A stretch of DNA of 53,303 nt from a virus (taxonomy: Duplodnaviria > Caudoviricetes), in IMG/VR virus record IMGVR_UViG_3300044613_003466, positions 1 to 53,303 of that record, one strand, 5' to 3'. The position numbers and the translations under genes are program-made. The notes beneath the pieces were generated by a model. It searched no databases. It was not told the DNA's origin and saw nothing but the letters and a program-made list of their open reading frames with translations. Positions 1 through 53,303 of the stretch are shown here, piece after piece. How positions within the stretch are numbered: the stretch's first letter is position 1; every line of letters begins with the position of its first letter.

Positions 1-790
1 CCACCGTGCCATGGGTGAAGTTGAGCGCACCATTGGTAGAAGCTACTGCTATCGCGTAGAAATCCTTGCTGCTTAGCAGATCCGGCCTTTGCAGCTTAAG
101 GGATCCCGTGATTACACGATCCACGATTTGAAAATTAGGAGCGCAGCCCATTCGATCATAAAATTCTACAGTGTTATCACATTTCAGCGAAAAATCAATA
201 ATGCAACAGCTATAACCATGAAGGCTAAACGTTGGCGTATTGACAGAATTGCAAGCTACGGGAGCGGCCATAGCGCTATAAGTTGGCGTTAGGGATGCCG
301 CATCGACCGGAGGCACGTAAATGCCAGGGATGTCAAACGAAAACAGCGGCACTTCGCCGGCCTGCATCTTCAGCTCCCAGCTCTTGGTTCGGGCACCTAT
401 CCCTAGGTGCTTGTTGCCGTCCCAATCGTGATAAAAGACCAGAGAATCAGCCCCGCCCGTCACGAATGAGTAGGTGTTGCTGGTGGTGGCAACCGTTGCC
501 AGGTTCATCCCTGCTGCACGCAAGAAGATCCCGTAGGCGGGGGGAGTGCCGGCGGTGCCAGAGCCAACAGCTTCAACGTCAAACCCAACGCCGTTTTTCA
601 GCTCGGCCATCACGTCCGGCAATGCCTCGCCGAACTGCCCGTCTAGGCTGGGGCGAGCAATAGCAGTGGCGTCAAGGGCTGTTAACTTCGGGTCCCTGAC
701 CCGGATCGCGTTCACCCCCGTCGGGGCTGCTGACGTTGCGTAGTTCGTCTCCAATGCTGCCATCAGAAACTGAGACTTGTTGCGGGCCAT
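1..790 (-). CDS. Major tail tube protein (3' end outside window)
   Basis: ATG at 790 (MARNKSQFLMAALET...), near-identical to 46541-47479. Confidence 0.8.
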   Translation of the reverse strand, partial: MARNKSQFLMAALETNYATSAAPTGVNAIRVRDPKLTALDATAIARPSLDGQFGEALPDVMAELKNGVGFDVEAVGSGTAGTPPAYGIFLRAAGMNLATVATTSNTYSFVTGGADSLVFYHDWDGNKHLGIGARTKSWELKMQAGEVPLFSFDIPGIYVPPVDAASLTPTYSAMAAPVACNSVNTPTFSLHGYSCCIIDFSLKCDNTVEFYDRMGCAPNFQIVDRVITGSLKLQRPDLLSSKDFYAIAVASTNGALNFTHGTV

Positions 791-908
791 CGGCTTTGGG
801 GGGTTGGGTTACGGATTCGAGGATCCACTCGTTGTTGGTGAGCAGATAGGCGCCAGGGCCAGAAGGCAACGGCGGCGTAGGCGGCTGCTCAGGCGTTGCC
901 TTCTTCAT
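672..908 (-). CDS. Small Pro-rich phage protein overlapping the tail tube start
   Basis: Also present at 47361-47597; the only ORF spanning 791-888. Confidence 0.45.
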   Translation of the reverse strand: MKKATPEQPPTPPLPSGPGAYLLTNNEWILESVTQPPKADGPQQVSVSDGSIGDELRNVSSPDGGERDPGQGPEVNSP

Positions 909-1365
909 GCAATGTGATGTTGGAGATGGCCGTGTAATAGGTCACAGTGTAAATCATTTTGATCTCGCACGCTTGCAGGTTGGGCTCATGGATCCGGCCA
1001 CGGGATTCGATGTCAATGCACAGCCCCCCCAGGTCTCGCCTTCCAGCCATGATGCGTGCATGGACCGCCGCGCAAAACGGGCCCAGGATTCGCCAGTTTG
1101 GGGACTCCCCTGGCTTTCGGGGCTTGGTGATGGTGATAACGACCGGAAGGGTTGAGACCACACGGCACGCGCTTAGGACCCTGTCGAGGGCTTCCCCCTC
1201 CTGATCCAGCTTGATCACCACGCCATCGGGCTCAGATGCCACCCTGGCTGCATCGAGAAACAAGGCCCCAACCCCAGCAATATCGCTCCGGTCCTCGGTG
1301 GCCGCCGCGCCCTGCAGCAGATCAGCCAGGGCATCCATGATCTGGGCGTCGATGGGGAGGGTCAT
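889..1365 (-). CDS. Putative tail terminator/completion protein
   Basis: 158 aa, just upstream of the tail tube gene, conserved copy in prophage B. Confidence 0.55.
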   Translation of the reverse strand: MTLPIDAQIMDALADLLQGAAATEDRSDIAGVGALFLDAARVASEPDGVVIKLDQEGEALDRVLSACRVVSTLPVVITITKPRKPGESPNWRILGPFCAAVHARIMAGRRDLGGLCIDIESRGRIHEPNLQACEIKMIYTVTYYTAISNITLHEEGNA

Positions 1366-1595
1366 GGTTTAGGGGTGCGGTCCTGTTGGGATTCGGTCTG
1401 CGGATCGTCCAGCTTTGCCAGCAGGGTGGCACCCAGGCCGGCCGCCGCGAGCGTTCCGGAGCCGGCCGCTGTCCATCCCTGAAGGCAGTCGTCCGGGTGC
1501 AACTGGCAGACGTGGTACGCCCCCCCGGCCCCGATAAACGGGGAGGAAAGAAGGCACAATGCAATGGCTCTGGTAATAGCGTCTCTGGCGTTCAT
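1362..1595 (-). CDS. Small membrane protein (holin-like candidate)
   Basis: Two hydrophobic segments; 4-bp overlaps with neighbours; positional analogue at 48051-48275. Confidence 0.45.
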   Translation of the reverse strand: MNARDAITRAIALCLLSSPFIGAGGAYHVCQLHPDDCLQGWTAAGSGTLAAAGLGATLLAKLDDPQTESQQDRTPKP

Positions 1596-2077
1596 CTCAT
1601 TCCCTTCGCCAGTGCTGGGGGCATGATAAGGCCCGCCTTGCTTGAGCCATGGGGCAGCTTGTCATACAGCGCGATGCCTTGCGTCACCAACCAAATCACC
1701 ACGCTTACACCGCCTGCAACTGCGGCGATCTTGATAACGATGCCATTCATATCGCTTTGCAATTTTTCAACAGATTTTTCTAATTGCCCTGCTTCTTTCA
1801 TTAATGCTTCAACAGCGCTTGAGAGTTTTATGATGTCCCTATCATGCGCATTCATGTCTTTAACTGCGGCTTTATGGTCCGTTTGAATATCTGATATTGC
1901 TGTCTCCATCCGAGTTAGTCCTGAGCATAAGAGCTTTAGATCTCCCTGTATGGAAGTAACTTCTTGAAGCTGATCTTTAACACCGGACAATTCACCACAT
2001 GCTCTATTGAGCATGTCAAACAAGCCTCTTAGGTCACTAAGCGGAACTTGTGAAACTTGACTAAAATTTTCACTCAC
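1592..2077 (-). CDS. Coiled-coil protein with C-terminal transmembrane helix
   Basis: Heptad pattern then IAAVAGGVSVVIWLV; homologue at 48272-48766. Confidence 0.65.
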   Translation of the reverse strand: MSENFSQVSQVPLSDLRGLFDMLNRACGELSGVKDQLQEVTSIQGDLKLLCSGLTRMETAISDIQTDHKAAVKDMNAHDRDIIKLSSAVEALMKEAGQLEKSVEKLQSDMNGIVIKIAAVAGGVSVVIWLVTQGIALYDKLPHGSSKAGLIMPPALAKGMR

Positions 2078-2198
2078 GATCCAACCTCCCGCGCAGCCAG
2101 CGCCGCACGGTTGGTATTGCGGTCAAGATACCCCAAGCAGCAGGGAAAAGCACCAGATGCCACAACGTCATAGATACTAGCTCGTTTGGAATTAGCAT
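2070..2198 (-). CDS. 42-aa membrane peptide (below the ORF-track cutoff)
   Basis: MLIPNELVSMTLWHLVLFPAAWGILTAIPTVRRWLRGRLDRE; homologue at 48763-48885. Confidence 0.6.
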   Translation of the reverse strand: MLIPNELVSMTLWHLVLFPAAWGILTAIPTVRRWLRGRLDRE

Positions 2199-2333
2199 CA
2201 TTCCGGTGGTGGCGCTGCTGGCATTATAGCTTCTTGGAAGGCATTTATGATGGCGGTGCCGGTGATGATTGCGTAAGTCATGGGATGGCGACGGCGTAGG
2301 CGTTGATTAGGGTGGTGGCATCGCGCAGCACAA

Positions 2334-3035
2334 TTAGGCATTAGGGAACGGGAACGGAGGCAAGGTTATGGTAGAGCCTATAAGATACTCTCTGGCTACT
2401 CCTAGCGTTACCCTTAGTTCGTCAACATTGCCGTTCGCTAAATAGGCAGAACTACCTGAAGAATTACCGCCAATAGTAATTGTGCTTGCATCTGTAAGGT
2501 TGTTGGTAAATGATGCGCTTGACAACCTAGTAGTGTTTCGGTAAACGGATAACACTCCAGAGCGCCGCACCCAGGCAACGTACGTCAGTTGGTTTAACGT
2601 TATCCCCATAGAGCCTGCTCCGCCGACCCATCCGCCAGAAAAGGCTTTCGCGCTAGGTTCATTTCCAACGAGAAAAATTATACCAGTCGCAAGTGCATGG
2701 TTGCCTATTTCAAGTAAGCTCGAATACACATTAAGGCCTGCCAGATTGACAAGGCCTTCAACAGTAAAGTCATCGGTGCCTAATGCAATACCTGAACTAG
2801 GCGACACAGTTAGCCTACTGCCGCTTGTATTTGGAAAAAGTATTGAGCTGCCGTCGTTGTAACCTCTCGTTGCACTAATGCTCGGGGGGGTTGATCCCAG
2901 GGCAGTAATAGTACGCGCCGCGCCGCTGCTTTCAGGGGTTAATGTAGCCCCGTGATGTAACAGGACAACGTTTGAAAAGTGGGGGTCAGTAGGGCCGCCC
3001 CCGCTGGGGGGCTTTTGCCGATTCATAAAAATCAT
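2334..3035 (-). CDS. LamG/ConA-like lectin-domain virion protein
   Basis: TDPHFSNVVLL...GTDDFTVEG...GNVDELRVTLGVAR...PFP pattern; GGAGG RBS before ATG 3035. Confidence 0.75.
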   Translation of the reverse strand: MIFMNRQKPPSGGGPTDPHFSNVVLLHHGATLTPESSGAARTITALGSTPPSISATRGYNDGSSILFPNTSGSRLTVSPSSGIALGTDDFTVEGLVNLAGLNVYSSLLEIGNHALATGIIFLVGNEPSAKAFSGGWVGGAGSMGITLNQLTYVAWVRRSGVLSVYRNTTRLSSASFTNNLTDASTITIGGNSSGSSAYLANGNVDELRVTLGVAREYLIGSTITLPPFPFPNA

Positions 3036-3102
3036 CGGCTGCACCTCCCGATCCGGCATCCCGGTAGCGGGGCTGATCCATGGCGGAGAAAGGCGTAATC
3101 CA

Positions 3103-3993
3103 TCATTCCGCGATACCATTAACCCAGCCCTCTGGAAACTCTTCAGTTGCCATTTGACCAACGATAAAATCCATGGCAGGGGTCACCACACCAGCGGTAA
3201 CAGCAGCCGTGGCGATAACGGAGCCGGTCAAGTCGTAAGACAGCGTAAACGGGCTAGAAGTGGTCACCGAAGCCACCACGAACGAACCGTTCAGCCCAGC
3301 AAAAGAGGCGGGTAGATCCTTCACCACAATCCGTTTGCCTACCGTGATGCCGTGAACAGCGCCAAAGCTCAGCGTCGCGGTTGTAGCAGTAGCGGCGGCA
3401 TTGGTGATTGCCTTGTCTCCAGATGCTTCAATCTCGGCGTAGAGCTGGGCTAGGCGGGCGTCGTTGTGGAACGATGCCTGGAGTAGCGCCTCGTGCCGCG
3501 CAATTAAATGCGTGAATTGCGGCAAAAGGTTATTAATTTGTACCTGTTCCTTTGCATACTGCAGTTTTTCGGTATAGCCATTTTCTTGCGGCCATAGATG
3601 TGCGTTGTAGCGATCGGCGTAGCCTTTGGCCAGCGCCTTCAGTTCAGCCACGCTGCGGCGCTTGATGGTTTCGGTGTATTTGTATTTTCCCTTGGGATGA
3701 CCATCAGGTACAGCCACGAACTCGCCCTGAGCATTGCGAGCAGGGTGCAGCCCCCAGCCGCTATTCTGGCTATCAACAATAAACAGCTCGGGGTCATAGG
3801 GGGCCGACTCGAACGGCACCAACTCAAAATAGTCGTAAGGTTTCGTATGAACGCCGCCTTCGTTGTATGGCCAAGAGCCGCCGCTTGGGTTGCGAACAGT
3901 TCCGCCAGGTTCTACGGCAACATATTTTTTAGTGCTGTTTCCGGTGATGTCGTCGTACTCGACGCCAGTGATGGGGTTGGTGACAATAGCCAT
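3103..3993 (-). CDS. Putative fibre-associated structural protein
   Basis: 296 aa in the fibre cluster; contains a beta-rich ATLSFGAVHGITVG...GLNGSFVV module. Confidence 0.55.
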   Translation of the reverse strand: MAIVTNPITGVEYDDITGNSTKKYVAVEPGGTVRNPSGGSWPYNEGGVHTKPYDYFELVPFESAPYDPELFIVDSQNSGWGLHPARNAQGEFVAVPDGHPKGKYKYTETIKRRSVAELKALAKGYADRYNAHLWPQENGYTEKLQYAKEQVQINNLLPQFTHLIARHEALLQASFHNDARLAQLYAEIEASGDKAITNAAATATTATLSFGAVHGITVGKRIVVKDLPASFAGLNGSFVVASVTTSSPFTLSYDLTGSVIATAAVTAGVVTPAMDFIVGQMATEEFPEGWVNGIAE

Positions 3994-3995
3994 GA

Positions 3996-5696
3996 TCAGG
4001 AGTAGCGAAGAACGTAGGTGAGCGTGTGGCCAGATGATCCGGTCCCTAAAGACATCAGATCAACCCCGAGCCAATCCCCGGCAGACCCAGAATAGGTGCC
4101 GCCGCTGATGCTTGAAGTTGCATTTACGGTGTGAACCGAAGCTGCCAGGGAAGCAATATTGTTGGCAGTGGTGAGGAGGTTTGTCTTAGTGCCAACTGAA
4201 GTAGTGCCAGCACTTGTGCGGATATAAGGCCGTGCATCGCTTGTGCTTGCGCTGCCCATTGCCGTGGGATGGCAATTCCATGTTATGCCAACCACTACAA
4301 AGGCTCGATCTATTCGAGCTTCACTTTTGAAGTTACCGGTTGTTATCTCGGTTTGCCCTATATCAGAAACCACCAGCTTGACAATCTCGCCAGGCACCAG
4401 AAAACCGCCGACGAGCACCAGGCCGCCGGATGTGCTGAGCTCCTCCACCGGTCCATCCCCAGCCGTGCTGCGGCCAGCAAGGCGATTGGTGGCCATGGTC
4501 AGACCGCTGGATCCGATCGCGCCAGACCCGGCGGCGCCCAGGTTGCTGCGTGCCGTCGCCGCGTTGGTCAGGTCGCTCAGGTTGTTAGCCCTGGCCGCCA
4601 GTCCCGATAGATCCTGGTCCCCCGTGTTGGTGCCGCTGCTGGTGCCGCTGAAGGTGCCGTTTTGCGAGGCAAGAGTGCCGAGGCCCGAAACCTGGCCTGC
4701 CGGGATCGTCGGAATGTCGCCAGCCACTAGGGACCGAAACGCTGGGGCTGCTGCTGTACCTGTAGTCGGGCCGGCCCATACCAAGTTGGCAGACTGGGCC
4801 GCCAGGATCACTGGGGCCCCAACGGTGCCGACGTTGATTGCTAGGGCTGTGGGTATTCCGGTCCCCAGGCCAGAAATCGTGCTGAGCGCCTGCGTGCCGG
4901 TGTGGCTGGATCGATCGCGGAGCTGTGCGTCCGTGGCGTTGGCCGTGGCGCTGGCCGCGATCCCATCGAGCTTGGCCTTAAATTCCGACGCGGCCCACCA
5001 TGCAGCGATGCCCTGGAACATCCGCAAGGGGTTGTAGGCCACCCTGGTTGTGCTGGTGCCTGCCTCGGCTGCGGACTGGCTGACGGTGGCGGCGCTCCAT
5101 TCGCGGGAGTCGGTCAACCGTATATCACCTTCCTGGACCGCCGTGCCGGCCAGCGCCGCCCCTGTCGTCCATGTCGCCTGGGTCGCGTTGCTCGGCAGGC
5201 TGAATCCTGACGGCAGCCCCAGGGTGAGAGTGACACCGCCGCCCGTGTTGGTACTGCTGGTAGTCCAACCGCTAGGAACCGACAGCGCAACCGACTGCAC
5301 AGGGGCAACTGCCGCCGCCTCTTGCGGGGTGGTGTATCCAGGATGAGAGTCTGCTGCTGCTGCGTGCGCCGCTACTGCGGCGGCAGCCGTTCCAGCAGGG
5401 TCGCCTCCCAGCAACGTTGCCACCGCCGACAGCGGCGCATCCCCGGTATTGATCGGCCCCGCCGTGCCGGTGCCAGTGCCTGCACCAGTGGCTACAAAAT
5501 AAGCGCCAACTGTATTTGATTCGGCGCCAATTGCTGTGAAAGAAGTATTACCTACGCTGATAATTTGATACGACTGCCCAACAACAAATGCCCCGGCCGT
5601 TACCGCCGCGCCGATGCGGTCCAACACCAGGCGGTCGCTGCCCTGGACGCTGCCCAGGTCTGGCAGTTGGGAGATCGTGATCGGCGTTTGAGTCAT
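3996..5696 (-). CDS. Fibre protein (A)
   Basis: Ala/Gly/Thr rich, NNLSDL..AATARSNLG fibre motif; mosaic homologue of 50797-52344. Confidence 0.75.
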   Translation of the reverse strand: MTQTPITISQLPDLGSVQGSDRLVLDRIGAAVTAGAFVVGQSYQIISVGNTSFTAIGAESNTVGAYFVATGAGTGTGTAGPINTGDAPLSAVATLLGGDPAGTAAAAVAAHAAAADSHPGYTTPQEAAAVAPVQSVALSVPSGWTTSSTNTGGGVTLTLGLPSGFSLPSNATQATWTTGAALAGTAVQEGDIRLTDSREWSAATVSQSAAEAGTSTTRVAYNPLRMFQGIAAWWAASEFKAKLDGIAASATANATDAQLRDRSSHTGTQALSTISGLGTGIPTALAINVGTVGAPVILAAQSANLVWAGPTTGTAAAPAFRSLVAGDIPTIPAGQVSGLGTLASQNGTFSGTSSGTNTGDQDLSGLAARANNLSDLTNAATARSNLGAAGSGAIGSSGLTMATNRLAGRSTAGDGPVEELSTSGGLVLVGGFLVPGEIVKLVVSDIGQTEITTGNFKSEARIDRAFVVVGITWNCHPTAMGSASTSDARPYIRTSAGTTSVGTKTNLLTTANNIASLAASVHTVNATSSISGGTYSGSAGDWLGVDLMSLGTGSSGHTLTYVLRYS

Positions 5697-5699
5697 GGC

Positions 5700-6110
5700 T
5701 TAGGACGGCTGGGTTTGCAGCGAACGGCCGGAGCCGGTGACCAACAACTGGCCGGAGCCGGTGCGGAGCAGGCGGGAGACTAGGGGGATGGCTATGGCGG
5801 TGGTGCGGGCTAACCTCACCATGCTCCAGCTCAGCGCCCTAGGCTCGCTACCGGGGAGTGGCTCGGGCGCCCTTGTTGCCTTAAATGCCATGCCATCAAC
5901 TACAAGCGAATGGTTGTAATCAAGATGGCCAAATTCTGCGGTTCTGATCTTCAGCAGCCATGGGACAATTTCCACTCCATCATCAAAGACCAGCTCTTTG
6001 TTTTCCTCCAAAAAACCACGGCCAGAAACGGCGCCAGCAATTACGCTGACGCCGCCCATGAAATCCAGGGCCGCCCGATCTGCATCAGCCGATAGGCGGG
6101 CCCAACTCAT
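5700..6110 (-). CDS. Head-tail joining protein
   Basis: Position after capsid and DUF2190-like genes, small beta-rich protein. Confidence 0.6.
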   Translation of the reverse strand: MSWARLSADADRAALDFMGGVSVIAGAVSGRGFLEENKELVFDDGVEIVPWLLKIRTAEFGHLDYNHSLVVDGMAFKATRAPEPLPGSEPRALSWSMVRLARTTAIAIPLVSRLLRTGSGQLLVTGSGRSLQTQPS

Positions 6111-6457
6111 CAGAAGGCGCCGCTGAGGCGGACGTGAGCCAACGTAGCGCCAGAAGCGTAAGCAGCAGACTGAGATCCAATTGGCACAAACACACCGATA
6201 AGGGTGTTGCCGCTGGCAGATGCCGTCACGTTCTTGTTGGTGTCATTCCAGTACGCCTTGGCGTAAAGGCTGGCAGTGGCGCCAGTGGCCTTAGGGAGTT
6301 CGTGGACTCCTTCAAGCATGAAACTGCCAACCTCTCCACTGGCTAGAGCGGTTACGGCAACACCAAACAAAGCGCCAACCAACGCGCCGCCACCAGATGC
6401 GACAACATAAGGGGCAGCAATGGATAGGATTTTTCCTTCTTGAATAGGGCCGTGCAT
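6110..6457 (-). CDS. DUF2190-like capsid decoration/cement protein
   Basis: IQEG..L...APY.VASG...VG.LFGVA...EGV.ELPKA...YW motif, directly after the capsid gene. Confidence 0.8.
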   Translation of the reverse strand: MHGPIQEGKILSIAAPYVVASGGGALVGALFGVAVTALASGEVGSFMLEGVHELPKATGATASLYAKAYWNDTNKNVTASASGNTLIGVFVPIGSQSAAYASGATLAHVRLSGAF

Positions 6458-6513
6458 TGTTTTAATGGAATTGGGGAAAGTTAAACATTAAGGCTAAAGC
6501 GCAATGGTTAAAA

Positions 6514-8622
6514 TCATGCGCCAGAGCTGCGATAAATAAAACGAAAATCCTCAATGGCGCAACCAAAATCAGAACGGGCTAGCAGCTTCAAACCATCAGG
6601 ATCCCTTTCGGGCTCTGATGTAATGGTAGGCCCGGGCTCGTCTGCCAGGTAACCCCACACCATGCCAGGCGTTCTAGTTGGGCCAGCGGCTGTATACCAT
6701 TGCGTTGCGGAACCGTCAAGCCGTGGCTCAACTATTAAATTCATCCCCCTTGCGTAGGGATTGGGCCCAGAGTTTCCAGTCAACGCATTAGGAGCGTAAC
6801 CATCAGGATAAAGAAATTGCAAAGCAGTTCCTTCCAAATCTGTTGGAACAATCATAAATTCAGGGGTCAAATTAACCGTAACGTTGCTAATATCTTTTTG
6901 CTTTCGCATTGCCTTTCTGGCTGCGTTGACACCGGCAATACCAATGGCACCCGTGCCCGTGTTGTTGTGAGCTGCATTAAACAACGCAAGACCATCTGCC
7001 GATACAGTGGCATCGCCAGTGATCATTGCCCATATAAGATTGGATTCCAAGCGACGGAACCCACGGCCTAAAAATTCAGGAGTTCGCTCCAAGGCAGACA
7101 GATCATCATTGATAATTGCTTGCCGAGAAATTACAATTTTTTTGGTATATGTAAACAGCTTCCAAGTACTTTGCGCTTCCTTAAGAGTGCCTGTCTTGTA
7201 CTCGCCGCCTTCGGGCGTAAGCTCTGGCGTGAGATCAGCAGCAATAGTCAAATCGCTGGAATTCTTAAAATCTGGTAAATTTCGTTGACGTGCAAGCCCC
7301 TTCCAGGTATGAGGCTCTTCTTCGTAGAATTGGGTTAAGGATTTCCCTGCTAGATTAGAAAACAGCAATGGAAAATCGCTAGTGCTGTGCATGGCCATAG
7401 CCACTAGGTCATTTTTAGACCTACCCACAGTGCTTATGCCCCGCGAGTTGGCATAAGCCCTTATACATTCCATCAAGGAATAACCTCGATACTCTTGGCC
7501 AACGTCAGAGATCTGGGCCAGAGGATTGATCCGGGCGTACAGCATGTCCCCAATGCCGGCCATCACAGTGTCTCCCGCATCGCGGGTTACCTGGAGGCGG
7601 GCAGGGTGGCCTGCCTTGCTGGCGACAGTTTCAAGCGGGCCGGCGTGGGCCTTCACAATTTCCAGGGCAACATCAGCGAACGGCTTGCCGCTGTCAACCA
7701 TGGCTTGCACCGCGATAGGAGCAATATTGGCCTCAGCCGCGCAACGGCGGATTTCAATTTCGCGCTGTGCATTGGCAAGGGCCACGGAATCCGCAACAGC
7801 GGTCGAGGTAACGGGACCGACGGCGGCCTGCACTACTGCAGGAGCAGCAAGGGCAATGGGGGCAGCTTCGGTAGAAGCGACCACGGGAGGCGCTTCGGTG
7901 ACGGCGGCCGGTGCGCTCCCGGCCTGATCTTGCGTGGGCATCTGTTCAGCTCGGGAGTGTTCAGGGTGATCTCCTGATTCTATTCTAACCATTGACGCCA
8001 GGGCCTTAGACACCCACCCTGGAGGGTCAGGAAATCGCCCCGCAGGCAACGGCGGGACACTGGCCCGCACGTCTACCGGGTCGATCACTGCATCGATCAG
8101 ACCAGCCGCCAGGGCTGCTTCGGCGGTGAACCAGGTACCACCCCCCTGGGCAGCGCCCATCCACTCCAAGATCTGCTCAACCGATTGGCCCGATGCCTTG
8201 GCATAGGTGGTGGAATAAACCTGAGAGTGAACGCGCAGCATGGCCGCCGCGGCATCCATTGAATCGGCGTCTCCAACCGATCCGCCCCAACAGTTGTGGA
8301 TCATCAGCAGGGCGTTGCTTGGCATCAAGCGGCGATCACCCTTGGCCTTGCTGATGGCCATTGGGACAATCGAGCCGGCAGATGCCACCAAGCCATCTAC
8401 CACGTAGTCCTTCCTGCCTTTGTAGGCCGCCAACACGTTATGGATTGCAATCCCTTCGGCTGCCGCACCGCCAGGCGAAAACAGGTGAATCCTCACATCA
8501 CGCCCCCCTGCAGCGTCCAGCGCTCGGGCCACGTCGTCAACCAACACATCAACCCCGACTTCGCCATAGAGCCGCAACACTGGGGCAGTGGCGGCGGCTT
8601 TAACGGTTACTCCTGGGGCCAT
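6514..8622 (-). CDS. ClpP-type prohead protease-major capsid fusion
   Basis: SPGG, LVASAGS, MIHN and TWFTAEAA..GLID ClpP motifs; C-terminal capsid domain (HSTSDFPLL, ISRQAIINDDL). Confidence 0.9.
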   Translation of the reverse strand: MAPGVTVKAAATAPVLRLYGEVGVDVLVDDVARALDAAGGRDVRIHLFSPGGAAAEGIAIHNVLAAYKGRKDYVVDGLVASAGSIVPMAISKAKGDRRLMPSNALLMIHNCWGGSVGDADSMDAAAAMLRVHSQVYSTTYAKASGQSVEQILEWMGAAQGGGTWFTAEAALAAGLIDAVIDPVDVRASVPPLPAGRFPDPPGWVSKALASMVRIESGDHPEHSRAEQMPTQDQAGSAPAAVTEAPPVVASTEAAPIALAAPAVVQAAVGPVTSTAVADSVALANAQREIEIRRCAAEANIAPIAVQAMVDSGKPFADVALEIVKAHAGPLETVASKAGHPARLQVTRDAGDTVMAGIGDMLYARINPLAQISDVGQEYRGYSLMECIRAYANSRGISTVGRSKNDLVAMAMHSTSDFPLLFSNLAGKSLTQFYEEEPHTWKGLARQRNLPDFKNSSDLTIAADLTPELTPEGGEYKTGTLKEAQSTWKLFTYTKKIVISRQAIINDDLSALERTPEFLGRGFRRLESNLIWAMITGDATVSADGLALFNAAHNNTGTGAIGIAGVNAARKAMRKQKDISNVTVNLTPEFMIVPTDLEGTALQFLYPDGYAPNALTGNSGPNPYARGMNLIVEPRLDGSATQWYTAAGPTRTPGMVWGYLADEPGPTITSEPERDPDGLKLLARSDFGCAIEDFRFIYRSSGA

Positions 8623-8663
8623 TGATGCTCAGATGCTGAGGGTAGTTTAAGCGGTCAGCGCCA

Positions 8664-10169
8664 TCAGTCCGGCGGGTCGCTGCCGTCCTCGTCTGCGCCA
8701 GGATCAGGCGCTGAGTTGGTGAATGCAGATCCTGCCGGGCGAGCCTGAGTTACGCCAGCATTGGAAACCAGCGCGGCATCTGTACTCAGGATCAGGCTGG
8801 CATCCCTGGCTCTTTGCATGTCTCTGCTCAGCTCTTCAATTACACCCTCTGGTACATAGCCAAATGATAGCTGTACTTCTGACAGGCTCATAAACCCAGC
8901 CCTTACCGCCAAGATCAGCGCTGGAATTTCCTTAGTTGGGTCGATCATCTCCCGACGCGGCGGGGTATGAGCCCAACTCATTGGCCCTTTGAGCAGGCCA
9001 ACCATTCTGGCTAGCTCGTCATGCCACTCACACACCGGCGCCAGCATTCCGGGGATGCAAACCTTTCCTCGCAGGTAAGCAATCCGCCTACTGAACTCAA
9101 GCCATCCGCCCCTAAAGCTCGAATAATTAACGTCTGACAAATCACCCGTCAGTGATTCGTAAGTAATCTCGTAGGCCGCTGCTACGGCGTGAGCGTACTC
9201 ACGATGGGTGCTAACAAAATCACCGGAGCTTGGCGGGGTGAATGCTTTAAAGTCTCGACCCGGTGGGAGATGCTCAATTGCGCCAGGCTCAATTTCATCA
9301 AAATTAACTCCGATTATTTGGTTACCATCTTCATCAAGGAGTTTATCTGCATTAACATCAGAGTCGTAGCTAACCCCAAAAAAGCAAGCTGAAATTTTAT
9401 CTTTCATCTGCTGGGCCGCCCTGATGTCGCCCATATCTCGCAGAGTCAAAATCGCTGCCGTGCCAAACGGGAGCCCCATTCGCTGGCCCGCCCGCCTGCA
9501 GTCAAAATGTAAACTTATCTCTTCTTTTGGCACAAAGGTACTTTGCACCCTGACGCCAATGCCTAGCGAAGTTTCGCCAGGGTGGCTGTCTCTAATCCAG
9601 TAACCCATCAAACGGCCTGCGCTATCAAACTGCTGGCCAAATAAAATGTCTTGAGAATTGTCTTTATTGAAATCTAACCAATCAGGCTCAAGCATTTGCA
9701 CTTGCAAAGGCACTATTCCGTAGCGCTCAAACAGTTCGGGATATATCCGTTTTCGCACTAGCACGGCGCCGCGTACCGCTGTAGTCCTGGCCCCAACGGA
9801 TTGATTGCCGTACCAATCATGGGTGCCGTAAAAATCGCTATGTCGTGATTCTGCCCAGGTATTATAGCTTGATTTATATTTGCTAGTTGCGCCTATGGGA
9901 GTGCTCATAATCCCATCGCCAATCCAATTATTTACAATCACGCCAATCGCTCTGGATGCGTAGGCATCGTTATCGGCAAGATCCTGGTGCCGTTTGACCA
10001 GCCAGTAGTACGCCTGACGCAGATCGCTATTGGGGCCGCTGTTATTTGTCCACCATCCAGAGGTCCGACGGGTGTCCTCTGCAGCCTCAAACCGGGCCAG
10101 GGTGCGGCGGGCAAATTCCTGGTCATCCCGGAGCCGCTTGCCTTTTGCCTTGCTCTTACCCTTGCCCAT
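8664..10169 (-). CDS. Portal protein, lambda family
   Basis: YE.LTGDLS.VNYSS.RGG and MIDPTKE motifs. Confidence 0.9.
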   Translation of the reverse strand: MGKGKSKAKGKRLRDDQEFARRTLARFEAAEDTRRTSGWWTNNSGPNSDLRQAYYWLVKRHQDLADNDAYASRAIGVIVNNWIGDGIMSTPIGATSKYKSSYNTWAESRHSDFYGTHDWYGNQSVGARTTAVRGAVLVRKRIYPELFERYGIVPLQVQMLEPDWLDFNKDNSQDILFGQQFDSAGRLMGYWIRDSHPGETSLGIGVRVQSTFVPKEEISLHFDCRRAGQRMGLPFGTAAILTLRDMGDIRAAQQMKDKISACFFGVSYDSDVNADKLLDEDGNQIIGVNFDEIEPGAIEHLPPGRDFKAFTPPSSGDFVSTHREYAHAVAAAYEITYESLTGDLSDVNYSSFRGGWLEFSRRIAYLRGKVCIPGMLAPVCEWHDELARMVGLLKGPMSWAHTPPRREMIDPTKEIPALILAVRAGFMSLSEVQLSFGYVPEGVIEELSRDMQRARDASLILSTDAALVSNAGVTQARPAGSAFTNSAPDPGADEDGSDPPD

Positions 10170-10387
10170 CAGGTTGGCCGAGACATGCTGAAGTAGGTGC
10201 GGCGAACCCGGCGCGAGGCGGTCGGCGCCACCTCTGCGGCCATGGATTGTTCGATCCGGCGCATTTCGTCCAGGCTTCGATAGGTGATCTCCCGGCCGTC
10301 GCTGAATCGAGCTTTTAAGACGCCCTGATTGATCTTGCTGCGCAGCTCAGCAAGATCAGCAGCAACATCCTCAGAGGTATAGGCCAT
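10169..10387 (-). CDS. gpW-like head completion protein
   Basis: GV..ARFSDGREITYRSLDEM, between terminase and portal. Confidence 0.8.
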   Translation of the reverse strand: MAYTSEDVAADLAELRSKINQGVLKARFSDGREITYRSLDEMRRIEQSMAAEVAPTASRRVRRTYFSMSRPT

Positions 10388-10396
10388 GGCCCCATC

Positions 10397-12394
10397 TTAC
10401 CTCTTTAGCCAACCTTTGCGCATGTCCGGGCCGCCTGTGCTGGAGCTTTTCAGCCAGCCCGATCGCTGGGGGTTTCGGGCTGGGGGCGCCACCCCTCCCC
10501 CTCCTGCCCCCGACGCCTGGGTGCCCAGGGTGCGGGCGAGCTGGGCCCACATGGTGCCCGGGGTGTAGCGACGGGTCACCAGCTGCAGCACTGCATAGGC
10601 ATAGCGGGTGCAGTCGCCCCCCTCATCTCGCGCCCCAGTTGGTGCCTCCCAGTGATAGCTGATCTGGCCCCTGCTCCGCCGCGGCATCCGCCTCCAAGGG
10701 AACAGCTCCGCCAAGAATTGATCAGTTGAGCACAGGCCAAAATGCAAGTAGCCAGGGCCCACGGTCTCAACTCCCAACCGATACTGCAGTGACTTGACGC
10801 TTTCGTCATAACCCACAAAGTACAGGTTAACCCCGTTCTTTACTATCGGCTTGTTTTTGCGGTTGATACTCACCGGCACGCCCCGGCCTAACAGCGGTTT
10901 GCCCTTTTGCGGAGCCCCTCGAACTGGCACCCAAACATCTTTACGGGTTGAGCAAAACTCGCGGACCGCTTGGCAACTGGTTGCATCGCCACCTTCATCA
11001 ATGCCGCCCCGCGCCAACTTGAGCACGGTCCCATCTTCTCGAATCCATTTGGTTTCGGCGATCCGGTCCAGTTGCGCCAGCGTGTTTTTGTCCTGCGGGT
11101 CGCCATCGATGTCCCAATGGCCAAGATGCCAGCCCTCCTCCCCAACGCCCCAGCCCCAGACGGTGGCAACCAGTCGCTCGTTTGCCGTGCCCCCCCCGCC
11201 CTGGGTGTCTACTCCAGCGGTGATCAACAACACGCCATTGGGCACGCCAGTCAGAGTGAAGTCTTCGCCAAGGATCGAATAGCCGTTGCCCAGCTCCGTA
11301 GATTGCCGGCGCTTGGCCAGGTTGTCGGCCGAAACCTTGCCAGCCTGCGAGTCCTCCCAACCTTCGCCAAGCACCGTATTTTTGAAGGTCTGCATTGGCT
11401 CTGGGTCGCCTTTGCGCAACGACTCCAGTGCCTCTTTGTATTCACGAACCAGAATCGACCAGTCCGCCGCCGGTGAATAGCTGTAGGCCGCCCACACATG
11501 GAACCCAATTAGGCCGGGGACCTGAGCAACAGCGGTCGGGCGATCCTCACAGCGCTCTACCATCCAGCGTTTTTTGCTGTGCGGGATTGGCGTTTTGCAA
11601 TTTTCGCATTCGTAATGGGCGGTAAATTCGCCTTCTTTTATCATTTGATCCCATCGCAAAACTTGATAGTGATTACAAAATGGGCAAGGAACAAAGAACT
11701 TGCGCTGATCTGATTTCTTGTATAATTCCTCTGTTCGCCCATCCTTAAATATCGGCGTACTACCTACGCCTATTTTGCGGTCCCAGTAATAGTCGGCACG
11801 GTTGCGACCTAGCTTGTAAACATCACCTTCGTCAATTCTGCGATAAGCGTCAAACTCATCAAAGAGAACAATCTTTCTAGACTTGCGTCGAAAGGCCCGC
11901 CCACTGGCAGCGTTTACTATATCTATTAAACCACCATTGCTAAGCTGCTTCAGTAGGATCGTATTACTGCTGGTATTGCGTGCTTTGGACTCAGTTATCA
12001 GTCCCTGCAGCGCTGGCGTATCCTCAAATAATGGCTTGATTTCTTCCTTGCTATACCCTTCAGCGTCCTCCTTAACCGGCTGCACAATCATGATCGGGCA
12101 TGGATCATGGTGCGAGAAATACTGAACAACAACGCCCAGAATCTTTGTCCAGCCTACGCGAGCCGACTTCAGGCAGACCACCGTTTCAACATTGGGATTG
12201 GTGAACGCATCCAGAATTGGGCGCTGATACGGCAGCGTCCGCCACTGGCCCTTCTCTGCTGCGTTGCCGGTCATCACCGCGCCGCCATCAACGGTGGCCG
12301 GCTGGTCGGCATATTCCGATAGCCGCAGCTTCGGAGGTGGCTTAAAGCCGTTCAGGATCCGCCGCGTCAGCACCTGCACCGCCGGCAGCGTCAA
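10397..12394 (-). CDS. Terminase large subunit (lambda GpA family)
   Basis: KSARVGWT Walker A, VLFDEFD, STP, CPFC...CENC, AGVDTQ nuclease, DCTRYAYA. Confidence 0.95.
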   Translation of the reverse strand: MTLPAVQVLTRRILNGFKPPPKLRLSEYADQPATVDGGAVMTGNAAEKGQWRTLPYQRPILDAFTNPNVETVVCLKSARVGWTKILGVVVQYFSHHDPCPIMIVQPVKEDAEGYSKEEIKPLFEDTPALQGLITESKARNTSSNTILLKQLSNGGLIDIVNAASGRAFRRKSRKIVLFDEFDAYRRIDEGDVYKLGRNRADYYWDRKIGVGSTPIFKDGRTEELYKKSDQRKFFVPCPFCNHYQVLRWDQMIKEGEFTAHYECENCKTPIPHSKKRWMVERCEDRPTAVAQVPGLIGFHVWAAYSYSPAADWSILVREYKEALESLRKGDPEPMQTFKNTVLGEGWEDSQAGKVSADNLAKRRQSTELGNGYSILGEDFTLTGVPNGVLLITAGVDTQGGGGTANERLVATVWGWGVGEEGWHLGHWDIDGDPQDKNTLAQLDRIAETKWIREDGTVLKLARGGIDEGGDATSCQAVREFCSTRKDVWVPVRGAPQKGKPLLGRGVPVSINRKNKPIVKNGVNLYFVGYDESVKSLQYRLGVETVGPGYLHFGLCSTDQFLAELFPWRRMPRRSRGQISYHWEAPTGARDEGGDCTRYAYAVLQLVTRRYTPGTMWAQLARTLGTQASGAGGGGVAPPARNPQRSGWLKSSSTGGPDMRKGWLKR

Positions 12395-13035
12395 GGCTCA
12401 ACCTCTGGGTAGATCTCCATTACGTCGCCCGCAGCGAGACCACTCAGGGCCTCGCGTATCAGGTCCATCAACACCGCCACCTCGTCGGGTGTCAGGTGCG
12501 GGATCCTTTGCTTTGCCTTGCTTGGCACCCCCAGCATCACGGTGCGGGTGATATTGACCGCTGCATCCCAGGCCTGCCCTACTTCCTCGCGGGGGAGCAG
12601 CATGTTCGCCTTGGCTTTGCGATCCATTTCCAGGATATTGGCCTTCTCGAATTCGGATCGAGCCCGACTGTCGTTGTAGCTGGGGATTTCTTCAGGCTCT
12701 GGAAAATCGTCGGCGAGGGCCTGGGCGGGGGGACGCGATGGCCTGGTCTTTGCAGGCTGCTGAGCCCGCTTGGCCGTGGGCGTCTGGCCTCCCGGCGCGG
12801 CAACTTTCGGTCTGGGCCCCTGACCTTGGCTGGCATTGGTCCCACGGGGCGCCGGGTCGGTGGCCTGAGCCCACTGCTCATCAGCAAGAGCCGGGTCAAT
12901 CTCCCAGCCACTCCCTTGACGCTCAACCGCTGGGGGCTGCAGCCGACCCGCCTTAATTGCCCTGAGCACCGACACATGGGTGGCCCCCCGAAGGCCCTGG
13001 GCCTTGCGGTGATCGGCGTACTGCTGGAGGTTCAC
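12391..13035 (-). CDS. Terminase small subunit
   Basis: N-terminal HTH (YADHR...VLRAIKAGRL), C-terminal coiled coil, 4-bp overlap with the large subunit. Confidence 0.8.
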   Translation of the reverse strand: MNLQQYADHRKAQGLRGATHVSVLRAIKAGRLQPPAVERQGSGWEIDPALADEQWAQATDPAPRGTNASQGQGPRPKVAAPGGQTPTAKRAQQPAKTRPSRPPAQALADDFPEPEEIPSYNDSRARSEFEKANILEMDRKAKANMLLPREEVGQAWDAAVNITRTVMLGVPSKAKQRIPHLTPDEVAVLMDLIREALSGLAAGDVMEIYPEVEP

Positions 13036-13059
13036 TTTGCCCGCGGGACCAGCATCGGA

Positions 13060-13239
13060 TTTGTACCCTTGTGCATTTTGTACTTAGCTACGTACAAAAT
13101 AGGTTACAACCTTGTGATCCCAAGCGATTAGACCGGTTACAGGCTGGCCTTGGCAAGGTTGTACCTTTATTGAGAAGCGTTATCAACAGAAAGACCGGGC
13201 GCGAGTCTACCCACGGCTAAGACCCCTGTCGGAGGACCC
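13060..13239 (-). other. Candidate cos packaging site
   Basis: Minus strand GGGTCCT (lambda cosQ heptamer) ...CCGACAGG... CTCGCG, then repeated GTACAA/GTTACA boxes upstream of the small terminase gene. Confidence 0.5.
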
Positions 13240-13259
13240 AAGCCATGGGGGGGGGTGCC

Positions 13260-13913
13260 TCACCGCGCCGTCTTCAGCGCCTCGGTCACATATCGCTGCA
13301 GTGCGGGCCCCCAAGTCCTGCTCACGCTGTCTTGGGTAACTTGACGGATCGGCCAGCGCTTGGGGATGTTGGGCAGCTGGTTGAAGAGCAGGAGCGACTC
13401 GACCCGATACCTGCGCATCCTGCCTGAGCCGATGCGACGGTAAACGCCAGGCCGGAGCTTGCCGCGCCGCTTGCCGAGCATGAAGGTGTCAGGCCCACCC
13501 TTGAGAGCCTTGACCGCCGCGGCCTTGCTCATGTTGCCGGATGCATTGAGCCGTGCCCCGCGCCCAGGGCGCCATGCTGGGGCAGCCGTAAGGCGCCGCT
13601 CTGATGGCCTTTGGGGCCTAACGCCACCCTGGATGGATGGCAGAAGGTAACGCTCCTGGATCTGTTGTGGTGCGAGTTCGGCTGTCAGGTTGCGCTTAGT
13701 GCTAAACCTGGAGACCTTGTAGGCCCGTTGGGTGAACTGGGTGGGCCTGTCGAAGTATTTGTTGGTCGATTCGTTGAGATCCTTAACACCGCCTTTGGCT
13801 ACCTCATTAAGTGCCCTTGATGCTGCGAAAGGCATCTGGTTCTGAATCCCTGCCAGCCATGCCTGAGCCTTGCTTAAGCCGCTGCTGTCAATGTCTAGGC
13901 GGACGTTGGGCAT
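13260..13913 (-). CDS. gpZ-like phage tail completion/virion morphogenesis protein
   Basis: QMPFAASRALN..A...FDRPT.FT pattern, very basic. Confidence 0.6.
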   Translation of the reverse strand: MPNVRLDIDSSGLSKAQAWLAGIQNQMPFAASRALNEVAKGGVKDLNESTNKYFDRPTQFTQRAYKVSRFSTKRNLTAELAPQQIQERYLLPSIQGGVRPQRPSERRLTAAPAWRPGRGARLNASGNMSKAAAVKALKGGPDTFMLGKRRGKLRPGVYRRIGSGRMRRYRVESLLLFNQLPNIPKRWPIRQVTQDSVSRTWGPALQRYVTEALKTAR

Positions 13914-14258
13914 CTATCCCTCCACCAGCCCCATGGCCCGCAAGTAGCGCGTCCACTGCTCCACTGTCAGCACAACGCGGAAAGTACCGCCTCTGAATCG
14001 AATAATGCTGGCGGCATGGGCCTCGCTGGCGTTAATCCGCTGTTGCTCTGCGGCGGTGGGCTTGACCCTGGCGGCTGCGGCGGTGTCTTCCCAGTTGGCG
14101 ATTTGCACAACATGGCCTGGAACGCCGTCCAGGTCGCCGGTGTCATCGGCCCGACCTGCCCCTAGTTTGCGTCGAATGGGCAAGCCAAGGGCTTTGGTGA
14201 GGATTGCAGCGGCTTGCAATTCGCCTCGATCACCTTTGCGTTTTGGTCGGTTCGCCAT
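13914..14258 (-). CDS. Holliday junction resolvase-like PD-(D/E)XK protein
   Basis: KRKGDRGE.....L...DTGDL...VVQ motif. Confidence 0.6.
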   Translation of the reverse strand: MANRPKRKGDRGELQAAAILTKALGLPIRRKLGAGRADDTGDLDGVPGHVVQIANWEDTAAAARVKPTAAEQQRINASEAHAASIIRFRGGTFRVVLTVEQWTRYLRAMGLVEG

Positions 14259-14272
14259 GCCCCAACCCTACT

Positions 14273-14899
14273 TCAAACCCGCTTTGCCGGTTCAACCACG
14301 CGCCGGTAGTGAAGGCCGCAAGCTGCGGTTCCGTGGGTGACTGAATTCCAAATGTTTTTTTTGTGAGTAAATACTTCTCTAGCCGCTGCAGCAATTGAAG
14401 GGTATCGGCGTCCAGTTTCAACGCATTCTATAACATAAGATTTAGTTAATCTTGGCAATTGCATTTTCGTAATCTTAAAAGCAATAATCTCGGAGTCAAA
14501 AAGTTGAGTAAGCTCTGATTGTGCAATACCGCCAAACTGTTGCGGGTGTTTTGTAGCAAATTTTCTAAGGTGCATACGTGCGATAAAGCGAGGGCTATTT
14601 TTTGCATTTGATCGCGCAACAGCGGGAAGGCCGATTTTAATCCAATTATAAATCTTTTCATAACTATAGCCTGTAAGTGTTCTGATGTCTCCGATAGATA
14701 TAAATTCTCCTTGAGGTTGCATTGAGAGGCCTAGCTGCTCGGCTTTTTGCTGCATGGCCATGGGCGTTCTGGCTGGCCGGCGTTGGTTGAAGCGCTTGGC
14801 GACCAGCTGCCAGGGCAGCTCCCCAGCAAGGTCGGACAGCACCTCCAGGTCTTCAAGTGTCCATCGCCTCGATTGGCGCTTGGGTGCTGGCTTGGTCAT
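14273..14899 (-). CDS. DNA-binding protein (HTH plus NUMOD1-like C-terminus)
   Basis: RRWT.ED...L, HTH segment, CVETGRRYPSIAAAARE. Confidence 0.55.
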   Translation of the reverse strand: MTKPAPKRQSRRWTLEDLEVLSDLAGELPWQLVAKRFNQRRPARTPMAMQQKAEQLGLSMQPQGEFISIGDIRTLTGYSYEKIYNWIKIGLPAVARSNAKNSPRFIARMHLRKFATKHPQQFGGIAQSELTQLFDSEIIAFKITKMQLPRLTKSYVIECVETGRRYPSIAAAAREVFTHKKNIWNSVTHGTAACGLHYRRVVEPAKRV

Positions 14900-14965
14900 G
14901 GCTGATGAGTGGGGCTCTTCGTGGTGGGGCTCTTCGTGGTGGGGGGGGGGATGTGCTGGTCTGAA

Positions 14966-15233
14966 TGTTGGTCGCTAGGTCGAATGTTGGCGGGTGCAGC
15001 CAACATTGAGATTCTTTCCAGCGCAAAGGATCTCAAGGAATTTTGGCCCAATGTTGGCATGTTGGTCTGTTGGTCGTTCCCCGTGTCCGTTTTCGTGAAA
15101 AAAGGGGTAAGAAAAAAAGGAAGCCCAAAAGGACCAACATACCAACATAGATACATATATATATCTATATCCCTTATGGGGACTACGTTTTTGAATGTTG
15201 GTCGATGACCAACATTGGACCAACAGACCAACA
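14966..15233. repeat. Iteron-like TGTTGG/CCAACA cluster around an AT-rich core (candidate ori)
   Basis: 12 copies (6 per orientation) just downstream of the primase-helicase gene. Confidence 0.6.
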
Positions 15234-15243
15234 TTCGCGGAGG

Positions 15244-17904
15244 TCATGGCAGGCTCCCGGTCGCCTGGTAGGTCCAGGCCCCTCTTGAGCCAGTCCCTGC
15301 CGTGCCCATGCCCATGGCAGCAAGGGCTTCAACCGCCGTGGCCGCCGCTCCGCTGTCGATGTCCCGCCTCTGCGACCTGGTGAGCCTCTGGGCAACGTCA
15401 CGCCACGCAATGGGCCCCTCGCTGGCCTCTGCCAGCTTGTGGATCATCCTCATCAGTTCCGAGGCCTCACCGGCCTCTGCAACGCTCTCGTGAATGCCAA
15501 CGGTCCATTGGTTGATCGCTTCCACCAGCAGGATCGCCCGCTTAACCACGCCAATGCTGACCGGTGCGGAAGGGGGGCTGCCAAGTTCCCAGGACCAAAG
15601 GAGATGCAACAGGCCAGCGATCCGGAGCACCTTGCCTGCGGCCTTGCCCATCAAGGCCCCATAGGCCGGCAGGGTGGCCCTGAGAGCATGTTCCTGGGCC
15701 TCAAACTCGTAGTCCATAAAAAGGCGCCTGGCGTCGCCGTCCATGGTCAGGCTGGTGATGGGCAGGCAATAGAGAAATCTGCAGGCCGCCGCCAATAACT
15801 CTGCGGCCGCGTTGGTGGCGTCAACCTCCAACTGGGTTTCGTCGTCGGCAATTCGGACGGCTCGGGGGGGTAGGGGCACAAAGCCAAATCGCGCCCAAAG
15901 CCCAGAGGCATCGCCGCTGGCTACGAGGCCTTGCAATATTTCGGGCTGGATGGTGCCCCAGATGCTCAGGTGACAGCGTTCGTAGCTGCGGCCTCCGTTA
16001 GCTGCGGCCACCCGCAGCGATCGAAAACCAGTCCCGTCATAGGTTTCGAGCAGCTGTTCGGAGTCCGCCCCTCTGCCGCCCGTGTAGCGGCCAAAACTGC
16101 CAAACAGCCCCGCCAGCTCGTCGCGATGAATTGACAGCGCCGCTTTGCGAATTTCGTGAACTTGCAACTGCGAGGCCAAGGCCTCGGCGGTGTAATCGCT
16201 GGTTGAGATAAAAACCGGTGAGGGGGGGTCTGGTCGCTCTGATGGCTTGACCTGTCGGTTTTGCTCGGTCCATTCGGCCATGGCCCTGCTGTGATGTTGT
16301 TTCAGTTCGGCCCTCAAGGCCCTGGTGGGCTCGTCTACAAGTGCCTTGGAAAGTGGCGTTTTTTTGGCCCCGGTTTTGGCGACCAAGGCCACATAAAGGT
16401 TCAACGGGACCCGATAGGCCGCGGCATGGCTGGCCACCAACTCGGTGCCCAACTTGACCACCCCGCTCACGCAAGCCAAAAACGCCATGGTGGCGCTGAG
16501 ATCGTCTGAGGGGAGGTAGCGGGTCCGCGTTGCCAGGGCATCCGCCAGTAGTGGCGGCATGATCTGATCAAGGCGAATGCAGGAATTGCCATCGGCCCGC
16601 GTGATCGCCTTGGCCAGGCGCTGCGCTTCCTGCGCCACCTGAACGCCCGACTCCTCCTCTCGCTGAATGGCATTGAGCAGATCGCGCAGGGTGGACGCCG
16701 GAATTTTGCTTGCGTCGGAGAGGCGGATACGTTCGGCCTCTAGGTCCTGGCGCGAGGCCCCGCCCTGGACCGCGTACCTGAACTGCTCGCGCACCTCGTC
16801 CAGAGTGAGAGGCGGGGGCTCGACGGGGTGGGGTGTGCGGTGCTGGTCGGGGGGTGTTCGATTGGGCCGCTGGTTGCCGAGGCCCTGGCCATTACGGCCC
16901 AGGTCATGGCGTCGGATGTCGACCCCCCATTGGTCGCGCAGGTAAGGCCAGATGCTGCCCGGGGCGATCTGGTTAGGGGTGCCCTTGAAATATCCCGCCA
17001 AGTCGGTGATTGCCCCGCAGCAGGTTTCCGCCAGTAACTGCTCTGCTGCGGTTGCACCGAGCTCCGCATGCAACCGCAGCGCCAGCCCAATCAGCTGGTC
17101 GTACTGGCCTGCGCCGTGAGCGAATGGCGGGATCTGAGCCAGTGCCTTCCTGAGAGCATCGGCAGGTCTGGGGGGCAGGGCCCCGAGTGACAACGACCAG
17201 CCTCGGGGTGCTTCTGGTGCCGGAGACCTGGCGGCCGGCATCAGACCAGCCTGGCGCAACTGCGCATCCGCCAACCAGTCCTCAACCTCTTCGACGGAGT
17301 AACGGCGATCGGTGCTGGCGTGGATCCTGGACTGGCCGGAGGCGTCGCCATCGGGCCCTATGTAATAGGCCCCAGGCAACCTCATCACCCGGCTTGGGTT
17401 TTTGTTGACCGGATCGGCGCCCGTGACGGAAATTAAGGCCTGCTGGATCGGCCGCCAATGCTCCGGGCTGACCGGCTGATCAAGCACCCAGTAGAGGTGT
17501 GCTGATTTGCCGCCGGTGGTGACGGTGATCGATGGCTCGCCCAGGCCAAACTCTCGCCACCCCTGAAGCTGCCATTCGACGGGTCGGTTGTCCCACTCAA
17601 CCCAGAAAGCCAGGCAGGCGGCAATCCCTGGCTTGTGAACACCCTTGACGACAGCGGATTCGTCGCGGTCCCCTCCGTCATTGATCACCAAGTAGATCCC
17701 CCGCTCTTCGCGCTGCCAGCGGCTGGCTGTGGCCAGGTCATAGGCCCCTGCTCGGGCCTTGATCCCGTTGGGGTTGGTTTTTGGATCGTGCCGCTTTGGG
17801 TTGAGCCGATGCGGAAAGGCCCGGAGCCTGGCGGTGGACGGGTCCTTACCCAGCAGCTGCAGAAACTGGTCTGCCTGGCTGCAGTCAATAGGTGGAATAT
17901 TCAC
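15244..17904 (-). CDS. Primase-helicase (RepB-type primase plus DUF3987-like helicase)
   Basis: FWVEWD, TGGKSAHLYW, D...NPSRVMRLPG; AKTGAKKT P-loop, RDEL, GTIQP, GLWARF. Confidence 0.85.
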   Translation of the reverse strand: MNIPPIDCSQADQFLQLLGKDPSTARLRAFPHRLNPKRHDPKTNPNGIKARAGAYDLATASRWQREERGIYLVINDGGDRDESAVVKGVHKPGIAACLAFWVEWDNRPVEWQLQGWREFGLGEPSITVTTGGKSAHLYWVLDQPVSPEHWRPIQQALISVTGADPVNKNPSRVMRLPGAYYIGPDGDASGQSRIHASTDRRYSVEEVEDWLADAQLRQAGLMPAARSPAPEAPRGWSLSLGALPPRPADALRKALAQIPPFAHGAGQYDQLIGLALRLHAELGATAAEQLLAETCCGAITDLAGYFKGTPNQIAPGSIWPYLRDQWGVDIRRHDLGRNGQGLGNQRPNRTPPDQHRTPHPVEPPPLTLDEVREQFRYAVQGGASRQDLEAERIRLSDASKIPASTLRDLLNAIQREEESGVQVAQEAQRLAKAITRADGNSCIRLDQIMPPLLADALATRTRYLPSDDLSATMAFLACVSGVVKLGTELVASHAAAYRVPLNLYVALVAKTGAKKTPLSKALVDEPTRALRAELKQHHSRAMAEWTEQNRQVKPSERPDPPSPVFISTSDYTAEALASQLQVHEIRKAALSIHRDELAGLFGSFGRYTGGRGADSEQLLETYDGTGFRSLRVAAANGGRSYERCHLSIWGTIQPEILQGLVASGDASGLWARFGFVPLPPRAVRIADDETQLEVDATNAAAELLAAACRFLYCLPITSLTMDGDARRLFMDYEFEAQEHALRATLPAYGALMGKAAGKVLRIAGLLHLLWSWELGSPPSAPVSIGVVKRAILLVEAINQWTVGIHESVAEAGEASELMRMIHKLAEASEGPIAWRDVAQRLTRSQRRDIDSGAAATAVEALAAMGMGTAGTGSRGAWTYQATGSLP

Positions 17905-18152
17905 AGAATCTGAAGCTGGCTTGCTGGGGGTGTGTGCTTGTTCGCCTGGCGCCGATTGGCCTTGGTTTCGCTCCTGGGTCGTTGGCGGTTGAGGGCAATC
18001 TGCTCAGCCGTTGGCCAGTGTTCAGCCAGGTAGGCCTCAAGGTCAGCCGTAAACCACTCGTCCATCATTTCTTCGTATCTGGCCTGCAGCCACTGGGCCC
18101 CGGTGAGACGCCCCCAGCGAGTGAGGATGGTGGGCTCCTCAGGGCTTTGCAT
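17901..18152 (-). CDS. Hypothetical phage protein
   Basis: ORF overlapping the primase start by 4 bp. Confidence 0.45.
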   Translation of the reverse strand: MQSPEEPTILTRWGRLTGAQWLQARYEEMMDEWFTADLEAYLAEHWPTAEQIALNRQRPRSETKANRRQANKHTPPASQLQIL

Positions 18153-18285
18153 TGCCACCCCTCATCGCCTGCTCAAGCAACAGCTGCACCACGGTGGTTT
18201 TGGGAATGCCACGCTCCTTGGATTCGGCCTCAAGCCATTGGCGGATTCGGGGGGGGCACTTGAAGGTGAAGTTCGAGCCTGGCAT
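18139..18285 (-). CDS. Ribbon-helix-helix (Arc/CopG-like) regulator, 48 aa, not in ORF track
   Basis: MPGSNFTFKCPPRIRQWLEAESKERGIPKTTVVQLLLEQAMRGGNAKP: beta-strand, helix, G-turn, helix. Confidence 0.65.
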   Translation of the reverse strand: MPGSNFTFKCPPRIRQWLEAESKERGIPKTTVVQLLLEQAMRGGNAKP

Positions 18286-18412
18286 CTGCGGCAGCGTGTT
18301 GGATCACTTTACAGCAGATCCGCGTAAGATCCGCGTCAGGGGTGCTATGGTCCACCCATGGCCGCCGCACCATGACCTGGCAGCCAGCCATCCCTCGTTT
18401 AACATCTGCCCC

Positions 18413-18745
18413 ATGAATGACACCCCTTATTCATCACTTGAAATCAACGGCGTCAGGTACGTGCCTGAATATTACGCCGGCCCTGCTGCGTTGCCCGTAG
18501 GCGACAGAGCTGTTTTTGTTATTGATCGCGGATTTATTTATGCCGGCGACTGGTCTTTATCTAATGGCGAGTATACGTTAGCCAACGCGGTTAACCTGCG
18601 ACGATTCGAATCTATTGGCTTTGAAGGGGTCCTTGCTGACCCAAAATCAAGCAAGGCAACAATCGTAGCCATGCCTTATCCTGTAATTGTGCCAGCTGGT
18701 TCTGTGCTGTTCAGGGTACCCGTTCCAGCCGGGTGGGGGCTGTGA
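18413..18745 (+). CDS. Small beta-rich phage protein paired with a Gly-Tyr repeat peptide
   Basis: LEINGVRYVP...VFVIDRGFIYAG...LANAVNLRRF; stop overlaps the GTG of the next ORF. Confidence 0.65.
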   Translation: MNDTPYSSLEINGVRYVPEYYAGPAALPVGDRAVFVIDRGFIYAGDWSLSNGEYTLANAVNLRRFESIGFEGVLADPKSSKATIVAMPYPVIVPAGSVLFRVPVPAGWGL

Positions 18746-18927
18746 TTGCCTTAAGTCCGGTTGCTAGGCCAGTTGGCAATGGCAATGGCGATGGCTATGG
18801 CAATGGCAATGGCTATGGCGATGGCTATGGCTATGGCTATGGCTATGGCAATGGCGATGGCTATGGCTATGGCTATGGCTATGGCGATGGCGATGGCACT
18901 ATTTCAACCGTAACCAGAAGGCGATGA
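18742..18927 (+). CDS. Gly-(Tyr/Asn/Asp) repeat peptide
   Basis: GTG at 18742; encodes (GN/GD/GY)x20. Confidence 0.55.
   Translation: MIALSPVARPVGNGNGDGYGNGNGYGDGYGYGYGYGNGDGYGYGYGYGDGDGTISTVTRRR
18775..18894 (+). repeat. Tandem hexamer GGC(A/G/T)AT x20
   Basis: Direct reading of the sequence. Confidence 0.95.
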
Positions 18928-19165
18928 TTTTTTTATTCACCCCCTAACCCCACGGGGCATGGCGGGCAGTTCATGGCCCGGATATGCGCTCCCTGGCAAT
19001 ACCGTCTACTGCCCGGCCCTGGTGGTAGCAAGCAACGGCCTCTTGCCTGCAACGGGACCCGTCGAGGTTTACCGCTGGCGCCAGCCGTCACTGGAGGTGG
19101 GCGGTAACAAGCGCTGACCTGTAAGGCCCCTTTTTCTCTGCACAATTTCTCCTCGAGGTTAGGCC

Positions 19166-19600
19166 ATGATTTTCTGCATCGACTCTGACGGCGGCCGAAT
19201 CGGTCGATTCTGGTGGGACAACAGCGGCATGGGCGGTATTTTTGCCAGTGCCGGCCAATTCAATACCATTTTCCGTCCTGGCCGTTGTGGCTGGCGTGAA
19301 TCCTGGCCCGACGTAACTGCATCTTGGCCGGTTTCCCCATGGGGAAAGGGTGATTCTGCCGATGACTACTTTCGCGACTTTGCTGCCTTTGAACCGTGGT
19401 TTGATCGCATGACCGAAAACTGCAGTCTGGATAAAATTGATTTTACAATTATGGATATAACTGAAATGTATTCTTTGTTTGTTTATGTTTTTAACGCTGG
19501 CTTAGAAGCCGGCCAAAATCCGTGGCGATGGGCTAAAGATGTGGAAGCTAAATTGCTATGCCAGGCTGTTGAGCCGGTGGACCGGGAGGTTAGGCCATGA
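19166..19600 (+). CDS. Hypothetical phage protein
   Basis: GAGG RBS, first of an overlapping gene run. Confidence 0.55.
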   Translation: MIFCIDSDGGRIGRFWWDNSGMGGIFASAGQFNTIFRPGRCGWRESWPDVTASWPVSPWGKGDSADDYFRDFAAFEPWFDRMTENCSLDKIDFTIMDITEMYSLFVYVFNAGLEAGQNPWRWAKDVEAKLLCQAVEPVDREVRP

Positions 19601-19959
19601 GCACCCTTGCCTCCTTGCTACACCCGGCCTACGAACTCGCTACGAATTCTGGTGAGGAAATTGCAGACGGCGCCCAGCTGGTTAACGGCGAGTGGTGGCA
19701 TCCGCAGTTCGGCTGTGATTCGTTGCAGCGTGTGGTGGACAACGCCCGCGAGGCCCTGGTCCCAGATTTCGCCGTCCCCCGCGAGCGGTATCACGAGGAC
19801 GACGGCCCGGTCCTCTGGTGGCGGTTCCCGGTCATGGACGGAAAGCAACCATGGGTTGGCACGCCCAACGATTCCGACTGGCCTGGCTACCACACTCACT
19901 TCACCCCGCTGCCGCCCGCCCCGGTGGCGCCGACCCCATCACTTAACGAGGCCCCATGA
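19597..19959 (+). CDS. Hypothetical phage protein
   Basis: YHEDDGPVLWW.FP...PWVGTP.DSDWPGYHTHFTP motif; 4-bp overlaps. Confidence 0.6.
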   Translation: MSTLASLLHPAYELATNSGEEIADGAQLVNGEWWHPQFGCDSLQRVVDNAREALVPDFAVPRERYHEDDGPVLWWRFPVMDGKQPWVGTPNDSDWPGYHTHFTPLPPAPVAPTPSLNEAP

Positions 19960-20192
19960 TTGAACCCAAACCACGAACCGACGCCGCGCAGGCGGTGTAC
20001 GTGGCCGCCCATGAAGCCTGGGTGACAAAGGACGACCCAACCCCTATTGCCTCCGCCGCTCTCCGCGCTGCTGTGGATCATATTGACTTGCTGATCGAGC
20101 GTTGTAGTTCCCCGCAAGAAGCAGAAGGGCGTTTGGCTGTATTAGATGCCTTTCTTGCCATCGCCACCGAACTGGAAGGGCACAATGGCTAA
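19956..20192 (+). CDS. Hypothetical protein, paralogue of 20487-20726
   Basis: Shared AAQ.V..A...AA.RAA...LAIATELEG.NG. Confidence 0.6.
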   Translation: MIEPKPRTDAAQAVYVAAHEAWVTKDDPTPIASAALRAAVDHIDLLIERCSSPQEAEGRLAVLDAFLAIATELEGHNG

Positions 20193-20490
20193 TCACCTGC
20201 TCGGATTCATGGCCGGCTCCGGCTTGACATGGGTCGTTATGTCTCTCCGTCGCGATGGCTACTGGCGCGAGTTCAACGCTCGCCGCCGTAGCAGCAGTCC
20301 GACGTTGCCAACCGACGCGGTACCTATGGAACGGCTCGATTCGCAAGCGTTGGCAGTCCAGTTAGAGGAAGACGGCAAATACTTGCTGGCATCTGCCAGG
20401 GCCAATGAATGCCCCAAAACACGCGATCTGGCCGTTCGGGTGATCCGCGCTGCCTTTTTGTTGGCTGGTGGCTGGGGAGGTAAGCAATGA
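20185..20490 (+). CDS. Hypothetical membrane-anchored protein
   Basis: ATG inside the repeated AATGGCT junction; N-terminal hydrophobic helix. Confidence 0.5.
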   Translation: MANHLLGFMAGSGLTWVVMSLRRDGYWREFNARRRSSSPTLPTDAVPMERLDSQALAVQLEEDGKYLLASARANECPKTRDLAVRVIRAAFLLAGGWGGKQ

Positions 20491-20726
20491 CCACCCCCAA
20501 GCCACTAAGCCCCGCAGCGCAAACGGTACTGGATGCTTTTTGGAAGCAACCTGGCGACCGCTCAGCCTTGGCCGCTGCGTTTCGCGCCGCTGCAGCGCAA
20601 ATTGCCGCAGAGGAGGTCCCGCCCCATCTAACGGGCGATGTTTATTGGCCGTGGCGAAACGGTCGCGCTACGGCCGAGGAACATTTGCTCGCCATCGCCA
20701 CCGAACTGGAGGGGGCTAATGGCTGA
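20487..20726 (+). CDS. Hypothetical protein
   Basis: LSPAAQTVLDAF...LAAAFRAAA...LLAIATELEG. Confidence 0.6.
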   Translation: MTTPKPLSPAAQTVLDAFWKQPGDRSALAAAFRAAAAQIAAEEVPPHLTGDVYWPWRNGRATAEEHLLAIATELEGANG

Positions 20727-21186
20727 CCCCACCTTCTCGGACCGCCTGGCCCTGGCTGCGTGCCCCGTATCAATGGCTCAATCGAACCTCACAACTGCCA
20801 CCCCAATGTCAAACTCTAAACCCCCCGAATGGGATGAACTAAGCCAAGACACTCTTGACGTGATGAAAGATCTTGGCGAATTTCAGCCGACTTTAGATCC
20901 TGTCAAAAAAATGGTTAAAGGCTATACATACGACTCCGAATGTGGGCATTTCATAAAAACCTACTGGGATAGCAATTTCTTGCGTGCTATAGCAGCGGCA
21001 TGTCTTCAAGTTGCTGACTGGCTTGATGCGGTCGGGTGCCACCAGCCCGACACCGAGCCGTCTATCCAGGCCGGATGGAAAGCCCTGAAGTGTGAGCAAG
21101 ACCCGCGAATGTGGCCACCGATTGATCCAGGGAAGGTGGCGGCCGCGCTGGCCGTTGGCCGTGAGCTAAGGAGGCCCGATGCCTGA
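20719..21186 (+). CDS. Hypothetical protein
   Basis: ATG in the same repeated junction. Confidence 0.5.
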   Translation: MADPTFSDRLALAACPVSMAQSNLTTATPMSNSKPPEWDELSQDTLDVMKDLGEFQPTLDPVKKMVKGYTYDSECGHFIKTYWDSNFLRAIAAACLQVADWLDAVGCHQPDTEPSIQAGWKALKCEQDPRMWPPIDPGKVAAALAVGRELRRPDA

Positions 21187-21457
21187 CCCCATTTCAAACG
21201 ATGAGCTGGACTGGCTGATCTGGCGCGCCCTGCGGGATCGGAGCGACCGCGACGGGCACCCGACAAATGACAGCGATCTGGTGGCCGCCGCTGGGGGCAA
21301 CTGGCGCCGCATCGATTCCAGAATCCAGGCCATGCGCAAAGCAGGCCGGATCCGGTTCTGGAGGCACCCTCTTGCAGGTCAGGGCTTCAAGCCTCACGGC
21401 TGGGAAGTGCTCGGCTGCCCTGGTGCCGGCGGCAGCGAGGATGGGCAATGGCATTAG
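21179..21457 (+). CDS. Hypothetical protein, possible winged helix
   Basis: GGAGG RBS; WRRIDSRIQAMRKAGRIRF. Confidence 0.5.
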   Translation: MPDPISNDELDWLIWRALRDRSDRDGHPTNDSDLVAAAGGNWRRIDSRIQAMRKAGRIRFWRHPLAGQGFKPHGWEVLGCPGAGGSEDGQWH

Positions 21458-21557
21458 CGCGAGGGCTGCGCTGACTGCCTGCGCCGCGTTAGGCCGGATC
21501 CCGCTGATGGGGTGATCGAACCGCCTCCCATCATTGCTTTTGAGTGTGAGTTGAGGA

Positions 21558-22091
21558 TTGAGCCCAGCACCTAACACAAAACGCCCCGGCCGCCCTCGCA
21601 AGCCCGCCACCCTTAGGGCCACGCCAGAGCCCCCAGACACCACCCCGCCCGCTCCGCCACCTCCTAGCGGGGATGCAGTGGCAGCGGCTCTGATCGCCGT
21701 AGCGTCAGGCGCCGTGCCGGTTGAAGCCTGGCCCGTGCGAGCTGACGAGCCCCTCGACCGGCAGCAGGTCTGGGCCGGCAACGGCTGGCGGTTTGCGTTC
21801 TGGTGGCAGCTGGGGGTGCTCCACCGCCTGGCTGTGGCGCTGGCCCCTGGTGGCGGCCGGTGGGAATACGGCTGCGGCCGGTGGCCTGATTGGACGGCGG
21901 GCCCCGATGCCGTGGTGCTCGATCCGATTCATCACCTGCTGACCCCGGAGCAGCATGCCCAGCTGCAGGCACGGCTGCTGGAGTGCCCACAACGGCTGCG
22001 CCCTGCGGTGCCTGAGTATTTCCTGCGCCCTTGGCCATCGCTCAATGAGACGTTTCCGCCTGATGAGGACTGGCTGGAGCGGGCGAGCTGA
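21558..22091 (+). CDS. Hypothetical Trp/Pro-rich protein
   Basis: TTG-start ORF converging on the leftward operon. Confidence 0.45.
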   Translation: MSPAPNTKRPGRPRKPATLRATPEPPDTTPPAPPPPSGDAVAAALIAVASGAVPVEAWPVRADEPLDRQQVWAGNGWRFAFWWQLGVLHRLAVALAPGGGRWEYGCGRWPDWTAGPDAVVLDPIHHLLTPEQHAQLQARLLECPQRLRPAVPEYFLRPWPSLNETFPPDEDWLERAS

Positions 22092-22148
22092 GGGCCCAAC
22101 AGTTCAGTTGTCCGGAAATTCCGGATGGCTGAATTTGATGCGGCCATG

Positions 22149-22168
22149 AAAAGCCCCCGGATGGGGGC
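22149..22168 (-). terminator. Intrinsic terminator of the leftward early operon
   Basis: Minus strand GCCCCC-ATCC-GGGGGC-TTTT, a few nt after the stop of 22176-22370. Confidence 0.6.
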
Positions 22169-22175
22169 GGTGGGG

Positions 22176-22370
22176 TCAGTCGTCGTCTTTGGAGTGATCG
22201 CGGTGCCTGTCCCGCGCTTCGGCCTCCTGCTGCCAGCGCCTCAGATCGTGGCTGCGTCGCCGCGCAGCATCCCTCTCCCAGTTCTGCGATGCCTCCATGT
22301 CGTCGGCTGCGGTGACGCCGTGGGCCAAGCTGGTTACCTCGTGGGCGGAAACGATGACTAGGTGATTCAT
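22176..22370 (-). CDS. Hypothetical protein
   Basis: Short ORF between the repeated hairpin leader and the terminator. Confidence 0.5.
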   Translation of the reverse strand: MNHLVIVSAHEVTSLAHGVTAADDMEASQNWERDAARRRSHDLRRWQQEAEARDRHRDHSKDDD

Positions 22371-22461
22371 TGCCAGGGTGCTGGGTTGTTGGCTGGTTGG
22401 ATGGTGGCGGGAAAGGTGATGGGTTGCCGGGATAGGCTCCCGGCGACCCGCAGGGGGGAGA

Positions 22462-22764
22462 TCAGTAGATCAGCTCAATATCTGGGCTGTAACCTTGCTT
22501 GAGTACGCTTGCGTATTGCCTGCGGGCACATGGCTTGAGCGATGTGCGGCGTTGACCGTCATAGCTGGATTCAAAGGTGTGGCCATTGGCCAGCACAAAC
22601 AAAGTTTTGCCAACAATACTTACAGCTTCTTGTTGATCGGTAGCTTCAAAGATCACTACATCTTGAGTTGTAGTGCCTTCGTTGTTGATTTCTGGCTTAC
22701 ATGCCAGCACGGCACGGGTGACATTGTAAGAGCCGTAGTTGCTGCGAAAGGTGGTGACTGTCAT
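22462..22764 (-). CDS. Hypothetical protein
   Basis: MTVTTFRSNYG start downstream of the duplicated promoter. Confidence 0.55.
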   Translation of the reverse strand: MTVTTFRSNYGSYNVTRAVLACKPEINNEGTTTQDVVIFEATDQQEAVSIVGKTLFVLANGHTFESSYDGQRRTSLKPCARRQYASVLKQGYSPDIELIY

Positions 22765-22812
22765 GACTGGAGGTTGGGTGAGCGGCTCGGGTCCCCCCTC
22801 GCCTGTCTCCAT

Positions 22813-22870
22813 AATGTAACGCCTAGATAACGCCTTAGCCGTAACCAAGTGTGACGCTTCACAAATTGTC
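22813..22870 (-). promoter_or_regulatory. Duplicated leftward promoter/operator, copy 1
   Basis: 58-bp element repeated at 25419-25476 with TGTGA-N4-TCACA palindrome and TACATT -10-like box. Confidence 0.6.
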
Positions 22871-23107
22871 GCGTTTAGCTTTGGCCTGGCGGTGCAGGAA
22901 TACGCGCTCAGCAACCGCCATTTTCCCCTCCGGCGTGAATCGCTCCCAGCATCGAGAACACAGCTTCCCATATTTGCCGGTATGGCGCCGGGGGCAGCTC
23001 TCGCACGGGATCCGCCGGCTACCTGGTGCCAGGCTCGCCTTGCGCTGGCGGTAGAGGCGCTGGCGTTGGGCTGCAGGGCTGGGGTCTGGGGTGTTGGGGT
23101 CAGGCAT
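22859..23107 (-). CDS. Small Zn-binding protein
   Basis: CESC...CSRC pair, basic. Confidence 0.55.
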   Translation of the reverse strand: MPDPNTPDPSPAAQRQRLYRQRKASLAPGSRRIPCESCPRRHTGKYGKLCSRCWERFTPEGKMAVAERVFLHRQAKAKRDNL

Positions 23108-23262
23108 TGGATCGCTTGATCAATATGTCCCGTACAGCAGCGCTGGCATTGGAAGCACGGCGATAGGCACTGCTCTGGCCTTTAGTCCTTCGGATGTGAT
23201 CTGCAGATTCGATGAGGGCAAAATGGGCAGCTCGCAGTGCGGTTTGCAGTTCAGTAGTGGGG

Positions 23263-23520
23263 TCAGGCATCGGGCAGGGGAGGTAATCGATAATCGCCAT
23301 CGAGCCGAGGCCCTAGACAAATGTCGCCAGGGCGATGGCGGAATCCATGGTCCAGATCGACCACAACGTTGGGGCTACGGAGATCCACTCCGTACAGCCG
23401 TGCCAGCTTGGGGCTGCTGATGAAATGCTCTTGTCCGTCGTTGGCGCTGGTCACATAGCCAGGGCGCAACACGTAGCGGGGGCAACTGATTGCGCCGTTG
23501 GGGTCAGGCATTGATGTCAC
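23263..23520 (-). CDS. Hypothetical phage protein
   Basis: YVL.PGYVTS.NDGQ.HFI...LARLYGV...L.PR.DGDY motif. Confidence 0.6.
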   Translation of the reverse strand: MTSMPDPNGAISCPRYVLRPGYVTSANDGQEHFISSPKLARLYGVDLRSPNVVVDLDHGFRHRPGDICLGPRLDGDYRLPPLPDA

Positions 23521-23956
23521 GGGTTATGCCGCATGTGTAACGGCGTTGGAGCAGCTCTGCTACCACAGGTCGCAGCAGCTCTTGCAATTCCAGGTTGTAG
23601 GCGCTGGCAATGTCCGCCAGCCGGTCTCGCCGTCTCCGCTCTGCTCGGGCCATGGTGCCCCGATCCACCAGCCCCCAGGCGGCGGCGATGGTGGCAGTGA
23701 TCGGCGCCACCGCCGCAACCGGTTGACTGGGGAGCCGCCGCGCTGAGTCAGCAGCCAAAGCCTCGACCTGCTGCCGGCCCCAGGCCACGGCTGAGTAGGT
23801 GTTGACCGCTGCTGCGACCAGCGCCGCGCCGATCTGCTGGCGATGGCGCCAGATCCAGAGGCCCCCGGCTGCAATGGCCAGGGCTGCCAGTTGCAGCAGG
23901 AGTGGGGCGATGCGTGCCGCCGCTGCAGTGGGGTGAAGGGTTCGAGATTTGGTCAT
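23504..23956 (-). CDS. Hypothetical membrane protein
   Basis: Hydrophobic helices; 4-bp overlap with 23953-24243. Confidence 0.5.
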   Translation of the reverse strand: MTKSRTLHPTAAAARIAPLLLQLAALAIAAGGLWIWRHRQQIGAALVAAAVNTYSAVAWGRQQVEALAADSARRLPSQPVAAVAPITATIAAAWGLVDRGTMARAERRRRDRLADIASAYNLELQELLRPVVAELLQRRYTCGITRDINA

Positions 23957-24243
23957 GGGATTGGGGGCGCTGGGGGCGCTGGGGCGCTGGGCTGTTGGTT
24001 GGCTTGAAAGGATGTCAGGCATGGGGGAAGATTGGTAACAATGATCGGCTGTTGCGGCATTTTTCTGAAGCTTTCAATTAGTTGCTCTGTTAACCGTTTG
24101 CGGTCTTCAAGCAGCACATGAATTAGCTCGGCTTCTGTTATGCCAGCGTGCAACGCATTGCAAGCTATCACGTCATACAGCACCCAATTGCCAAGCGATT
24201 CTCTACTGACTGGGTAAGACGGCGGCTTGTGATTTTTGTTCAT
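23953..24243 (-). CDS. Hypothetical protein
   Basis: Follows the repeated hairpin leader. Confidence 0.5.
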   Translation of the reverse strand: MNKNHKPPSYPVSRESLGNWVLYDVIACNALHAGITEAELIHVLLEDRKRLTEQLIESFRKMPQQPIIVTNLPPCLTSFQANQQPSAPAPPAPPIP

Positions 24244-24298
24244 GGTGTGTCAACGCAAGGTGAATGTGTTGCCGGGAAGCCCCGGCGGGCTGAGGGAG

Positions 24299-24595
24299 TC
24301 AGGCCCCGATCCTGCGAGTAGCTTGATAGAACAAGCACACCAGCAAATAAGCTGGCCAGAGCACACCGGCGGAGGTGGCAATAAGGCGCAAAATGTCAGT
24401 TTTCTCTATCTGCAAGTTCCAACCATTGGAACTTGCAGATCCAGATAGATTCATTATTTTAAAGCGTTTAACCAGGTGGTTGGGCAACAGGGGGGGATGA
24501 GTGCTTTGCGTTTTTGACCAATAACCTGTTGCTACGCCAATGGCGGCGCCTGCGTAGGCGAGGGCGGCAAAAGTAAAGGTGGTTGTTGAATCCAT
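24299..24595 (-). CDS. Two-TM membrane protein
   Basis: Two hydrophobic segments; flanked by 30-bp direct repeats. Confidence 0.55.
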   Translation of the reverse strand: MDSTTTFTFAALAYAGAAIGVATGYWSKTQSTHPPLLPNHLVKRFKIMNLSGSASSNGWNLQIEKTDILRLIATSAGVLWPAYLLVCLFYQATRRIGA

Positions 24596-24643
24596 GGCGG
24601 AAAAGTAAAGGTGAATGTGTTGCCGGCAAGCCCCGGCAGGGGG

Positions 24644-25066
24644 TTAGGGTTCGCTGTGGTCATAGGCGTCAGGGTCTGCATTGGGATGAAAGCCATAAGG
24701 CCCGTAGTTGTTCCACCCGCTCATTTTTTGCATCCACCATTGGAATGCAGTTCTCCTGGTCGGATCGGCGTTTGGGGCGTAAATAATCCGTATACCCTCT
24801 TCTTCATTTTCGTTGGCTTTGAAGCGCTCTGTAGCGCAAAAGCCTGCGTAAGTTTGCCATCCGTCATAAGGGATGCCAGCGTTTTCGCAAACAGCCAGCT
24901 GCCATTGCAGTTCCAATTGCGCCATTGCATCCCGGTAACAGTAATCATCCATAGCCGCAAACCGAGCAAACTCGGCGTGGGCGGCTTCAGAAGATCCGAA
25001 GCGTTCGGCAAGCCAATCTTCAAAAACATGAATATTTCGAAGGCTGACGACTGAGGTTGTTGTCAT
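24644..25066 (-). CDS. Hypothetical protein
   Basis: ORF between hairpin leaders. Confidence 0.55.
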   Translation of the reverse strand: MTTTSVVSLRNIHVFEDWLAERFGSSEAAHAEFARFAAMDDYCYRDAMAQLELQWQLAVCENAGIPYDGWQTYAGFCATERFKANENEEEGIRIIYAPNADPTRRTAFQWWMQKMSGWNNYGPYGFHPNADPDAYDHSEP

Positions 25067-25198
25067 GGCTGGCGGTTGGGTGGCGGAGGTGGTTGGTTGC
25101 CCCCGGACTACTGGGGGCGGTTCGGCTCGGTTTAACGCCTATAGCCGGCTGGCGATCTGGATTTCGGAAGCGCTGGGGAGGCCCGGCGCTGGTGGCGA

Positions 25199-25372
25199 TC
25201 AGACGATGTCGGCGGCCTCCATGGTCCCGGCCATGGTGCGCAGGATGGCGTGCGCTTTGCAGAGTTCGACCTGGACATCGGCTGGCAGCTCCAGCCAAAA
25301 GTCCGTGCATTGGAGTCCTTCCAGTTCGTTGGCTGCGTTGGTGGCGTGTGCGTGAGGCAGTTCGTAGTCCAT
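25199..25372 (-). CDS. Hypothetical protein
   Basis: MDYELPHAHA start after promoter copy 2. Confidence 0.5.
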   Translation of the reverse strand: MDYELPHAHATNAANELEGLQCTDFWLELPADVQVELCKAHAILRTMAGTMEAADIV

Positions 25373-25418
25373 GGTGCGGGTGGCGATTGGATCCGGGGAT
25401 TTCCGCCCCGGTGAACTG

Positions 25419-25476
25419 AATGTAACGACCAGATAACGCCATAGGGCCCCAGGGGTGTGACGGTTCACAGATTGTC
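25419..25476 (-). promoter_or_regulatory. Duplicated leftward promoter/operator, copy 2
   Basis: Matches 22813-22870; lies at the divergence point of early transcription. Confidence 0.6.
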
Positions 25477-25493
25477 ATGGGTTGGGGTTGTTT

Positions 25494-25523
25494 CGTGGCA
25501 AACCGTGGCAAACCGTGGCAAAC
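25494..25523 (+). repeat. CGTGGCAAAC x3 tandem repeat (candidate operator)
   Basis: Three perfect 10-mers directly before a TG-N-TAGGTT extended -10-like box. Confidence 0.8.
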
Positions 25524-25571
25524 CATGGTAGGTTCTGGAGACGCGCCACCCCCGTGCGCTCCCCCATCCCC

Positions 25572-25820
25572 ATGATCACTGACCCCCGGCACCGCGAGCT
25601 ACTGCAACGGGCAATCGATGCCCAAACCTTGGTGGCTGACGAACTTCAGTCCGCTTTTAATGCCCGAATGGCCCTGCCAACTGGGGACCCTCAACGGCTT
25701 GAAACACGAGACCTGTTTCGCGATATCAAGGCGCTGGAGGCCTTGATCTCTCGCGCCCATGACCTGCTGACCGGCAAGGCCATCGCCGTCACAACGCTGC
25801 ATGGAGGTGCGCAGCCATGA
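25572..25820 (+). CDS. Hypothetical helical protein, first gene of the rightward operon
   Basis: MITDPRHRELL... Confidence 0.55.
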   Translation: MITDPRHRELLQRAIDAQTLVADELQSAFNARMALPTGDPQRLETRDLFRDIKALEALISRAHDLLTGKAIAVTTLHGGAQP

Positions 25821-25959
25821 CATTGCCATTTACCGGGGGAGTGTTCCTCGCCGGCGTGGTCTGCATCGCCTGGATCAGCGCAACCCTTCGAGCCCCCCAG
25901 GCTATGGCCCCGTTGCCCCAGCCTTTGCTGTTCGAGCAGCCTCAGCCAGTAAGGTATCC

Positions 25960-26301
25960 ATGAGCAAACAGACCCCAAAGCCCCGCCCCGGCCCTGGCAA
26001 GCGGGTTGCTGGCGCCATTTATGACGCCGCCGGTTATTCAGTCGTTGTGAACGCTTACCTGCCTGCAGACGCATACGAACAGGTAAAGCGGCTGCAAGAG
26101 CAGACCAGCGCCACTCAAGCGGCTGCCTTTCGCTTGCTGATTTTTCAGGGCGCCACGTCGCTTGGGTTTAAGGATTCGGTTTCTGCCGTAGAAGCCGTAG
26201 CCGCTGCCAATGGCGGGGCCAGCGAGGCCAGGGCCGTGCATCACCTGATCCGGCTCGGCGCCGGACTCAGCCCAATTCTTTCCAATCCTCCAACGCCATG
26301 A
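25960..26301 (+). CDS. Putative RHH-type DNA-binding protein
   Basis: VNAYLPADAYEQVKRLQEQ..ATQAAAFRLLI and a second SEARAVHHLIRLG helix. Confidence 0.5.
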   Translation: MSKQTPKPRPGPGKRVAGAIYDAAGYSVVVNAYLPADAYEQVKRLQEQTSATQAAAFRLLIFQGATSLGFKDSVSAVEAVAAANGGASEARAVHHLIRLGAGLSPILSNPPTP

Positions 26302-26657
26302 ATCAACCATCTGATTGTGTGTCAGTGGCTGAGTTCCTGGACGCCAAACGCATTGACGCGACGATTTGCCACCTGGGAGGCCTGCGTGCATCCTGGAAGG
26401 CCATGGCCAGGCCCCAGCGGATTGATGCACTGCGGGTTGCAGCTCTAAGCCTGGGGAACATTGCTGATCGGCAGCTCCCGTTTGATCAGCGCCGCACCCG
26501 ATGCCAAGTCGCTGGATCTGAAAACTGCATCTTGATGGGAGTACTCGCCCTGATTGCCTCCGCCCTGGCCTACACGGTAGGGGTTGAGCAAGGCCTCGCA
26601 CGGTGCACGCAGGGAAGGGCTGTGGGAAGTGCTGTGGCTCCGACGGTGGTGCGATGA
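26298..26657 (+). CDS. Hypothetical protein with C-terminal TM helix
   Basis: 4-bp overlaps on both sides. Confidence 0.5.
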   Translation: MNQPSDCVSVAEFLDAKRIDATICHLGGLRASWKAMARPQRIDALRVAALSLGNIADRQLPFDQRRTRCQVAGSENCILMGVLALIASALAYTVGVEQGLARCTQGRAVGSAVAPTVVR

Positions 26658-27472
26658 AAATCGCCGACTACCACCGCCACCCAGCCTGGTCCCCAACGGC
26701 GCTCAAATGCGCCGCGACCGAAACCATGGCGGTATTCAATCACCGGTTTGGCCCTGGTGCCGCGCCGTTTGTTCCGTCCGATGACATGAATAAAGGCAGT
26801 TTGGTTGACTGCTTGCTAACGCCTCCATTTTGCATTGACGAGATGTTTGCTGTCTACGAAAATGTAGACAAGCGCACCAAAGAAGGGAAGGCTAACTGTG
26901 CCGAAGCCGCAGAAAAAGGGCTTACCGTTATCAGCTTAGCATGGCTTGCAAATGCCGAAGCAATTGTCAAAGTTCTCAAAGCTGATCCTGACATCGGCCC
27001 GGTCCTGGACAAACTAACCAAAGCGGCCTGCCAAGTTCCACACTTTTGGAACGATGAGGCCGGCCGCCCTTGTCGGATGCTGCCTGACATCATAACGATT
27101 GACGGCTGTCTTTATGATGTCAAAAAAAGCCGATCTGCCAAGCAAAAAAAATTCTATTGGCAGGCTATGGATCTTGGATATGACTTACAAATGTCACACC
27201 TTGATCTCGGCTTTAAGGATAAATACGGTCGCCCCCCCGAAGAGATTGGCGTCATTGCTTTCGAGTGGGAAACCCCGCATGATTGCACCTTGCTAATTCT
27301 TGATCAAGACGACATCGCCCTAGGTCTTGAAAAACGCGAGGGAGCCTTCCGCCGTATTGCTGAATGCCAGGCTTCTGGCATCTGGCCCAGCTATGGGCGG
27401 CAATCTTTCCGACCGGAACGCGCCAGCGTTGCGCCATTAACCATTGATCCCGATTCTATTGAGCTTTTCTGA
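26654..27472 (+). CDS. RecE/DUF3799-like PD-(D/E)XK exonuclease
   Basis: YH...S.T.LK, CRMLPD...YDVKK, GYDLQ, C...G.WPSY. Confidence 0.85.
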   Translation: MKIADYHRHPAWSPTALKCAATETMAVFNHRFGPGAAPFVPSDDMNKGSLVDCLLTPPFCIDEMFAVYENVDKRTKEGKANCAEAAEKGLTVISLAWLANAEAIVKVLKADPDIGPVLDKLTKAACQVPHFWNDEAGRPCRMLPDIITIDGCLYDVKKSRSAKQKKFYWQAMDLGYDLQMSHLDLGFKDKYGRPPEEIGVIAFEWETPHDCTLLILDQDDIALGLEKREGAFRRIAECQASGIWPSYGRQSFRPERASVAPLTIDPDSIELF

Positions 27473-28449
27473 TGACTTCCTCAGCACTTGCAACACGCGA
27501 CGACAGCGACGACCTTAGGGTATTTTCCCTGGATGGATTTGAAATGGCCCAAAGAATGGCCAAGTCTTTGGCGTCTTCTACTTTGGTGCCGAAAATATAC
27601 CAGGGACAGGACGGCCTGGCCAACTGCCTGATTGCATTAGAGCTTGCCAGCAGGCTAAAAGTTTCTCCAATGGTGGTCATGCAAAACATGGTTCCCATTT
27701 ATGGCCGACCATCATGGAGTAGCCAGTTCTTGATTGGCACGGTAAACGCTTGCGGCAGGTTCTCGCCGTTGCGTTATATCTTCGACAATGAAGATGAGCC
27801 TACTTCTTGCTATTGCGAGGCTAAAGATCTTGCTTCTGGCGAAGTCCTGAGAGGTGAAAAAATCACCATTGCCATGGCCAAGGCTCAGGGTTGGTGGAGC
27901 CGCAAAGACTCAAAAACAGGCGCAGAAACCAGCAAATGGCCCACTATGACCGGCCAGATGTTGCGGTTTCGCGCTGCATCGTGGTGGGTGCGGGTGTTCT
28001 GCCCTGAGATTTCCCTGGGCCTTGGCACACAGGAGGAAGCCATCGACGTAGAGGCGGTCGCCGTGGCTGAAGTGCCAGCGGCAGCTATTGCCCCTGCAGT
28101 CCCCGCCCCCCTGACGCACCGGGCCGAGGAAGTGGTTGAAGCCCTCACCCCTGAACCAGAGCCCCAGGCCCCAAATTCCGAAGCGCCGCACAGCTCCCCG
28201 AACTTAGGGCCCAGCTCCTTGACTTTGGAAGCCACCAGCACTTCAGAGCAGCCCGCCCCGGCCACCGAACCTGGCACGGCTCAGCGGCTGCCGGTGGGGC
28301 GAACCATCGTGGCTGCCGATCCCCAGTCAGCACCCGCGCCCACCACTGCAGCACCTGCAGCTGGCCGTCGGTCCGCCCCTGCCCCGGTCCGCAGGTCCGC
28401 CCCTGGTGCTGCGCCTGCTGCTGACGCCCCGATCCCTGGCCTGGATTGA
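27472..28449 (+). CDS. RecT-like single-strand annealing recombinase
   Basis: LVP..YQG..ANC.IA.E.A...P..VMQN...GRPSWSS...W......SKW..M..QMLR.RA; follows the exonuclease. Confidence 0.8.
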   Translation: MTSSALATRDDSDDLRVFSLDGFEMAQRMAKSLASSTLVPKIYQGQDGLANCLIALELASRLKVSPMVVMQNMVPIYGRPSWSSQFLIGTVNACGRFSPLRYIFDNEDEPTSCYCEAKDLASGEVLRGEKITIAMAKAQGWWSRKDSKTGAETSKWPTMTGQMLRFRAASWWVRVFCPEISLGLGTQEEAIDVEAVAVAEVPAAAIAPAVPAPLTHRAEEVVEALTPEPEPQAPNSEAPHSSPNLGPSSLTLEATSTSEQPAPATEPGTAQRLPVGRTIVAADPQSAPAPTTAAPAAGRRSAPAPVRRSAPGAAPAADAPIPGLD

Positions 28450-28488
28450 TCACTGTCCCATCCCGTCGAATCCCATCGAATCCCCCCT

Positions 28489-29175
28489 ATGAATCGGCTC
28501 ACTTTGCTGGCCTACATCACGTCGCCGCCGGCACTCTCTACCCCTCCCGCTGGTGGCCAACGCCAGGCATCCTTCACCGTTGAGATCACCCCCTATAAAC
28601 AAACAGACCCCCCGATGCCGCTGCAAGTGACGGCCTGGGGCGAGCGTGCGCCCGACGTGATGGCAAACCTCACGCAGGACTCCTGGGCGATCGTCGCCGG
28701 CCGGCTCAGGATCGAGCAGCGCAAGCCGCCGGAGTTTCAGCTAGAGGACTTCTATCGGGTCGCCATGCCCCTCGATCGCCCCGGCGTTAATTCCGTTGCC
28801 CTGGCAGGCAGGGCCGGCCGCGACCCTGAGGTCAGCTACTTTGAGTCGGGCGTCATGGTTGCCAAATTCACCCTGGCCGTAAACCGCCGCAGCCGGGACG
28901 ATAAGCCCGACTGGTTTCCGCTAGAGATCTGGGGCCAGCAAGCCCAGGTCGCTGCCGACTACGTGCGCAAGGGCTCATTGCTGGGCATCACCGGATCGTT
29001 CAAGCTCGACCGCTGGATCGACCGCACCACCGGAGAGGAGCGCAGCAAGCCGGTGATCACAGTTGACCGTCTGGAGCTGCTGGGCAGCAAACGCGACGCC
29101 GAAGGTGGAGCCGGGGCAGGTGGGTATTCGGCCCCTGGTTACGGCGGCCAATCAGACGAGGAGGTCCCTTTCTGA
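28489..29175 (+). CDS. ssb: Single-stranded DNA-binding protein with tandem OB folds
   Basis: NSVALAGRAGRDPEV.YFESG..VAKFTLAV, acidic DEEVPF tail; extra N-terminal OB-like half. Confidence 0.85.
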   Translation: MNRLTLLAYITSPPALSTPPAGGQRQASFTVEITPYKQTDPPMPLQVTAWGERAPDVMANLTQDSWAIVAGRLRIEQRKPPEFQLEDFYRVAMPLDRPGVNSVALAGRAGRDPEVSYFESGVMVAKFTLAVNRRSRDDKPDWFPLEIWGQQAQVAADYVRKGSLLGITGSFKLDRWIDRTTGEERSKPVITVDRLELLGSKRDAEGGAGAGGYSAPGYGGQSDEEVPF

Positions 29176-29819
29176 TGGGACTCTTCACCTGGATCAACGG
29201 GCTTTTACAGCCCCAGAAAGGCACGATCAGGGTCAATGGCGGCTACCAGCCTTGCTCCCACGGGGGCACGCCGAACCCGCCCTCCAGCGATTTTGACGAC
29301 CATCTTGACCGCGAGATCACTCGCCGCCGGGGTTTCAACCCTCCCTGCGGAGGTGGTGAGATCACGAGGGCTCAGTGGGAAGCCATGCGCACGACTTTCA
29401 CTGAAGGCGCCGTGCAACGAGGCAACGGCAACGGCGGCCCTGTCACCCCCAAGCCGCCGATCAAACCCCAGCCCACTGGTGGGCGGCTGATTTATGTCGA
29501 CCGCGATCCTGGCCCGGCTGAGATGCCGAGCGACGAGCTGATGGAGCGATGGAAGCGGGCTGCGATTGCTAAGTACCTGAACGACGGCGAGCACATCTGG
29601 CGCACGGCCGCCCTGCTGGCCTTTGCCGAGGGCCGGCGCCAGGCTCAATCCCTCCAGCTCCCACCGCCTGGCACCGATCCGGTGGCGACGGATGAGAAGC
29701 TGATGGATGTGTGGCAGCAGGGGGCCCTCTCGTTTAACGACGCACGCCGCGCCATATACGACCGTGGCCGTGCAGACGAGCGCACCGCCATTCTTCGGGC
29801 GCTGGGGGTGAAGCCATGA
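29175..29819 (+). CDS. Hypothetical phage protein
   Basis: VQRGNGNGGP.TPKP.IKPQP motif; overlapping run. Confidence 0.55.
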   Translation: MGLFTWINGLLQPQKGTIRVNGGYQPCSHGGTPNPPSSDFDDHLDREITRRRGFNPPCGGGEITRAQWEAMRTTFTEGAVQRGNGNGGPVTPKPPIKPQPTGGRLIYVDRDPGPAEMPSDELMERWKRAAIAKYLNDGEHIWRTAALLAFAEGRRQAQSLQLPPPGTDPVATDEKLMDVWQQGALSFNDARRAIYDRGRADERTAILRALGVKP

Positions 29820-30130
29820 AAGCCGCTGAGTTTGCTTGTTGCGCCGATCAAGCCCGCGAGTTGGGGCTGACGGTAGGTGACACAATTCAAGGCCGCCAGG
29901 ATGTTGGCGAAGGCTGGAGCGAGGCCCGAATCACACTGCTTTGGTTGGGCACGACCCAAGCAGTGTGGATTGTCAGCGGTCGCACAAGCCGTAACCGTTC
30001 AAGATTCGAGCGCGGCTGGTCATCTCCCCATGAGTCCGCAAACTGGGATTTGCACTGCCGAGATTGGAAGCGGGTTGCTACTCCGCCGGAGCACGCCGTC
30101 TTACTAGCGGCGCTGGGGGTGGATCCGTGA
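29816..30130 (+). CDS. Hypothetical phage protein
   Basis: ADQARELGL.VGDTI.GR...W.EAR.TLLWLG motif. Confidence 0.6.
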   Translation: MKAAEFACCADQARELGLTVGDTIQGRQDVGEGWSEARITLLWLGTTQAVWIVSGRTSRNRSRFERGWSSPHESANWDLHCRDWKRVATPPEHAVLLAALGVDP

Positions 30131-30535
30131 CCGGCTCCTTCTACCTCCCCCGACCACTCCGGCAGGGGGGCAATGTCTCCATCGTCATGCAGCACGACCC
30201 TGCTCACCTTCCGCATTGGCCAGGCATCGTGGCAACGCCAACCAAGGGACGCTTTGGTCGTCTGTGCTGGTTTAACTCGGAGCCATCGGAGCAGTCTTGG
30301 GGTCGCATTTGGTGGAGCAACCGATGACCCCAACCCTTCGCACCCTCACTCGCTGGCTGACCCTTCGACCACTAAGGCCACCAGTCCCGAGCAACCCCTA
30401 TCTAAACGCCATGAGCGGCGGCAGCCTGATTGCCGGGGTTGCTTTTGTTTTTGATGCCAATGCGATTGGATTTGTTTTTGGCATTTTGACCTGCATTTGC
30501 GCTGCTCTGACTATTTATCACGCGAGGTTTCAACC

Positions 30536-31555
30536 ATGACCACTTTTGATTCCAGTCAAGCCGGCTTTGAGTTTGCTGTGAAGTTTGTCCGCGCTCAAAA
30601 CAAACGGGCCCTATTCGATAGTGCCACAGTCGCATTAGCCGAGCTGGCAAGGATTGACGCCCAGCCTCCAGCAACTGCAGCAGCTAAACCGACAGCAGAC
30701 CTAATCCCGCTGGCGTTTATTCCTGCCGGCAGTTTTCTGATGGGTTCGCCCGAGCACGAGCCTCACCGATTAAACACTGAAGGCCCCCAGCATGAGGTAA
30801 CACTGGCCGCCTTCTGGATGGCCCAGACACCGATTACTCAGGCACAGTGGCGCACGGTTGCAAGTTGGCCACGGGTCGAACGCGACCTAGGCCTTGATCC
30901 CTCGCGCTTTAAGGGCGATAATCGTCCAGTGGAGCAGGTGAGCTGGCACGATGCAATGGAATTTTGCTATCGCCTCAGCCAGGGCACCGGCAATAACTAC
31001 ACCCTGCCAAGCGAAGCCCAGTGGGAGTACGCCTGCCGAGCTGGCAGCACCACATCGTTTCATTTTGGGCCCACGATTAGCACGGAGGTGGCAAATTACG
31101 ACGGTAAATACATCTATGGCCAGGGCTCGAGGGGCATCTACCGCCAGCAGACCATCGATGTAGCCAGCTTCCCGCCCAATGCCTGGGACCTGCAGGACAT
31201 GCACGGCAATGTCTGGGAGTGGTGCCTTGATGGATGGCACGACAGCTACGGGGGGGCGCCAGTGGACGGTAGCGCCTGGATGGAGGGCGACAGCCTGGGA
31301 AAGCGCTGCGCGGCGGGTCGTGGATCAACAAACCCGCGAGCTGCCGCTCGGCCTCCCGCCTCAACAACCACCCGGACTCCCGCTACTCCAACATCGGTTT
31401 CCGCGTCTGTTGCCTCCCCTAAGCGCCGGCTGCTGCGCGGCGGGTCGTGGTCCGACGGCCCCGCCGACTGCCGCTCGGCCTTCCGCTTCGGCGTCCGCCC
31501 GGTCGCCCGCAGCAGCTTCATCGGTTTCCGCGTCTGTTGCCTCCCCCAGGGCTAA
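30536..31555 (+). CDS. FGE-sulfatase (C-type lectin fold) protein, DGR target-like
   Basis: IPAGSFLMGSP, PITQAQW, PVEQVSW, LPSEAQWEYACRAG, DMHGNVWEWC, RGGSW...CRSA...GFRV. Confidence 0.9.
   Translation: MTTFDSSQAGFEFAVKFVRAQNKRALFDSATVALAELARIDAQPPATAAAKPTADLIPLAFIPAGSFLMGSPEHEPHRLNTEGPQHEVTLAAFWMAQTPITQAQWRTVASWPRVERDLGLDPSRFKGDNRPVEQVSWHDAMEFCYRLSQGTGNNYTLPSEAQWEYACRAGSTTSFHFGPTISTEVANYDGKYIYGQGSRGIYRQQTIDVASFPPNAWDLQDMHGNVWEWCLDGWHDSYGGAPVDGSAWMEGDSLGKRCAAGRGSTNPRAAARPPASTTTRTPATPTSVSASVASPKRRLLRGGSWSDGPADCRSAFRFGVRPVARSSFIGFRVCCLPQG
31297..31303 (+). other. Candidate -1 frameshift heptamer G_GGA_AAG
   Basis: In-frame X XXY YYZ heptamer directly before VR1; GGAGG at 31282-31286, 10 nt upstream. 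Confidence 0.5.
31305..31419 (+). repeat. DGR-type variable repeat copy 1 (in the -1 frame, followed by TAA 31420-31422)
   Basis: 115-bp repeat of 31432-31546; encodes LRGGSWINKPASCRSASRLNNHPDSRYSNIGFRVCCLP. Confidence 0.9.
31432..31546 (+). repeat. DGR-type variable repeat copy 2 (in frame)
   Basis: Encodes LRGGSWSDGPADCRSAFRFGVRPVARSSFIGFRVCCLP; 24 mismatches to copy 1, 22 at codon positions 1-2. Confidence 0.9.
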
Positions 31556-31601
31556 TTCTTTACCCTTTCACCCTTTAATTCTTTGTCCTTGGCTGTTGAT
31601 T

Positions 31602-32162
31602 ATGAGTCCCCTTCCTCTTCCTTTCCAAACCTTAGACTGGCTCAACCATGCCGCCGATGCCGGTCAGCGTGACGCTCAGGTGCTACTGCACCTGATCGAC
31701 CGCGTCGATAAGCACGATCAAGATGTTGCAGTATTCGTGGACAGCTACTCCAAAACCATCGCCGCGCTCTGCCGCAGGCTGGATGCCCTGGAGCGTGGGG
31801 CCAACGATCTAACAGCAGCACCCGACCCTGTTGAGCCGGAAATCGAAATATGCGAAACATGCGACGGCGAAGGCACGATTGATGAACGCCTCGGCGGCAT
31901 TTCAACCTCAAACCCAGCCGCAACCTGCCCAGATTGTGATGGCGTTGGCAAGCCGCGCCGTTTTCATCGCCAACCACCAGCCGCACCAACGCCCCCGCCC
32001 ACTGAGCTGGTGGAAGTCGTCGGCAATGAACTCCCGTTACTGCCAGACGGGAGAGTTGACGAAGCTCGCACACGCGCCGCGATCAGGAAAATGGCGGACT
32101 GGCTCGACACGCAGGGGCACTATGCCAGCGCCAATGTTGTCCGCCGAGATCTTGACCGATGA
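31602..32162 (+). CDS. Hypothetical protein with DnaJ-type zinc finger
   Basis: CETCDGEG...CPDCDGVG. Confidence 0.65.
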   Translation: MSPLPLPFQTLDWLNHAADAGQRDAQVLLHLIDRVDKHDQDVAVFVDSYSKTIAALCRRLDALERGANDLTAAPDPVEPEIEICETCDGEGTIDERLGGISTSNPAATCPDCDGVGKPRRFHRQPPAAPTPPPTELVEVVGNELPLLPDGRVDEARTRAAIRKMADWLDTQGHYASANVVRRDLDR

Positions 32163-33733
32163 CCATGCCCGATCGAAACCAAATCACCCATCAACCCAGA
32201 ACCATGACCACTGATTCCGCTGACCGTGCATTGTCCCAACCCTTACCAGAAATTTCCGCAACCGGGGCGTTGACGGACATTCTGCGGGGGGCTCCAGCGC
32301 CTTCTGCACCCGCCGCCCCGCCATCCCCGGAGCCTAGGGAGGTGGCGGAGGTGGCCCAGTGGTTGCTCTCGATGCGCGAATTGGCCGGTGAGCACAACCC
32401 CGAGGAGCGGCGCCAATTCACCCGCGCCGCTACCCTGCTCCAGCGCTTGGCATTCCCTGCCTACTTGTTGGTGGTCGGTCGCCCGCCTGAGGGGGGTTTA
32501 GATCTGCTCAAGTCGCAGCCGGGCGATGTTCAGGTTTGCACTGCCGGGGTCAGCATTGAACCGCTGGGGGATGCGGCCCACCCCACATACCTAGACGCCA
32601 TTCGCCTAGCCCAGGGCTGCCACGATTACTCAGGCGGCCATAGCGGGACAGAGGGGGAGGCCTGGCATGGCGCCATTGATTTGGTTGTGGACGTGCTCAA
32701 GCGAGCGGCGGTTGGGCCCTGGGACGGCCAACTCAAGGCGGTGTATGGCGTTGGGATGGAGGCTCAGGCTGAGAAGGTGGAGGAGCTGGAGCCGGTGGCC
32801 GAGCTTGACGACCAACACCGCGAGGCGGTCCACCAAGCCGTAGCCGAGGCACTGGGCAGCGGAGCCTATGACTGCCTGCGCGTATGGGAGGCATGGGGCG
32901 TCGGGACCATGGGCCCAGATGATTTTGTGCCGGTGGCCGAAGACAGCGACCGCGTGGCTGAGATTGCAGATGCGGCCATTGAAGCGATCCGGGCGATCCC
33001 CCTGCCAGCGCCGGAGGTGGGGGAGACGGGGGAAGTAGCGGAGTTGGTGGCTTTACTGAAAATTGCGGGCCGATGGGCTACTTCTACCGGCGTGCATCTT
33101 GACCGCTTTGCCGCATTGTTCGATCAGCAGGAGGCCGAGCTGGCCGCCCTGCGGGCCGTGCCGGTGGCGGTGAGCGAGCGGCTGCGGGTTGTTAAAGCCG
33201 GCATCAGCGCCGGCTACAACCTGGGCCACCACCACACCGTTGAGGGCAGCTGGGGTGATCCTGATGATGTGGCCGACGACATTGCGCAAGAAACTCTCAA
33301 TGACATTGGCCTACCCCCAGCGCCTCAGTGCCTTATCGCCCGCATGGCTGCTGAGCTGGACCATTTACAGCCACTGCCAGCCTTCCCGCCCATCACATCC
33401 CACCCCCTCGCCATAGAGGCCCGCGCACTGCTGAGGGGCGGCCCTACCACTATTCCAGCGCCCCAGGCTGGGGAGGGGGCCGTGGCGGAGCCGGTGGCTG
33501 AATGCCCACATTGCGGCTATGAGGGCGAGATGGTGCCAGCGCCCCAGGCTGGGGATGTGGCGTTAGCGGGCGACCGGCGATCAGCGGAATCGCTGCAGCT
33601 AGCCCACGAAAGTTGCCGTTCACACGGCGACTGCCCAGATAGTGAAATCTGTTGGCTGGATATGCTGCCCTGTTCTCATTACGAAAACTGTGCCACCCCG
33701 CCAGCGCCCCAGGCTGGGGAGGTGGAGGCGTGA
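32159..33733 (+). CDS. Mosaic multi-module phage protein
   Basis: 524 aa punctuated by repeated PAPQAGE linkers. Confidence 0.6.
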   Translation: MTMPDRNQITHQPRTMTTDSADRALSQPLPEISATGALTDILRGAPAPSAPAAPPSPEPREVAEVAQWLLSMRELAGEHNPEERRQFTRAATLLQRLAFPAYLLVVGRPPEGGLDLLKSQPGDVQVCTAGVSIEPLGDAAHPTYLDAIRLAQGCHDYSGGHSGTEGEAWHGAIDLVVDVLKRAAVGPWDGQLKAVYGVGMEAQAEKVEELEPVAELDDQHREAVHQAVAEALGSGAYDCLRVWEAWGVGTMGPDDFVPVAEDSDRVAEIADAAIEAIRAIPLPAPEVGETGEVAELVALLKIAGRWATSTGVHLDRFAALFDQQEAELAALRAVPVAVSERLRVVKAGISAGYNLGHHHTVEGSWGDPDDVADDIAQETLNDIGLPPAPQCLIARMAAELDHLQPLPAFPPITSHPLAIEARALLRGGPTTIPAPQAGEGAVAEPVAECPHCGYEGEMVPAPQAGDVALAGDRRSAESLQLAHESCRSHGDCPDSEICWLDMLPCSHYENCATPPAPQAGEVEA

Positions 33734-33999
33734 TGTTAGTTCAAATTCCAACACTGGCCGACGCTTATTTTTCAATCGCAAAATGGGCTTATTGGCGTTA
33801 CGCAAGGGGAATGGTGGCCAGCAATAGAAAGCCGGTCGGCGTGCCAGGCAACCGGGACCCAGACAGCCCCTGCCCGGCATTTGAGCCCCGACCCCGCAAG
33901 CTGGAAGACTTTGCCGATTGCGAAACAGATGGACATTACCTGTGCTCTGAGTGCTGCCACAGAATGTCAGCGCCGGTATGGGGGGAGGTGGAGGCGTGA
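33733..33999 (+). CDS. Small Cys-rich protein
   Basis: RDPDSPC..F.P...DCETDGHYLCSEC; ends EVEA. Confidence 0.6.
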   Translation: MLVQIPTLADAYFSIAKWAYWRYARGMVASNRKPVGVPGNRDPDSPCPAFEPRPRKLEDFADCETDGHYLCSECCHRMSAPVWGEVEA

Positions 34000-34397
34000 G
34001 CTGCGATTGCGACTGTGAACAACCCGCCGTTTACCGACCGAACATCCAACGCGCCAGGAAAGCTCACGCCTGTTACGAGTGCTCTGGCCCGATTACCCCT
34101 GGCGATTCTCACGAGTACGTCTTCGGCGTTTGGGACGGTGAACCCGGATCGTTCAGAACATGCTGCCATTGCCTGGAGCTGCGTGCGTGGGTCACCGAAG
34201 CGGCCGACTGCTGGGCCTGCCACAGCGAGCTAGTCGAAATTGCCAGGGAAGAACTGCGCAACATGAGCGGTCCCAGGACTCCCGAAGTGCGTCAACAATG
34301 GTGGCAAGGCGCGCGGCTTTTCATCCAGGCCAGGCGACGGATGGAGACTTCCAGGGAGGCTCGGCGGCTGCGAAAGGCTGGGGAGGTGGAGGCGTGA
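33996..34397 (+). CDS. Zn-binding phage protein
   Basis: RARK.H.C.EC...I.PG..YE...G.WDG......C..C; ends EVEA. Confidence 0.7.
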   Translation: MSCDCDCEQPAVYRPNIQRARKAHACYECSGPITPGDSHEYVFGVWDGEPGSFRTCCHCLELRAWVTEAADCWACHSELVEIAREELRNMSGPRTPEVRQQWWQGARLFIQARRRMETSREARRLRKAGEVEA

Positions 34398-34663
34398 TCG
34401 TCCCAACTGCCGTTGCGGTTTTGCGCGAAATTGCGGCGATGCACTCCGAAGGTGTGGCGACGTTGCGGGCCAACACCCTCGCCGAGCGGCTTTGGCCTGA
34501 GGGTCGTCGCCAAAATTCCAAGGGCCAGGTGTTTCACTTGGGCGCCAGTGTGGCGGCGCAGTTGTTGCGAAGGTGCCCGGCTGTACGCGAAAAAGAGTCA
34601 AGGCTGTGGGAAATCCTGCCCCACAGGCTGCCAGCGCCCCAGGTCAAGGAGGTGGAGGCGTGA
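34394..34663 (+). CDS. Hypothetical protein
   Basis: GTG in the linker repeat; ends EVEA. Confidence 0.55.
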   Translation: MIVPTAVAVLREIAAMHSEGVATLRANTLAERLWPEGRRQNSKGQVFHLGASVAAQLLRRCPAVREKESRLWEILPHRLPAPQVKEVEA

Positions 34664-34848
34664 AAACCAAGGAACAAAAACTCAGGACCGCGATGAAAGC
34701 AGCCCGTGAATTTATCAACCGGAGCGAGCTTCTGTTGGCCTATTGGGAAGCAGGCGGCGCAAGCCTGACCGGCACGGCCCCATCTGGTGCTGTTCGACGT
34801 GCATCTATGGAGCTGACCAGATCGCTCTCTGAATACAGGAAACCTTGA
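34660..34848 (+). CDS. Hypothetical protein
   Basis: GTG in the linker repeat; SGAVRRASMELTRSL. Confidence 0.55.
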   Translation: MKTKEQKLRTAMKAAREFINRSELLLAYWEAGGASLTGTAPSGAVRRASMELTRSLSEYRKP

Positions 34849-34882
34849 GCACCCCCAAGACCACCCTCACCCCTGACCCCCA

Positions 34883-35488
34883 ATGCTGAAAAACGACAGA
34901 TGGATCAAAGCCCAAGCCGCCGCCGGCATGATCGAGCCCTTTCAGGCGAAGCTGGTGAGGCAGGTGCTCACCAACGACTTTGATGGCGACCCAATTCGCC
35001 GCGTTCTTTCCTATGGCACCAGCAGCTACGGCTATGACATTCGCCTCTCCGCCGCCCAGTTCCGGATCTTTCGCCATGTGCCGGGCACGGTGATGAACCC
35101 CAAGCGGTTCAATCCCGCCAACCTGGAGCCGGCCGCCCTGCACCAGGACGAAGACGGCCGATTTTTCATCCTGCCGGGCCACACCTACGGCCTGGGGGTG
35201 GCGCTCGAAAAGCTGCTGGTGCCGCCGAATATCACCGTGATCTGCCTAGGCAAAAGCACCTATGCCAGGTTGGGAATCATCGTCAACACCACGCCGGCAG
35301 AGGCCGCATGGGAGGGGCATCTGACCCTTGAGTTCAGCAACTCATCCGGGGCCGACTGCCGCATTTATGCGGAGGAGGGGATCTGCCAGCTGCTCTTTTT
35401 TGAGGGGGATCCCTGCGAGACGACCTATGCCGATCGGGCTGGGAAATATCAGAACCAGCCTGAGCGGGTGGTGGTGGCCAGGGTATGA
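34883..35488 (+). CDS. dcd: dCTP deaminase
   Basis: SYG.SSYGYDIRL, GKSTYARLG, TPAEAAWEGHLTLE, Y..R.GKYQ.Q. Confidence 0.95.
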   Translation: MLKNDRWIKAQAAAGMIEPFQAKLVRQVLTNDFDGDPIRRVLSYGTSSYGYDIRLSAAQFRIFRHVPGTVMNPKRFNPANLEPAALHQDEDGRFFILPGHTYGLGVALEKLLVPPNITVICLGKSTYARLGIIVNTTPAEAAWEGHLTLEFSNSSGADCRIYAEEGICQLLFFEGDPCETTYADRAGKYQNQPERVVVARV

Positions 35489-36147
35489 GAGACATCACCC
35501 CAACCCCGCCCCGTGGCCGCTTCGTCGTCCTAGAGGGCATCGACGGCAGCGGCAAGACCACCCAACTGGAGGCCCTGCGCCAATGGTTGCCCACCAGCGG
35601 CCTGCTGCCCCCCGGCGCCCGCGTGGTCGTGAGCCGAGAGCCTGGGGGAACCGCCCTGGGTCAGGCGTTGCGGTATCTGCTGCTGGACCCTCCTGGGGAA
35701 GCGGCCCCGGTGCCCCGTGCCGAGCTGCTGCTGTATGCGGCCGACCGTGCCCAGCACGTGGAAACCGTTCTACGGCCAGCGCTGGAGCGGGGGGATTGGG
35801 TGCTGTGTGATCGCTTCACCGGATCAACCGCCGCCTATCAGGGCTATGGCAGGGGCTGGCCCCTTGGCCTGATTGACACACTGTCAGACATCGCCACGGG
35901 CGGTCTGAGTGCCGATCTGACCCTCTGGCTAGACGTGCCCCTGGCCGAGTCCTGCCGGCGCCGTGGTGGCCAATTAGCCGACCGCCTTGAGGGGGAGGGG
36001 GTGGCGTTTTTGGGTCGCGTTGCCGATGGGTTCCTGGAGCTGGCCGTGCAACGGGGCTGGGTACGCATCGCTGCTGGCCGTCTCGTAGTTGCCGTGACGG
36101 GGGACTGTTGCCGCGCCATGGTCCGCAGCCTTGGGGGGGTCCAATGA
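35485..36147 (+). CDS. tmk: Thymidylate kinase
   Basis: FVVLEGIDGSGKTTQ, REPGGT, LLYAADRAQH, DRF..S..AYQG. Confidence 0.95.
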   Translation: MRDITPTPPRGRFVVLEGIDGSGKTTQLEALRQWLPTSGLLPPGARVVVSREPGGTALGQALRYLLLDPPGEAAPVPRAELLLYAADRAQHVETVLRPALERGDWVLCDRFTGSTAAYQGYGRGWPLGLIDTLSDIATGGLSADLTLWLDVPLAESCRRRGGQLADRLEGEGVAFLGRVADGFLELAVQRGWVRIAAGRLVVAVTGDCCRAMVRSLGGVQ

Positions 36148-37013
36148 ATGAGTTGGCACTTTTCGCAGGCCATGGAGGCGGCATTCTCGGAGGCCTCCTG
36201 TTGGGATGGCGAACCATCTGCGCCGTCGAAATTGACGAGGCAGCCAGACGACGACTCATTGCCCGCCAAGACGACGGCACTCTGCAACCCTTCCCCATCT
36301 GGGACGACATCCGCACCTTTGACGGCAAACCCTGGGCTGGCCTCGTGGATGTCATCTCTGGCGGCTTCCCGTGCCAGGACATCAGCATTGCCGGAAAGGG
36401 GGCAGGGATTACCGGCGAGCGATCAGGGCTCTGGCGTGAATTTGCTCGGATCATTTGCGAGGTTCGACCCCGCTACGTCCTCGTGGAAAACTCCCCAGCT
36501 CTCGTTGCTCGGGGGCTCGGAACAGTTCTCGGAGACCTGGCCACGCTGGGGTTTGATGCGCGCTGGGGTGTGTTTGGAGCAGATGAAGCCGCCCTCGCGA
36601 CTCATTGCGGAGAGATCCCGCTCATCCACAACCGCGATCGAATCTGGATCGTGGGTTGCCGACAGGGCACCAACCCCGACGGTCTGCGGGAACAACAACA
36701 GGAAAGGATCCAGTCCGACCAGTGGAGACGGGCTGGCGACGTGGGTAAAACGACGACTGGCGACGCCCAGGGTTCACGACTCCAAAGCCATGGGGCCATC
36801 GGAGCTGAATCGAAAATCACCATGCCTTGCGGCAATCCAGCAACCTGGTGGTCCACTGAACCCGACGTGGATCGAGTGGTTCATGGGGTGGCCAATCGGG
36901 TGGACCGCCTTAGAGGGCTTGGAAACGGGCAGGTTCCAGCAGTGGTGGCACTTGCATGGGAGACGCTGACCACCCAACCCGACCTATTCGCCTCAGCGGG
37001 GCCGGTGGCATGA
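36144..37013 (+). CDS. C5 cytosine DNA methyltransferase, alpha subunit
   Basis: Motif I FAGHGG, IV GGFPCQD, VI ENSP, VIII HNRDRIW, X RLRGLGNGQVP; no motif IX. Confidence 0.9.
   Translation: MNELALFAGHGGGILGGLLLGWRTICAVEIDEAARRRLIARQDDGTLQPFPIWDDIRTFDGKPWAGLVDVISGGFPCQDISIAGKGAGITGERSGLWREFARIICEVRPRYVLVENSPALVARGLGTVLGDLATLGFDARWGVFGADEAALATHCGEIPLIHNRDRIWIVGCRQGTNPDGLREQQQERIQSDQWRRAGDVGKTTTGDAQGSRLQSHGAIGAESKITMPCGNPATWWSTEPDVDRVVHGVANRVDRLRGLGNGQVPAVVALAWETLTTQPDLFASAGPVA
36148..36969 (+). CDS. Nested out-of-frame methyltransferase beta subunit
   Basis: 273-aa open alternative frame with PTP motif and motif IX-like LNPTWIEWFMGWPIGWT. Confidence 0.7.
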   Translation: MSWHFSQAMEAAFSEASCWDGEPSAPSKLTRQPDDDSLPAKTTALCNPSPSGTTSAPLTANPGLASWMSSLAASRARTSALPERGQGLPASDQGSGVNLLGSFARFDPATSSWKTPQLSLLGGSEQFSETWPRWGLMRAGVCLEQMKPPSRLIAERSRSSTTAIESGSWVADRAPTPTVCGNNNRKGSSPTSGDGLATWVKRRLATPRVHDSKAMGPSELNRKSPCLAAIQQPGGPLNPTWIEWFMGWPIGWTALEGLETGRFQQWWHLHGRR

Positions 37014-37298
37014 TCACCCCAACCCCTGCAGCACTTCCCTGGCCCACCGCTGGTGTTCATCGCTCGGAGGCTGCAGGGGGCGAGCATCACGGGCCAGGAC
37101 GAGCTCCACCTCCAGGCACCGCACGCGGCCCAGCAGGGAATCGATCAGCGCCTTCTGGCCATAGGCCTGCACAATTAAGCCATCAACCACGATGCTCAGA
37201 TCGTCCCGGCATAGGTGGGCGGCAGTCCGCCGATCCAGGGCACGGCTCAGCTGCGTTTCTAGGCTGAGGGTCGGCACCATCCAACTATTCGAGGCCAT
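37014..37298 (-). CDS. Hypothetical phage protein
   Basis: WMVP.LSLE.QL... helical protein converging on the methyltransferase. Confidence 0.6.
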   Translation of the reverse strand: MASNSWMVPTLSLETQLSRALDRRTAAHLCRDDLSIVVDGLIVQAYGQKALIDSLLGRVRCLEVELVLARDARPLQPPSDEHQRWAREVLQGLG

Positions 37299-37479
37299 GG
37301 CAGATCAGGATTTTCAAACGAGGGTAGGAACAGACGCGAGAGATGGCGGCTACTGCCTAGAGGTTTTCATTGATGGGGTTTTGCACCAGGACCGATCACC
37401 CGCCCAGCTCCGCGCCCTGATCGAGCAGCGCCGCGCCCAGCAACCGGCACGGTGGGCCCAGCTAGAACCGATCGAGGGG

Positions 37480-37650
37480 CTAGACGAGGATGCCGACGCG
37501 GGGCAGGCTGGCTGGGGGGGCATGCTGCAGCACGAGGGGGGATGGCGGGAGGGTTAGCGATCTGCAACGATCGCGCTGGCCCAGCTGCGCCGAATCCCGT
37601 TGGCGGTAATAGGGCACGCCGATCAGCGGATTAGGGGGAGCAGCTGTCAT
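37480..37650 (-). pseudogene. Possible truncated C39-like peptidase N-terminus
   Basis: NPLIGVPYYRQRDSAQLGQRDRC resembles the VPYYxQ.D...C start of C39-like peptidases, then degenerates. Confidence 0.35.
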
Positions 37651-37688
37651 GGGCTCGTAGCATAGCGGCAACAATCTAGCCCCGCCCA

Positions 37689-38540
37689 ATGCCCGTTTTC
37701 ACGCTCAGCAACCGGGCCCAGTACAGCCTGACGACCCCTGACATGCCATTAACAGGCACGTTCTACGGTCAATTGATGACCTCTGCTTTTACGTTTAACC
37801 GTGACACCCATGACACGATGGCCGCAATCACCAGCGGCGAGATCACCCCTGTTACCGGCTATTTAGCAGGCGGCAAGCCGTTGGTGCTCAGTAACTCAAT
37901 GAACACCACTACCGGAATCAATGCCCTAGTCATTGACCCGGTTACATGGAATGCCAATATCACGGGCGCCAGTGGGATTCTGATTTATTATCGACCATCA
38001 GCAACACTTTCTCAGCAAATAGTTTTAGGCTACAACCACTTTGGCAGCCCTCAAAGCAGCGTTGGGGGGTTGTTCAGGATTGAGCAAATGCAGATTGAAG
38101 CTGCGCAAACAAACAACAACAATATCATAATTCCTTACGCAACAATTAACGCAATCATAAACAAAACCATAAACCTGAGTGCAGGCAACTTCTACGCCAT
38201 GCTGCTGGGGGCTGGCTACACTCCCAGCGCCGCTCATTCGTTTCGGTCAAATCTGACCAACGAAGTGAGTGGCACTGGCTACACCGCTGGTGGCGTGCCT
38301 GCTCCGCTGACGATCACACGGGATGATGCTGCTGATAAAACCATAGTGCAGGCCAATCAAATTATCCTTACGGGCGCTACAGTTTCGCCTAGATATGTGG
38401 CTTATTATCAAAGCCTTGGCGGGGCGGCTTCTGCTGACCGTGTTTTGATGATTGTAAATTGGGGCATAGACTACCCTGCTAATGGTGCCGCGTATCCGAT
38501 CAATGCCAATACTTTTGATATCACCGGGGTTTACGTTTAA
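37689..38540 (+). CDS. Virion structural protein with an internal domain duplication
   Basis: Two halves with FY..L...H......E....GY.AGG; opposite strand to the other tail genes. Confidence 0.7.
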   Translation: MPVFTLSNRAQYSLTTPDMPLTGTFYGQLMTSAFTFNRDTHDTMAAITSGEITPVTGYLAGGKPLVLSNSMNTTTGINALVIDPVTWNANITGASGILIYYRPSATLSQQIVLGYNHFGSPQSSVGGLFRIEQMQIEAAQTNNNNIIIPYATINAIINKTINLSAGNFYAMLLGAGYTPSAAHSFRSNLTNEVSGTGYTAGGVPAPLTITRDDAADKTIVQANQIILTGATVSPRYVAYYQSLGGAASADRVLMIVNWGIDYPANGAAYPINANTFDITGVYV

Positions 38541-38881
38541 TGGATTTCCCTGAATCCTGTCTGCCGATTGGGAGGCCGCATACGTTAGGTGATTTCAATA
38601 TCGCCGCTGAACTTGATCGGCGGTTTTTATTGAGCGACACCCTGGCTGGCCAGACCGTGTCCCTGCCCCTGCCCCTGCTCAGCCCCGCACAGTTCGCCGA
38701 TTTCGTGGAGCACTTCCGAACTGTGGGGCTGCTGGCATCCTGGGAGCTGCCTGCTGCGGTCTGGGTGGGGCGTGCAGTTCCCCCGACGCCGGTTCGATGG
38801 CGCTATGCCTCGGCACCATCGTGGGCTCTGCAGCCTGGCGAGCTGTGGGAGGTTACCGGGGTTGAGCTGCGTGCGGTGTGA
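38540..38881 (+). CDS. Minor tail protein, paralogue of the N-terminus of 38886-40157
   Basis: FP...P..R..T.G ... WRYA..P ... V.L pattern. Confidence 0.55.
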   Translation: MDFPESCLPIGRPHTLGDFNIAAELDRRFLLSDTLAGQTVSLPLPLLSPAQFADFVEHFRTVGLLASWELPAAVWVGRAVPPTPVRWRYASAPSWALQPGELWEVTGVELRAV

Positions 38882-38885
38882 GCTG

Positions 38886-40157
38886 CTAGAAGATCGGCAG
38901 CGGCCCGGTCGGTACGGTATGTGGCCTGGCGGCTAAGGTGATCTGGAAATCATTGAACCGTCCATTACAGATTTGAGAATCCCCAAAGCGTTTTCCTATG
39001 TCTAAGATTGTTTGCGGGTAATTGCGAATATATGTAGGCACAGGATCGGGAGACACTGGAGTAATAAATGTTTGGCCGCTGACTGTCGAGAACGATGTTC
39101 TTACAAACCCAGCCGCTCTGGTCTGCTGGAAGAAATACCAGCTCCCTGGAGAGACTGCTGCTTGCCCGCTATAATCAGCTTCAAACCCGATCCGGGATCC
39201 AGGGCTATTCAAATTGTCAGCATAGTAAACCCATCCATCTGACTCGCCTACAAAAGCATTCAAAAAGCTAAAATCTGCTGGTAAAGATCCGATACCTCCT
39301 GCTTCATTTGTGATCTGAAACAACTCGTTCCTTGTGGTCAATGTTGTTAGATTAAACCAAAATCTGATTGTGTAATCTCCTGCGCCCAAGGCCTGCGCCA
39401 GTTCTACCGACAGCCAGTCTGGCGTGCTGTCGGCGCTATTCAATAGTGCAGAGCCGGCGCCCCAGCGACCTGCGCTGGCATCGATGCTGATACCGCCTTG
39501 CGTTGTTATTGACCCCGATTGGCCGCTGACATCGGTAAAGCCCTTGTCAGCAGTCAGGGGCAGATGCACCAACACTGACCCGTAAAGAGGGTCGTTCAAT
39601 GGCGTCGATACGAGCCCAGCTGGCGACGTCTTCAGCAACAACAGCGTCGATTGGGACGGCGTGCCCGTAGCTATCCCCGCCGCCGTGGTGGTCAACTGCA
39701 AGATCGTGGATCCGCTGGGGGTGCCCGCCGGCAGGGCCCTGGCCGCTGTGGTGCGGAGCACGATGCGGGTTGATCCGGAGGGGGTGGAGGCCCGTCGAAT
39801 CCAGACCCCGACGAACTGAACGGCCAGGCGGTAGAACCCGCTGCCGACCGCCTGGACGTCGTCCTGAGTAACCGGCCGCGCATACGCCCACTGAAACCCG
39901 GCCGGAGTCAGTGCCGTGGCCAGGGTGGTGGGATGGAACCCAAACGGGCGGCCCCGCTGGGCCCGCTGGTGGTCTGGCACGCTGCGGGCGTCGGCCTCAG
40001 TCAACCCTGCAAATGACATATCCAGAACGTCCCCGGTCGCTACCAGGTCGGCGGTGCTGGCCACGGTGCTGCCGTCGTAGCCAGCCTGCATGGTGGCTGG
40101 GACCGTGCCAGGGGTGATTAAGACGGTGGCAGGGCGAAGGGTCGGGAATGTGGTCAT
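38886..40157 (-). CDS. Minor tail protein with C-terminal LamG-like domain
   Basis: DPLYGSVLVHLPL, GDYTIRFWF, GRFNDFQIT, PTGPLP. Confidence 0.7.
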   Translation of the reverse strand: MTTFPTLRPATVLITPGTVPATMQAGYDGSTVASTADLVATGDVLDMSFAGLTEADARSVPDHQRAQRGRPFGFHPTTLATALTPAGFQWAYARPVTQDDVQAVGSGFYRLAVQFVGVWIRRASTPSGSTRIVLRTTAARALPAGTPSGSTILQLTTTAAGIATGTPSQSTLLLLKTSPAGLVSTPLNDPLYGSVLVHLPLTADKGFTDVSGQSGSITTQGGISIDASAGRWGAGSALLNSADSTPDWLSVELAQALGAGDYTIRFWFNLTTLTTRNELFQITNEAGGIGSLPADFSFLNAFVGESDGWVYYADNLNSPGSRIGFEADYSGQAAVSPGSWYFFQQTRAAGFVRTSFSTVSGQTFITPVSPDPVPTYIRNYPQTILDIGKRFGDSQICNGRFNDFQITLAARPHTVPTGPLPIF

Positions 40158-40158
40158 G

Positions 40159-42372
40159 CTATACAGGTGGCGAGGCAGGATCGGTTGTTTCCGGGTACGG
40201 TCCTGACAGCACACCTTGATCAAAAATATAAGGCCACGTCTGTTGATAACTGCCGTTTATCAAGTGCTGGTATTGAGTTGGCTGGCCAGTGGTCGTCCCA
40301 TCTGGATTGAATACAGCAACAGAAGTAGACTGCGAGTTTTGCTCTACAATCACTGCCCTTTGGCCTGGGTTAACCTTAATGATTCGATTTTCTATTACAA
40401 TGCCCGCAAATGCCCCAGGGTTTGCTAATGGATAGTCAGAATTTAACGTCCAGCTAAACTGCAGGCTCCACTGGATCAAATCGCCTGCGGGTGGCTCCTT
40501 CGGCGGCACCGGTGGATTTGCTGGCCCCGTTGGCGTGCCTGGCTGGGAGGGGACTCTGGGGGGCTCGACCGGGCCGGTAGGGGGCAGAGGGGTAGGCGGA
40601 GCACCACCACCGCCACCACCGCCCCCACCGCCCCCACCACCGCCTCCACCACCACCGCCGCCGCCCAGGATGAAGCCGCCGTCCGCGTATTCGCCAGAAA
40701 CCGGCCGACGCCCGTAGCGGCCATAGAACCAGACCTCGTCACTGGTCCAGCTCTCCTCGTCGGGCGCGGGGATCGAACAATCGGTCGCCCGGCTGGGGTC
40801 CGCATCGCAGGAGGGGGCGGTGTCACCAGTCAGGAGGGTGATGTTTGCAACCTGAACCGCTGCCACGTCCATGGCAACCAGGGAGCGGCCGAGCCCATCG
40901 ACCGGGCAGTGCTCCAACTGCAGGGTCAGGGTGCCCTCCCGTCCGGTATTGGCAGAGACGATCCAATACCAGGCCACCAGGGGGCTGCTCACCCCATCCA
41001 CGTCCTCGCGCTGCAGCTGCAGGGCGATCAGCTCGCCCTCTCCCAGGGTCGAGTTCCAATAGCCAGCCTTGATCGCCACCGCAGCGGAGTGCGTAATGTG
41101 CCGGCGCTTTGCCTGGCCACACCGGATCGCCCTGGCTGCGTGAATCTCGGTTGTGCAGAACTGGCTCAGATCGTGCTCCTCCGTTGGCGCGGTTTCTGGG
41201 GTGAAGTCATAGGCCACCTCCGTGGTCCGGATCATCCTGGACAATCCGTCGGGGCCCTGCTGGCGCCAGGCCACCACGGCCCGGTAGGGGCGCCTCGCCT
41301 CAGGGCTAACCAGCTGCCAGTTGTAACTCCCATTGACGATCGCCTCGCCATCAAACACCCACGCGGGGCTCAATGGCTCGGTGTCGATAGCCCCAGATGG
41401 CGTAAAGGGCAGCAGTGGCCGCAGGCCATAGCGACCGGCAATCTTTGTTTCGCGCACCATGAAATAGGGCCCAATTTTGCTCATCCAGTCACTGATACTG
41501 GTCGGCTTTGATAGCACCCCATTCCACCAGAAACCGTTGGCATCCATGAACCGAGCTGCTGCGGTAATCGACTCCCGATCAATCCGAACCGGTGCTGTGC
41601 GGCCATCATTGTTCAGTAGGTATAAATAAAGTTCGCCTAAATTGTTGGAGCTGCCGTAGACATTATCCAACAGCCTGACCGATTCGACTCCATTGCGAAT
41701 AAATAGATGAATCTGCCGCTTCCAGTGGCCACGGTCTGGCAGTCCGAATGGAACGCCGCCAGCCTGAAACCCGTTAAAATTTACCGCGCTAAAAGAAACA
41801 GTTGTCAGGTCCTTGTGTGTGCCAACCGTGCCGCATTGCGTGGGCGCCCCTACTTTGTTGGCAACCAGATATTCGCCATTGTAAACATCAACCAGGAAGT
41901 TGCCAGGAGTCCAGGTGCCGGCAGTTTTTGGGCCATAGGACTGGCTGAAGCTCCCGACTCGGCAGCGGCCCTGGAAGACGCCATTGACCGAGATGCCGCC
42001 GAGCTTCCCCTGGGAGACGACCAGTCGCCACTTCACCGCCACGGCATTGGCCACGGGCTGGCCCCCCAGCAGGGGAGTATCAAACCGGCAGGCCGTGGCC
42101 TTCGGGCTGACGATCACCCCGCCGATGCCTGTATCTGATGGGCTGCCGCAGGTGTCGCCGATGCGCCGGCACCAGACGATGGGCGCCCGCTCCAGCAGAG
42201 TCATCGCCTGCTGGTTTGAATTCCATGGGGAGTCAACTTCGGCGCCATTGATGGCCGTAGGACGCGCCGATCCGCCCAGGGCAGTAGTCCGCGCGATTGG
42301 CACTTGGTTGGCCTTAAACGGGACGCTTGATCTGGCTGACGCCCCGTTGCTTGTAAGCGCAGCTGGGATCAT
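40159..42372 (-). CDS. Tail tip/host-specificity (J-like) protein
   Basis: Large protein after the tape measure; DLSQFCT...HA motif; poly-Gly/Pro linker before the C-terminal domain. Confidence 0.7.
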   Translation of the reverse strand: MIPAALTSNGASARSSVPFKANQVPIARTTALGGSARPTAINGAEVDSPWNSNQQAMTLLERAPIVWCRRIGDTCGSPSDTGIGGVIVSPKATACRFDTPLLGGQPVANAVAVKWRLVVSQGKLGGISVNGVFQGRCRVGSFSQSYGPKTAGTWTPGNFLVDVYNGEYLVANKVGAPTQCGTVGTHKDLTTVSFSAVNFNGFQAGGVPFGLPDRGHWKRQIHLFIRNGVESVRLLDNVYGSSNNLGELYLYLLNNDGRTAPVRIDRESITAAARFMDANGFWWNGVLSKPTSISDWMSKIGPYFMVRETKIAGRYGLRPLLPFTPSGAIDTEPLSPAWVFDGEAIVNGSYNWQLVSPEARRPYRAVVAWRQQGPDGLSRMIRTTEVAYDFTPETAPTEEHDLSQFCTTEIHAARAIRCGQAKRRHITHSAAVAIKAGYWNSTLGEGELIALQLQREDVDGVSSPLVAWYWIVSANTGREGTLTLQLEHCPVDGLGRSLVAMDVAAVQVANITLLTGDTAPSCDADPSRATDCSIPAPDEESWTSDEVWFYGRYGRRPVSGEYADGGFILGGGGGGGGGGGGGGGGGGGGGAPPTPLPPTGPVEPPRVPSQPGTPTGPANPPVPPKEPPAGDLIQWSLQFSWTLNSDYPLANPGAFAGIVIENRIIKVNPGQRAVIVEQNSQSTSVAVFNPDGTTTGQPTQYQHLINGSYQQTWPYIFDQGVLSGPYPETTDPASPPV

Positions 42373-42851
42373 GTCGAAAAATCCAGCACGCAGGGCGTGC
42401 CTATCAGCTCCTGCGTGAGCACGATTGGCGGGACCGACACTGCAACCGGAGGCGGTGAGATAGTGCCGTTGATCGTGACGCCTGTGAGGGAGCCGCTGGC
42501 GGTGATGCTGCCGACCAGGACCGAACCAACCCGACTGAGCCCGCCCAGGACAACCTCGAACTGAGTCACCTCGATCAGCCATTGGTTAGCGTTCGCATCA
42601 ATCGCCAGGGCCAGAACAGCAGGGGAGTACGCGCACGTGATAGCGACCGATCCCGACACCAGGCCCGAATCAAACCCTGGGCAGTAGAACTCCTGGAACT
42701 CCCAGGACTGCAGCCCGTCGCCGTCGCCAGCGTCAAAGGAAGTGAAGGGGGCGTTGTTGATGTCGAGACGGTGCCACCTGGCCTTGGCGTTGCCGCTAGG
42801 GTCCATCCACTTCAGGGTCTGGGTGTAGACGTGGGGGCCGTAGTCGGGCAT
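42369..42851 (-). CDS. Tail tip/baseplate hub protein
   Basis: Between the tape measure and J-like genes, 4-bp overlap. Confidence 0.55.
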   Translation of the reverse strand: MPDYGPHVYTQTLKWMDPSGNAKARWHRLDINNAPFTSFDAGDGDGLQSWEFQEFYCPGFDSGLVSGSVAITCAYSPAVLALAIDANANQWLIEVTQFEVVLGGLSRVGSVLVGSITASGSLTGVTINGTISPPPVAVSVPPIVLTQELIGTPCVLDFST

Positions 42852-45682
42852 CAGACAATTCCCAGGGCCTGGCGCCCGTCATACGCCTGGATGTGATTCC
42901 AGAGCTGACCAATCCCATCGCTCACCATGGCCTCGGCATCCTCGCGCCGGATCCATTGCGAGCCGTCGGGTTGCTGCTGGACTGGGCCCGTTTGAATCTG
43001 GATCGTTGGGGCAAAGGTGCCGCCGCCTCTGGAGCCCCCGGCAGCGGCGCCGCTCGTGGCAGTGCGAGGGGCCGACCGATGCAGATCGATGACCTGCTCT
43101 TGAGGATGCAGCATGGCCATGAATCCGCCCCGGCCATCAAGCCCGCCAGACCGGGGGCCGTTGCCGGTGTAGCCGCCGCCGGCAAACTGGGGCACATTCA
43201 CGGGCTGGATCATCCCCAACTGCGGGCCCCGCACAGCAGCGCTCACCGAATTAGCCGCCTGGATGAGGCGGTTGATCTGCTCGATGAAGCTGTTGACCGC
43301 CCGCCCCGCCAGCGACAACGCCGAATTGATCACCCCCCGCACCGTACCAACAATTGATTCCCAGGCGTCGGTAATGGGCTGCACCAGGCCCACGGCATAG
43401 TCCCGCATCCCATCCATGGCCAGATTCCAGGTCTGCCCCAGGCGGGCAATAAGGCCATTCTCTGGGCCGATGATCGTGTCGAAGAATGCTGCAAAGTTGT
43501 CACTGATATTCGGCAGAATGTTGCTGACGTAACTGCTGATGTTGTCCATCATTATGTTCCAGCCGCCGCCGATCATTGCGACGAATCCGGTGGTGGGGTT
43601 GGCGATCAGATCCCAGAGCCCCCGGAAGGCATCGGCGATTTGGTCGCGGAATGAGAAAACGACAACAGCTGTGGCCACGGCTGCCGCGCCGATCAGGATC
43701 GGGGCAGAGACGAAACCGGCGACCAGGGCAGCCAGGCCGGTGGCTACTGATCCGAGGGTGGTGGCGATGCCCGCCAGACCTGCTGTTACCGCCGGCATGG
43801 CCCCAGCCCAGCCGGCCAGCGTGGCGCCTAGGCCAAAGCCGGCAATGGTCTTGAGAGCCATCCCAAGGCCAACCACAACGGGCAGAGCAATGACGGCTGC
43901 TGCTCCAATGGCGCCAATCCCAATTGCTATTTGCGTGAGCAGGGGATTGGTTTGGGCAAGGCCCGAAAGCGCTTGAACTACTGCAATAACACCAGGTACT
44001 AGCTGGTTAATTATAGGTACTATCAAATTGCCTATTTCAATCTGCAGCGCTTCTACGTTGTTTTTCGCTAGCTGCATTTGCGCCGCAGTGGTGCCCATTT
44101 GCACGCCAAGCTCTTTGGCCATCGATCCAGCGTAATTACCTGGACCGGCAACAGCGTCTAAAGACTTTGTCAGGTTATCTACGTTCTGAATTAACGCAGG
44201 CAAAGCCCTTGTCTCGTCACCAAAGAAATCAGAAATTATAGATGCCTGCATTTCTTTAGGCATTGCTTTGATGCGGCCAATAAAGTCTCTAATAGTAGGT
44301 TCGGCGCTCTCTTGCATTGCCCTGGCTAGCTTTAGGCCTGCATCTTTTCCGACAAAGCCTAAGGTCTGCAACGCGGCAACCTGCCGTTCAGTCATTGAAT
44401 TGCCCCGCGTCAGCGCCTTGATCATGTTGTTAAACGAGGTCGCGGCTACTTCCGTATCGGCGCCAGCCGAGATCATGGCCGCGCCAAATGCTACGGTTTT
44501 CTCTGCTGCCAGTCCCGCCTGTTGCCCAACGGCACCAGAGCGCAAGGCAAACTCCACCAGCTGGGAGGCCCTGGCTGCCGTCTGCTGGTCGAGGTAGTTC
44601 ATGGCATCAGCCAACTTCATAACTTCGGGCTGGGTCATGCCGAGGCTGTTGCGCAGCTTCGCTATTGACGTGCCGGCTTGATCAGCAGTCATCTCAAAGG
44701 CCACACTGAGGCCCGCCACGTCCTTGGCAAATGCTTTGACCTCGCTCCTAACGATACCTGAAGCACCGGCAGCAGCGTAAATTTCAGCAAACCCTTTGGC
44801 GGATACGGGCAGCTGCTTGGATAGACCGATGATCTCAGTTGATATTTCCTTGATTGCGGCCGGTGTCTCCAGGCCATCCATCACCTTGCGCACCCTGGAA
44901 AGACTGGTCTCAAAGTCCACGGCCGCTTTGGTGCTGGTCACCAGCGCAACGCCAAAGCCCGCCGCGCCAGCAGCAGCAGCCTGCCAGGATCGGCTGTTGA
45001 GCACAGCATCAAATCCCCGGCTGAAAGATGCGTCGATCCTGTTGAGGCCAGACAGGACCGACTGCAGGCGGGTGGCTTCTACGTGAACCACGCGCAACGA
45101 TTCAGCCTGAGCCTGGGCCGCCCTAAGCTGCGCATCTGCTACTTCTCTTTTTTTGGCAACAATGTTTGTGGTTATTACTAGCTCTTCTTGCGCAATTCGG
45201 TTAGCGGTCCTGGCGGCCTCGGTCTGCCGCAACATCTCTGGCGTGATCTTGCCGTAGGCGCCAGCAGTGGAAACCACCGACTGGGCTCGCTGCAGCTCCA
45301 GTTGGGTGGCCGTCTTTTTTGCCTGGGCCGTCTTCAGCTCGCCGGCTAACTGCTCTTCTGTCTGCTTGCGCCGCAGCTCCGCGCCTTTGACCTCCAGTGC
45401 CGCCATTTGGTTCTGAGCCGCCGCCCGATCCCTGTCGTTATCCAACAGCTTCATCCGCGACGCCAGCACCTGCTTATCGGCGTCCAGAATCTGGATCGAT
45501 GCTGCCGTGGCCGCAGCCATCTGACGTTCTATCCCGTCGGTGCTGAAGACGCGAGCATTCTCCTGGGCCGCCAGCTTGGCCGATTTCGACACATTGATCA
45601 GCGTCTCGGAGAGCTTCGTGACGCTGCCCATCCCTGCGACTTCGGCCCCAATCCTCAGGATCGCGTCAAAATTGACGGCCAT
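42851..45682 (-). CDS. Tail tape measure protein (TP901-like core)
   Basis: 943 aa, Ala-rich, A.DFET....VRKV...LADAMNYL...EVAATS, Trp-spaced repeats. Confidence 0.92.
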   Translation of the reverse strand: MAVNFDAILRIGAEVAGMGSVTKLSETLINVSKSAKLAAQENARVFSTDGIERQMAAATAASIQILDADKQVLASRMKLLDNDRDRAAAQNQMAALEVKGAELRRKQTEEQLAGELKTAQAKKTATQLELQRAQSVVSTAGAYGKITPEMLRQTEAARTANRIAQEELVITTNIVAKKREVADAQLRAAQAQAESLRVVHVEATRLQSVLSGLNRIDASFSRGFDAVLNSRSWQAAAAGAAGFGVALVTSTKAAVDFETSLSRVRKVMDGLETPAAIKEISTEIIGLSKQLPVSAKGFAEIYAAAGASGIVRSEVKAFAKDVAGLSVAFEMTADQAGTSIAKLRNSLGMTQPEVMKLADAMNYLDQQTAARASQLVEFALRSGAVGQQAGLAAEKTVAFGAAMISAGADTEVAATSFNNMIKALTRGNSMTERQVAALQTLGFVGKDAGLKLARAMQESAEPTIRDFIGRIKAMPKEMQASIISDFFGDETRALPALIQNVDNLTKSLDAVAGPGNYAGSMAKELGVQMGTTAAQMQLAKNNVEALQIEIGNLIVPIINQLVPGVIAVVQALSGLAQTNPLLTQIAIGIGAIGAAAVIALPVVVGLGMALKTIAGFGLGATLAGWAGAMPAVTAGLAGIATTLGSVATGLAALVAGFVSAPILIGAAAVATAVVVFSFRDQIADAFRGLWDLIANPTTGFVAMIGGGWNIMMDNISSYVSNILPNISDNFAAFFDTIIGPENGLIARLGQTWNLAMDGMRDYAVGLVQPITDAWESIVGTVRGVINSALSLAGRAVNSFIEQINRLIQAANSVSAAVRGPQLGMIQPVNVPQFAGGGYTGNGPRSGGLDGRGGFMAMLHPQEQVIDLHRSAPRTATSGAAAGGSRGGGTFAPTIQIQTGPVQQQPDGSQWIRREDAEAMVSDGIGQLWNHIQAYDGRQALGIV

Positions 45683-46044
45683 CAGGAACCCCTCAGCAGT
45701 GTCAACAGTTCCAACTCGATGACGCGCAGATCATCCAGCAGCGCAGCAACCGCACCACGGCCGCGCCGCAGGCCCGCCAGGGCGATCACCGCCGGATAGT
45801 TGAGCCCGGTGCGCACTCGGTACGGATGCCCCTCTGGGGTGTATTCAGTGGCCCACTGCCATTGGGTTTGGACCTGGCACCAGAGCAAGAAGGCCTCCCA
45901 GTTCTCGGGCCATATCCAGCAAGTGGGCTCAACAGGTTCTGGCCGATCAGAAGGCACAAAGCCGACAATCCCTAGCCGCTTTGCTTCCTGCTCCAGGCGA
46001 GCATTTTCCTGCGACTGGGTTTCAGCGCTGCCGCCGGTGGTCAT
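45682..46044 (-). CDS. DUF1799-like tail assembly chaperone, frameshift extension
   Basis: IWPENWEA...QTQW...TGLNY...DLRVIE; frame open back to the slippery site. Confidence 0.8.
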   Translation of the reverse strand: MTTGGSAETQSQENARLEQEAKRLGIVGFVPSDRPEPVEPTCWIWPENWEAFLLWCQVQTQWQWATEYTPEGHPYRVRTGLNYPAVIALAGLRRGRGAVAALLDDLRVIELELLTLLRGS

Positions 46045-46496
46045 TTGCCGATGCCATTCCCTCGCGATTTCCCTGAGGTTGGCGGCTTTCCCACTTCAGG
46101 ATCCGTTAGTGTGTTCCATGCGGAAACAAGCGAATTGGCTACCCCAGGAAATTCGATTACTTTTTTCTTGTTTTCAGCAGTGAAAGACATTGGCTCATCA
46201 TTATCGCCGCTAAGCATGTCTTCCCCCCAGCCAACAAGAATCTTGTCAGCGATTGGAAGAAGGCTTTTCCTTTCCAGTCCATCAGCAGCAGACGGCTCCA
46301 GACTGCCAAGCTCAATCGCTCTAATGATTGCAATGTAGGAGCGAAATTCTTCGCGCATATTTTCAATCTCGGTTTGCTGGCCTCTTTCAAAGATTGCCGT
46401 AAATGATCCATGCTCTTGCTTTCCGTCTCCAATCGGGTAGCTAAACTCCACCTTGCCTGTAAAGGTGGTGCCAGCTCTGTCAATGTTGAAAGCCAT
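46041..46496 (-). CDS. Tail assembly chaperone (gpG-like)
   Basis: Between tail tube and tape measure; LVGW...F..EN motif. Confidence 0.8.
   Translation of the reverse strand: MAFNIDRAGTTFTGKVEFSYPIGDGKQEHGSFTAIFERGQQTEIENMREEFRSYIAIIRAIELGSLEPSAADGLERKSLLPIADKILVGWGEDMLSGDNDEPMSFTAENKKKVIEFPGVANSLVSAWNTLTDPEVGKPPTSGKSRGNGIGK
46086..46092 (-). other. -1 programmed frameshift site G_GGA_AAG
   Basis: Same heptamer as lambda G/GT; the -1 frame reads GKAANLREIAREWHRQMTTGG into 45682-46044. Confidence 0.85.
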
Positions 46497-46540
46497 GAGA
46501 GAAAATCAGGGGTTAAGGTTAGCGGCTTGGGTGGTCAGTA

Positions 46541-47479
46541 TCAAGTAAACGCCAGCGTGCCGGAGTCGCTGAGGCCTTCAGTGCGCCGCACCGTAAACGG
46601 AATGGTCAGCGCTGCGATGCCGGCATCATCGTCGGGTGCGGGTGCCCCCAGTTGAACCTTGGGCAGGTTGACGACCATGCGATTGCCCGCCACCGTGCCA
46701 TGGGTGAAGTTGAGCGCACCATTGGTAGAAGCTACTGCTATCGCGTAGAAATCCTTGCTGCTTAGCAGATCCGGCCTTTGCAGCTTAAGGGATCCCGTGA
46801 TTACACGATCCACGATCTGAAAATTAGGAGCGCAGCCCATTCGATCGTAAAATTCTACAGTGTTGTCACATTTTAACGAAAAATCAATAATGCAACAGCT
46901 ATAACCATGAAGGCTAAACGTTGGCATATTGGCAGAATTGCAAGCTACGGGAGCGGCCATAGCGCTATAAGTTGGCGTTAGGGATGCCGCATCGACCGGA
47001 GGCACGTAAATGGCAGGAACGTCAAACGAGAACAGCGGCACTTGGCCGACCTGCATCTTCAGCTCCCAGCTCTTGGTTCGGGCACCTATCCCTAGGTGCT
47101 TGTTGCCGTCCCAATCGTGGTACCAGGTCAGAGAATCAGCCCCGCCCGTCACGAATGAGTAGGTGTTGCTGGTGGTGGCAACCGTTGCCAGGTTCATCCC
47201 TGCAGCACGCAGGAAGATCCCGTAGGCGGGGGGAGTGCCGGCGGTGCCAGAGCCGACGGCCTCAATGTCAAAAGCAACGCCGTTTTTCAGCTCGGTCATC
47301 ACGTCCGACAATGCTTCACCGAATTGCCCGTCTAGACTGGGGCGAGCAATAGCAGTAGCGTCAAGGGCTGTCAGCTTCGGGTCCCTGACCCGGATCGCGT
47401 TCACCCCCGTCGGGGCTGCTGACGTTGCGTAGGTCGTCTCCAATGCTGCCATCAGAAACTGAGACTGGTTGCGGGCCAT
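46541..47479 (-). CDS. Major tail tube protein
   Basis: 312 aa, upstream of chaperones and tape measure. Confidence 0.8.
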   Translation of the reverse strand: MARNQSQFLMAALETTYATSAAPTGVNAIRVRDPKLTALDATAIARPSLDGQFGEALSDVMTELKNGVAFDIEAVGSGTAGTPPAYGIFLRAAGMNLATVATTSNTYSFVTGGADSLTWYHDWDGNKHLGIGARTKSWELKMQVGQVPLFSFDVPAIYVPPVDAASLTPTYSAMAAPVACNSANMPTFSLHGYSCCIIDFSLKCDNTVEFYDRMGCAPNFQIVDRVITGSLKLQRPDLLSSKDFYAIAVASTNGALNFTHGTVAGNRMVVNLPKVQLGAPAPDDDAGIAALTIPFTVRRTEGLSDSGTLAFT

Positions 47480-47577
47480 CGGCTTGGGGGGGTTGGGTTA
47501 CGGATTCGAGGATCCACTCGTTGTTGGTGAGCAGATAGGCGCCAGGGCCAGAAGGCAACGGCGGTGTAGGGGGCTGC

Positions 47578-48054
47578 TCAGGCGCTGCCTTCTTCATGCA
47601 ATGTGATGTTGGAGATGGCCGTGTAATAGGTCACATTGTAAATCATTCTGACTTCGCACGCTTGCAGGTTGGGCTCATGGATCCGACCACGGGATTCGAT
47701 GTCAATGCACAGCCCCCCCAGATCCCGCCTTCCGGCCATGATGCGTGCATGGACCGCCGCGCAAAACGGGCCCAGGATTCGCCAGTTTGGGGGCTCCCCT
47801 GGCGTTCGGGGCTTGGTGATGGTGATGACGACCGGAAGGGTTGAGACCACTTGGCACGCGCTCAGGACCCTGTCAAGGGCCTCGCCTTCCTGATCCAGTT
47901 TGATCACCACGCCATCGGGCTCAGATGCCACCCTGGCTGCATCGAGAAACAAGGCCCCAACCCCAGCAATATCGCTCCGGTCCTCGGTGGCCGCTGCGCC
48001 CTGCAGCAGTGCCGCCAGGGCATCCATGATCTGGGCGTCGATGGGGAGGGTCAT
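47578..48054 (-). CDS. Putative tail terminator/completion protein
   Basis: Homologue of 889-1365. Confidence 0.55.
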   Translation of the reverse strand: MTLPIDAQIMDALAALLQGAAATEDRSDIAGVGALFLDAARVASEPDGVVIKLDQEGEALDRVLSACQVVSTLPVVITITKPRTPGEPPNWRILGPFCAAVHARIMAGRRDLGGLCIDIESRGRIHEPNLQACEVRMIYNVTYYTAISNITLHEEGSA

Positions 48055-48275
48055 GGGTTGGGGGTGCGGTCCTGCTGGGGATCGGCATGGGCGTCATGTC
48101 GCCGCCGGCCGCGCAGCAGGTTGCCAACCGCAGGGATGGCCCCCTGGATAGGGCTTGGCACCAGCACACCTAGGGCCCAGTTCCAGCGGCTCTCGCAGGC
48201 CTGGAACGGGCTCGGGACCCTGGCCTCACAGACCCCGATGTAGCCAGTGATCAGCAGGGCGGTAAACCAGTTCAT
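48051..48275 (-). CDS. Small membrane protein (holin-like candidate)
   Basis: Hydrophobic segments; shares only the C-terminal QQDRTP.P with 1362-1595. Confidence 0.45.
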   Translation of the reverse strand: MNWFTALLITGYIGVCEARVPSPFQACESRWNWALGVLVPSPIQGAIPAVGNLLRGRRRHDAHADPQQDRTPNP

Positions 48276-48766
48276 ACTTGTTCCTTCGGCATGGTTATAG
48301 GTGGCAGGCTGGCGGTTTTGGGGTGAGGCATTTTATCCCAAATGGCTATCGCCTGCATTATCAGCCAGCCAGCCAGCAACGCCCCGCCACTACAAAAAGC
48401 CATTTTGATAAATATGCCGCTCATGTTATCCTGTAAACCCTTAACGGCGGTTAACATGTCCTTGTTACTCTGTTGACAGGCGTCTACATCTTTCTGAAGC
48501 GAAAGAATTTGTAAGTCATGCCCTTTTAATCCTTGAGCGTGTTCTTTTTTGGAGTCCTCATGCTCTCTTTTGATTTCTAATATTGCAGACTCCGTCCGTT
48601 TTTGGCTTTCGCGTACGCTTGCTAAATCGTGTTTTATAGACGTAACTTCCTTGAGTTCTTTCTTGACTTCTGAAAATTCATTACAAGCCCGATTTAACAT
48701 ATCAAGCAAACCGCTAATCGCGCTTAGCGGAATGTATCCGTCAGGACTGGGGTGCTCTTCGCTCAT
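48272..48766 (-). CDS. Coiled-coil protein with C-terminal TM helix
   Basis: Homologue of 1592-2077 (GL.DMLNRAC.E...EVTSI..DL). Confidence 0.65.
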   Translation of the reverse strand: MSEEHPSPDGYIPLSAISGLLDMLNRACNEFSEVKKELKEVTSIKHDLASVRESQKRTESAILEIKREHEDSKKEHAQGLKGHDLQILSLQKDVDACQQSNKDMLTAVKGLQDNMSGIFIKMAFCSGGALLAGWLIMQAIAIWDKMPHPKTASLPPITMPKEQV

Positions 48767-48885
48767 GGCTTCAGCCTCTCAGCCAGCCAGCGGCGCATAG
48801 CGGGATCCGCAGTCAGCACCCACCACGCCGGCAGGAACAGGGCCAGGTGCAGCGCCGTCATGGCAACGACATCCCATAAATCCAT
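48763..48885 (-). CDS. 40-aa membrane peptide (not in ORF track)
   Basis: MDLWDVVAMTALHLALFLPAWWVLTADPAMRRWLAERLKP; homologue of 2070-2198. Confidence 0.6.
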   Translation of the reverse strand: MDLWDVVAMTALHLALFLPAWWVLTADPAMRRWLAERLKP

Positions 48886-48887
48886 GG

Positions 48888-49400
48888 CTAGGCGCTAGGC
48901 GGAGTCATGGCGATTATAGCCTCATTCAGGGCAGTTATGAATGCCGTTGGTAGATTGCACCGCACGGCCAAGTCTAGAAATTCCTGAATTAAAGGCCCTT
49001 TCTCTTGCTCGGGCTGTACCGAAACGATTAGAACTAAGCCCTGTAAATATTCGGCAAAATCTCCTTTGTCTTGAAACCGATCCAGGCGAGACAGCGAAAA
49101 CGTCACCGCAGCCCAGGCGGCGTCGTCCTGGGAGTCTCGGGCGCGTGCCATTGCGGCCAAGTACCCGTTCTCGGTCAGGATCGCCTGCCGGAATCCTGGC
49201 CAGTCCGTGTTACTAGCCCCGTTCAGCCCAAAGTAACTCTCAGCAGCTTCATAAGAATCAAAGTAGCGCCATCCTTCGACTGGATAAGTGTAGCTGGCGT
49301 GATCAGCTGCAATTAAAGTAAAGTTGGGAGCATGTACTGAGGTAGGAGCGTACCTCAGCTCGTTGGCTGTAAATTTGTAGAATCCCGCTGTGTTGGTCAT
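48888..49400 (-). CDS. Fibre-associated protein
   Basis: T.GFYK...L.YAP..V...Y.YPV.GW..F motif. Confidence 0.55.
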   Translation of the reverse strand: MTNTAGFYKFTANELRYAPTSVHAPNFTLIAADHASYTYPVEGWRYFDSYEAAESYFGLNGASNTDWPGFRQAILTENGYLAAMARARDSQDDAAWAAVTFSLSRLDRFQDKGDFAEYLQGLVLIVSVQPEQEKGPLIQEFLDLAVRCNLPTAFITALNEAIIAMTPPSA

Positions 49401-50797
49401 GCTGTCACCGTCCAGCCCTTGGCTGTAGCAATGGACGCACTATAGCCCGCTTGATTGATTCCGTAATTGCCCGTCACAGTGATGGTTTGCCCTGTCACGG
49501 TCGGCAGTCCTGTGAAAACTTCATTTAACGCTACTGCCGAAAGTTTGCGGCTTGATATATTAAACGAAAACCGCATACCAGAAATAGCGGCACGGCTTAG
49601 CGATACGCAGCCATCTACAAAATTACTGGCATTGCTAGAGATGCTTACACCAGACATATTATGAACTGGCAGCACCTGAAGCAAAGCGCAACCGCCATAC
49701 ATGCTGCTAAGATTTGTAATTTGCGCAGTTGTCGGGAGGTCGGGCAGCTCTCTTGCCGACTGGCAATTCAGATACATTGAAGACGTGTTTAACAATGCAG
49801 CAGTTGAAACCGGAAGTGTCGGGAAATCTTCGCCGGACTGACAGCCTGAGTATTTCAACGCAGTTGTAGTCAGTGATGCAGCCGAACCCGTATAAGGGGG
49901 AAAGCGCTTTAATCCAACACAGTTCTGATATTTACTGGCCATTGTTGTAACGCCAGATATTGAGCTTGGAAACGGGGCAACGCTAGCTAAAGCAATAAAA
50001 CCATTATACATATTTGCCATAGTTGACAAAGCGCCGCAAGCAATAACGTTTACACGCTGCGCAAGTCGGTGGCCCACAGCAGTTCCCCCTAGCACAAAAC
50101 TGCTGCCAGTAACATTAGGAACGGAAATAGCAAGCTCAAGCCAGCCAGTAGTATAACTTTGAAGATTAGTTGTAGGATTTTTTGCCTGAAAATTTACAAC
50201 TGTTAAATTCTGGCCAGCTTGAGGGGTGATAGTGACAACCGCCACTTTATACGGCAACAATGTGGCGCTACCGTCATTGGTCAAAGCAATAGGGCTACCC
50301 CCTAATGTAGCTGATATCTGAAATGAATTAGCGGATGGATTGACAACATAATAGCGGCGATTTTTTACAACCCCAGTCGTTGAAACTATATTGTAAAATT
50401 GTGTTATAGCTCCAGCGGGAAATCCATGGCCAGTAAAGTTTATCGCGTTGGTGGCTGCTGTGAAAGTTACCGGCTTGTCAGTTCCCGCCAATGCCGCATT
50501 GTTAAAATCAAATTCATAGTTTGCCTGCGTATTACTTGCAAAATTTGTAGTGGTGCCATCGCCAAAGTTTATCGTATATGCGCCTTGTGCATTAAATGCA
50601 AAAAAGTTCCCGCCAGTTCCCGTGCCATCACCGGGCCAGACAGCATAAATGCCGACAATTTTTTGCTCACTGGCCAAAACCGTTGGCATGGTCGGCCAGG
50701 CGATCGGCCGCACCCAGTCGTCTACGGGTACGGGAGTAGTTCCGCCGCCACTGCCAACATCAACGAAAACGCCAGCTTCCTTTACTTTTAGCCCCAT
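49397..50797 (-). CDS. Receptor-binding-like protein with BspA/DUF285-type repeats
   Basis: WVRP..WP N-terminus; about five ~25-aa repeats of the type ITNLSSMYGGC..L..LP. Confidence 0.65.
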   Translation of the reverse strand: MGLKVKEAGVFVDVGSGGGTTPVPVDDWVRPIAWPTMPTVLASEQKIVGIYAVWPGDGTGTGGNFFAFNAQGAYTINFGDGTTTNFASNTQANYEFDFNNAALAGTDKPVTFTAATNAINFTGHGFPAGAITQFYNIVSTTGVVKNRRYYVVNPSANSFQISATLGGSPIALTNDGSATLLPYKVAVVTITPQAGQNLTVVNFQAKNPTTNLQSYTTGWLELAISVPNVTGSSFVLGGTAVGHRLAQRVNVIACGALSTMANMYNGFIALASVAPFPSSISGVTTMASKYQNCVGLKRFPPYTGSAASLTTTALKYSGCQSGEDFPTLPVSTAALLNTSSMYLNCQSARELPDLPTTAQITNLSSMYGGCALLQVLPVHNMSGVSISSNASNFVDGCVSLSRAAISGMRFSFNISSRKLSAVALNEVFTGLPTVTGQTITVTGNYGINQAGYSASIATAKGWTVTA

Positions 50798-52344
50798 CAG
50801 ATGTCACCTATCCAGAGATCGCCGTTCACAGCATTAACAGGCTCTACTGTCCCAATCCAGTAAACCGCCGTCACTCCTGACGGTCGCGCCGTACTGGCGT
50901 TAGATCCGTGGGCGACAGCGGTCACAGCGTCAGCGGCAGCAGCAGCGCCCAGGTTAGCCCTCGCGGTTGTTGTGTTGACCAGGTCGCTCAGGTTGTTGGC
51001 TTTGACCGCCAGCCCCGATAGGTCCTGGTCTCCTGTGTTGGTGCCGCTGCTGGTGCCGCTGAAGGTGCCCGATTGGGTGGCCAGGGTGCCCAGACCTGAA
51101 ACCTGGCCAGCCGTGATCGTCGGAATGTCGCCAGCCACCAGGGACCGAAACGCTGGGGCTGCTGCTGTACCGGTCGCGGGACCGGCTAACACCAGGTTTG
51201 CAGACTGGGCCGCCAGCGTGGCGGTCAGGGTGCCGGACGTGGTGACGGGCGACCCGGTAACAGTGAACAGGGCCGGCAAGCTCAGCCCAACACTGGTAAC
51301 AGTGCCGCCATCACCGCCACCATGGCCGCCCGTGACGCTGATTGTTTGGTTGGGCCAGGTGCCGGCAATGCTCACGTGTGTGCCTGCCACCAGCCCAGGG
51401 GTGGCCGTTCCCGTGCCGCCATGGGCGATCGACAGCAGCCCAGACACCCCGGTCGCCAGGGGGAGCCCAGTGGCGTTCAACAGGCCCAGGCTGGAGGGAG
51501 TGCCCCCTGCCCCGTCGAACAGCACGGGGGCCCCCGCAGCGCCGGCGTTCACCGCCAGGGCGTTGGCTATCCCGGTCCCTAGGCCGCTGATGGTGCTCAG
51601 GGGCTGCGTGCCGCTGTGGTTGCCTCGGGCCAGGTAATAGGCCGCGCTGTTTGCCGCCAGGGCCGTCAGGTTTGCGGAGAGAGGCTGATAGCTGCTGGCT
51701 GCGTTGGCTGTGGTCAGGTAGGCAGCAAGCGTTGAGGTCAGCCCTGGAGGCTGCACTGCCGACGCGGCCAGAACCCCTTGGGCAGAGGTAGCAAAATCTC
51801 CTGCTGCCGCCAGCGCCGCAGAGCCGAGCTCTAGACTTGCGCGCCCAGTGGCGGCATTGAGCCCGGTGGCGCCGCCGGTCCACTGCCCGCGCATTGAGTA
51901 GGCCGTATCCCAGTTGGCCTGACTCGCGTTGCTCGGCAGGCTGAAACCGGTCGGCAAGGCCAGTGTGAGCGTGACACCGCCGCCCGTGTTGGTAGTGCTG
52001 GTACTCCAACCACTAGGAACCGACAGCGCAACCGACTGCACAGGGGCAGCTGCCGCCGCTAACGCCACCACCGCCGACAGTGGCGCATCCCCGGTATCGA
52101 TCGGCCCCGCCGTGCCGGTGCCAGTGCCCGCACCAGTGGCTACAAAATAAGCACCAACTGTATTTGATTCGGCGCCAATTGCTGTGAAAGAGGTATTGCC
52201 TACGCTGATAATTTGATAAGCTTGCCCAACAACAAACGCCCCGGCCGTTACCGCCGCGCCGATGCGGTCCAACACCAGGCGGTCGCTGCCCTGGACGCTG
52301 CCCAGGTCCGGCAGTTGGGAAATCGTGATCGGTGTTTGGGTCAT
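50797..52344 (-). CDS. Fibre protein (B)
   Basis: Mosaic homologue of 3996-5696; ends P.NA.NGDLWI. Confidence 0.75.
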   Translation of the reverse strand: MTQTPITISQLPDLGSVQGSDRLVLDRIGAAVTAGAFVVGQAYQIISVGNTSFTAIGAESNTVGAYFVATGAGTGTGTAGPIDTGDAPLSAVVALAAAAAPVQSVALSVPSGWSTSTTNTGGGVTLTLALPTGFSLPSNASQANWDTAYSMRGQWTGGATGLNAATGRASLELGSAALAAAGDFATSAQGVLAASAVQPPGLTSTLAAYLTTANAASSYQPLSANLTALAANSAAYYLARGNHSGTQPLSTISGLGTGIANALAVNAGAAGAPVLFDGAGGTPSSLGLLNATGLPLATGVSGLLSIAHGGTGTATPGLVAGTHVSIAGTWPNQTISVTGGHGGGDGGTVTSVGLSLPALFTVTGSPVTTSGTLTATLAAQSANLVLAGPATGTAAAPAFRSLVAGDIPTITAGQVSGLGTLATQSGTFSGTSSGTNTGDQDLSGLAVKANNLSDLVNTTTARANLGAAAAADAVTAVAHGSNASTARPSGVTAVYWIGTVEPVNAVNGDLWIGDI

Positions 52345-52347
52345 GGC

Positions 52348-52731
52348 TTAGGACGGCTGGGTTTGCAGCGAACGGCCGGAGCCGGTAACCAGCAACTGGC
52401 CGGGGCCGGTGCGGAGGAGGCGGGAGACTAAGGGGATGGCTATGGCTGTGGTGCGGGCTAATGGAATCTTGCAAAACGCGCCATCATTGAAGCGCTGGGG
52501 CTGCATCTCAACTTTGTAGGTTTGGCCGTCTACCGTAATTGGGCTCCCATAATTTAAGCTGCCAAATAAATCAGTTTTTGCAGTCAGCAAATAATCAATT
52601 ACCGTAGCGCCTTCATCAAAAATAATTTCACTGTTCAAGTCAAGATAGCCAAGGCCTGTTACAGCCCCGGCTATCACGGGAACAGCGCCCATGTCCAAAT
52701 CCAGAAAATCATCTAGATCGTCAAACGCCAT
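52348..52731 (-). CDS. Head-tail joining protein
   Basis: DDLDDFL...GSL.YG..ITVDG..Y.V...DG.F; C-terminus shared with 5700-6110. Confidence 0.7.
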   Translation of the reverse strand: MAFDDLDDFLDLDMGAVPVIAGAVTGLGYLDLNSEIIFDEGATVIDYLLTAKTDLFGSLNYGSPITVDGQTYKVEMQPQRFNDGAFCKIPLARTTAIAIPLVSRLLRTGPGQLLVTGSGRSLQTQPS

Positions 52732-52907
52732 CAGTCGCCAGGCTCTGCAGCCTTAGCCTTCTTGCCGCCTTCGGGCGTGGCACCGATAACCCCAAAGGCC
52801 ACCAGGGTGGCGGCTTCTTCGGCGGTTAGCCGGGGGATCTCGGCGCCATCTTCATAGCGGGCCCCGTCGTGGTCAACGGGGCCATTGAGAACGGTGTAGG
52901 AAGGCAT
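52731..52907 (-). CDS. Small post-capsid protein, 58 aa (not in ORF track)
   Basis: MPSYTVLNGPVDHDGARYEDGAEIPRLTAEEAATLVAFGVI..., a small-protein type often found after capsid genes. Confidence 0.65.
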   Translation of the reverse strand: MPSYTVLNGPVDHDGARYEDGAEIPRLTAEEAATLVAFGVIGATPEGGKKAKAAEPGD

Positions 52908-52909
52908 GA

Positions 52910-53303
52910 TCAGGCGACAACGTTTTGGAAAAAGTAGCCAACATCAGAAGCGCAAATGAGTTCATTCACGCTTTCGCCCACCCGCACCCGTTGAGCGCCG
53001 CGCAGGCCGGTCTTAGGCTCTGGGATACTGCCGCTCACCCGATTGCCGTATTCAGCGGTAAAGCCAAATGTGATGGCATTACCACGAATAGAGGCCAATG
53101 GGTTGTTGTGGAACAAAGCCATGTGCTTGCCCCACACCCTGACCAGCGTTGGAGTTTGACCGGGCTTAGCAGTGTTGATCCAGCTTTCGCCAATCAGCAA
53201 CCGATCCAGCTCAAGCAATTCGGCAACGGCTTGCACAGATGCCGGAGCGCCATTTGCGTTGCTGGTGCCAGTGTTTCCAGTGCTGGACGGGGCCAGGGCC
53301 GCT
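52910..53303 (-). CDS. Major capsid protein C-terminus (different type from prophage A), 5' end outside window
   Basis: A.LLEL..L.IGE.W.NTAKPGQ...L.RVWG...TFG.TA...G..G...VRVGE...GYFFQNVVA. Confidence 0.75.
   Translation of the reverse strand, partial: AALAPSSTGNTGTSNANGAPASVQAVAELLELDRLLIGESWINTAKPGQTPTLVRVWGKHMALFHNNPLASIRGNAITFGFTAEYGNRVSGSIPEPKTGLRGAQRVRVGESVNELICASDVGYFFQNVVA

Follow-up and report, generated by a model that had tools for sequence, protein, structure and literature searches.

Tandem DGR variable repeats in two reading frames of a cyanobacterial phage gene, preceded by a candidate -1 frameshift site

DGR targets are, to our knowledge, the only protein-hypermutation systems of bacteria and phages, and a DGR is usually described as having one VR per domain, with the template repeat (TR) and the reverse transcriptase (RT) in cis. 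Two -1 frameshifts also serve for comparison here: the tail assembly chaperone G/GT of lambda shifts on G_GGA_AAG, and E. coli dnaX shifts on A_AAA_AAG, with an upstream Shine-Dalgarno (SD)-like element and a downstream hairpin, its shifted frame stopping almost at once to give a shorter protein.

The remote-target DGRs of Treponema (TvpA) and of cyanobacteria, which have FGE-sulfatase/CLec targets, resemble the gene described here in the C-terminal VR of an FGE-type lectin fold, the AAC-rich TR with adenine-specific differences, the conserved 3' end beside the VR and the several targets per TR (PMC5758913, PMC7517822). Our gene differs from them in carrying two tandem VRs in different frames of one domain, and in lying on a phage devoid of RT and TR. 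The Marichromatium purpuratum ORF, a multi-VR target of three tandem FGE-sulfatase paralogs, is also alike in having more than one VR per ORF, all appearing diversified; whole domains are repeated there in frame (PMC3521204, PMC5758913), whereas here only a VR module of 120-130 nt is repeated, with a one-base offset. Owing to this offset, a ribosome can translate no more than one of the two VRs correctly in any pass.

The gene occupies 30536-31555 (+) of the window, that is, the whole 53,303-nt stretch of viral DNA that was analysed. The two ends of the window nearly duplicate one another, and the record therefore does not correspond to a clean unit genome. From the ATG at 30536 the zero frame encodes 339 aa, of which residues 61-333 match Pfam PF03781 (E = 1.9e-48). 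The closest solved chains in the PDB comparison are PvdO (5hha) and TvpA (2y3c), with FGE also matched, which places the VRs at the C-terminus of a C-type-lectin/FGE-sulfatase fold, the position expected of DGR targets. VR1 (31303-31422, +) and VR2 (31430-31555, +, stop at 31553-31555) are 79% identical at a spacing of 127 nt. Their constant 18- and 20-mers occur twice each in the window (0-0.15 occurrences expected), and repeat and constant-word searches of the window returned no third copy.

Translation reproduced both products that the sequence-only reading of this locus had put forward. In the unslipped reading, VR1 is translated in the wrong frame, forming a Ser/Thr/Pro/Ala linker free of stops, and the 339-aa protein ends in VR2 (LLRGGSW...GFRVCCLPQG). 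In the -1 reading, the frame is open past the heptamer described below for 39 codons and encodes a complete VR module with family-typical spacing (ALRGGSW...GFRVCCLP), up to the TAA at 31420-31422; the predicted product has 256 + 39 = 295 aa and ends GKALRGGSWINKP...GFRVCCLP. The stop lies within junction 2 (31414-31435, +), where the zero frame reads SPKRRLL. At VR1 the predicted -1 product has K-A-L-RGGSW, and single-VR homologues have [RK]-x-L-RGGSW. In PvdO (5hha), the segments aligning to query residues 251 and 300 are 6 residues apart; the corresponding interval is about 8 residues in the -1 product and 48 in the zero-frame product. An AlphaFold2 model of the zero-frame protein, built on a 16-row alignment, was uninformative (mean pLDDT 55.5; residues 224-324 scored less than 50).

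Both VRs bear a DGR signature. A TR (4543-4653) and an RT (RVT_1, 60.8 bits) lie together on a contig of a Cyanobium MAG, L147, and the phage VRs match this TR with differences almost confined to its adenines. Measured against the L147 TR, which belongs to another record than the phage's actual host genome, VR1 of the window retains the adenine at 16 of 27 A sites and VR2 at 5; mismatches at the 66 non-A sites number 5 and 3, respectively. Over 43 related loci, VR1 and VR2 keep on average 12.2 and 11.3 of the 27 adenines, with 3.3 and 2.0 mismatches at the 66 non-A sites. CTCCCCCAGG(A/G)C is the terminal sequence of VR2 and of the host VRs, which then run into a conserved flank; in the window this IMH-like end and its 3' flank cover 31541-31600 (+), the flank being common to host DGR target genes (L147, 2898-2955). 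The TR ends CTCCCCCAGCAC and continues into a different flank, a putative IMH/IMH* contrast, and VR1 retains only CTCCCC of the IMH-like end. We also considered VR1 as the TR of VR2 and rejected it: 9 of the approximately 24 differences between the two fall at non-A bases of VR1, and both copies vary in relatives.

The phage itself does not hold RT and TR in the same genome or cassette as the target. Neither the window nor any of 10 related viral records, among which one is 100% complete, gave an RVT_1 match (0/11), and an RT motif scan of 82 loci gave no match, the same scan detecting the RTs of L147 and L178. The phage gene is therefore at most a remote, trans-served DGR target, and we infer that homing proceeds in trans from a host element, the cassette residing on freshwater cyanobacterial phages that would depend on host-encoded TR and RT. 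A full-text literature search retrieved no frameshift-selected or out-of-frame tandem VR and no Cyanobium phage targets, in articles whose supplements may list cases. Within the texts so covered, and even without frameshifting, two aspects appear unreported: phage-carried remote DGR targets whose match is a TR of the host, and an out-of-frame linker which is hypervariable yet never gains stops. The latter property follows from the TR, whose AAC codons leave the zero frame of VR1 unable to acquire stops, so that no selection is needed to keep the linker open.

The tandem, out-of-register arrangement is a conserved dual-frame VR cassette. This architecture recurs, across many distinct VRs and junctions, in 37 contigs from metagenomes and 14 from IMG/VR, and the module duplicated one base out of register has been kept in about 45 contigs. 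In all 43 related loci with a readable N-terminal frame (related sequences, whose counts, like those of the junctions below, do not represent independent events) VR1 is in the -1 frame and VR2 in the zero frame. VR spacings equal 1 mod 3 in 47 of 47 cases, despite variable linker lengths. One of the tandem loci, L009, has an internal GFRV.

The sequence-only reading had allowed for an assembly error, and this recurrence bears on whether misassembly of a hypervariable region could have created the second copy or the shift in frame. Assemblers do break at VRs, the Logan contigs of runs X1 and X2 end at VR borders, and the window has the near-duplicate ends mentioned above. However, an assembly slip does not account for a frame arrangement shared by 43/43 related contigs or for an architecture that recurs with diverse VRs and junctions, and contigs of X1, possibly the sample of origin, bridge 31198-31418 and 31389-31545 without a difference, which makes an artefact very improbable.

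A switch at the DNA level has somewhat more to recommend it. The observation that VR1 lacks the seven bases CGGCTGC found after AAGCGC in copy 2 held up on comparison of the copies, and a 7-bp deletion had been suggested as a toggle of the frame. As a recent or reversible event this suggestion finds no support, the offset being fixed in 43/43 loci, with VR1 in frame 0 in none, and no junction indel appearing in the contigs examined. Alternatively, junction indels or VR1/VR2 recombination and gene conversion across population genomes could switch frames. Exchange between VR1 and VR2 is indeed seen in 4 of 43 loci (L014, L222, L235 and L008, which share A-site bases beyond the 99th percentile of unrelated pairs), L014 carries a third VR copy that alters the frames, and L023 looks like a collapsed single VR. 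Yet collapse by homologous recombination gives the -1 frame and not frame 0, and no indel at 31290-31310 is listed in the contigs of X1 and X2, runs X1-X3 being represented by Logan contigs, which drop rare variants, so that rare junction indels could escape. Taken together, we consider a DNA-level switch improbable.

Directly ahead of VR1, the zero frame at 31295-31303 reads CTG GGA AAG, which sets the heptamer G_GGA_AAG (31297-31303, +) in the X_XXY_YYZ phase, as had been claimed. The SD-like word GGAGG (31282-31286, +) stands 10 nt upstream, again as first described. The proposed downstream pairing was borne out in part: the words GCGGGT (31313-31318) and ACCCGC (31332-31337) exist, but the minimum-energy fold takes a neighbouring register. 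The predicted RNA hairpin (31305-31352, +) pairs 31310-31316 with 31341-31347, the stem beginning 6 nt past the heptamer, and has a folding energy of -32.4 kcal/mol (z = -3.1), with equally stable folds in 1 of 200 shuffles. As a word, GGGAAAG is not enriched in the window (6 matches against 8.85 expected), where Rfam gave 0 matches and 0 tRNA genes were found.

The in-phase heptamer is identical to that of lambda G/GT, and two C-terminally different proteins from one start, as in lambda, are predicted here; however, the lambda shift produces a chaperone extension, whereas this one would swap hypervariable ligand-binding modules within a lectin fold. With dnaX the gene shares the three-part layout, the SD-like word about 10 nt upstream and the hairpin about 6 nt downstream of the heptamer being candidate stimulators. 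Unlike the early stop of dnaX, the shifted frame encodes a complete module. Judged from the DNA, programmed -1 frameshifting at 31297-31303 is likely, at odds close to even.

The same elements can also be read without any recoding. VR1 would then be what is left of a tandem duplication of 127 nt (1 mod 3), tolerated as a hypervariable Ser/Thr/Pro/Ala loop; only the 339-aa protein would be made, and the tandem would persist because a VR that survived homologous recombination of the two copies would be in the wrong frame. We regard this as a serious possibility, although clearly short of an even chance. GGAGG is kept across 36 unique junctions, and L022, a single-VR relative, encodes it as well through W-x-E-G/D. 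The AAG of the heptamer is the codon of the family's basic residue, and both AAG and GGAGG occur in single-VR relatives. The core stem of the hairpin consists of constant VR bases and is thus present in every VR of the family. The SD-like word and the hairpin are partly by-products, W-x-E-G/D coding and the VR constants also accounting for the two.

The heptamer position is itself variable, with GGGAAAG at 11, AAAAAAG at 1 and GGGGGAG at 24 of the 36 unique junctions, so that 12/36 are canonical. The GGGGGAG junctions (CTG GGG GAG) do not follow X_XXY_YYZ, and because they contain 9-15 extra nt, the VR hairpin is too distant for a canonical stimulator. Most relatives thus carry G_GGG_GAG, with a long spacer, instead of the lambda heptamer, and in a quick tree with SH-aLRT support the window lineage is nested among GGGGGAG junctions. 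The fixed frame relation also counts against recoding, since selection on the zero frame alone suffices for it, and stops cannot in any case arise in that frame within VR1.

Single-VR homologues that carry the heptamer with no role had been named as evidence against a slip site. Within the tandem clade is nested L022, whose only VR is in frame; it reads AGA AAG and has no heptamer. In L023, GGGAAAG is followed by one VR only, which lies in the -1 frame. Both count for the slip site, but L023 also resembles the dead recombination product predicted if there is no recoding. In a scan of viral contigs for further -1-frame single VRs behind GGGAAAG, L023's contig alone was found besides the known tandem loci. 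Simple recombination between the repeats yields a lone VR in the -1 frame, which is dead, and this could trap the tandem passively.

Several regularities, on the other hand, are left unexplained if no recoding takes place. A VR1-frame stop lies 0-2 codons past GFRVCC in 38 of 38 junction types, TGA/TAA switches included, against a third-frame stop at junction 2 in 1 of 38 as the control. The T of this stop falls on a zero-frame third position, a synonymous site at which T is not favoured (T-ending codons make up only 17-23% for Pro, Ser and Ala in 18 genes of the window). Bases 5 and 6 of the heptamer covary: of the 36 unique junctions, 12 have AA, 24 have GG and none has a mixed pair. Its Gly codon is never GGC or GGT in these junctions, though GGC accounts for 51% of Gly codons. 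At the equivalent position and in the same phase, the tandem member that has diverged most, L059, reads GCA AAA AAG, and so shares A_AAA_AAG with dnaX. Finally, the residue ahead of LLRGGSW stays Arg in the -1 frame, although six codons are used for it, where the zero frame has A, D, G or V. The conserved frames, the VR1 stop, the base covariation and L059, together with a tail-chaperone site described below, strengthen the -1 reading, and the prevalence of G_GGG_GAG weakens it.

The two VRs also differ in their turnover. Among contigs of close pairs (flanks at least 95% identical), VR2 is identical in 0/7 and VR1 in 4/7, and in run X2 VR2 contigs (not reads) with the same flanks differ at 15 and 18 places. 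Scaffold-damaging changes in 27 pairs of the GGGGGAG class number 8 in VR1 against 2 in VR2; examples from VR1 are CRSA to CHLA and RGGSW to HGGSW. The slower turnover and greater damage of VR1 are what would be expected of a tolerated relic. Contigs of the RNA run X24 give no cover over 31238-31773 and elsewhere represent relatives at 85-95%.

Weighing these lines, we favour a phage-borne, host-served DGR target whose tandem VRs are swapped as binding tips by a -1 slip, a reading to which, taken whole, we assign a probability of about 0.5. Mechanistically, TR and RT would be supplied by the Cyanobium host, and the gene at 30536-31555 would be diversified as its phage-borne target. Ribosomes staying in frame would pass VR1 as a linker and, with VR2, complete the lectin fold of the 339-aa protein. 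A fraction of them would slip by -1 on G_GGA_AAG, aided by the hairpin and perhaps by GGAGG, read VR1 naturally and terminate at the TAA at 31420-31422, giving a 295-aa product whose spacing would be normal for the fold. By this means two independently diversified binding tips would be displayed from a single gene: VR2 would turn over faster, probably via direct homing, and VR1 more slowly, partly through exchange with VR2.

If the -1 shift is true, a single gene shows two independently evolved binding sites, and recoding and targeted hypermutation would be joined. A more elaborate version, which we offer tentatively and, taken whole, consider rather unlikely, holds that RT-less Cyanobium phages hypermutate the two-cassette gene via the host DGR and that the -1 shift sets the ratio of isoforms with fresh VR2 to those with an "archived" VR1. 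VR1 would then be refreshed by occasional VR2-to-VR1 exchange, and the slip site would toggle between a strong state (GGGAAAG, short spacer) and a weak one (GGGGGAG, long spacer). On this version, recoding would serve to express, from one gene, two members of a hypervariable repertoire.

The second GGGAAAG pointed out in the sequence-only reading is present at 46086-46092, on the minus strand. Tail-chaperone matches were not found in five records of the GGGGGAG class, all of which are fragments. In the window, the heptamer is in phase in the ORF 46041-46496 (-), whose -1 frame has no stop for 136 codons, as far as the tape-measure gene, and it turns out to be the phage's putative tail-chaperone slip site of the G/GT type.

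The 339-aa open reading frame at 30536–31555 (+) encodes an FGE-sulfatase domain (PF03781, E = 1.9e-48) whose nearest solved chains in a PDB comparison are PvdO, the Treponema variable protein TvpA and formylglycine-generating enzymes. It lies within a replication and nucleotide-metabolism block with a PDDEXK/DUF3799 protein, SSB, dCTP deaminase, thymidylate kinase and a C5 methylase. The window, a linear record (CheckV 80%) that spans the whole of a 53,303-base IMG/VR entry, also holds siphovirus-type genes for the large terminase, tape-measure protein and minor tail proteins.

Read from the ATG at 30536 (zero frame), the gene contains CTG GGA AAG at 31295–31303, which places G_GGA_AAG (31297–31303) in the X_XXY_YYZ phase of a candidate -1 slip site. 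Two 115-nt variable regions, VR1 and VR2, follow directly, with 79% identity and a spacing of 127 nt. VR1 gives ALRGGSWINKPASCRSASRLNNHPDSRYSNIGFRVCCLP only in the -1 frame, closed by a stop at 31420–31422, and reads RCAAGRGSTNPRAAARPPASTTTRTPATPTSVSASVASPK in the zero frame, while VR2 is read in the zero frame as LLRGGSW...GFRVCCLPQG before its stop. A sequence-only reading had proposed that a -1 frameshift or a 7-bp indel selects between the copies. Every detail it listed was verified: products of 295 and 339 aa on translation, GGAGG 10 nt upstream of the heptamer, the absence from VR1 of 7 nt relative to VR2, and a second GGGAAAG at 46086–46092, which lies in phase on the minus strand.

This second site lies in the last part of the ORF at 46041–46496 (-; 151 aa). 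The -1 frame entered there has no stop over 136 codons and reaches 45682, immediately ahead of the tape-measure gene (42851–45682); PHROGs labels both ORFs 'tape measure'. We take 45682–46496 (-) to be a tail assembly chaperone frameshift of the lambda G/GT type, in the classic arrangement, so the phage presumably already depends on G_GGA_AAG in its host. Counted simply as a 7-mer, the heptamer shows no enrichment in the window (6 found, 8.85 expected).

A protein-guided IMG/VR scan gave 78 loci, and gapped DNA patterns found two copies 121–136 nt apart in 14 viral and 37 metagenome contigs, some present in two collections, leaving 47 entries after redundancy removal. All 43 entries with a readable N-terminal frame have VR1 in -1 and VR2 in 0, and the spacing (121, 124, 127, 130 or 136) equals 1 mod 3 in 47/47. 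Logan contigs from sequencing run X1, which may be the source sample, cover 31198–31418 and 31389–31545 with zero differences from the window. Together, the fixed frames and these contigs exclude assembly error and the recent 7-bp toggle as the source of the offset: an artefact is extremely improbable for a layout that recurs so widely, and frame switching at the DNA level, to which the missing 7 nt had pointed, is improbable when one arrangement holds throughout and no junction indel is listed in the Logan contigs compared with the window. At one locus, L014 (6633–6966), the repeat occurs three times in tandem, in frames -1, 0 and +1, and copies one and two do not differ; in two others the zero frame continues past VR2, adding about 30 residues in L059 and giving a 557-aa ORF in L016.

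Both window copies are, judging from their sequence, variable regions of a diversity-generating retroelement (DGR) whose template is absent from the phage. Repeat searches of the window found no third copy, and RVT_1 was found neither there nor in ten related viral records, of which one has a completeness rating of 100% and two carry terminal repeats. A genome-collection scan with a constant 18-mer from the repeat end gave, among the matches listed, many MAG contigs from Cyanobium, Synechococcus and other Cyanobacteriota, and some of the matching copies are adenine-rich templates; at the 120 loci listed no pair of the 18-mer lay within 400 nt. The Cyanobium MAG contig L147 carries a full DGR cassette (2787–4653): a 948-aa target gene with a VR at its end (about 2787–2897), a small ORF, a reverse transcriptase (RT) ORF (3439–4509 from the first ATG, scanned as 3367–4506; RVT_1 60.8 bits, motifs IGNLTSQ...YVDD) and a template repeat (TR, 4543–4653) with 27 adenines, mostly in AAC codons. 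Against this TR, window VR1 keeps 16/27 A sites and differs at 5/66 other sites, and VR2 keeps 5/27 and differs at 3/66; the means over 43 tandem loci are 12.2/27 and 3.3/66 for VR1, 11.3/27 and 2.0/66 for VR2. VR2 and host VRs share the end CTCCCCCAGG(A/G)C plus about 50 nt of 3' flank, whereas the TR ends in CTCCCCCAGCAC with an unlike flank, the expected IMH/IMH* type of difference as far as the aligned ends indicate. Given the TR match, the shared IMH-like end and flank, and a phage without RT or TR, the gene behaves as a remote target would if its DGR were encoded by the host, and the host element presumably homes into phage DNA. Single VRs with the phage gene's 3' flank also occur on many Cyanobium MAG contigs, and on one of 146 kb (L101, about 4650–6211) two VRs flank a truncated TR-type end.

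Conservation of the frames alone is no proof of recoding. Indels that are not multiples of three break the zero-frame link to VR2, repeat recombination leaves a single -1-frame VR, and zero-frame VR1 cannot gain stops because the AAC codons of the TR put C at second codon positions. The one contig found with such a lone -1-frame VR is L023 (about 2940–3110), where the VR follows CTG GGA AAG and the zero frame reads through it and fuses to the downstream gene; L023 looks like a collapse product of VR1/VR2 recombination, and a lectin domain from this gene would need a -1 shift.

Several features suggest that VR1's own frame is translated. A stop follows GFRVCC in that frame within 0–2 codons in 38/38 distinct junction combinations, against 1/38 in the third frame, despite varying junction sequences and lengths and TGA/TAA switches. 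The T of this stop falls on the last position of a zero-frame codon for Pro, Ser, Ala, Asp or Phe (across 18 genes of the window, the share of codons with T there is 21% for Pro, 23% for four-fold Ser and 17% for Ala), and the zero-frame residue at the two bases after it varies among K, E, D and N. At the slip site, the 36 unique junction segments read CTG GGG GAG (24), CTG GGA AAG (11) or GCA AAA AAG (1, in the tandem member that diverges most, L059, with position and phase unchanged). Heptamer bases 5 and 6 are thus AA or GG in 36/36, never mixed, despite GGA/GGG synonymy and the occurrence of both K and E; neither GGC nor GGT is ever used for the Gly here, although GGC makes up 51% of Gly codons in window genes. 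Equal bases 5 and 6 let the A-site tRNA keep first-position pairing after a -1 slip. On a quick tree the two states are interspersed, with AA forms (window, L005, L236, L023) adjoining GG relatives. Besides L059, L022 is an independent case: it falls inside the tandem clade with one VR, read in frame, and shows AGA AAG at this place, which makes no heptamer.

The -1 product also brings back the family consensus [RK]-x-L-RGGSW and normal spacing, about 8 residues compared with 6 in PvdO and 48 in the zero-frame product. In long-spacer relatives the -1 frame keeps Arg before LLRGGSW through CGC, CGA, CGG, CGT, AGG or AGA while the zero frame has A, D, G or V, a conservation that could come partly from copying from junction 2. 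In the window GGAGG lies 10 nt before the heptamer and a predicted hairpin (-32.4 kcal/mol, z = -3.1) 6 nt after it, which we take to be a dnaX-like layout.

Other observations speak against a -1 shift; a trapped, untranslated VR1 relic is a possible reading, in which we have less than even confidence. Two thirds of the junction types (24/36) carry G_GGG_GAG, which is no canonical tandem-slip site and would at best allow a weak slip on the G run; their 9–15 extra nt place the VR hairpin out of range, and the window and L005 nest among such loci on the quick tree. GGAGG, AAG and the hairpin core can all be accounted for by coding sequence or constant VR bases; they are also found in single-VR genes or VR2. 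Scaffold damage in 27 GGGGGAG-class pairs is 8 non-synonymous changes in VR1 against 2 in VR2, for example CRSA to CHLA (L008, L222) and RGGSW to HGGSW (L218, L252). The counts overstate independent events, the sequences being related.

Weighing these points, we describe the locus, on comparative evidence, as a conserved tandem cassette of two VRs in different frames, found in DGR targets that phages carry and for which the template is probably the host's, and give roughly even odds (about 0.5) that a programmed -1 shift would yield a 295-aa VR1 isoform alongside the 339-aa VR2 isoform. DGR targets and -1 recoding are known components; in the parts of the literature that our search covered, we found no description of such a cassette or of their combination.

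The two copies differ in turnover. Among seven locus pairs with at least 95% identical upstream flanks, VR1 is identical in 4/7 and VR2 in 0/7; window and L005 match exactly over 114 nt of VR1 with only 83% identity in VR2; and in sequencing run X2, with flanks identical to the window, there are VR2-like contigs with 15 and 18 differences. Turnover is therefore faster in VR2 than in VR1, which fits the complete IMH-like end and flank of VR2, VR1 retaining only part of that end. The copies sometimes exchange sequence: in 4/43 loci (L014, L222, L235, L008) they have 16–27 of 27 A-site bases in common, where the null distribution has a mean of 9.0 and a 99th percentile of 15.

Downstream of the FGE gene, the gene at 31602–32162 encodes a DnaJ-type zinc-finger-like protein with N-terminus MSPLPLPFQTLDWLNHAADAGQRD; the FGE-domain ORF of L022 (5507–6433) begins with the similar MSTLPLPPQTLAWLNHAADAGQRD, suggesting that gene order or fusion differs among relatives. 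At 32320–34663 a 34-nt motif (...CCAGGCTGGGGAGGTGGAGGCGTGA) recurs at the ends of successive ORFs, each ending in GEVEA with a stop that overlaps both a GTG and a GGAGG; the pattern resembles coupling junctions repeated across a small gene family. An imperfect hexamer run (TGGCTA/TGGCAA/TGGCGA) with nine 58-nt register copies occupies 18750–18921. Finally, the record ends (1–6600 and 46690–53303) are near-duplicate (74–98% identity in blocks, offset 46.4–46.7 kb), so the window exceeds one genome unit; they may reflect a join of two strain variants, or a concatemer or tandem of related phages.

Follow-up and report, generated by a model that had tools for sequence, protein, structure and literature searches.

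How a phage gene comes to end in two hypervariable repeats, and how both could be used, is the question raised by an FGE-sulfatase/C-type-lectin-fold gene (P0001; positions 30536 to 31555; 339 aa) in a DNA stretch of 53,303 nucleotides, hereafter the window, which was analysed as a whole and on whose plus strand all features named below lie. DGRs are usually treated as self-contained cassettes. Vallota-Eastman et al. (2020, PMC7517822) describe cyanobacterial systems in which a single reverse transcriptase (RT) and template repeat (TR) serve, by way of a conserved 3′ element, many dispersed targets of CLec/FGE fold, while large DGR surveys find targets solely beside an RT, so that remote targets are missed (PMC8144416).

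Two variable repeats in two reading frames

The upstream repeat (copy 1, 31305 to 31419) and the terminal repeat (copy 2, 31432 to 31546) are each 115 nt long, start 127 nt apart and are 79% identical, with a junction between them that was read from the sequence at 31420 to 31431. With up to three mismatches allowed, the shared 5′ end (19 nt) and the core of the shared 3′ end (22 nt) have two occurrences each in the window and no more, against chance expectations of 0.03 and 0.01, respectively. A sequence-only reading of this DNA had described two 115-nt copies with identical ends and 24 mismatches, 22 of them at codon positions 1 and 2, and codon-by-codon comparison bears this out, with 11 mismatches each at positions 1 and 2 and two at position 3, counted in the own frame of each copy. 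A recount also agrees that copy 1 has A at just 15 of these 24 sites; copy 2 has A at three, and at six neither copy does.

The same reading had placed both copies in a single gene. One ORF (30536 to 31555) does span them, but they lie in different reading frames, as their spacing of 127 nt is 1 mod 3. The main (0) frame reads copy 2 natively and copy 1 one base off, as a loop rich in Ser, Pro, Thr and Ala (about residues 257 to 296), and it can never gain a stop from the NNC codons of copy 1, whose C falls in the middle of the codon in this frame. In its own (−1) frame, copy 1 is closed by a TAA stop (31420 to 31422) directly after the last scaffold codon. This frame has a TAG upstream (31270 to 31272), is open from 31273, and contains no ATG, GTG or TTG between the TAG and the TAA.

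P0001 matches Pfam PF03781 (E = 1.9e-48) in one stretch spanning residues 61 to 333. Its AF2 model, built from a broad alignment after an earlier alignment of 46 close homologues had given a pLDDT of 39 and was discarded, has a pLDDT of 85.7, with values of 91 to 98 at residues 61 to 250 and 301 to 330 and of 48 to 58 at residues 251 to 290. The best Foldseek matches are PvdO, FGE and the DGR variable protein TvpA (2y3c). As in DGR targets, a variable repeat (VR) with NNC variable codons stands at the 3′ end of an ORF of CLec/FGE fold, which copy 2 ends; one domain body (residues 61 to 250) is followed by two VR segments in two frames, rather than the gene encoding complete CLec domains in tandem.

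Hypervariable repeats with identical ends are difficult to assemble, and two population alleles of one such repeat might have been joined in tandem, the more so as the variable part of copy 1 is linked to the junction by a 30-nt unitig overlap. The junction is nevertheless present in reads, because independent unitigs assembled from one run (X1) span 31198 to 31418 and 31389 to 31545 with zero differences from the window; the junction sequence is unique, lies in a separate unitig and has matching depth (37 versus 43). Runs X2, X3 and X5 cover the repeat region partly, or just by contigs with several differences, and the evidence from the window's own population consists of Logan contigs only, with the junction backed in run X1, and is blind to rare variants. 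Apparent skips among these contigs had short sides and low likeness and were left out of account. Further afield, 53 distinct junctions, with spacers of six different lengths, occur on contigs from viruses and metagenomes, the phase being kept in 45 of the 46 that are measurable, and the junction sequences vary from lineage to lineage. The recurrence of the layout across lineages makes a mis-join by the assembler exceedingly improbable.

The frame-offset layout in related phages and in hosts

A search for further tandem repeats found the layout to be recurrent in the phage clade. In the first 10 records, the long ORF of all 10 tandem pairs reads copy 1 in the native+1 frame and copy 2 in the native frame, and 45 of 46 measurable tandem junctions on viral and metagenome contigs have spacings of 121, 124, 127, 130, 133 or 136 nt, all 1 mod 3. 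Every real upstream copy has an own-frame stop 6 to 10 codons after GGT. In the hosts described below, 55 of 60 distinct VRs lie in the frame of the long ORF, the other five being too near the locus end to tell, and none of 74 repeat units lies within 400 nt of another. Three-copy variants are known (L116/L126 and L140). The terminal module that bears the flank lies outside the main frame in L132 and in gene 1 of L155, which speaks against the account favoured below.

A template and reverse transcriptase in the likely host

The mismatches had been attributed to adenine mutagenesis of an unseen AAC-rich template, and a matching AAC-rich TR, together with an RT, is present in freshwater Cyanobium/Synechococcus genomes. 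These host TRs carry AAC at 10 to 11 of the 24 codons of the variable core and A at 25 to 27 of 108 positions. Compared with its best TR, copy 1 has 14 mismatches, 11 at TR adenines and three elsewhere, and copy 2 has 25, of which 22 are at TR adenines and three elsewhere. Both copies therefore have the mismatches at template adenines that define DGR variable repeats, and DGR variable repeats are what they are.

Copy 1 is richer in A than copy 2 and invariant among close relatives, and might on that account be thought a TR embedded in the target gene. However, nine of the 24 mismatches do not fall on an A of copy 1, relative to the true TR copy 1 is itself changed at 11 adenines, and the phage records contain no RT. 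The mismatch pattern refutes copy 1 as the template of copy 2, as the sequence-only reading had argued, and we give the idea practically no credence.

In all five host genomes RVT_1 adjoins the TR (E = 1e-8 to 1e-20), and the same search found RVT_1 in none of 10 phage records (the window and nine related records), two of which are rated 100% complete and one of which has terminal repeats. A TR-type flank was absent from all four phage records searched, the window included, and neither a third repeat copy nor an RT was found in the 53,303 nt of the window. The cognate RT and TR that a DGR target would be expected to have within its own genome are thus missing from this phage record. As CheckV puts the completeness of the window at 80%, an RT and TR of its own could sit in the roughly 20% of the genome that the record does not contain, but the searches of the related records make this very unlikely. 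With the template located in picocyanobacteria rather than in the phage itself, this virus seems to be borrowing the diversity generator of its likely host, which was assigned by repeat and flank identity. No tyrosine integrase or tRNA genes, which could hint at lysogeny or host, were found. Just upstream of P0001 lie genes assigned by PHROGs and Pfam to an Exonuclease VIII-like protein, a RecT-like annealase and SSB (26603 to 29175), with putative roles. The window probably represents a siphovirus-like freshwater cyanophage without DGR machinery of its own, and P0001 an 'orphan' DGR target.

A live terminal copy and a frozen upstream copy

Copy 2 is the live, actively diversified repeat, and copy 1 is frozen among close relatives. 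Between the relatives L137 and L170 there are no substitutions in 928 nt upstream, in copy 1 (0/72), in the junction (0/58) or downstream (0/208), whereas copy 2 differs at 21 of 72 sites, every one of them a TR adenine. In the pair L136 and L160, copy 2 differs at five of 72 sites, all at adenines, so that in these relatives, which differ solely in copy 2, diversification is ongoing. The window and L004 are 100% identical in the copy 1 region, 77% in the copy 2 region and 92 to 98% in the gene body, and have unlike junction sequences despite the identical copy 1. One active and one reserve copy had been named as an option, and this fits, since contigs that are identical elsewhere, copy 1 included, differ in copy 2.

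Copy 2 runs into a host-type VR 3′ flank, CTCCCCCAGGGCTAATTCTTTACCCTTT (31541 to 31568), which contains the stop of the gene (31553 to 31555) and is probably the (IMH-like) element by which the target is recognized. In hosts it follows 58 of 67 VR units, the TRs part from it after CTCCCCCAG, and copy 1 is without it. Copy 2 thus has a 3′ element unlike that of the TR, with a putative function in recognition. The Bordetella phage BPP-1 has a DNA hairpin/cruciform downstream of its VR, and none is predicted 3′ of copy 2 (z = +0.97).

Scaffold polymorphisms can come from host TR alleles by inheritance. An excess of non-adenine decay in upstream copies was considered and set aside as weak, since the medians are both 3 and the means (5.6 versus 2.0) are driven by L116/L117.

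Candidate signals for −1 frameshifting

The proposal that the gene has two alternative ligand-binding ends requires a −1 frameshift, which is plausible on sequence grounds. Within the overlap of the two frames, a candidate slippery heptamer of the X_XXY_YYZ type, G_GGA_AAG (31297 to 31303), stands in 0-frame phase (CTG GGA AAG). A Shine-Dalgarno-like GGAGGG (31282 to 31287) lies 9 nt upstream of it; in the flanks of relatives, a GGAGG-like word at similar spacing was noticed by eye and left uncounted. A predicted 13-bp RNA hairpin (31310 to 31347; dG −25.9 kcal/mol; z = −2.77; none of 200 shuffles folds as well) starts 6 nt after the heptamer, within the 5 to 9 nt looked for in frameshift sites. 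Its stems fall within invariant scaffold, and its loop contains variable codons 1 to 3. As all VRs and TRs of the family have this hairpin, it is unspecific and does not speak for selection on frameshifting.

Among 38 distinct contexts, 15 have an in-phase G_GGA_AAG, one has A_AAA_AAG and the other 22 have G_GGG; these 22, without a canonical heptamer, read CTG GGG GAG, and the hairpin there is about 18 nt off. An in-phase canonical heptamer is found in three of 58 cases in hosts. In the arrays of L132, L139 and L155 the heptamer is repeated before each internal module, and in L006, which is rated complete, the sole VR lies in the −1 frame behind G_GGA_AAG. Changes that damage the scaffold are seen in some upstream copies, namely CAT TTG in L008, a changed Trp codon in L116/L117 and a changed Cys codon in the third copy of L005. 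In one family, a hand count along the stretch from heptamer to repeat gave too few changes to be of use. Expression of copy 1 by −1 frameshifting as an alternative C-terminus is plausible, with about an even chance of being correct.

Origin and use of the upstream copy

The account that we favour, and consider likely as a whole, is that P0001 is an orphan target of a host DGR, its copy 2 being rewritten in trans and its copy 1 archived in the −1 frame behind a predicted frameshift. Copy 2 shares its scaffold and 3′ recognition flank with many remote targets of the Cyanobium/Synechococcus DGR, and during infection the RT and template RNA of the host may rewrite it in trans. Copy 1 would be an earlier version of the repeat, retained by a local tandem duplication with a unit length of 1 mod 3; it has no recognition flank, is frozen, and lies in the −1 frame with its own stop. 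The main frame passes copy 1 as a disordered Ser/Pro/Thr/Ala loop, after which copy 2 completes the lectin fold. Ribosomes slipping by −1 at G_GGA_AAG, for which the chances are about even, would produce a second isoform of 295 aa ending in the archived copy 1; P0059, a 296-aa protein with a single VR, served as a stand-in for this product in a comparison of length only. If slippage occurs, the gene would offer one fixed and one exploring binding tip. A wider proposal, that a clade of RT-less cyanophages parasitizes the DGR of its picocyanobacterial hosts, so as to go on rewriting the last in a stack of hypervariable C-terminal cassettes, and expresses archived −1 cassettes by programmed frameshifting at a repeated G_GGA_AAG, is tentative and somewhat doubtful.

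Copy 1 may instead be a relic of a tandem duplication after which a 1-nt indel in the G/A run brought copy 2 into frame. Its own frame would then never be translated, there would be no programmed frameshift, and the copy would be tolerated as a harmless loop. This is a serious contender, a little short of an even chance. Orthologues with a single in-frame VR (P0055, P0059 and P0066) show that a gene of the simple form is workable, which leaves room for copy 1 as a tolerated remnant; the AF2 model likewise shows that the loop is tolerable. The 5′ flanks of the two copies are homologous in several families, as after a local duplication, and a duplication with a later indel in a G/A run would put the break in frame right there, with no need of recoding. 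The scaffold damage in some upstream copies and the 22 contexts of 38 without a canonical heptamer point the same way. However, a remnant of this kind would not be expected to have two different canonical heptamers in phase exactly where homology switches from the 0 frame to the −1 frame, when the host control yields just 3/58, nor a stop directly after every upstream copy though the junction sequences are unrelated. The upstream copies are also full length, with no internal deletions in 38 contexts, and arrays of up to four modules, each with heptamer and stop, would place up to about 190 junk residues inside the lectin fold; the gene of L006, whose genome is rated complete, would be dead. 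Some observations would suit a silent, untranslated donor cassette that recombines with copy 2, in the manner of pilS/pilE, and so adds mosaics to DGR mutagenesis. The extra copy of L140 is a hybrid of copies 2 and 1 of its relative L008, copies 1 and 2 of L008 and L157 have derived non-template states in common, and the three-copy variants and the adjoining RecE/RecT/SSB genes fit recombination, as does an identical copy 1 in L133 and L159, the flanks of which differ at 170 of 913 aligned sites. Donor activity would leave the conserved stop, the heptamers and the constant −1 phase unexplained, and it is compatible with the other readings rather than exclusive of them; as the explanation of copy 1 we consider it unlikely.

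Comparison with known systems

In phage BPP-1, the tip of a tail fibre (Mtd) is diversified by adenine mutagenesis, with an RT, a TR and Avd of its own beside a single in-frame VR in the tail gene, and the 3′ recognition element of the VR is missing from the TR. P0001 resembles this system in being a phage protein whose tip undergoes adenine mutagenesis and in having a putative 3′ recognition element on the VR but not on the TR; target recognition in BPP-1 is described in PMC3240598. It differs in that this phage encodes no RT or TR, that there are two VRs in two frames, and that the gene lies among early/recombination genes. The FGE-type fold is shared with Treponema denticola TvpA (2y3c) and with PvdO (5hha), to whose C-terminal strands copy 2 aligns, but those proteins have 6 to 10 residues between their DGSAW-like and RGGSW-like motifs, where P0001 has 48, with copy 1 read out of frame.

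The host loci found here are of the cyanobacterial remote-target kind, with the VR likewise at the 3′ end and the same CLec/FGE fold, and the report on those systems states that DGRs were absent from the Synechococcus genomes of its data set (PMC7517822). Compared with the remote targets described there, the present one lies on a phage genome without RT or TR and has a second, frame-shifted VR. In Thiohalocapsa PB-PSB1, some targets have several VRs, each in a complete CLec domain and all in one frame (Dore et al., 2024, PMC10907252). Both cases share the presence of several VRs within one gene and unequal VR activity, but in P0001 a single N-terminal body is followed by VR segments that are alternative C-termini and differ in frame, and in genes of its kind the upstream segments are closed by stops.

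The −1 frameshift heptamer of lambda G/GT is GGGAAAG (PMC3296357), and E. coli dnaX combines A-AAA-AAG with an upstream SD-like element and a downstream structure (PMC1851650, PMC4344849, PMC5600365). The same two heptamers occur in phase in the phage clade, followed after a 6-nt spacer by a stable hairpin and preceded by an SD-like word some 9 nt upstream, and here too the shift would lead to an alternative C-terminus. The frameshift in P0001, unlike those, is predicted, and its two C-termini would be versions of one hypervariable binding segment. In the literature searched on tandem or orphan VRs, on DGRs with frameshifting and on picocyanobacterial DGRs, this layout was not found described, though supplements may list orphan targets.

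Implications

Genes of this layout are presently called as proteins of 338 to 351 aa with an unexplained low-complexity insert, and the layout supplies a clear annotation rule. A phage target that varies in nature without a phage RT, and that matches the TR of the likely host, would mean that a virus can draw on the hypermutation machinery of its host, and 'orphan' targets without an RT would be overlooked in viromes. Should the −1 frameshift prove real, it would link mutagenic retrohoming with ribosomal frameshifting, allowing an old specificity to be kept while a new one is explored. One gene would then yield both a proven binder that stays fixed and another that explores, with up to five tips in L132 and L155.

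Two repeats in different reading frames of one gene

The FGE-sulfatase gene of this probable freshwater cyanophage (plus strand, ATG at 30536 to TAA at 31553-31555) encodes a 339-aa protein, P0001 (Pfam PF03781, E 1.9e-48), and contains two 115-nt repeats on the plus strand, copy 1 at 31305-31419 and copy 2 at 31432-31546, which are 79% identical and start 127 nt apart. At up to three mismatches, the 53,303-nt window has exactly two matches to the 19-nt 5' end and two to the 22-nt 3' core, against chance expectations of 0.03 and 0.01, respectively. The sequence-only reading had described these copies as twin variable repeats (VRs) of a diversity-generating retroelement (DGR), and its description was accurate: there are 24 mismatches, 22 at codon positions 1-2 of the copies' own frames and 15 with A in copy 1. 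Since a spacing of 127 is 1 mod 3, the two copies lie in different frames. In the gene's frame, copy 2 encodes LRGGSW...GFRVCCLPQG, followed by the stop, while copy 1 in its own frame encodes LRGGSW...GFRVCCLP and ends at a TAA at 31420-31422. This second frame is the -1 frame of the gene; it is closed upstream by a TAG at 31270-31272, and that frame has no start codon between the two stops. Translated one base out of register in the main frame, copy 1 therefore becomes a stretch rich in Ser, Pro, Thr and Ala at about residues 257-296. As inspection shows, this shift moves the C of an NNC codon to the middle position, so adenine mutagenesis can never yield a stop there.

An AF2 model of P0001 from a broadened alignment has a mean pLDDT of 85.7, with values of 91-98 at residues 61-250 and 301-330, and of 48-58 without secondary structure at residues 251-290, the out-of-frame copy 1. 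Foldseek ranks PvdO, formylglycine-generating enzymes and the DGR variable protein TvpA highest. Between two motifs, PvdO and TvpA have 6-10 residues, whereas P0001 has 48. Model scores, structural matches and motif spacing together make it plausible that the main frame yields a lectin-fold protein in which copy 2 completes the fold and copy 1 forms an insert that loops out. The insert is present in most close homologues (338-351 aa), and the orthologues P0055, P0059 and P0066 have a single in-frame repeat and no insert.

Template and reverse transcriptase in picocyanobacteria

The window spans an entire linear IMG/VR record (CheckV 80%), with genes for terminase, portal, protease/capsid, tape measure and tail proteins, and contains no match to RVT_1, no third repeat copy and no flank of the template repeat (TR) type. 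RVT_1 is also absent from nine related virus records, two rated 100% complete and one with terminal repeats. A search of species-representative genomes with an 18-nt adenine-free part of the repeat returned 93 loci, most in freshwater Cyanobium/Synechococcus/Cyanobacteriota MAGs and often many per genome. TRs among these loci have AAC at 10-11 of 24 codons and 25-27 A in 108 nt, and their 3' flank departs from the VR 3' flank after CTCCCCCAG. A reverse transcriptase (RT) ORF of 380-407 aa adjoins the TR on the same host contigs, and RVT_1 was found in all five host genomes searched.

The sequence-only reading had called for a template from which both copies differ almost only at A. With the TR located, both copies differ from it mostly at adenines: of the mismatches to the best TR, 11 in copy 1 fall at adenines and 3 elsewhere, and the figures for copy 2 are 22 and 3. 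Two of the non-adenine mismatches, at positions 32 and 48, are shared by many phage copies and resemble allele differences among TRs. As the mismatches fall mostly at TR adenines, both copies are VRs of a template borne by picocyanobacteria. These are likely the hosts, and we infer from the sequences that a host DGR may home in trans onto the phage repeat. In BPP-1, a DGR reportedly acts on a phage target with RT and TR supplied from plasmid donors.

The host DGRs (loci L011-L103, for example L021, L055, L075 and L094) have many remote targets and the order target, RT, then TR downstream of RT; in some MAGs, the repeat occurs on many separate contigs. One host target (L075, 3-1868, plus strand) fuses a Phage_lysozyme domain to a VR-bearing FGE domain. 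Remote targets inside one cyanobacterial genome are known from PMC7517822, which also gives DGRs as absent from the Synechococcus genomes of its data set. PMC10907252 describes genes with several repeats, every one inside a lectin domain of its own, and a large metagenome survey was blind to targets away from the RT (PMC8144416). In the main texts of the literature searched, we found no account of any of the following: a target that is carried by a phage lacking RT and TR and that matches a bacterial DGR; repeats stacked in different frames; and frameshifting in a DGR target.

Recurrence of the tandem layout in phages

The same 22-mer identified nine related viral contigs, eight with tandem copies and one, L006, with a single copy. 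The long upstream ORF has the same relation to all ten tandem pairs: it runs through the first copy at native+1 and through the last in that copy's own frame, and all ten first copies meet a stop immediately afterwards in their own frame. A gapped pattern of repeat end, then repeat start, matched 16 viral and 47 metagenome loci, giving 56 distinct junctions, three of them spurious (L134, L158, L164). Junction spacing is 1 mod 3 (121, 124, 127, 130, 133 or 136 nt) in 45 of the 46 with a measurable second copy; the lone exception (138 nt, in L155) separates two upstream modules, both in the -1 frame. Host VRs are in frame with their own gene in 55 of 60 distinct cases, the other five being too close to a locus end for their frame to be read, and none of 74 host units has another within 400 nt. 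Unitigs of sequencing run X1 match 31198-31418 and 31389-31545 with no differences, at depths of 43 and 37. Recurrence in phages and absence from hosts indicate that the frame-offset tandem layout is a phage feature rather than an assembly accident.

A second lineage carries arrays of three to six modules (L132 5300-6400; L155 2100-4000; L139 6900-7683), in which two to four upstream modules are each preceded by C CTG GGA AAG and followed by TGA, with a unit length of 138-144 nt that keeps the main frame. In L132 and in gene 1 of L155, a 127-nt junction without the heptamer places module 4 in the main frame. The last module of L155 continues into a second FGE gene.

Possible expression of copy 1 by frameshifting

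Directly before copy 1, in 0-frame phase, lies the slippery heptamer G_GGA_AAG (31297-31303, plus strand), the same as in lambda G/GT (PMC3296357). A -1 slip there would enter the frame of copy 1 and end at the TAA at 31420, with a predicted product of 295 aa and motif spacing as in solved relatives; the orthologue P0059, which naturally has one repeat, is 296 aa long. A 13-bp hairpin (31310-31347, plus strand; predicted dG -25.9, z -2.77) starts 6 nt past the heptamer, and an SD-like GGAGGG on the same plus strand ends 9 nt upstream of it, resembling the dnaX arrangement of PMC5600365 and PMC4344849. Among 38 distinct phage contexts, 15 have G_GGA_AAG, one (L009, overlap just 15 nt long) has the dnaX heptamer A_AAA_AAG, and the remaining 22 have CTG GGG GAG only, an in-phase G_GGG tetramer whose class is named in PMC4066793 and on which we found no literature data. 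No context lacks a slip-prone word, and an in-phase canonical heptamer occurs in 3 of 58 host contexts, these counts not being phylogenetically independent. In L006, rated complete, the only repeat is in the -1 frame behind G_GGA_AAG.

From these sequence features, the chances that copy 1 is expressed by a -1 frameshift at G_GGA_AAG appear about evenly balanced. However, the whole repeat family shares the hairpin, 22 sites are non-canonical, some upstream copies have damaged scaffolds, and the flank-bearing last module falls out of frame in L132 and gene 1 of L155. A simpler account would need no frameshift: a duplicated repeat and an indel within a homopolymer run would suffice. A G7 homopolymer is found inside the gene (31250-31256), 40 nt upstream of the heptamer; its expansion by one G would meet the TAG at 31270 and so cannot switch expression to copy 1.

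Gene neighbourhood

The target gene lies among early/recombination genes, outside the tail module, a few small genes downstream of a RecET-type module (26603-29175, plus strand) of an exonuclease VIII-like gene, a RecT-like annealase and SSB. That single-strand annealing helps cDNA integration or tandem-cassette reshuffling is pure speculation. The product of the downstream gene (31602-32162, plus strand) matches a CxxC...CxxC DnaJ-type zinc finger weakly, with a score under the Pfam cut-off. In relatives (L005/P0062, P0074, P0095), a fusion joins the N-terminal 70 residues of this protein to a second FGE-type target gene, which has tandem repeats of its own. Further on (32320-34663, plus strand), a 34-nt motif ending in GGAGGTGGAGGCGTGA occurs eight times at irregular spacing, and several copies terminate consecutive small ORFs (33733, 33999, 34397, 34663); it looks like a repeated gene-junction signal, combining a ribosome-binding site with overlapping stop and start.

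Diversification and exchange of the copies

Copy 2 has the 3' flank of host targets, present in 58 of 67 host units, and copy 1 is without it. The contigs L137 and L170 are identical in 928 nt upstream, copy 1 (0/72), the junction (0/58) and 208 nt downstream, and the 21 differences among the 72 positions of their copies 2 all hit template adenines. Similarly, L136 and L160 have identical copies 1 and differ in copy 2 at 5/72, all adenines. Between the window and L004, copy 1 is 100% identical (31301-31400), the gene body 92-98% and the copy 2 region 77%. Copy 2 is the live repeat, and copy 1 is frozen in these close relatives. In more distant relatives copy 1 differs too, at adenine sites, so each copy 1 was formerly a live repeat.

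Local duplication and unequal crossing-over are indicated by derived states common to copies 1 and 2 in L008 and L157, by a three-copy form in L140 whose extra copy is a copy 2/copy 1 hybrid, and by three copies in L116/L126, where the duplicate of L116 is exact over 127 nt. The one-copy form, L006, has the 5' flank of copy 1 and the terminal 3' flank. Together, the copy-number variants L140, L116/L126 and L006 are as expected from unequal crossing-over between copies.

L133, L159 and L154 share an identical copy 1, and L159 and L154 an identical copy 2 as well, in gene bodies that differ at about 19% of sites; at the site where its relatives carry G_GGG_GAG, L154 carries G_GGA_AAG. Between L133 and L159, the flanks differ at 170 of 913 aligned sites. 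Identical copies within such divergent flanks argue for cassette exchange, and these cassettes thus appear to move between phages by recombination.
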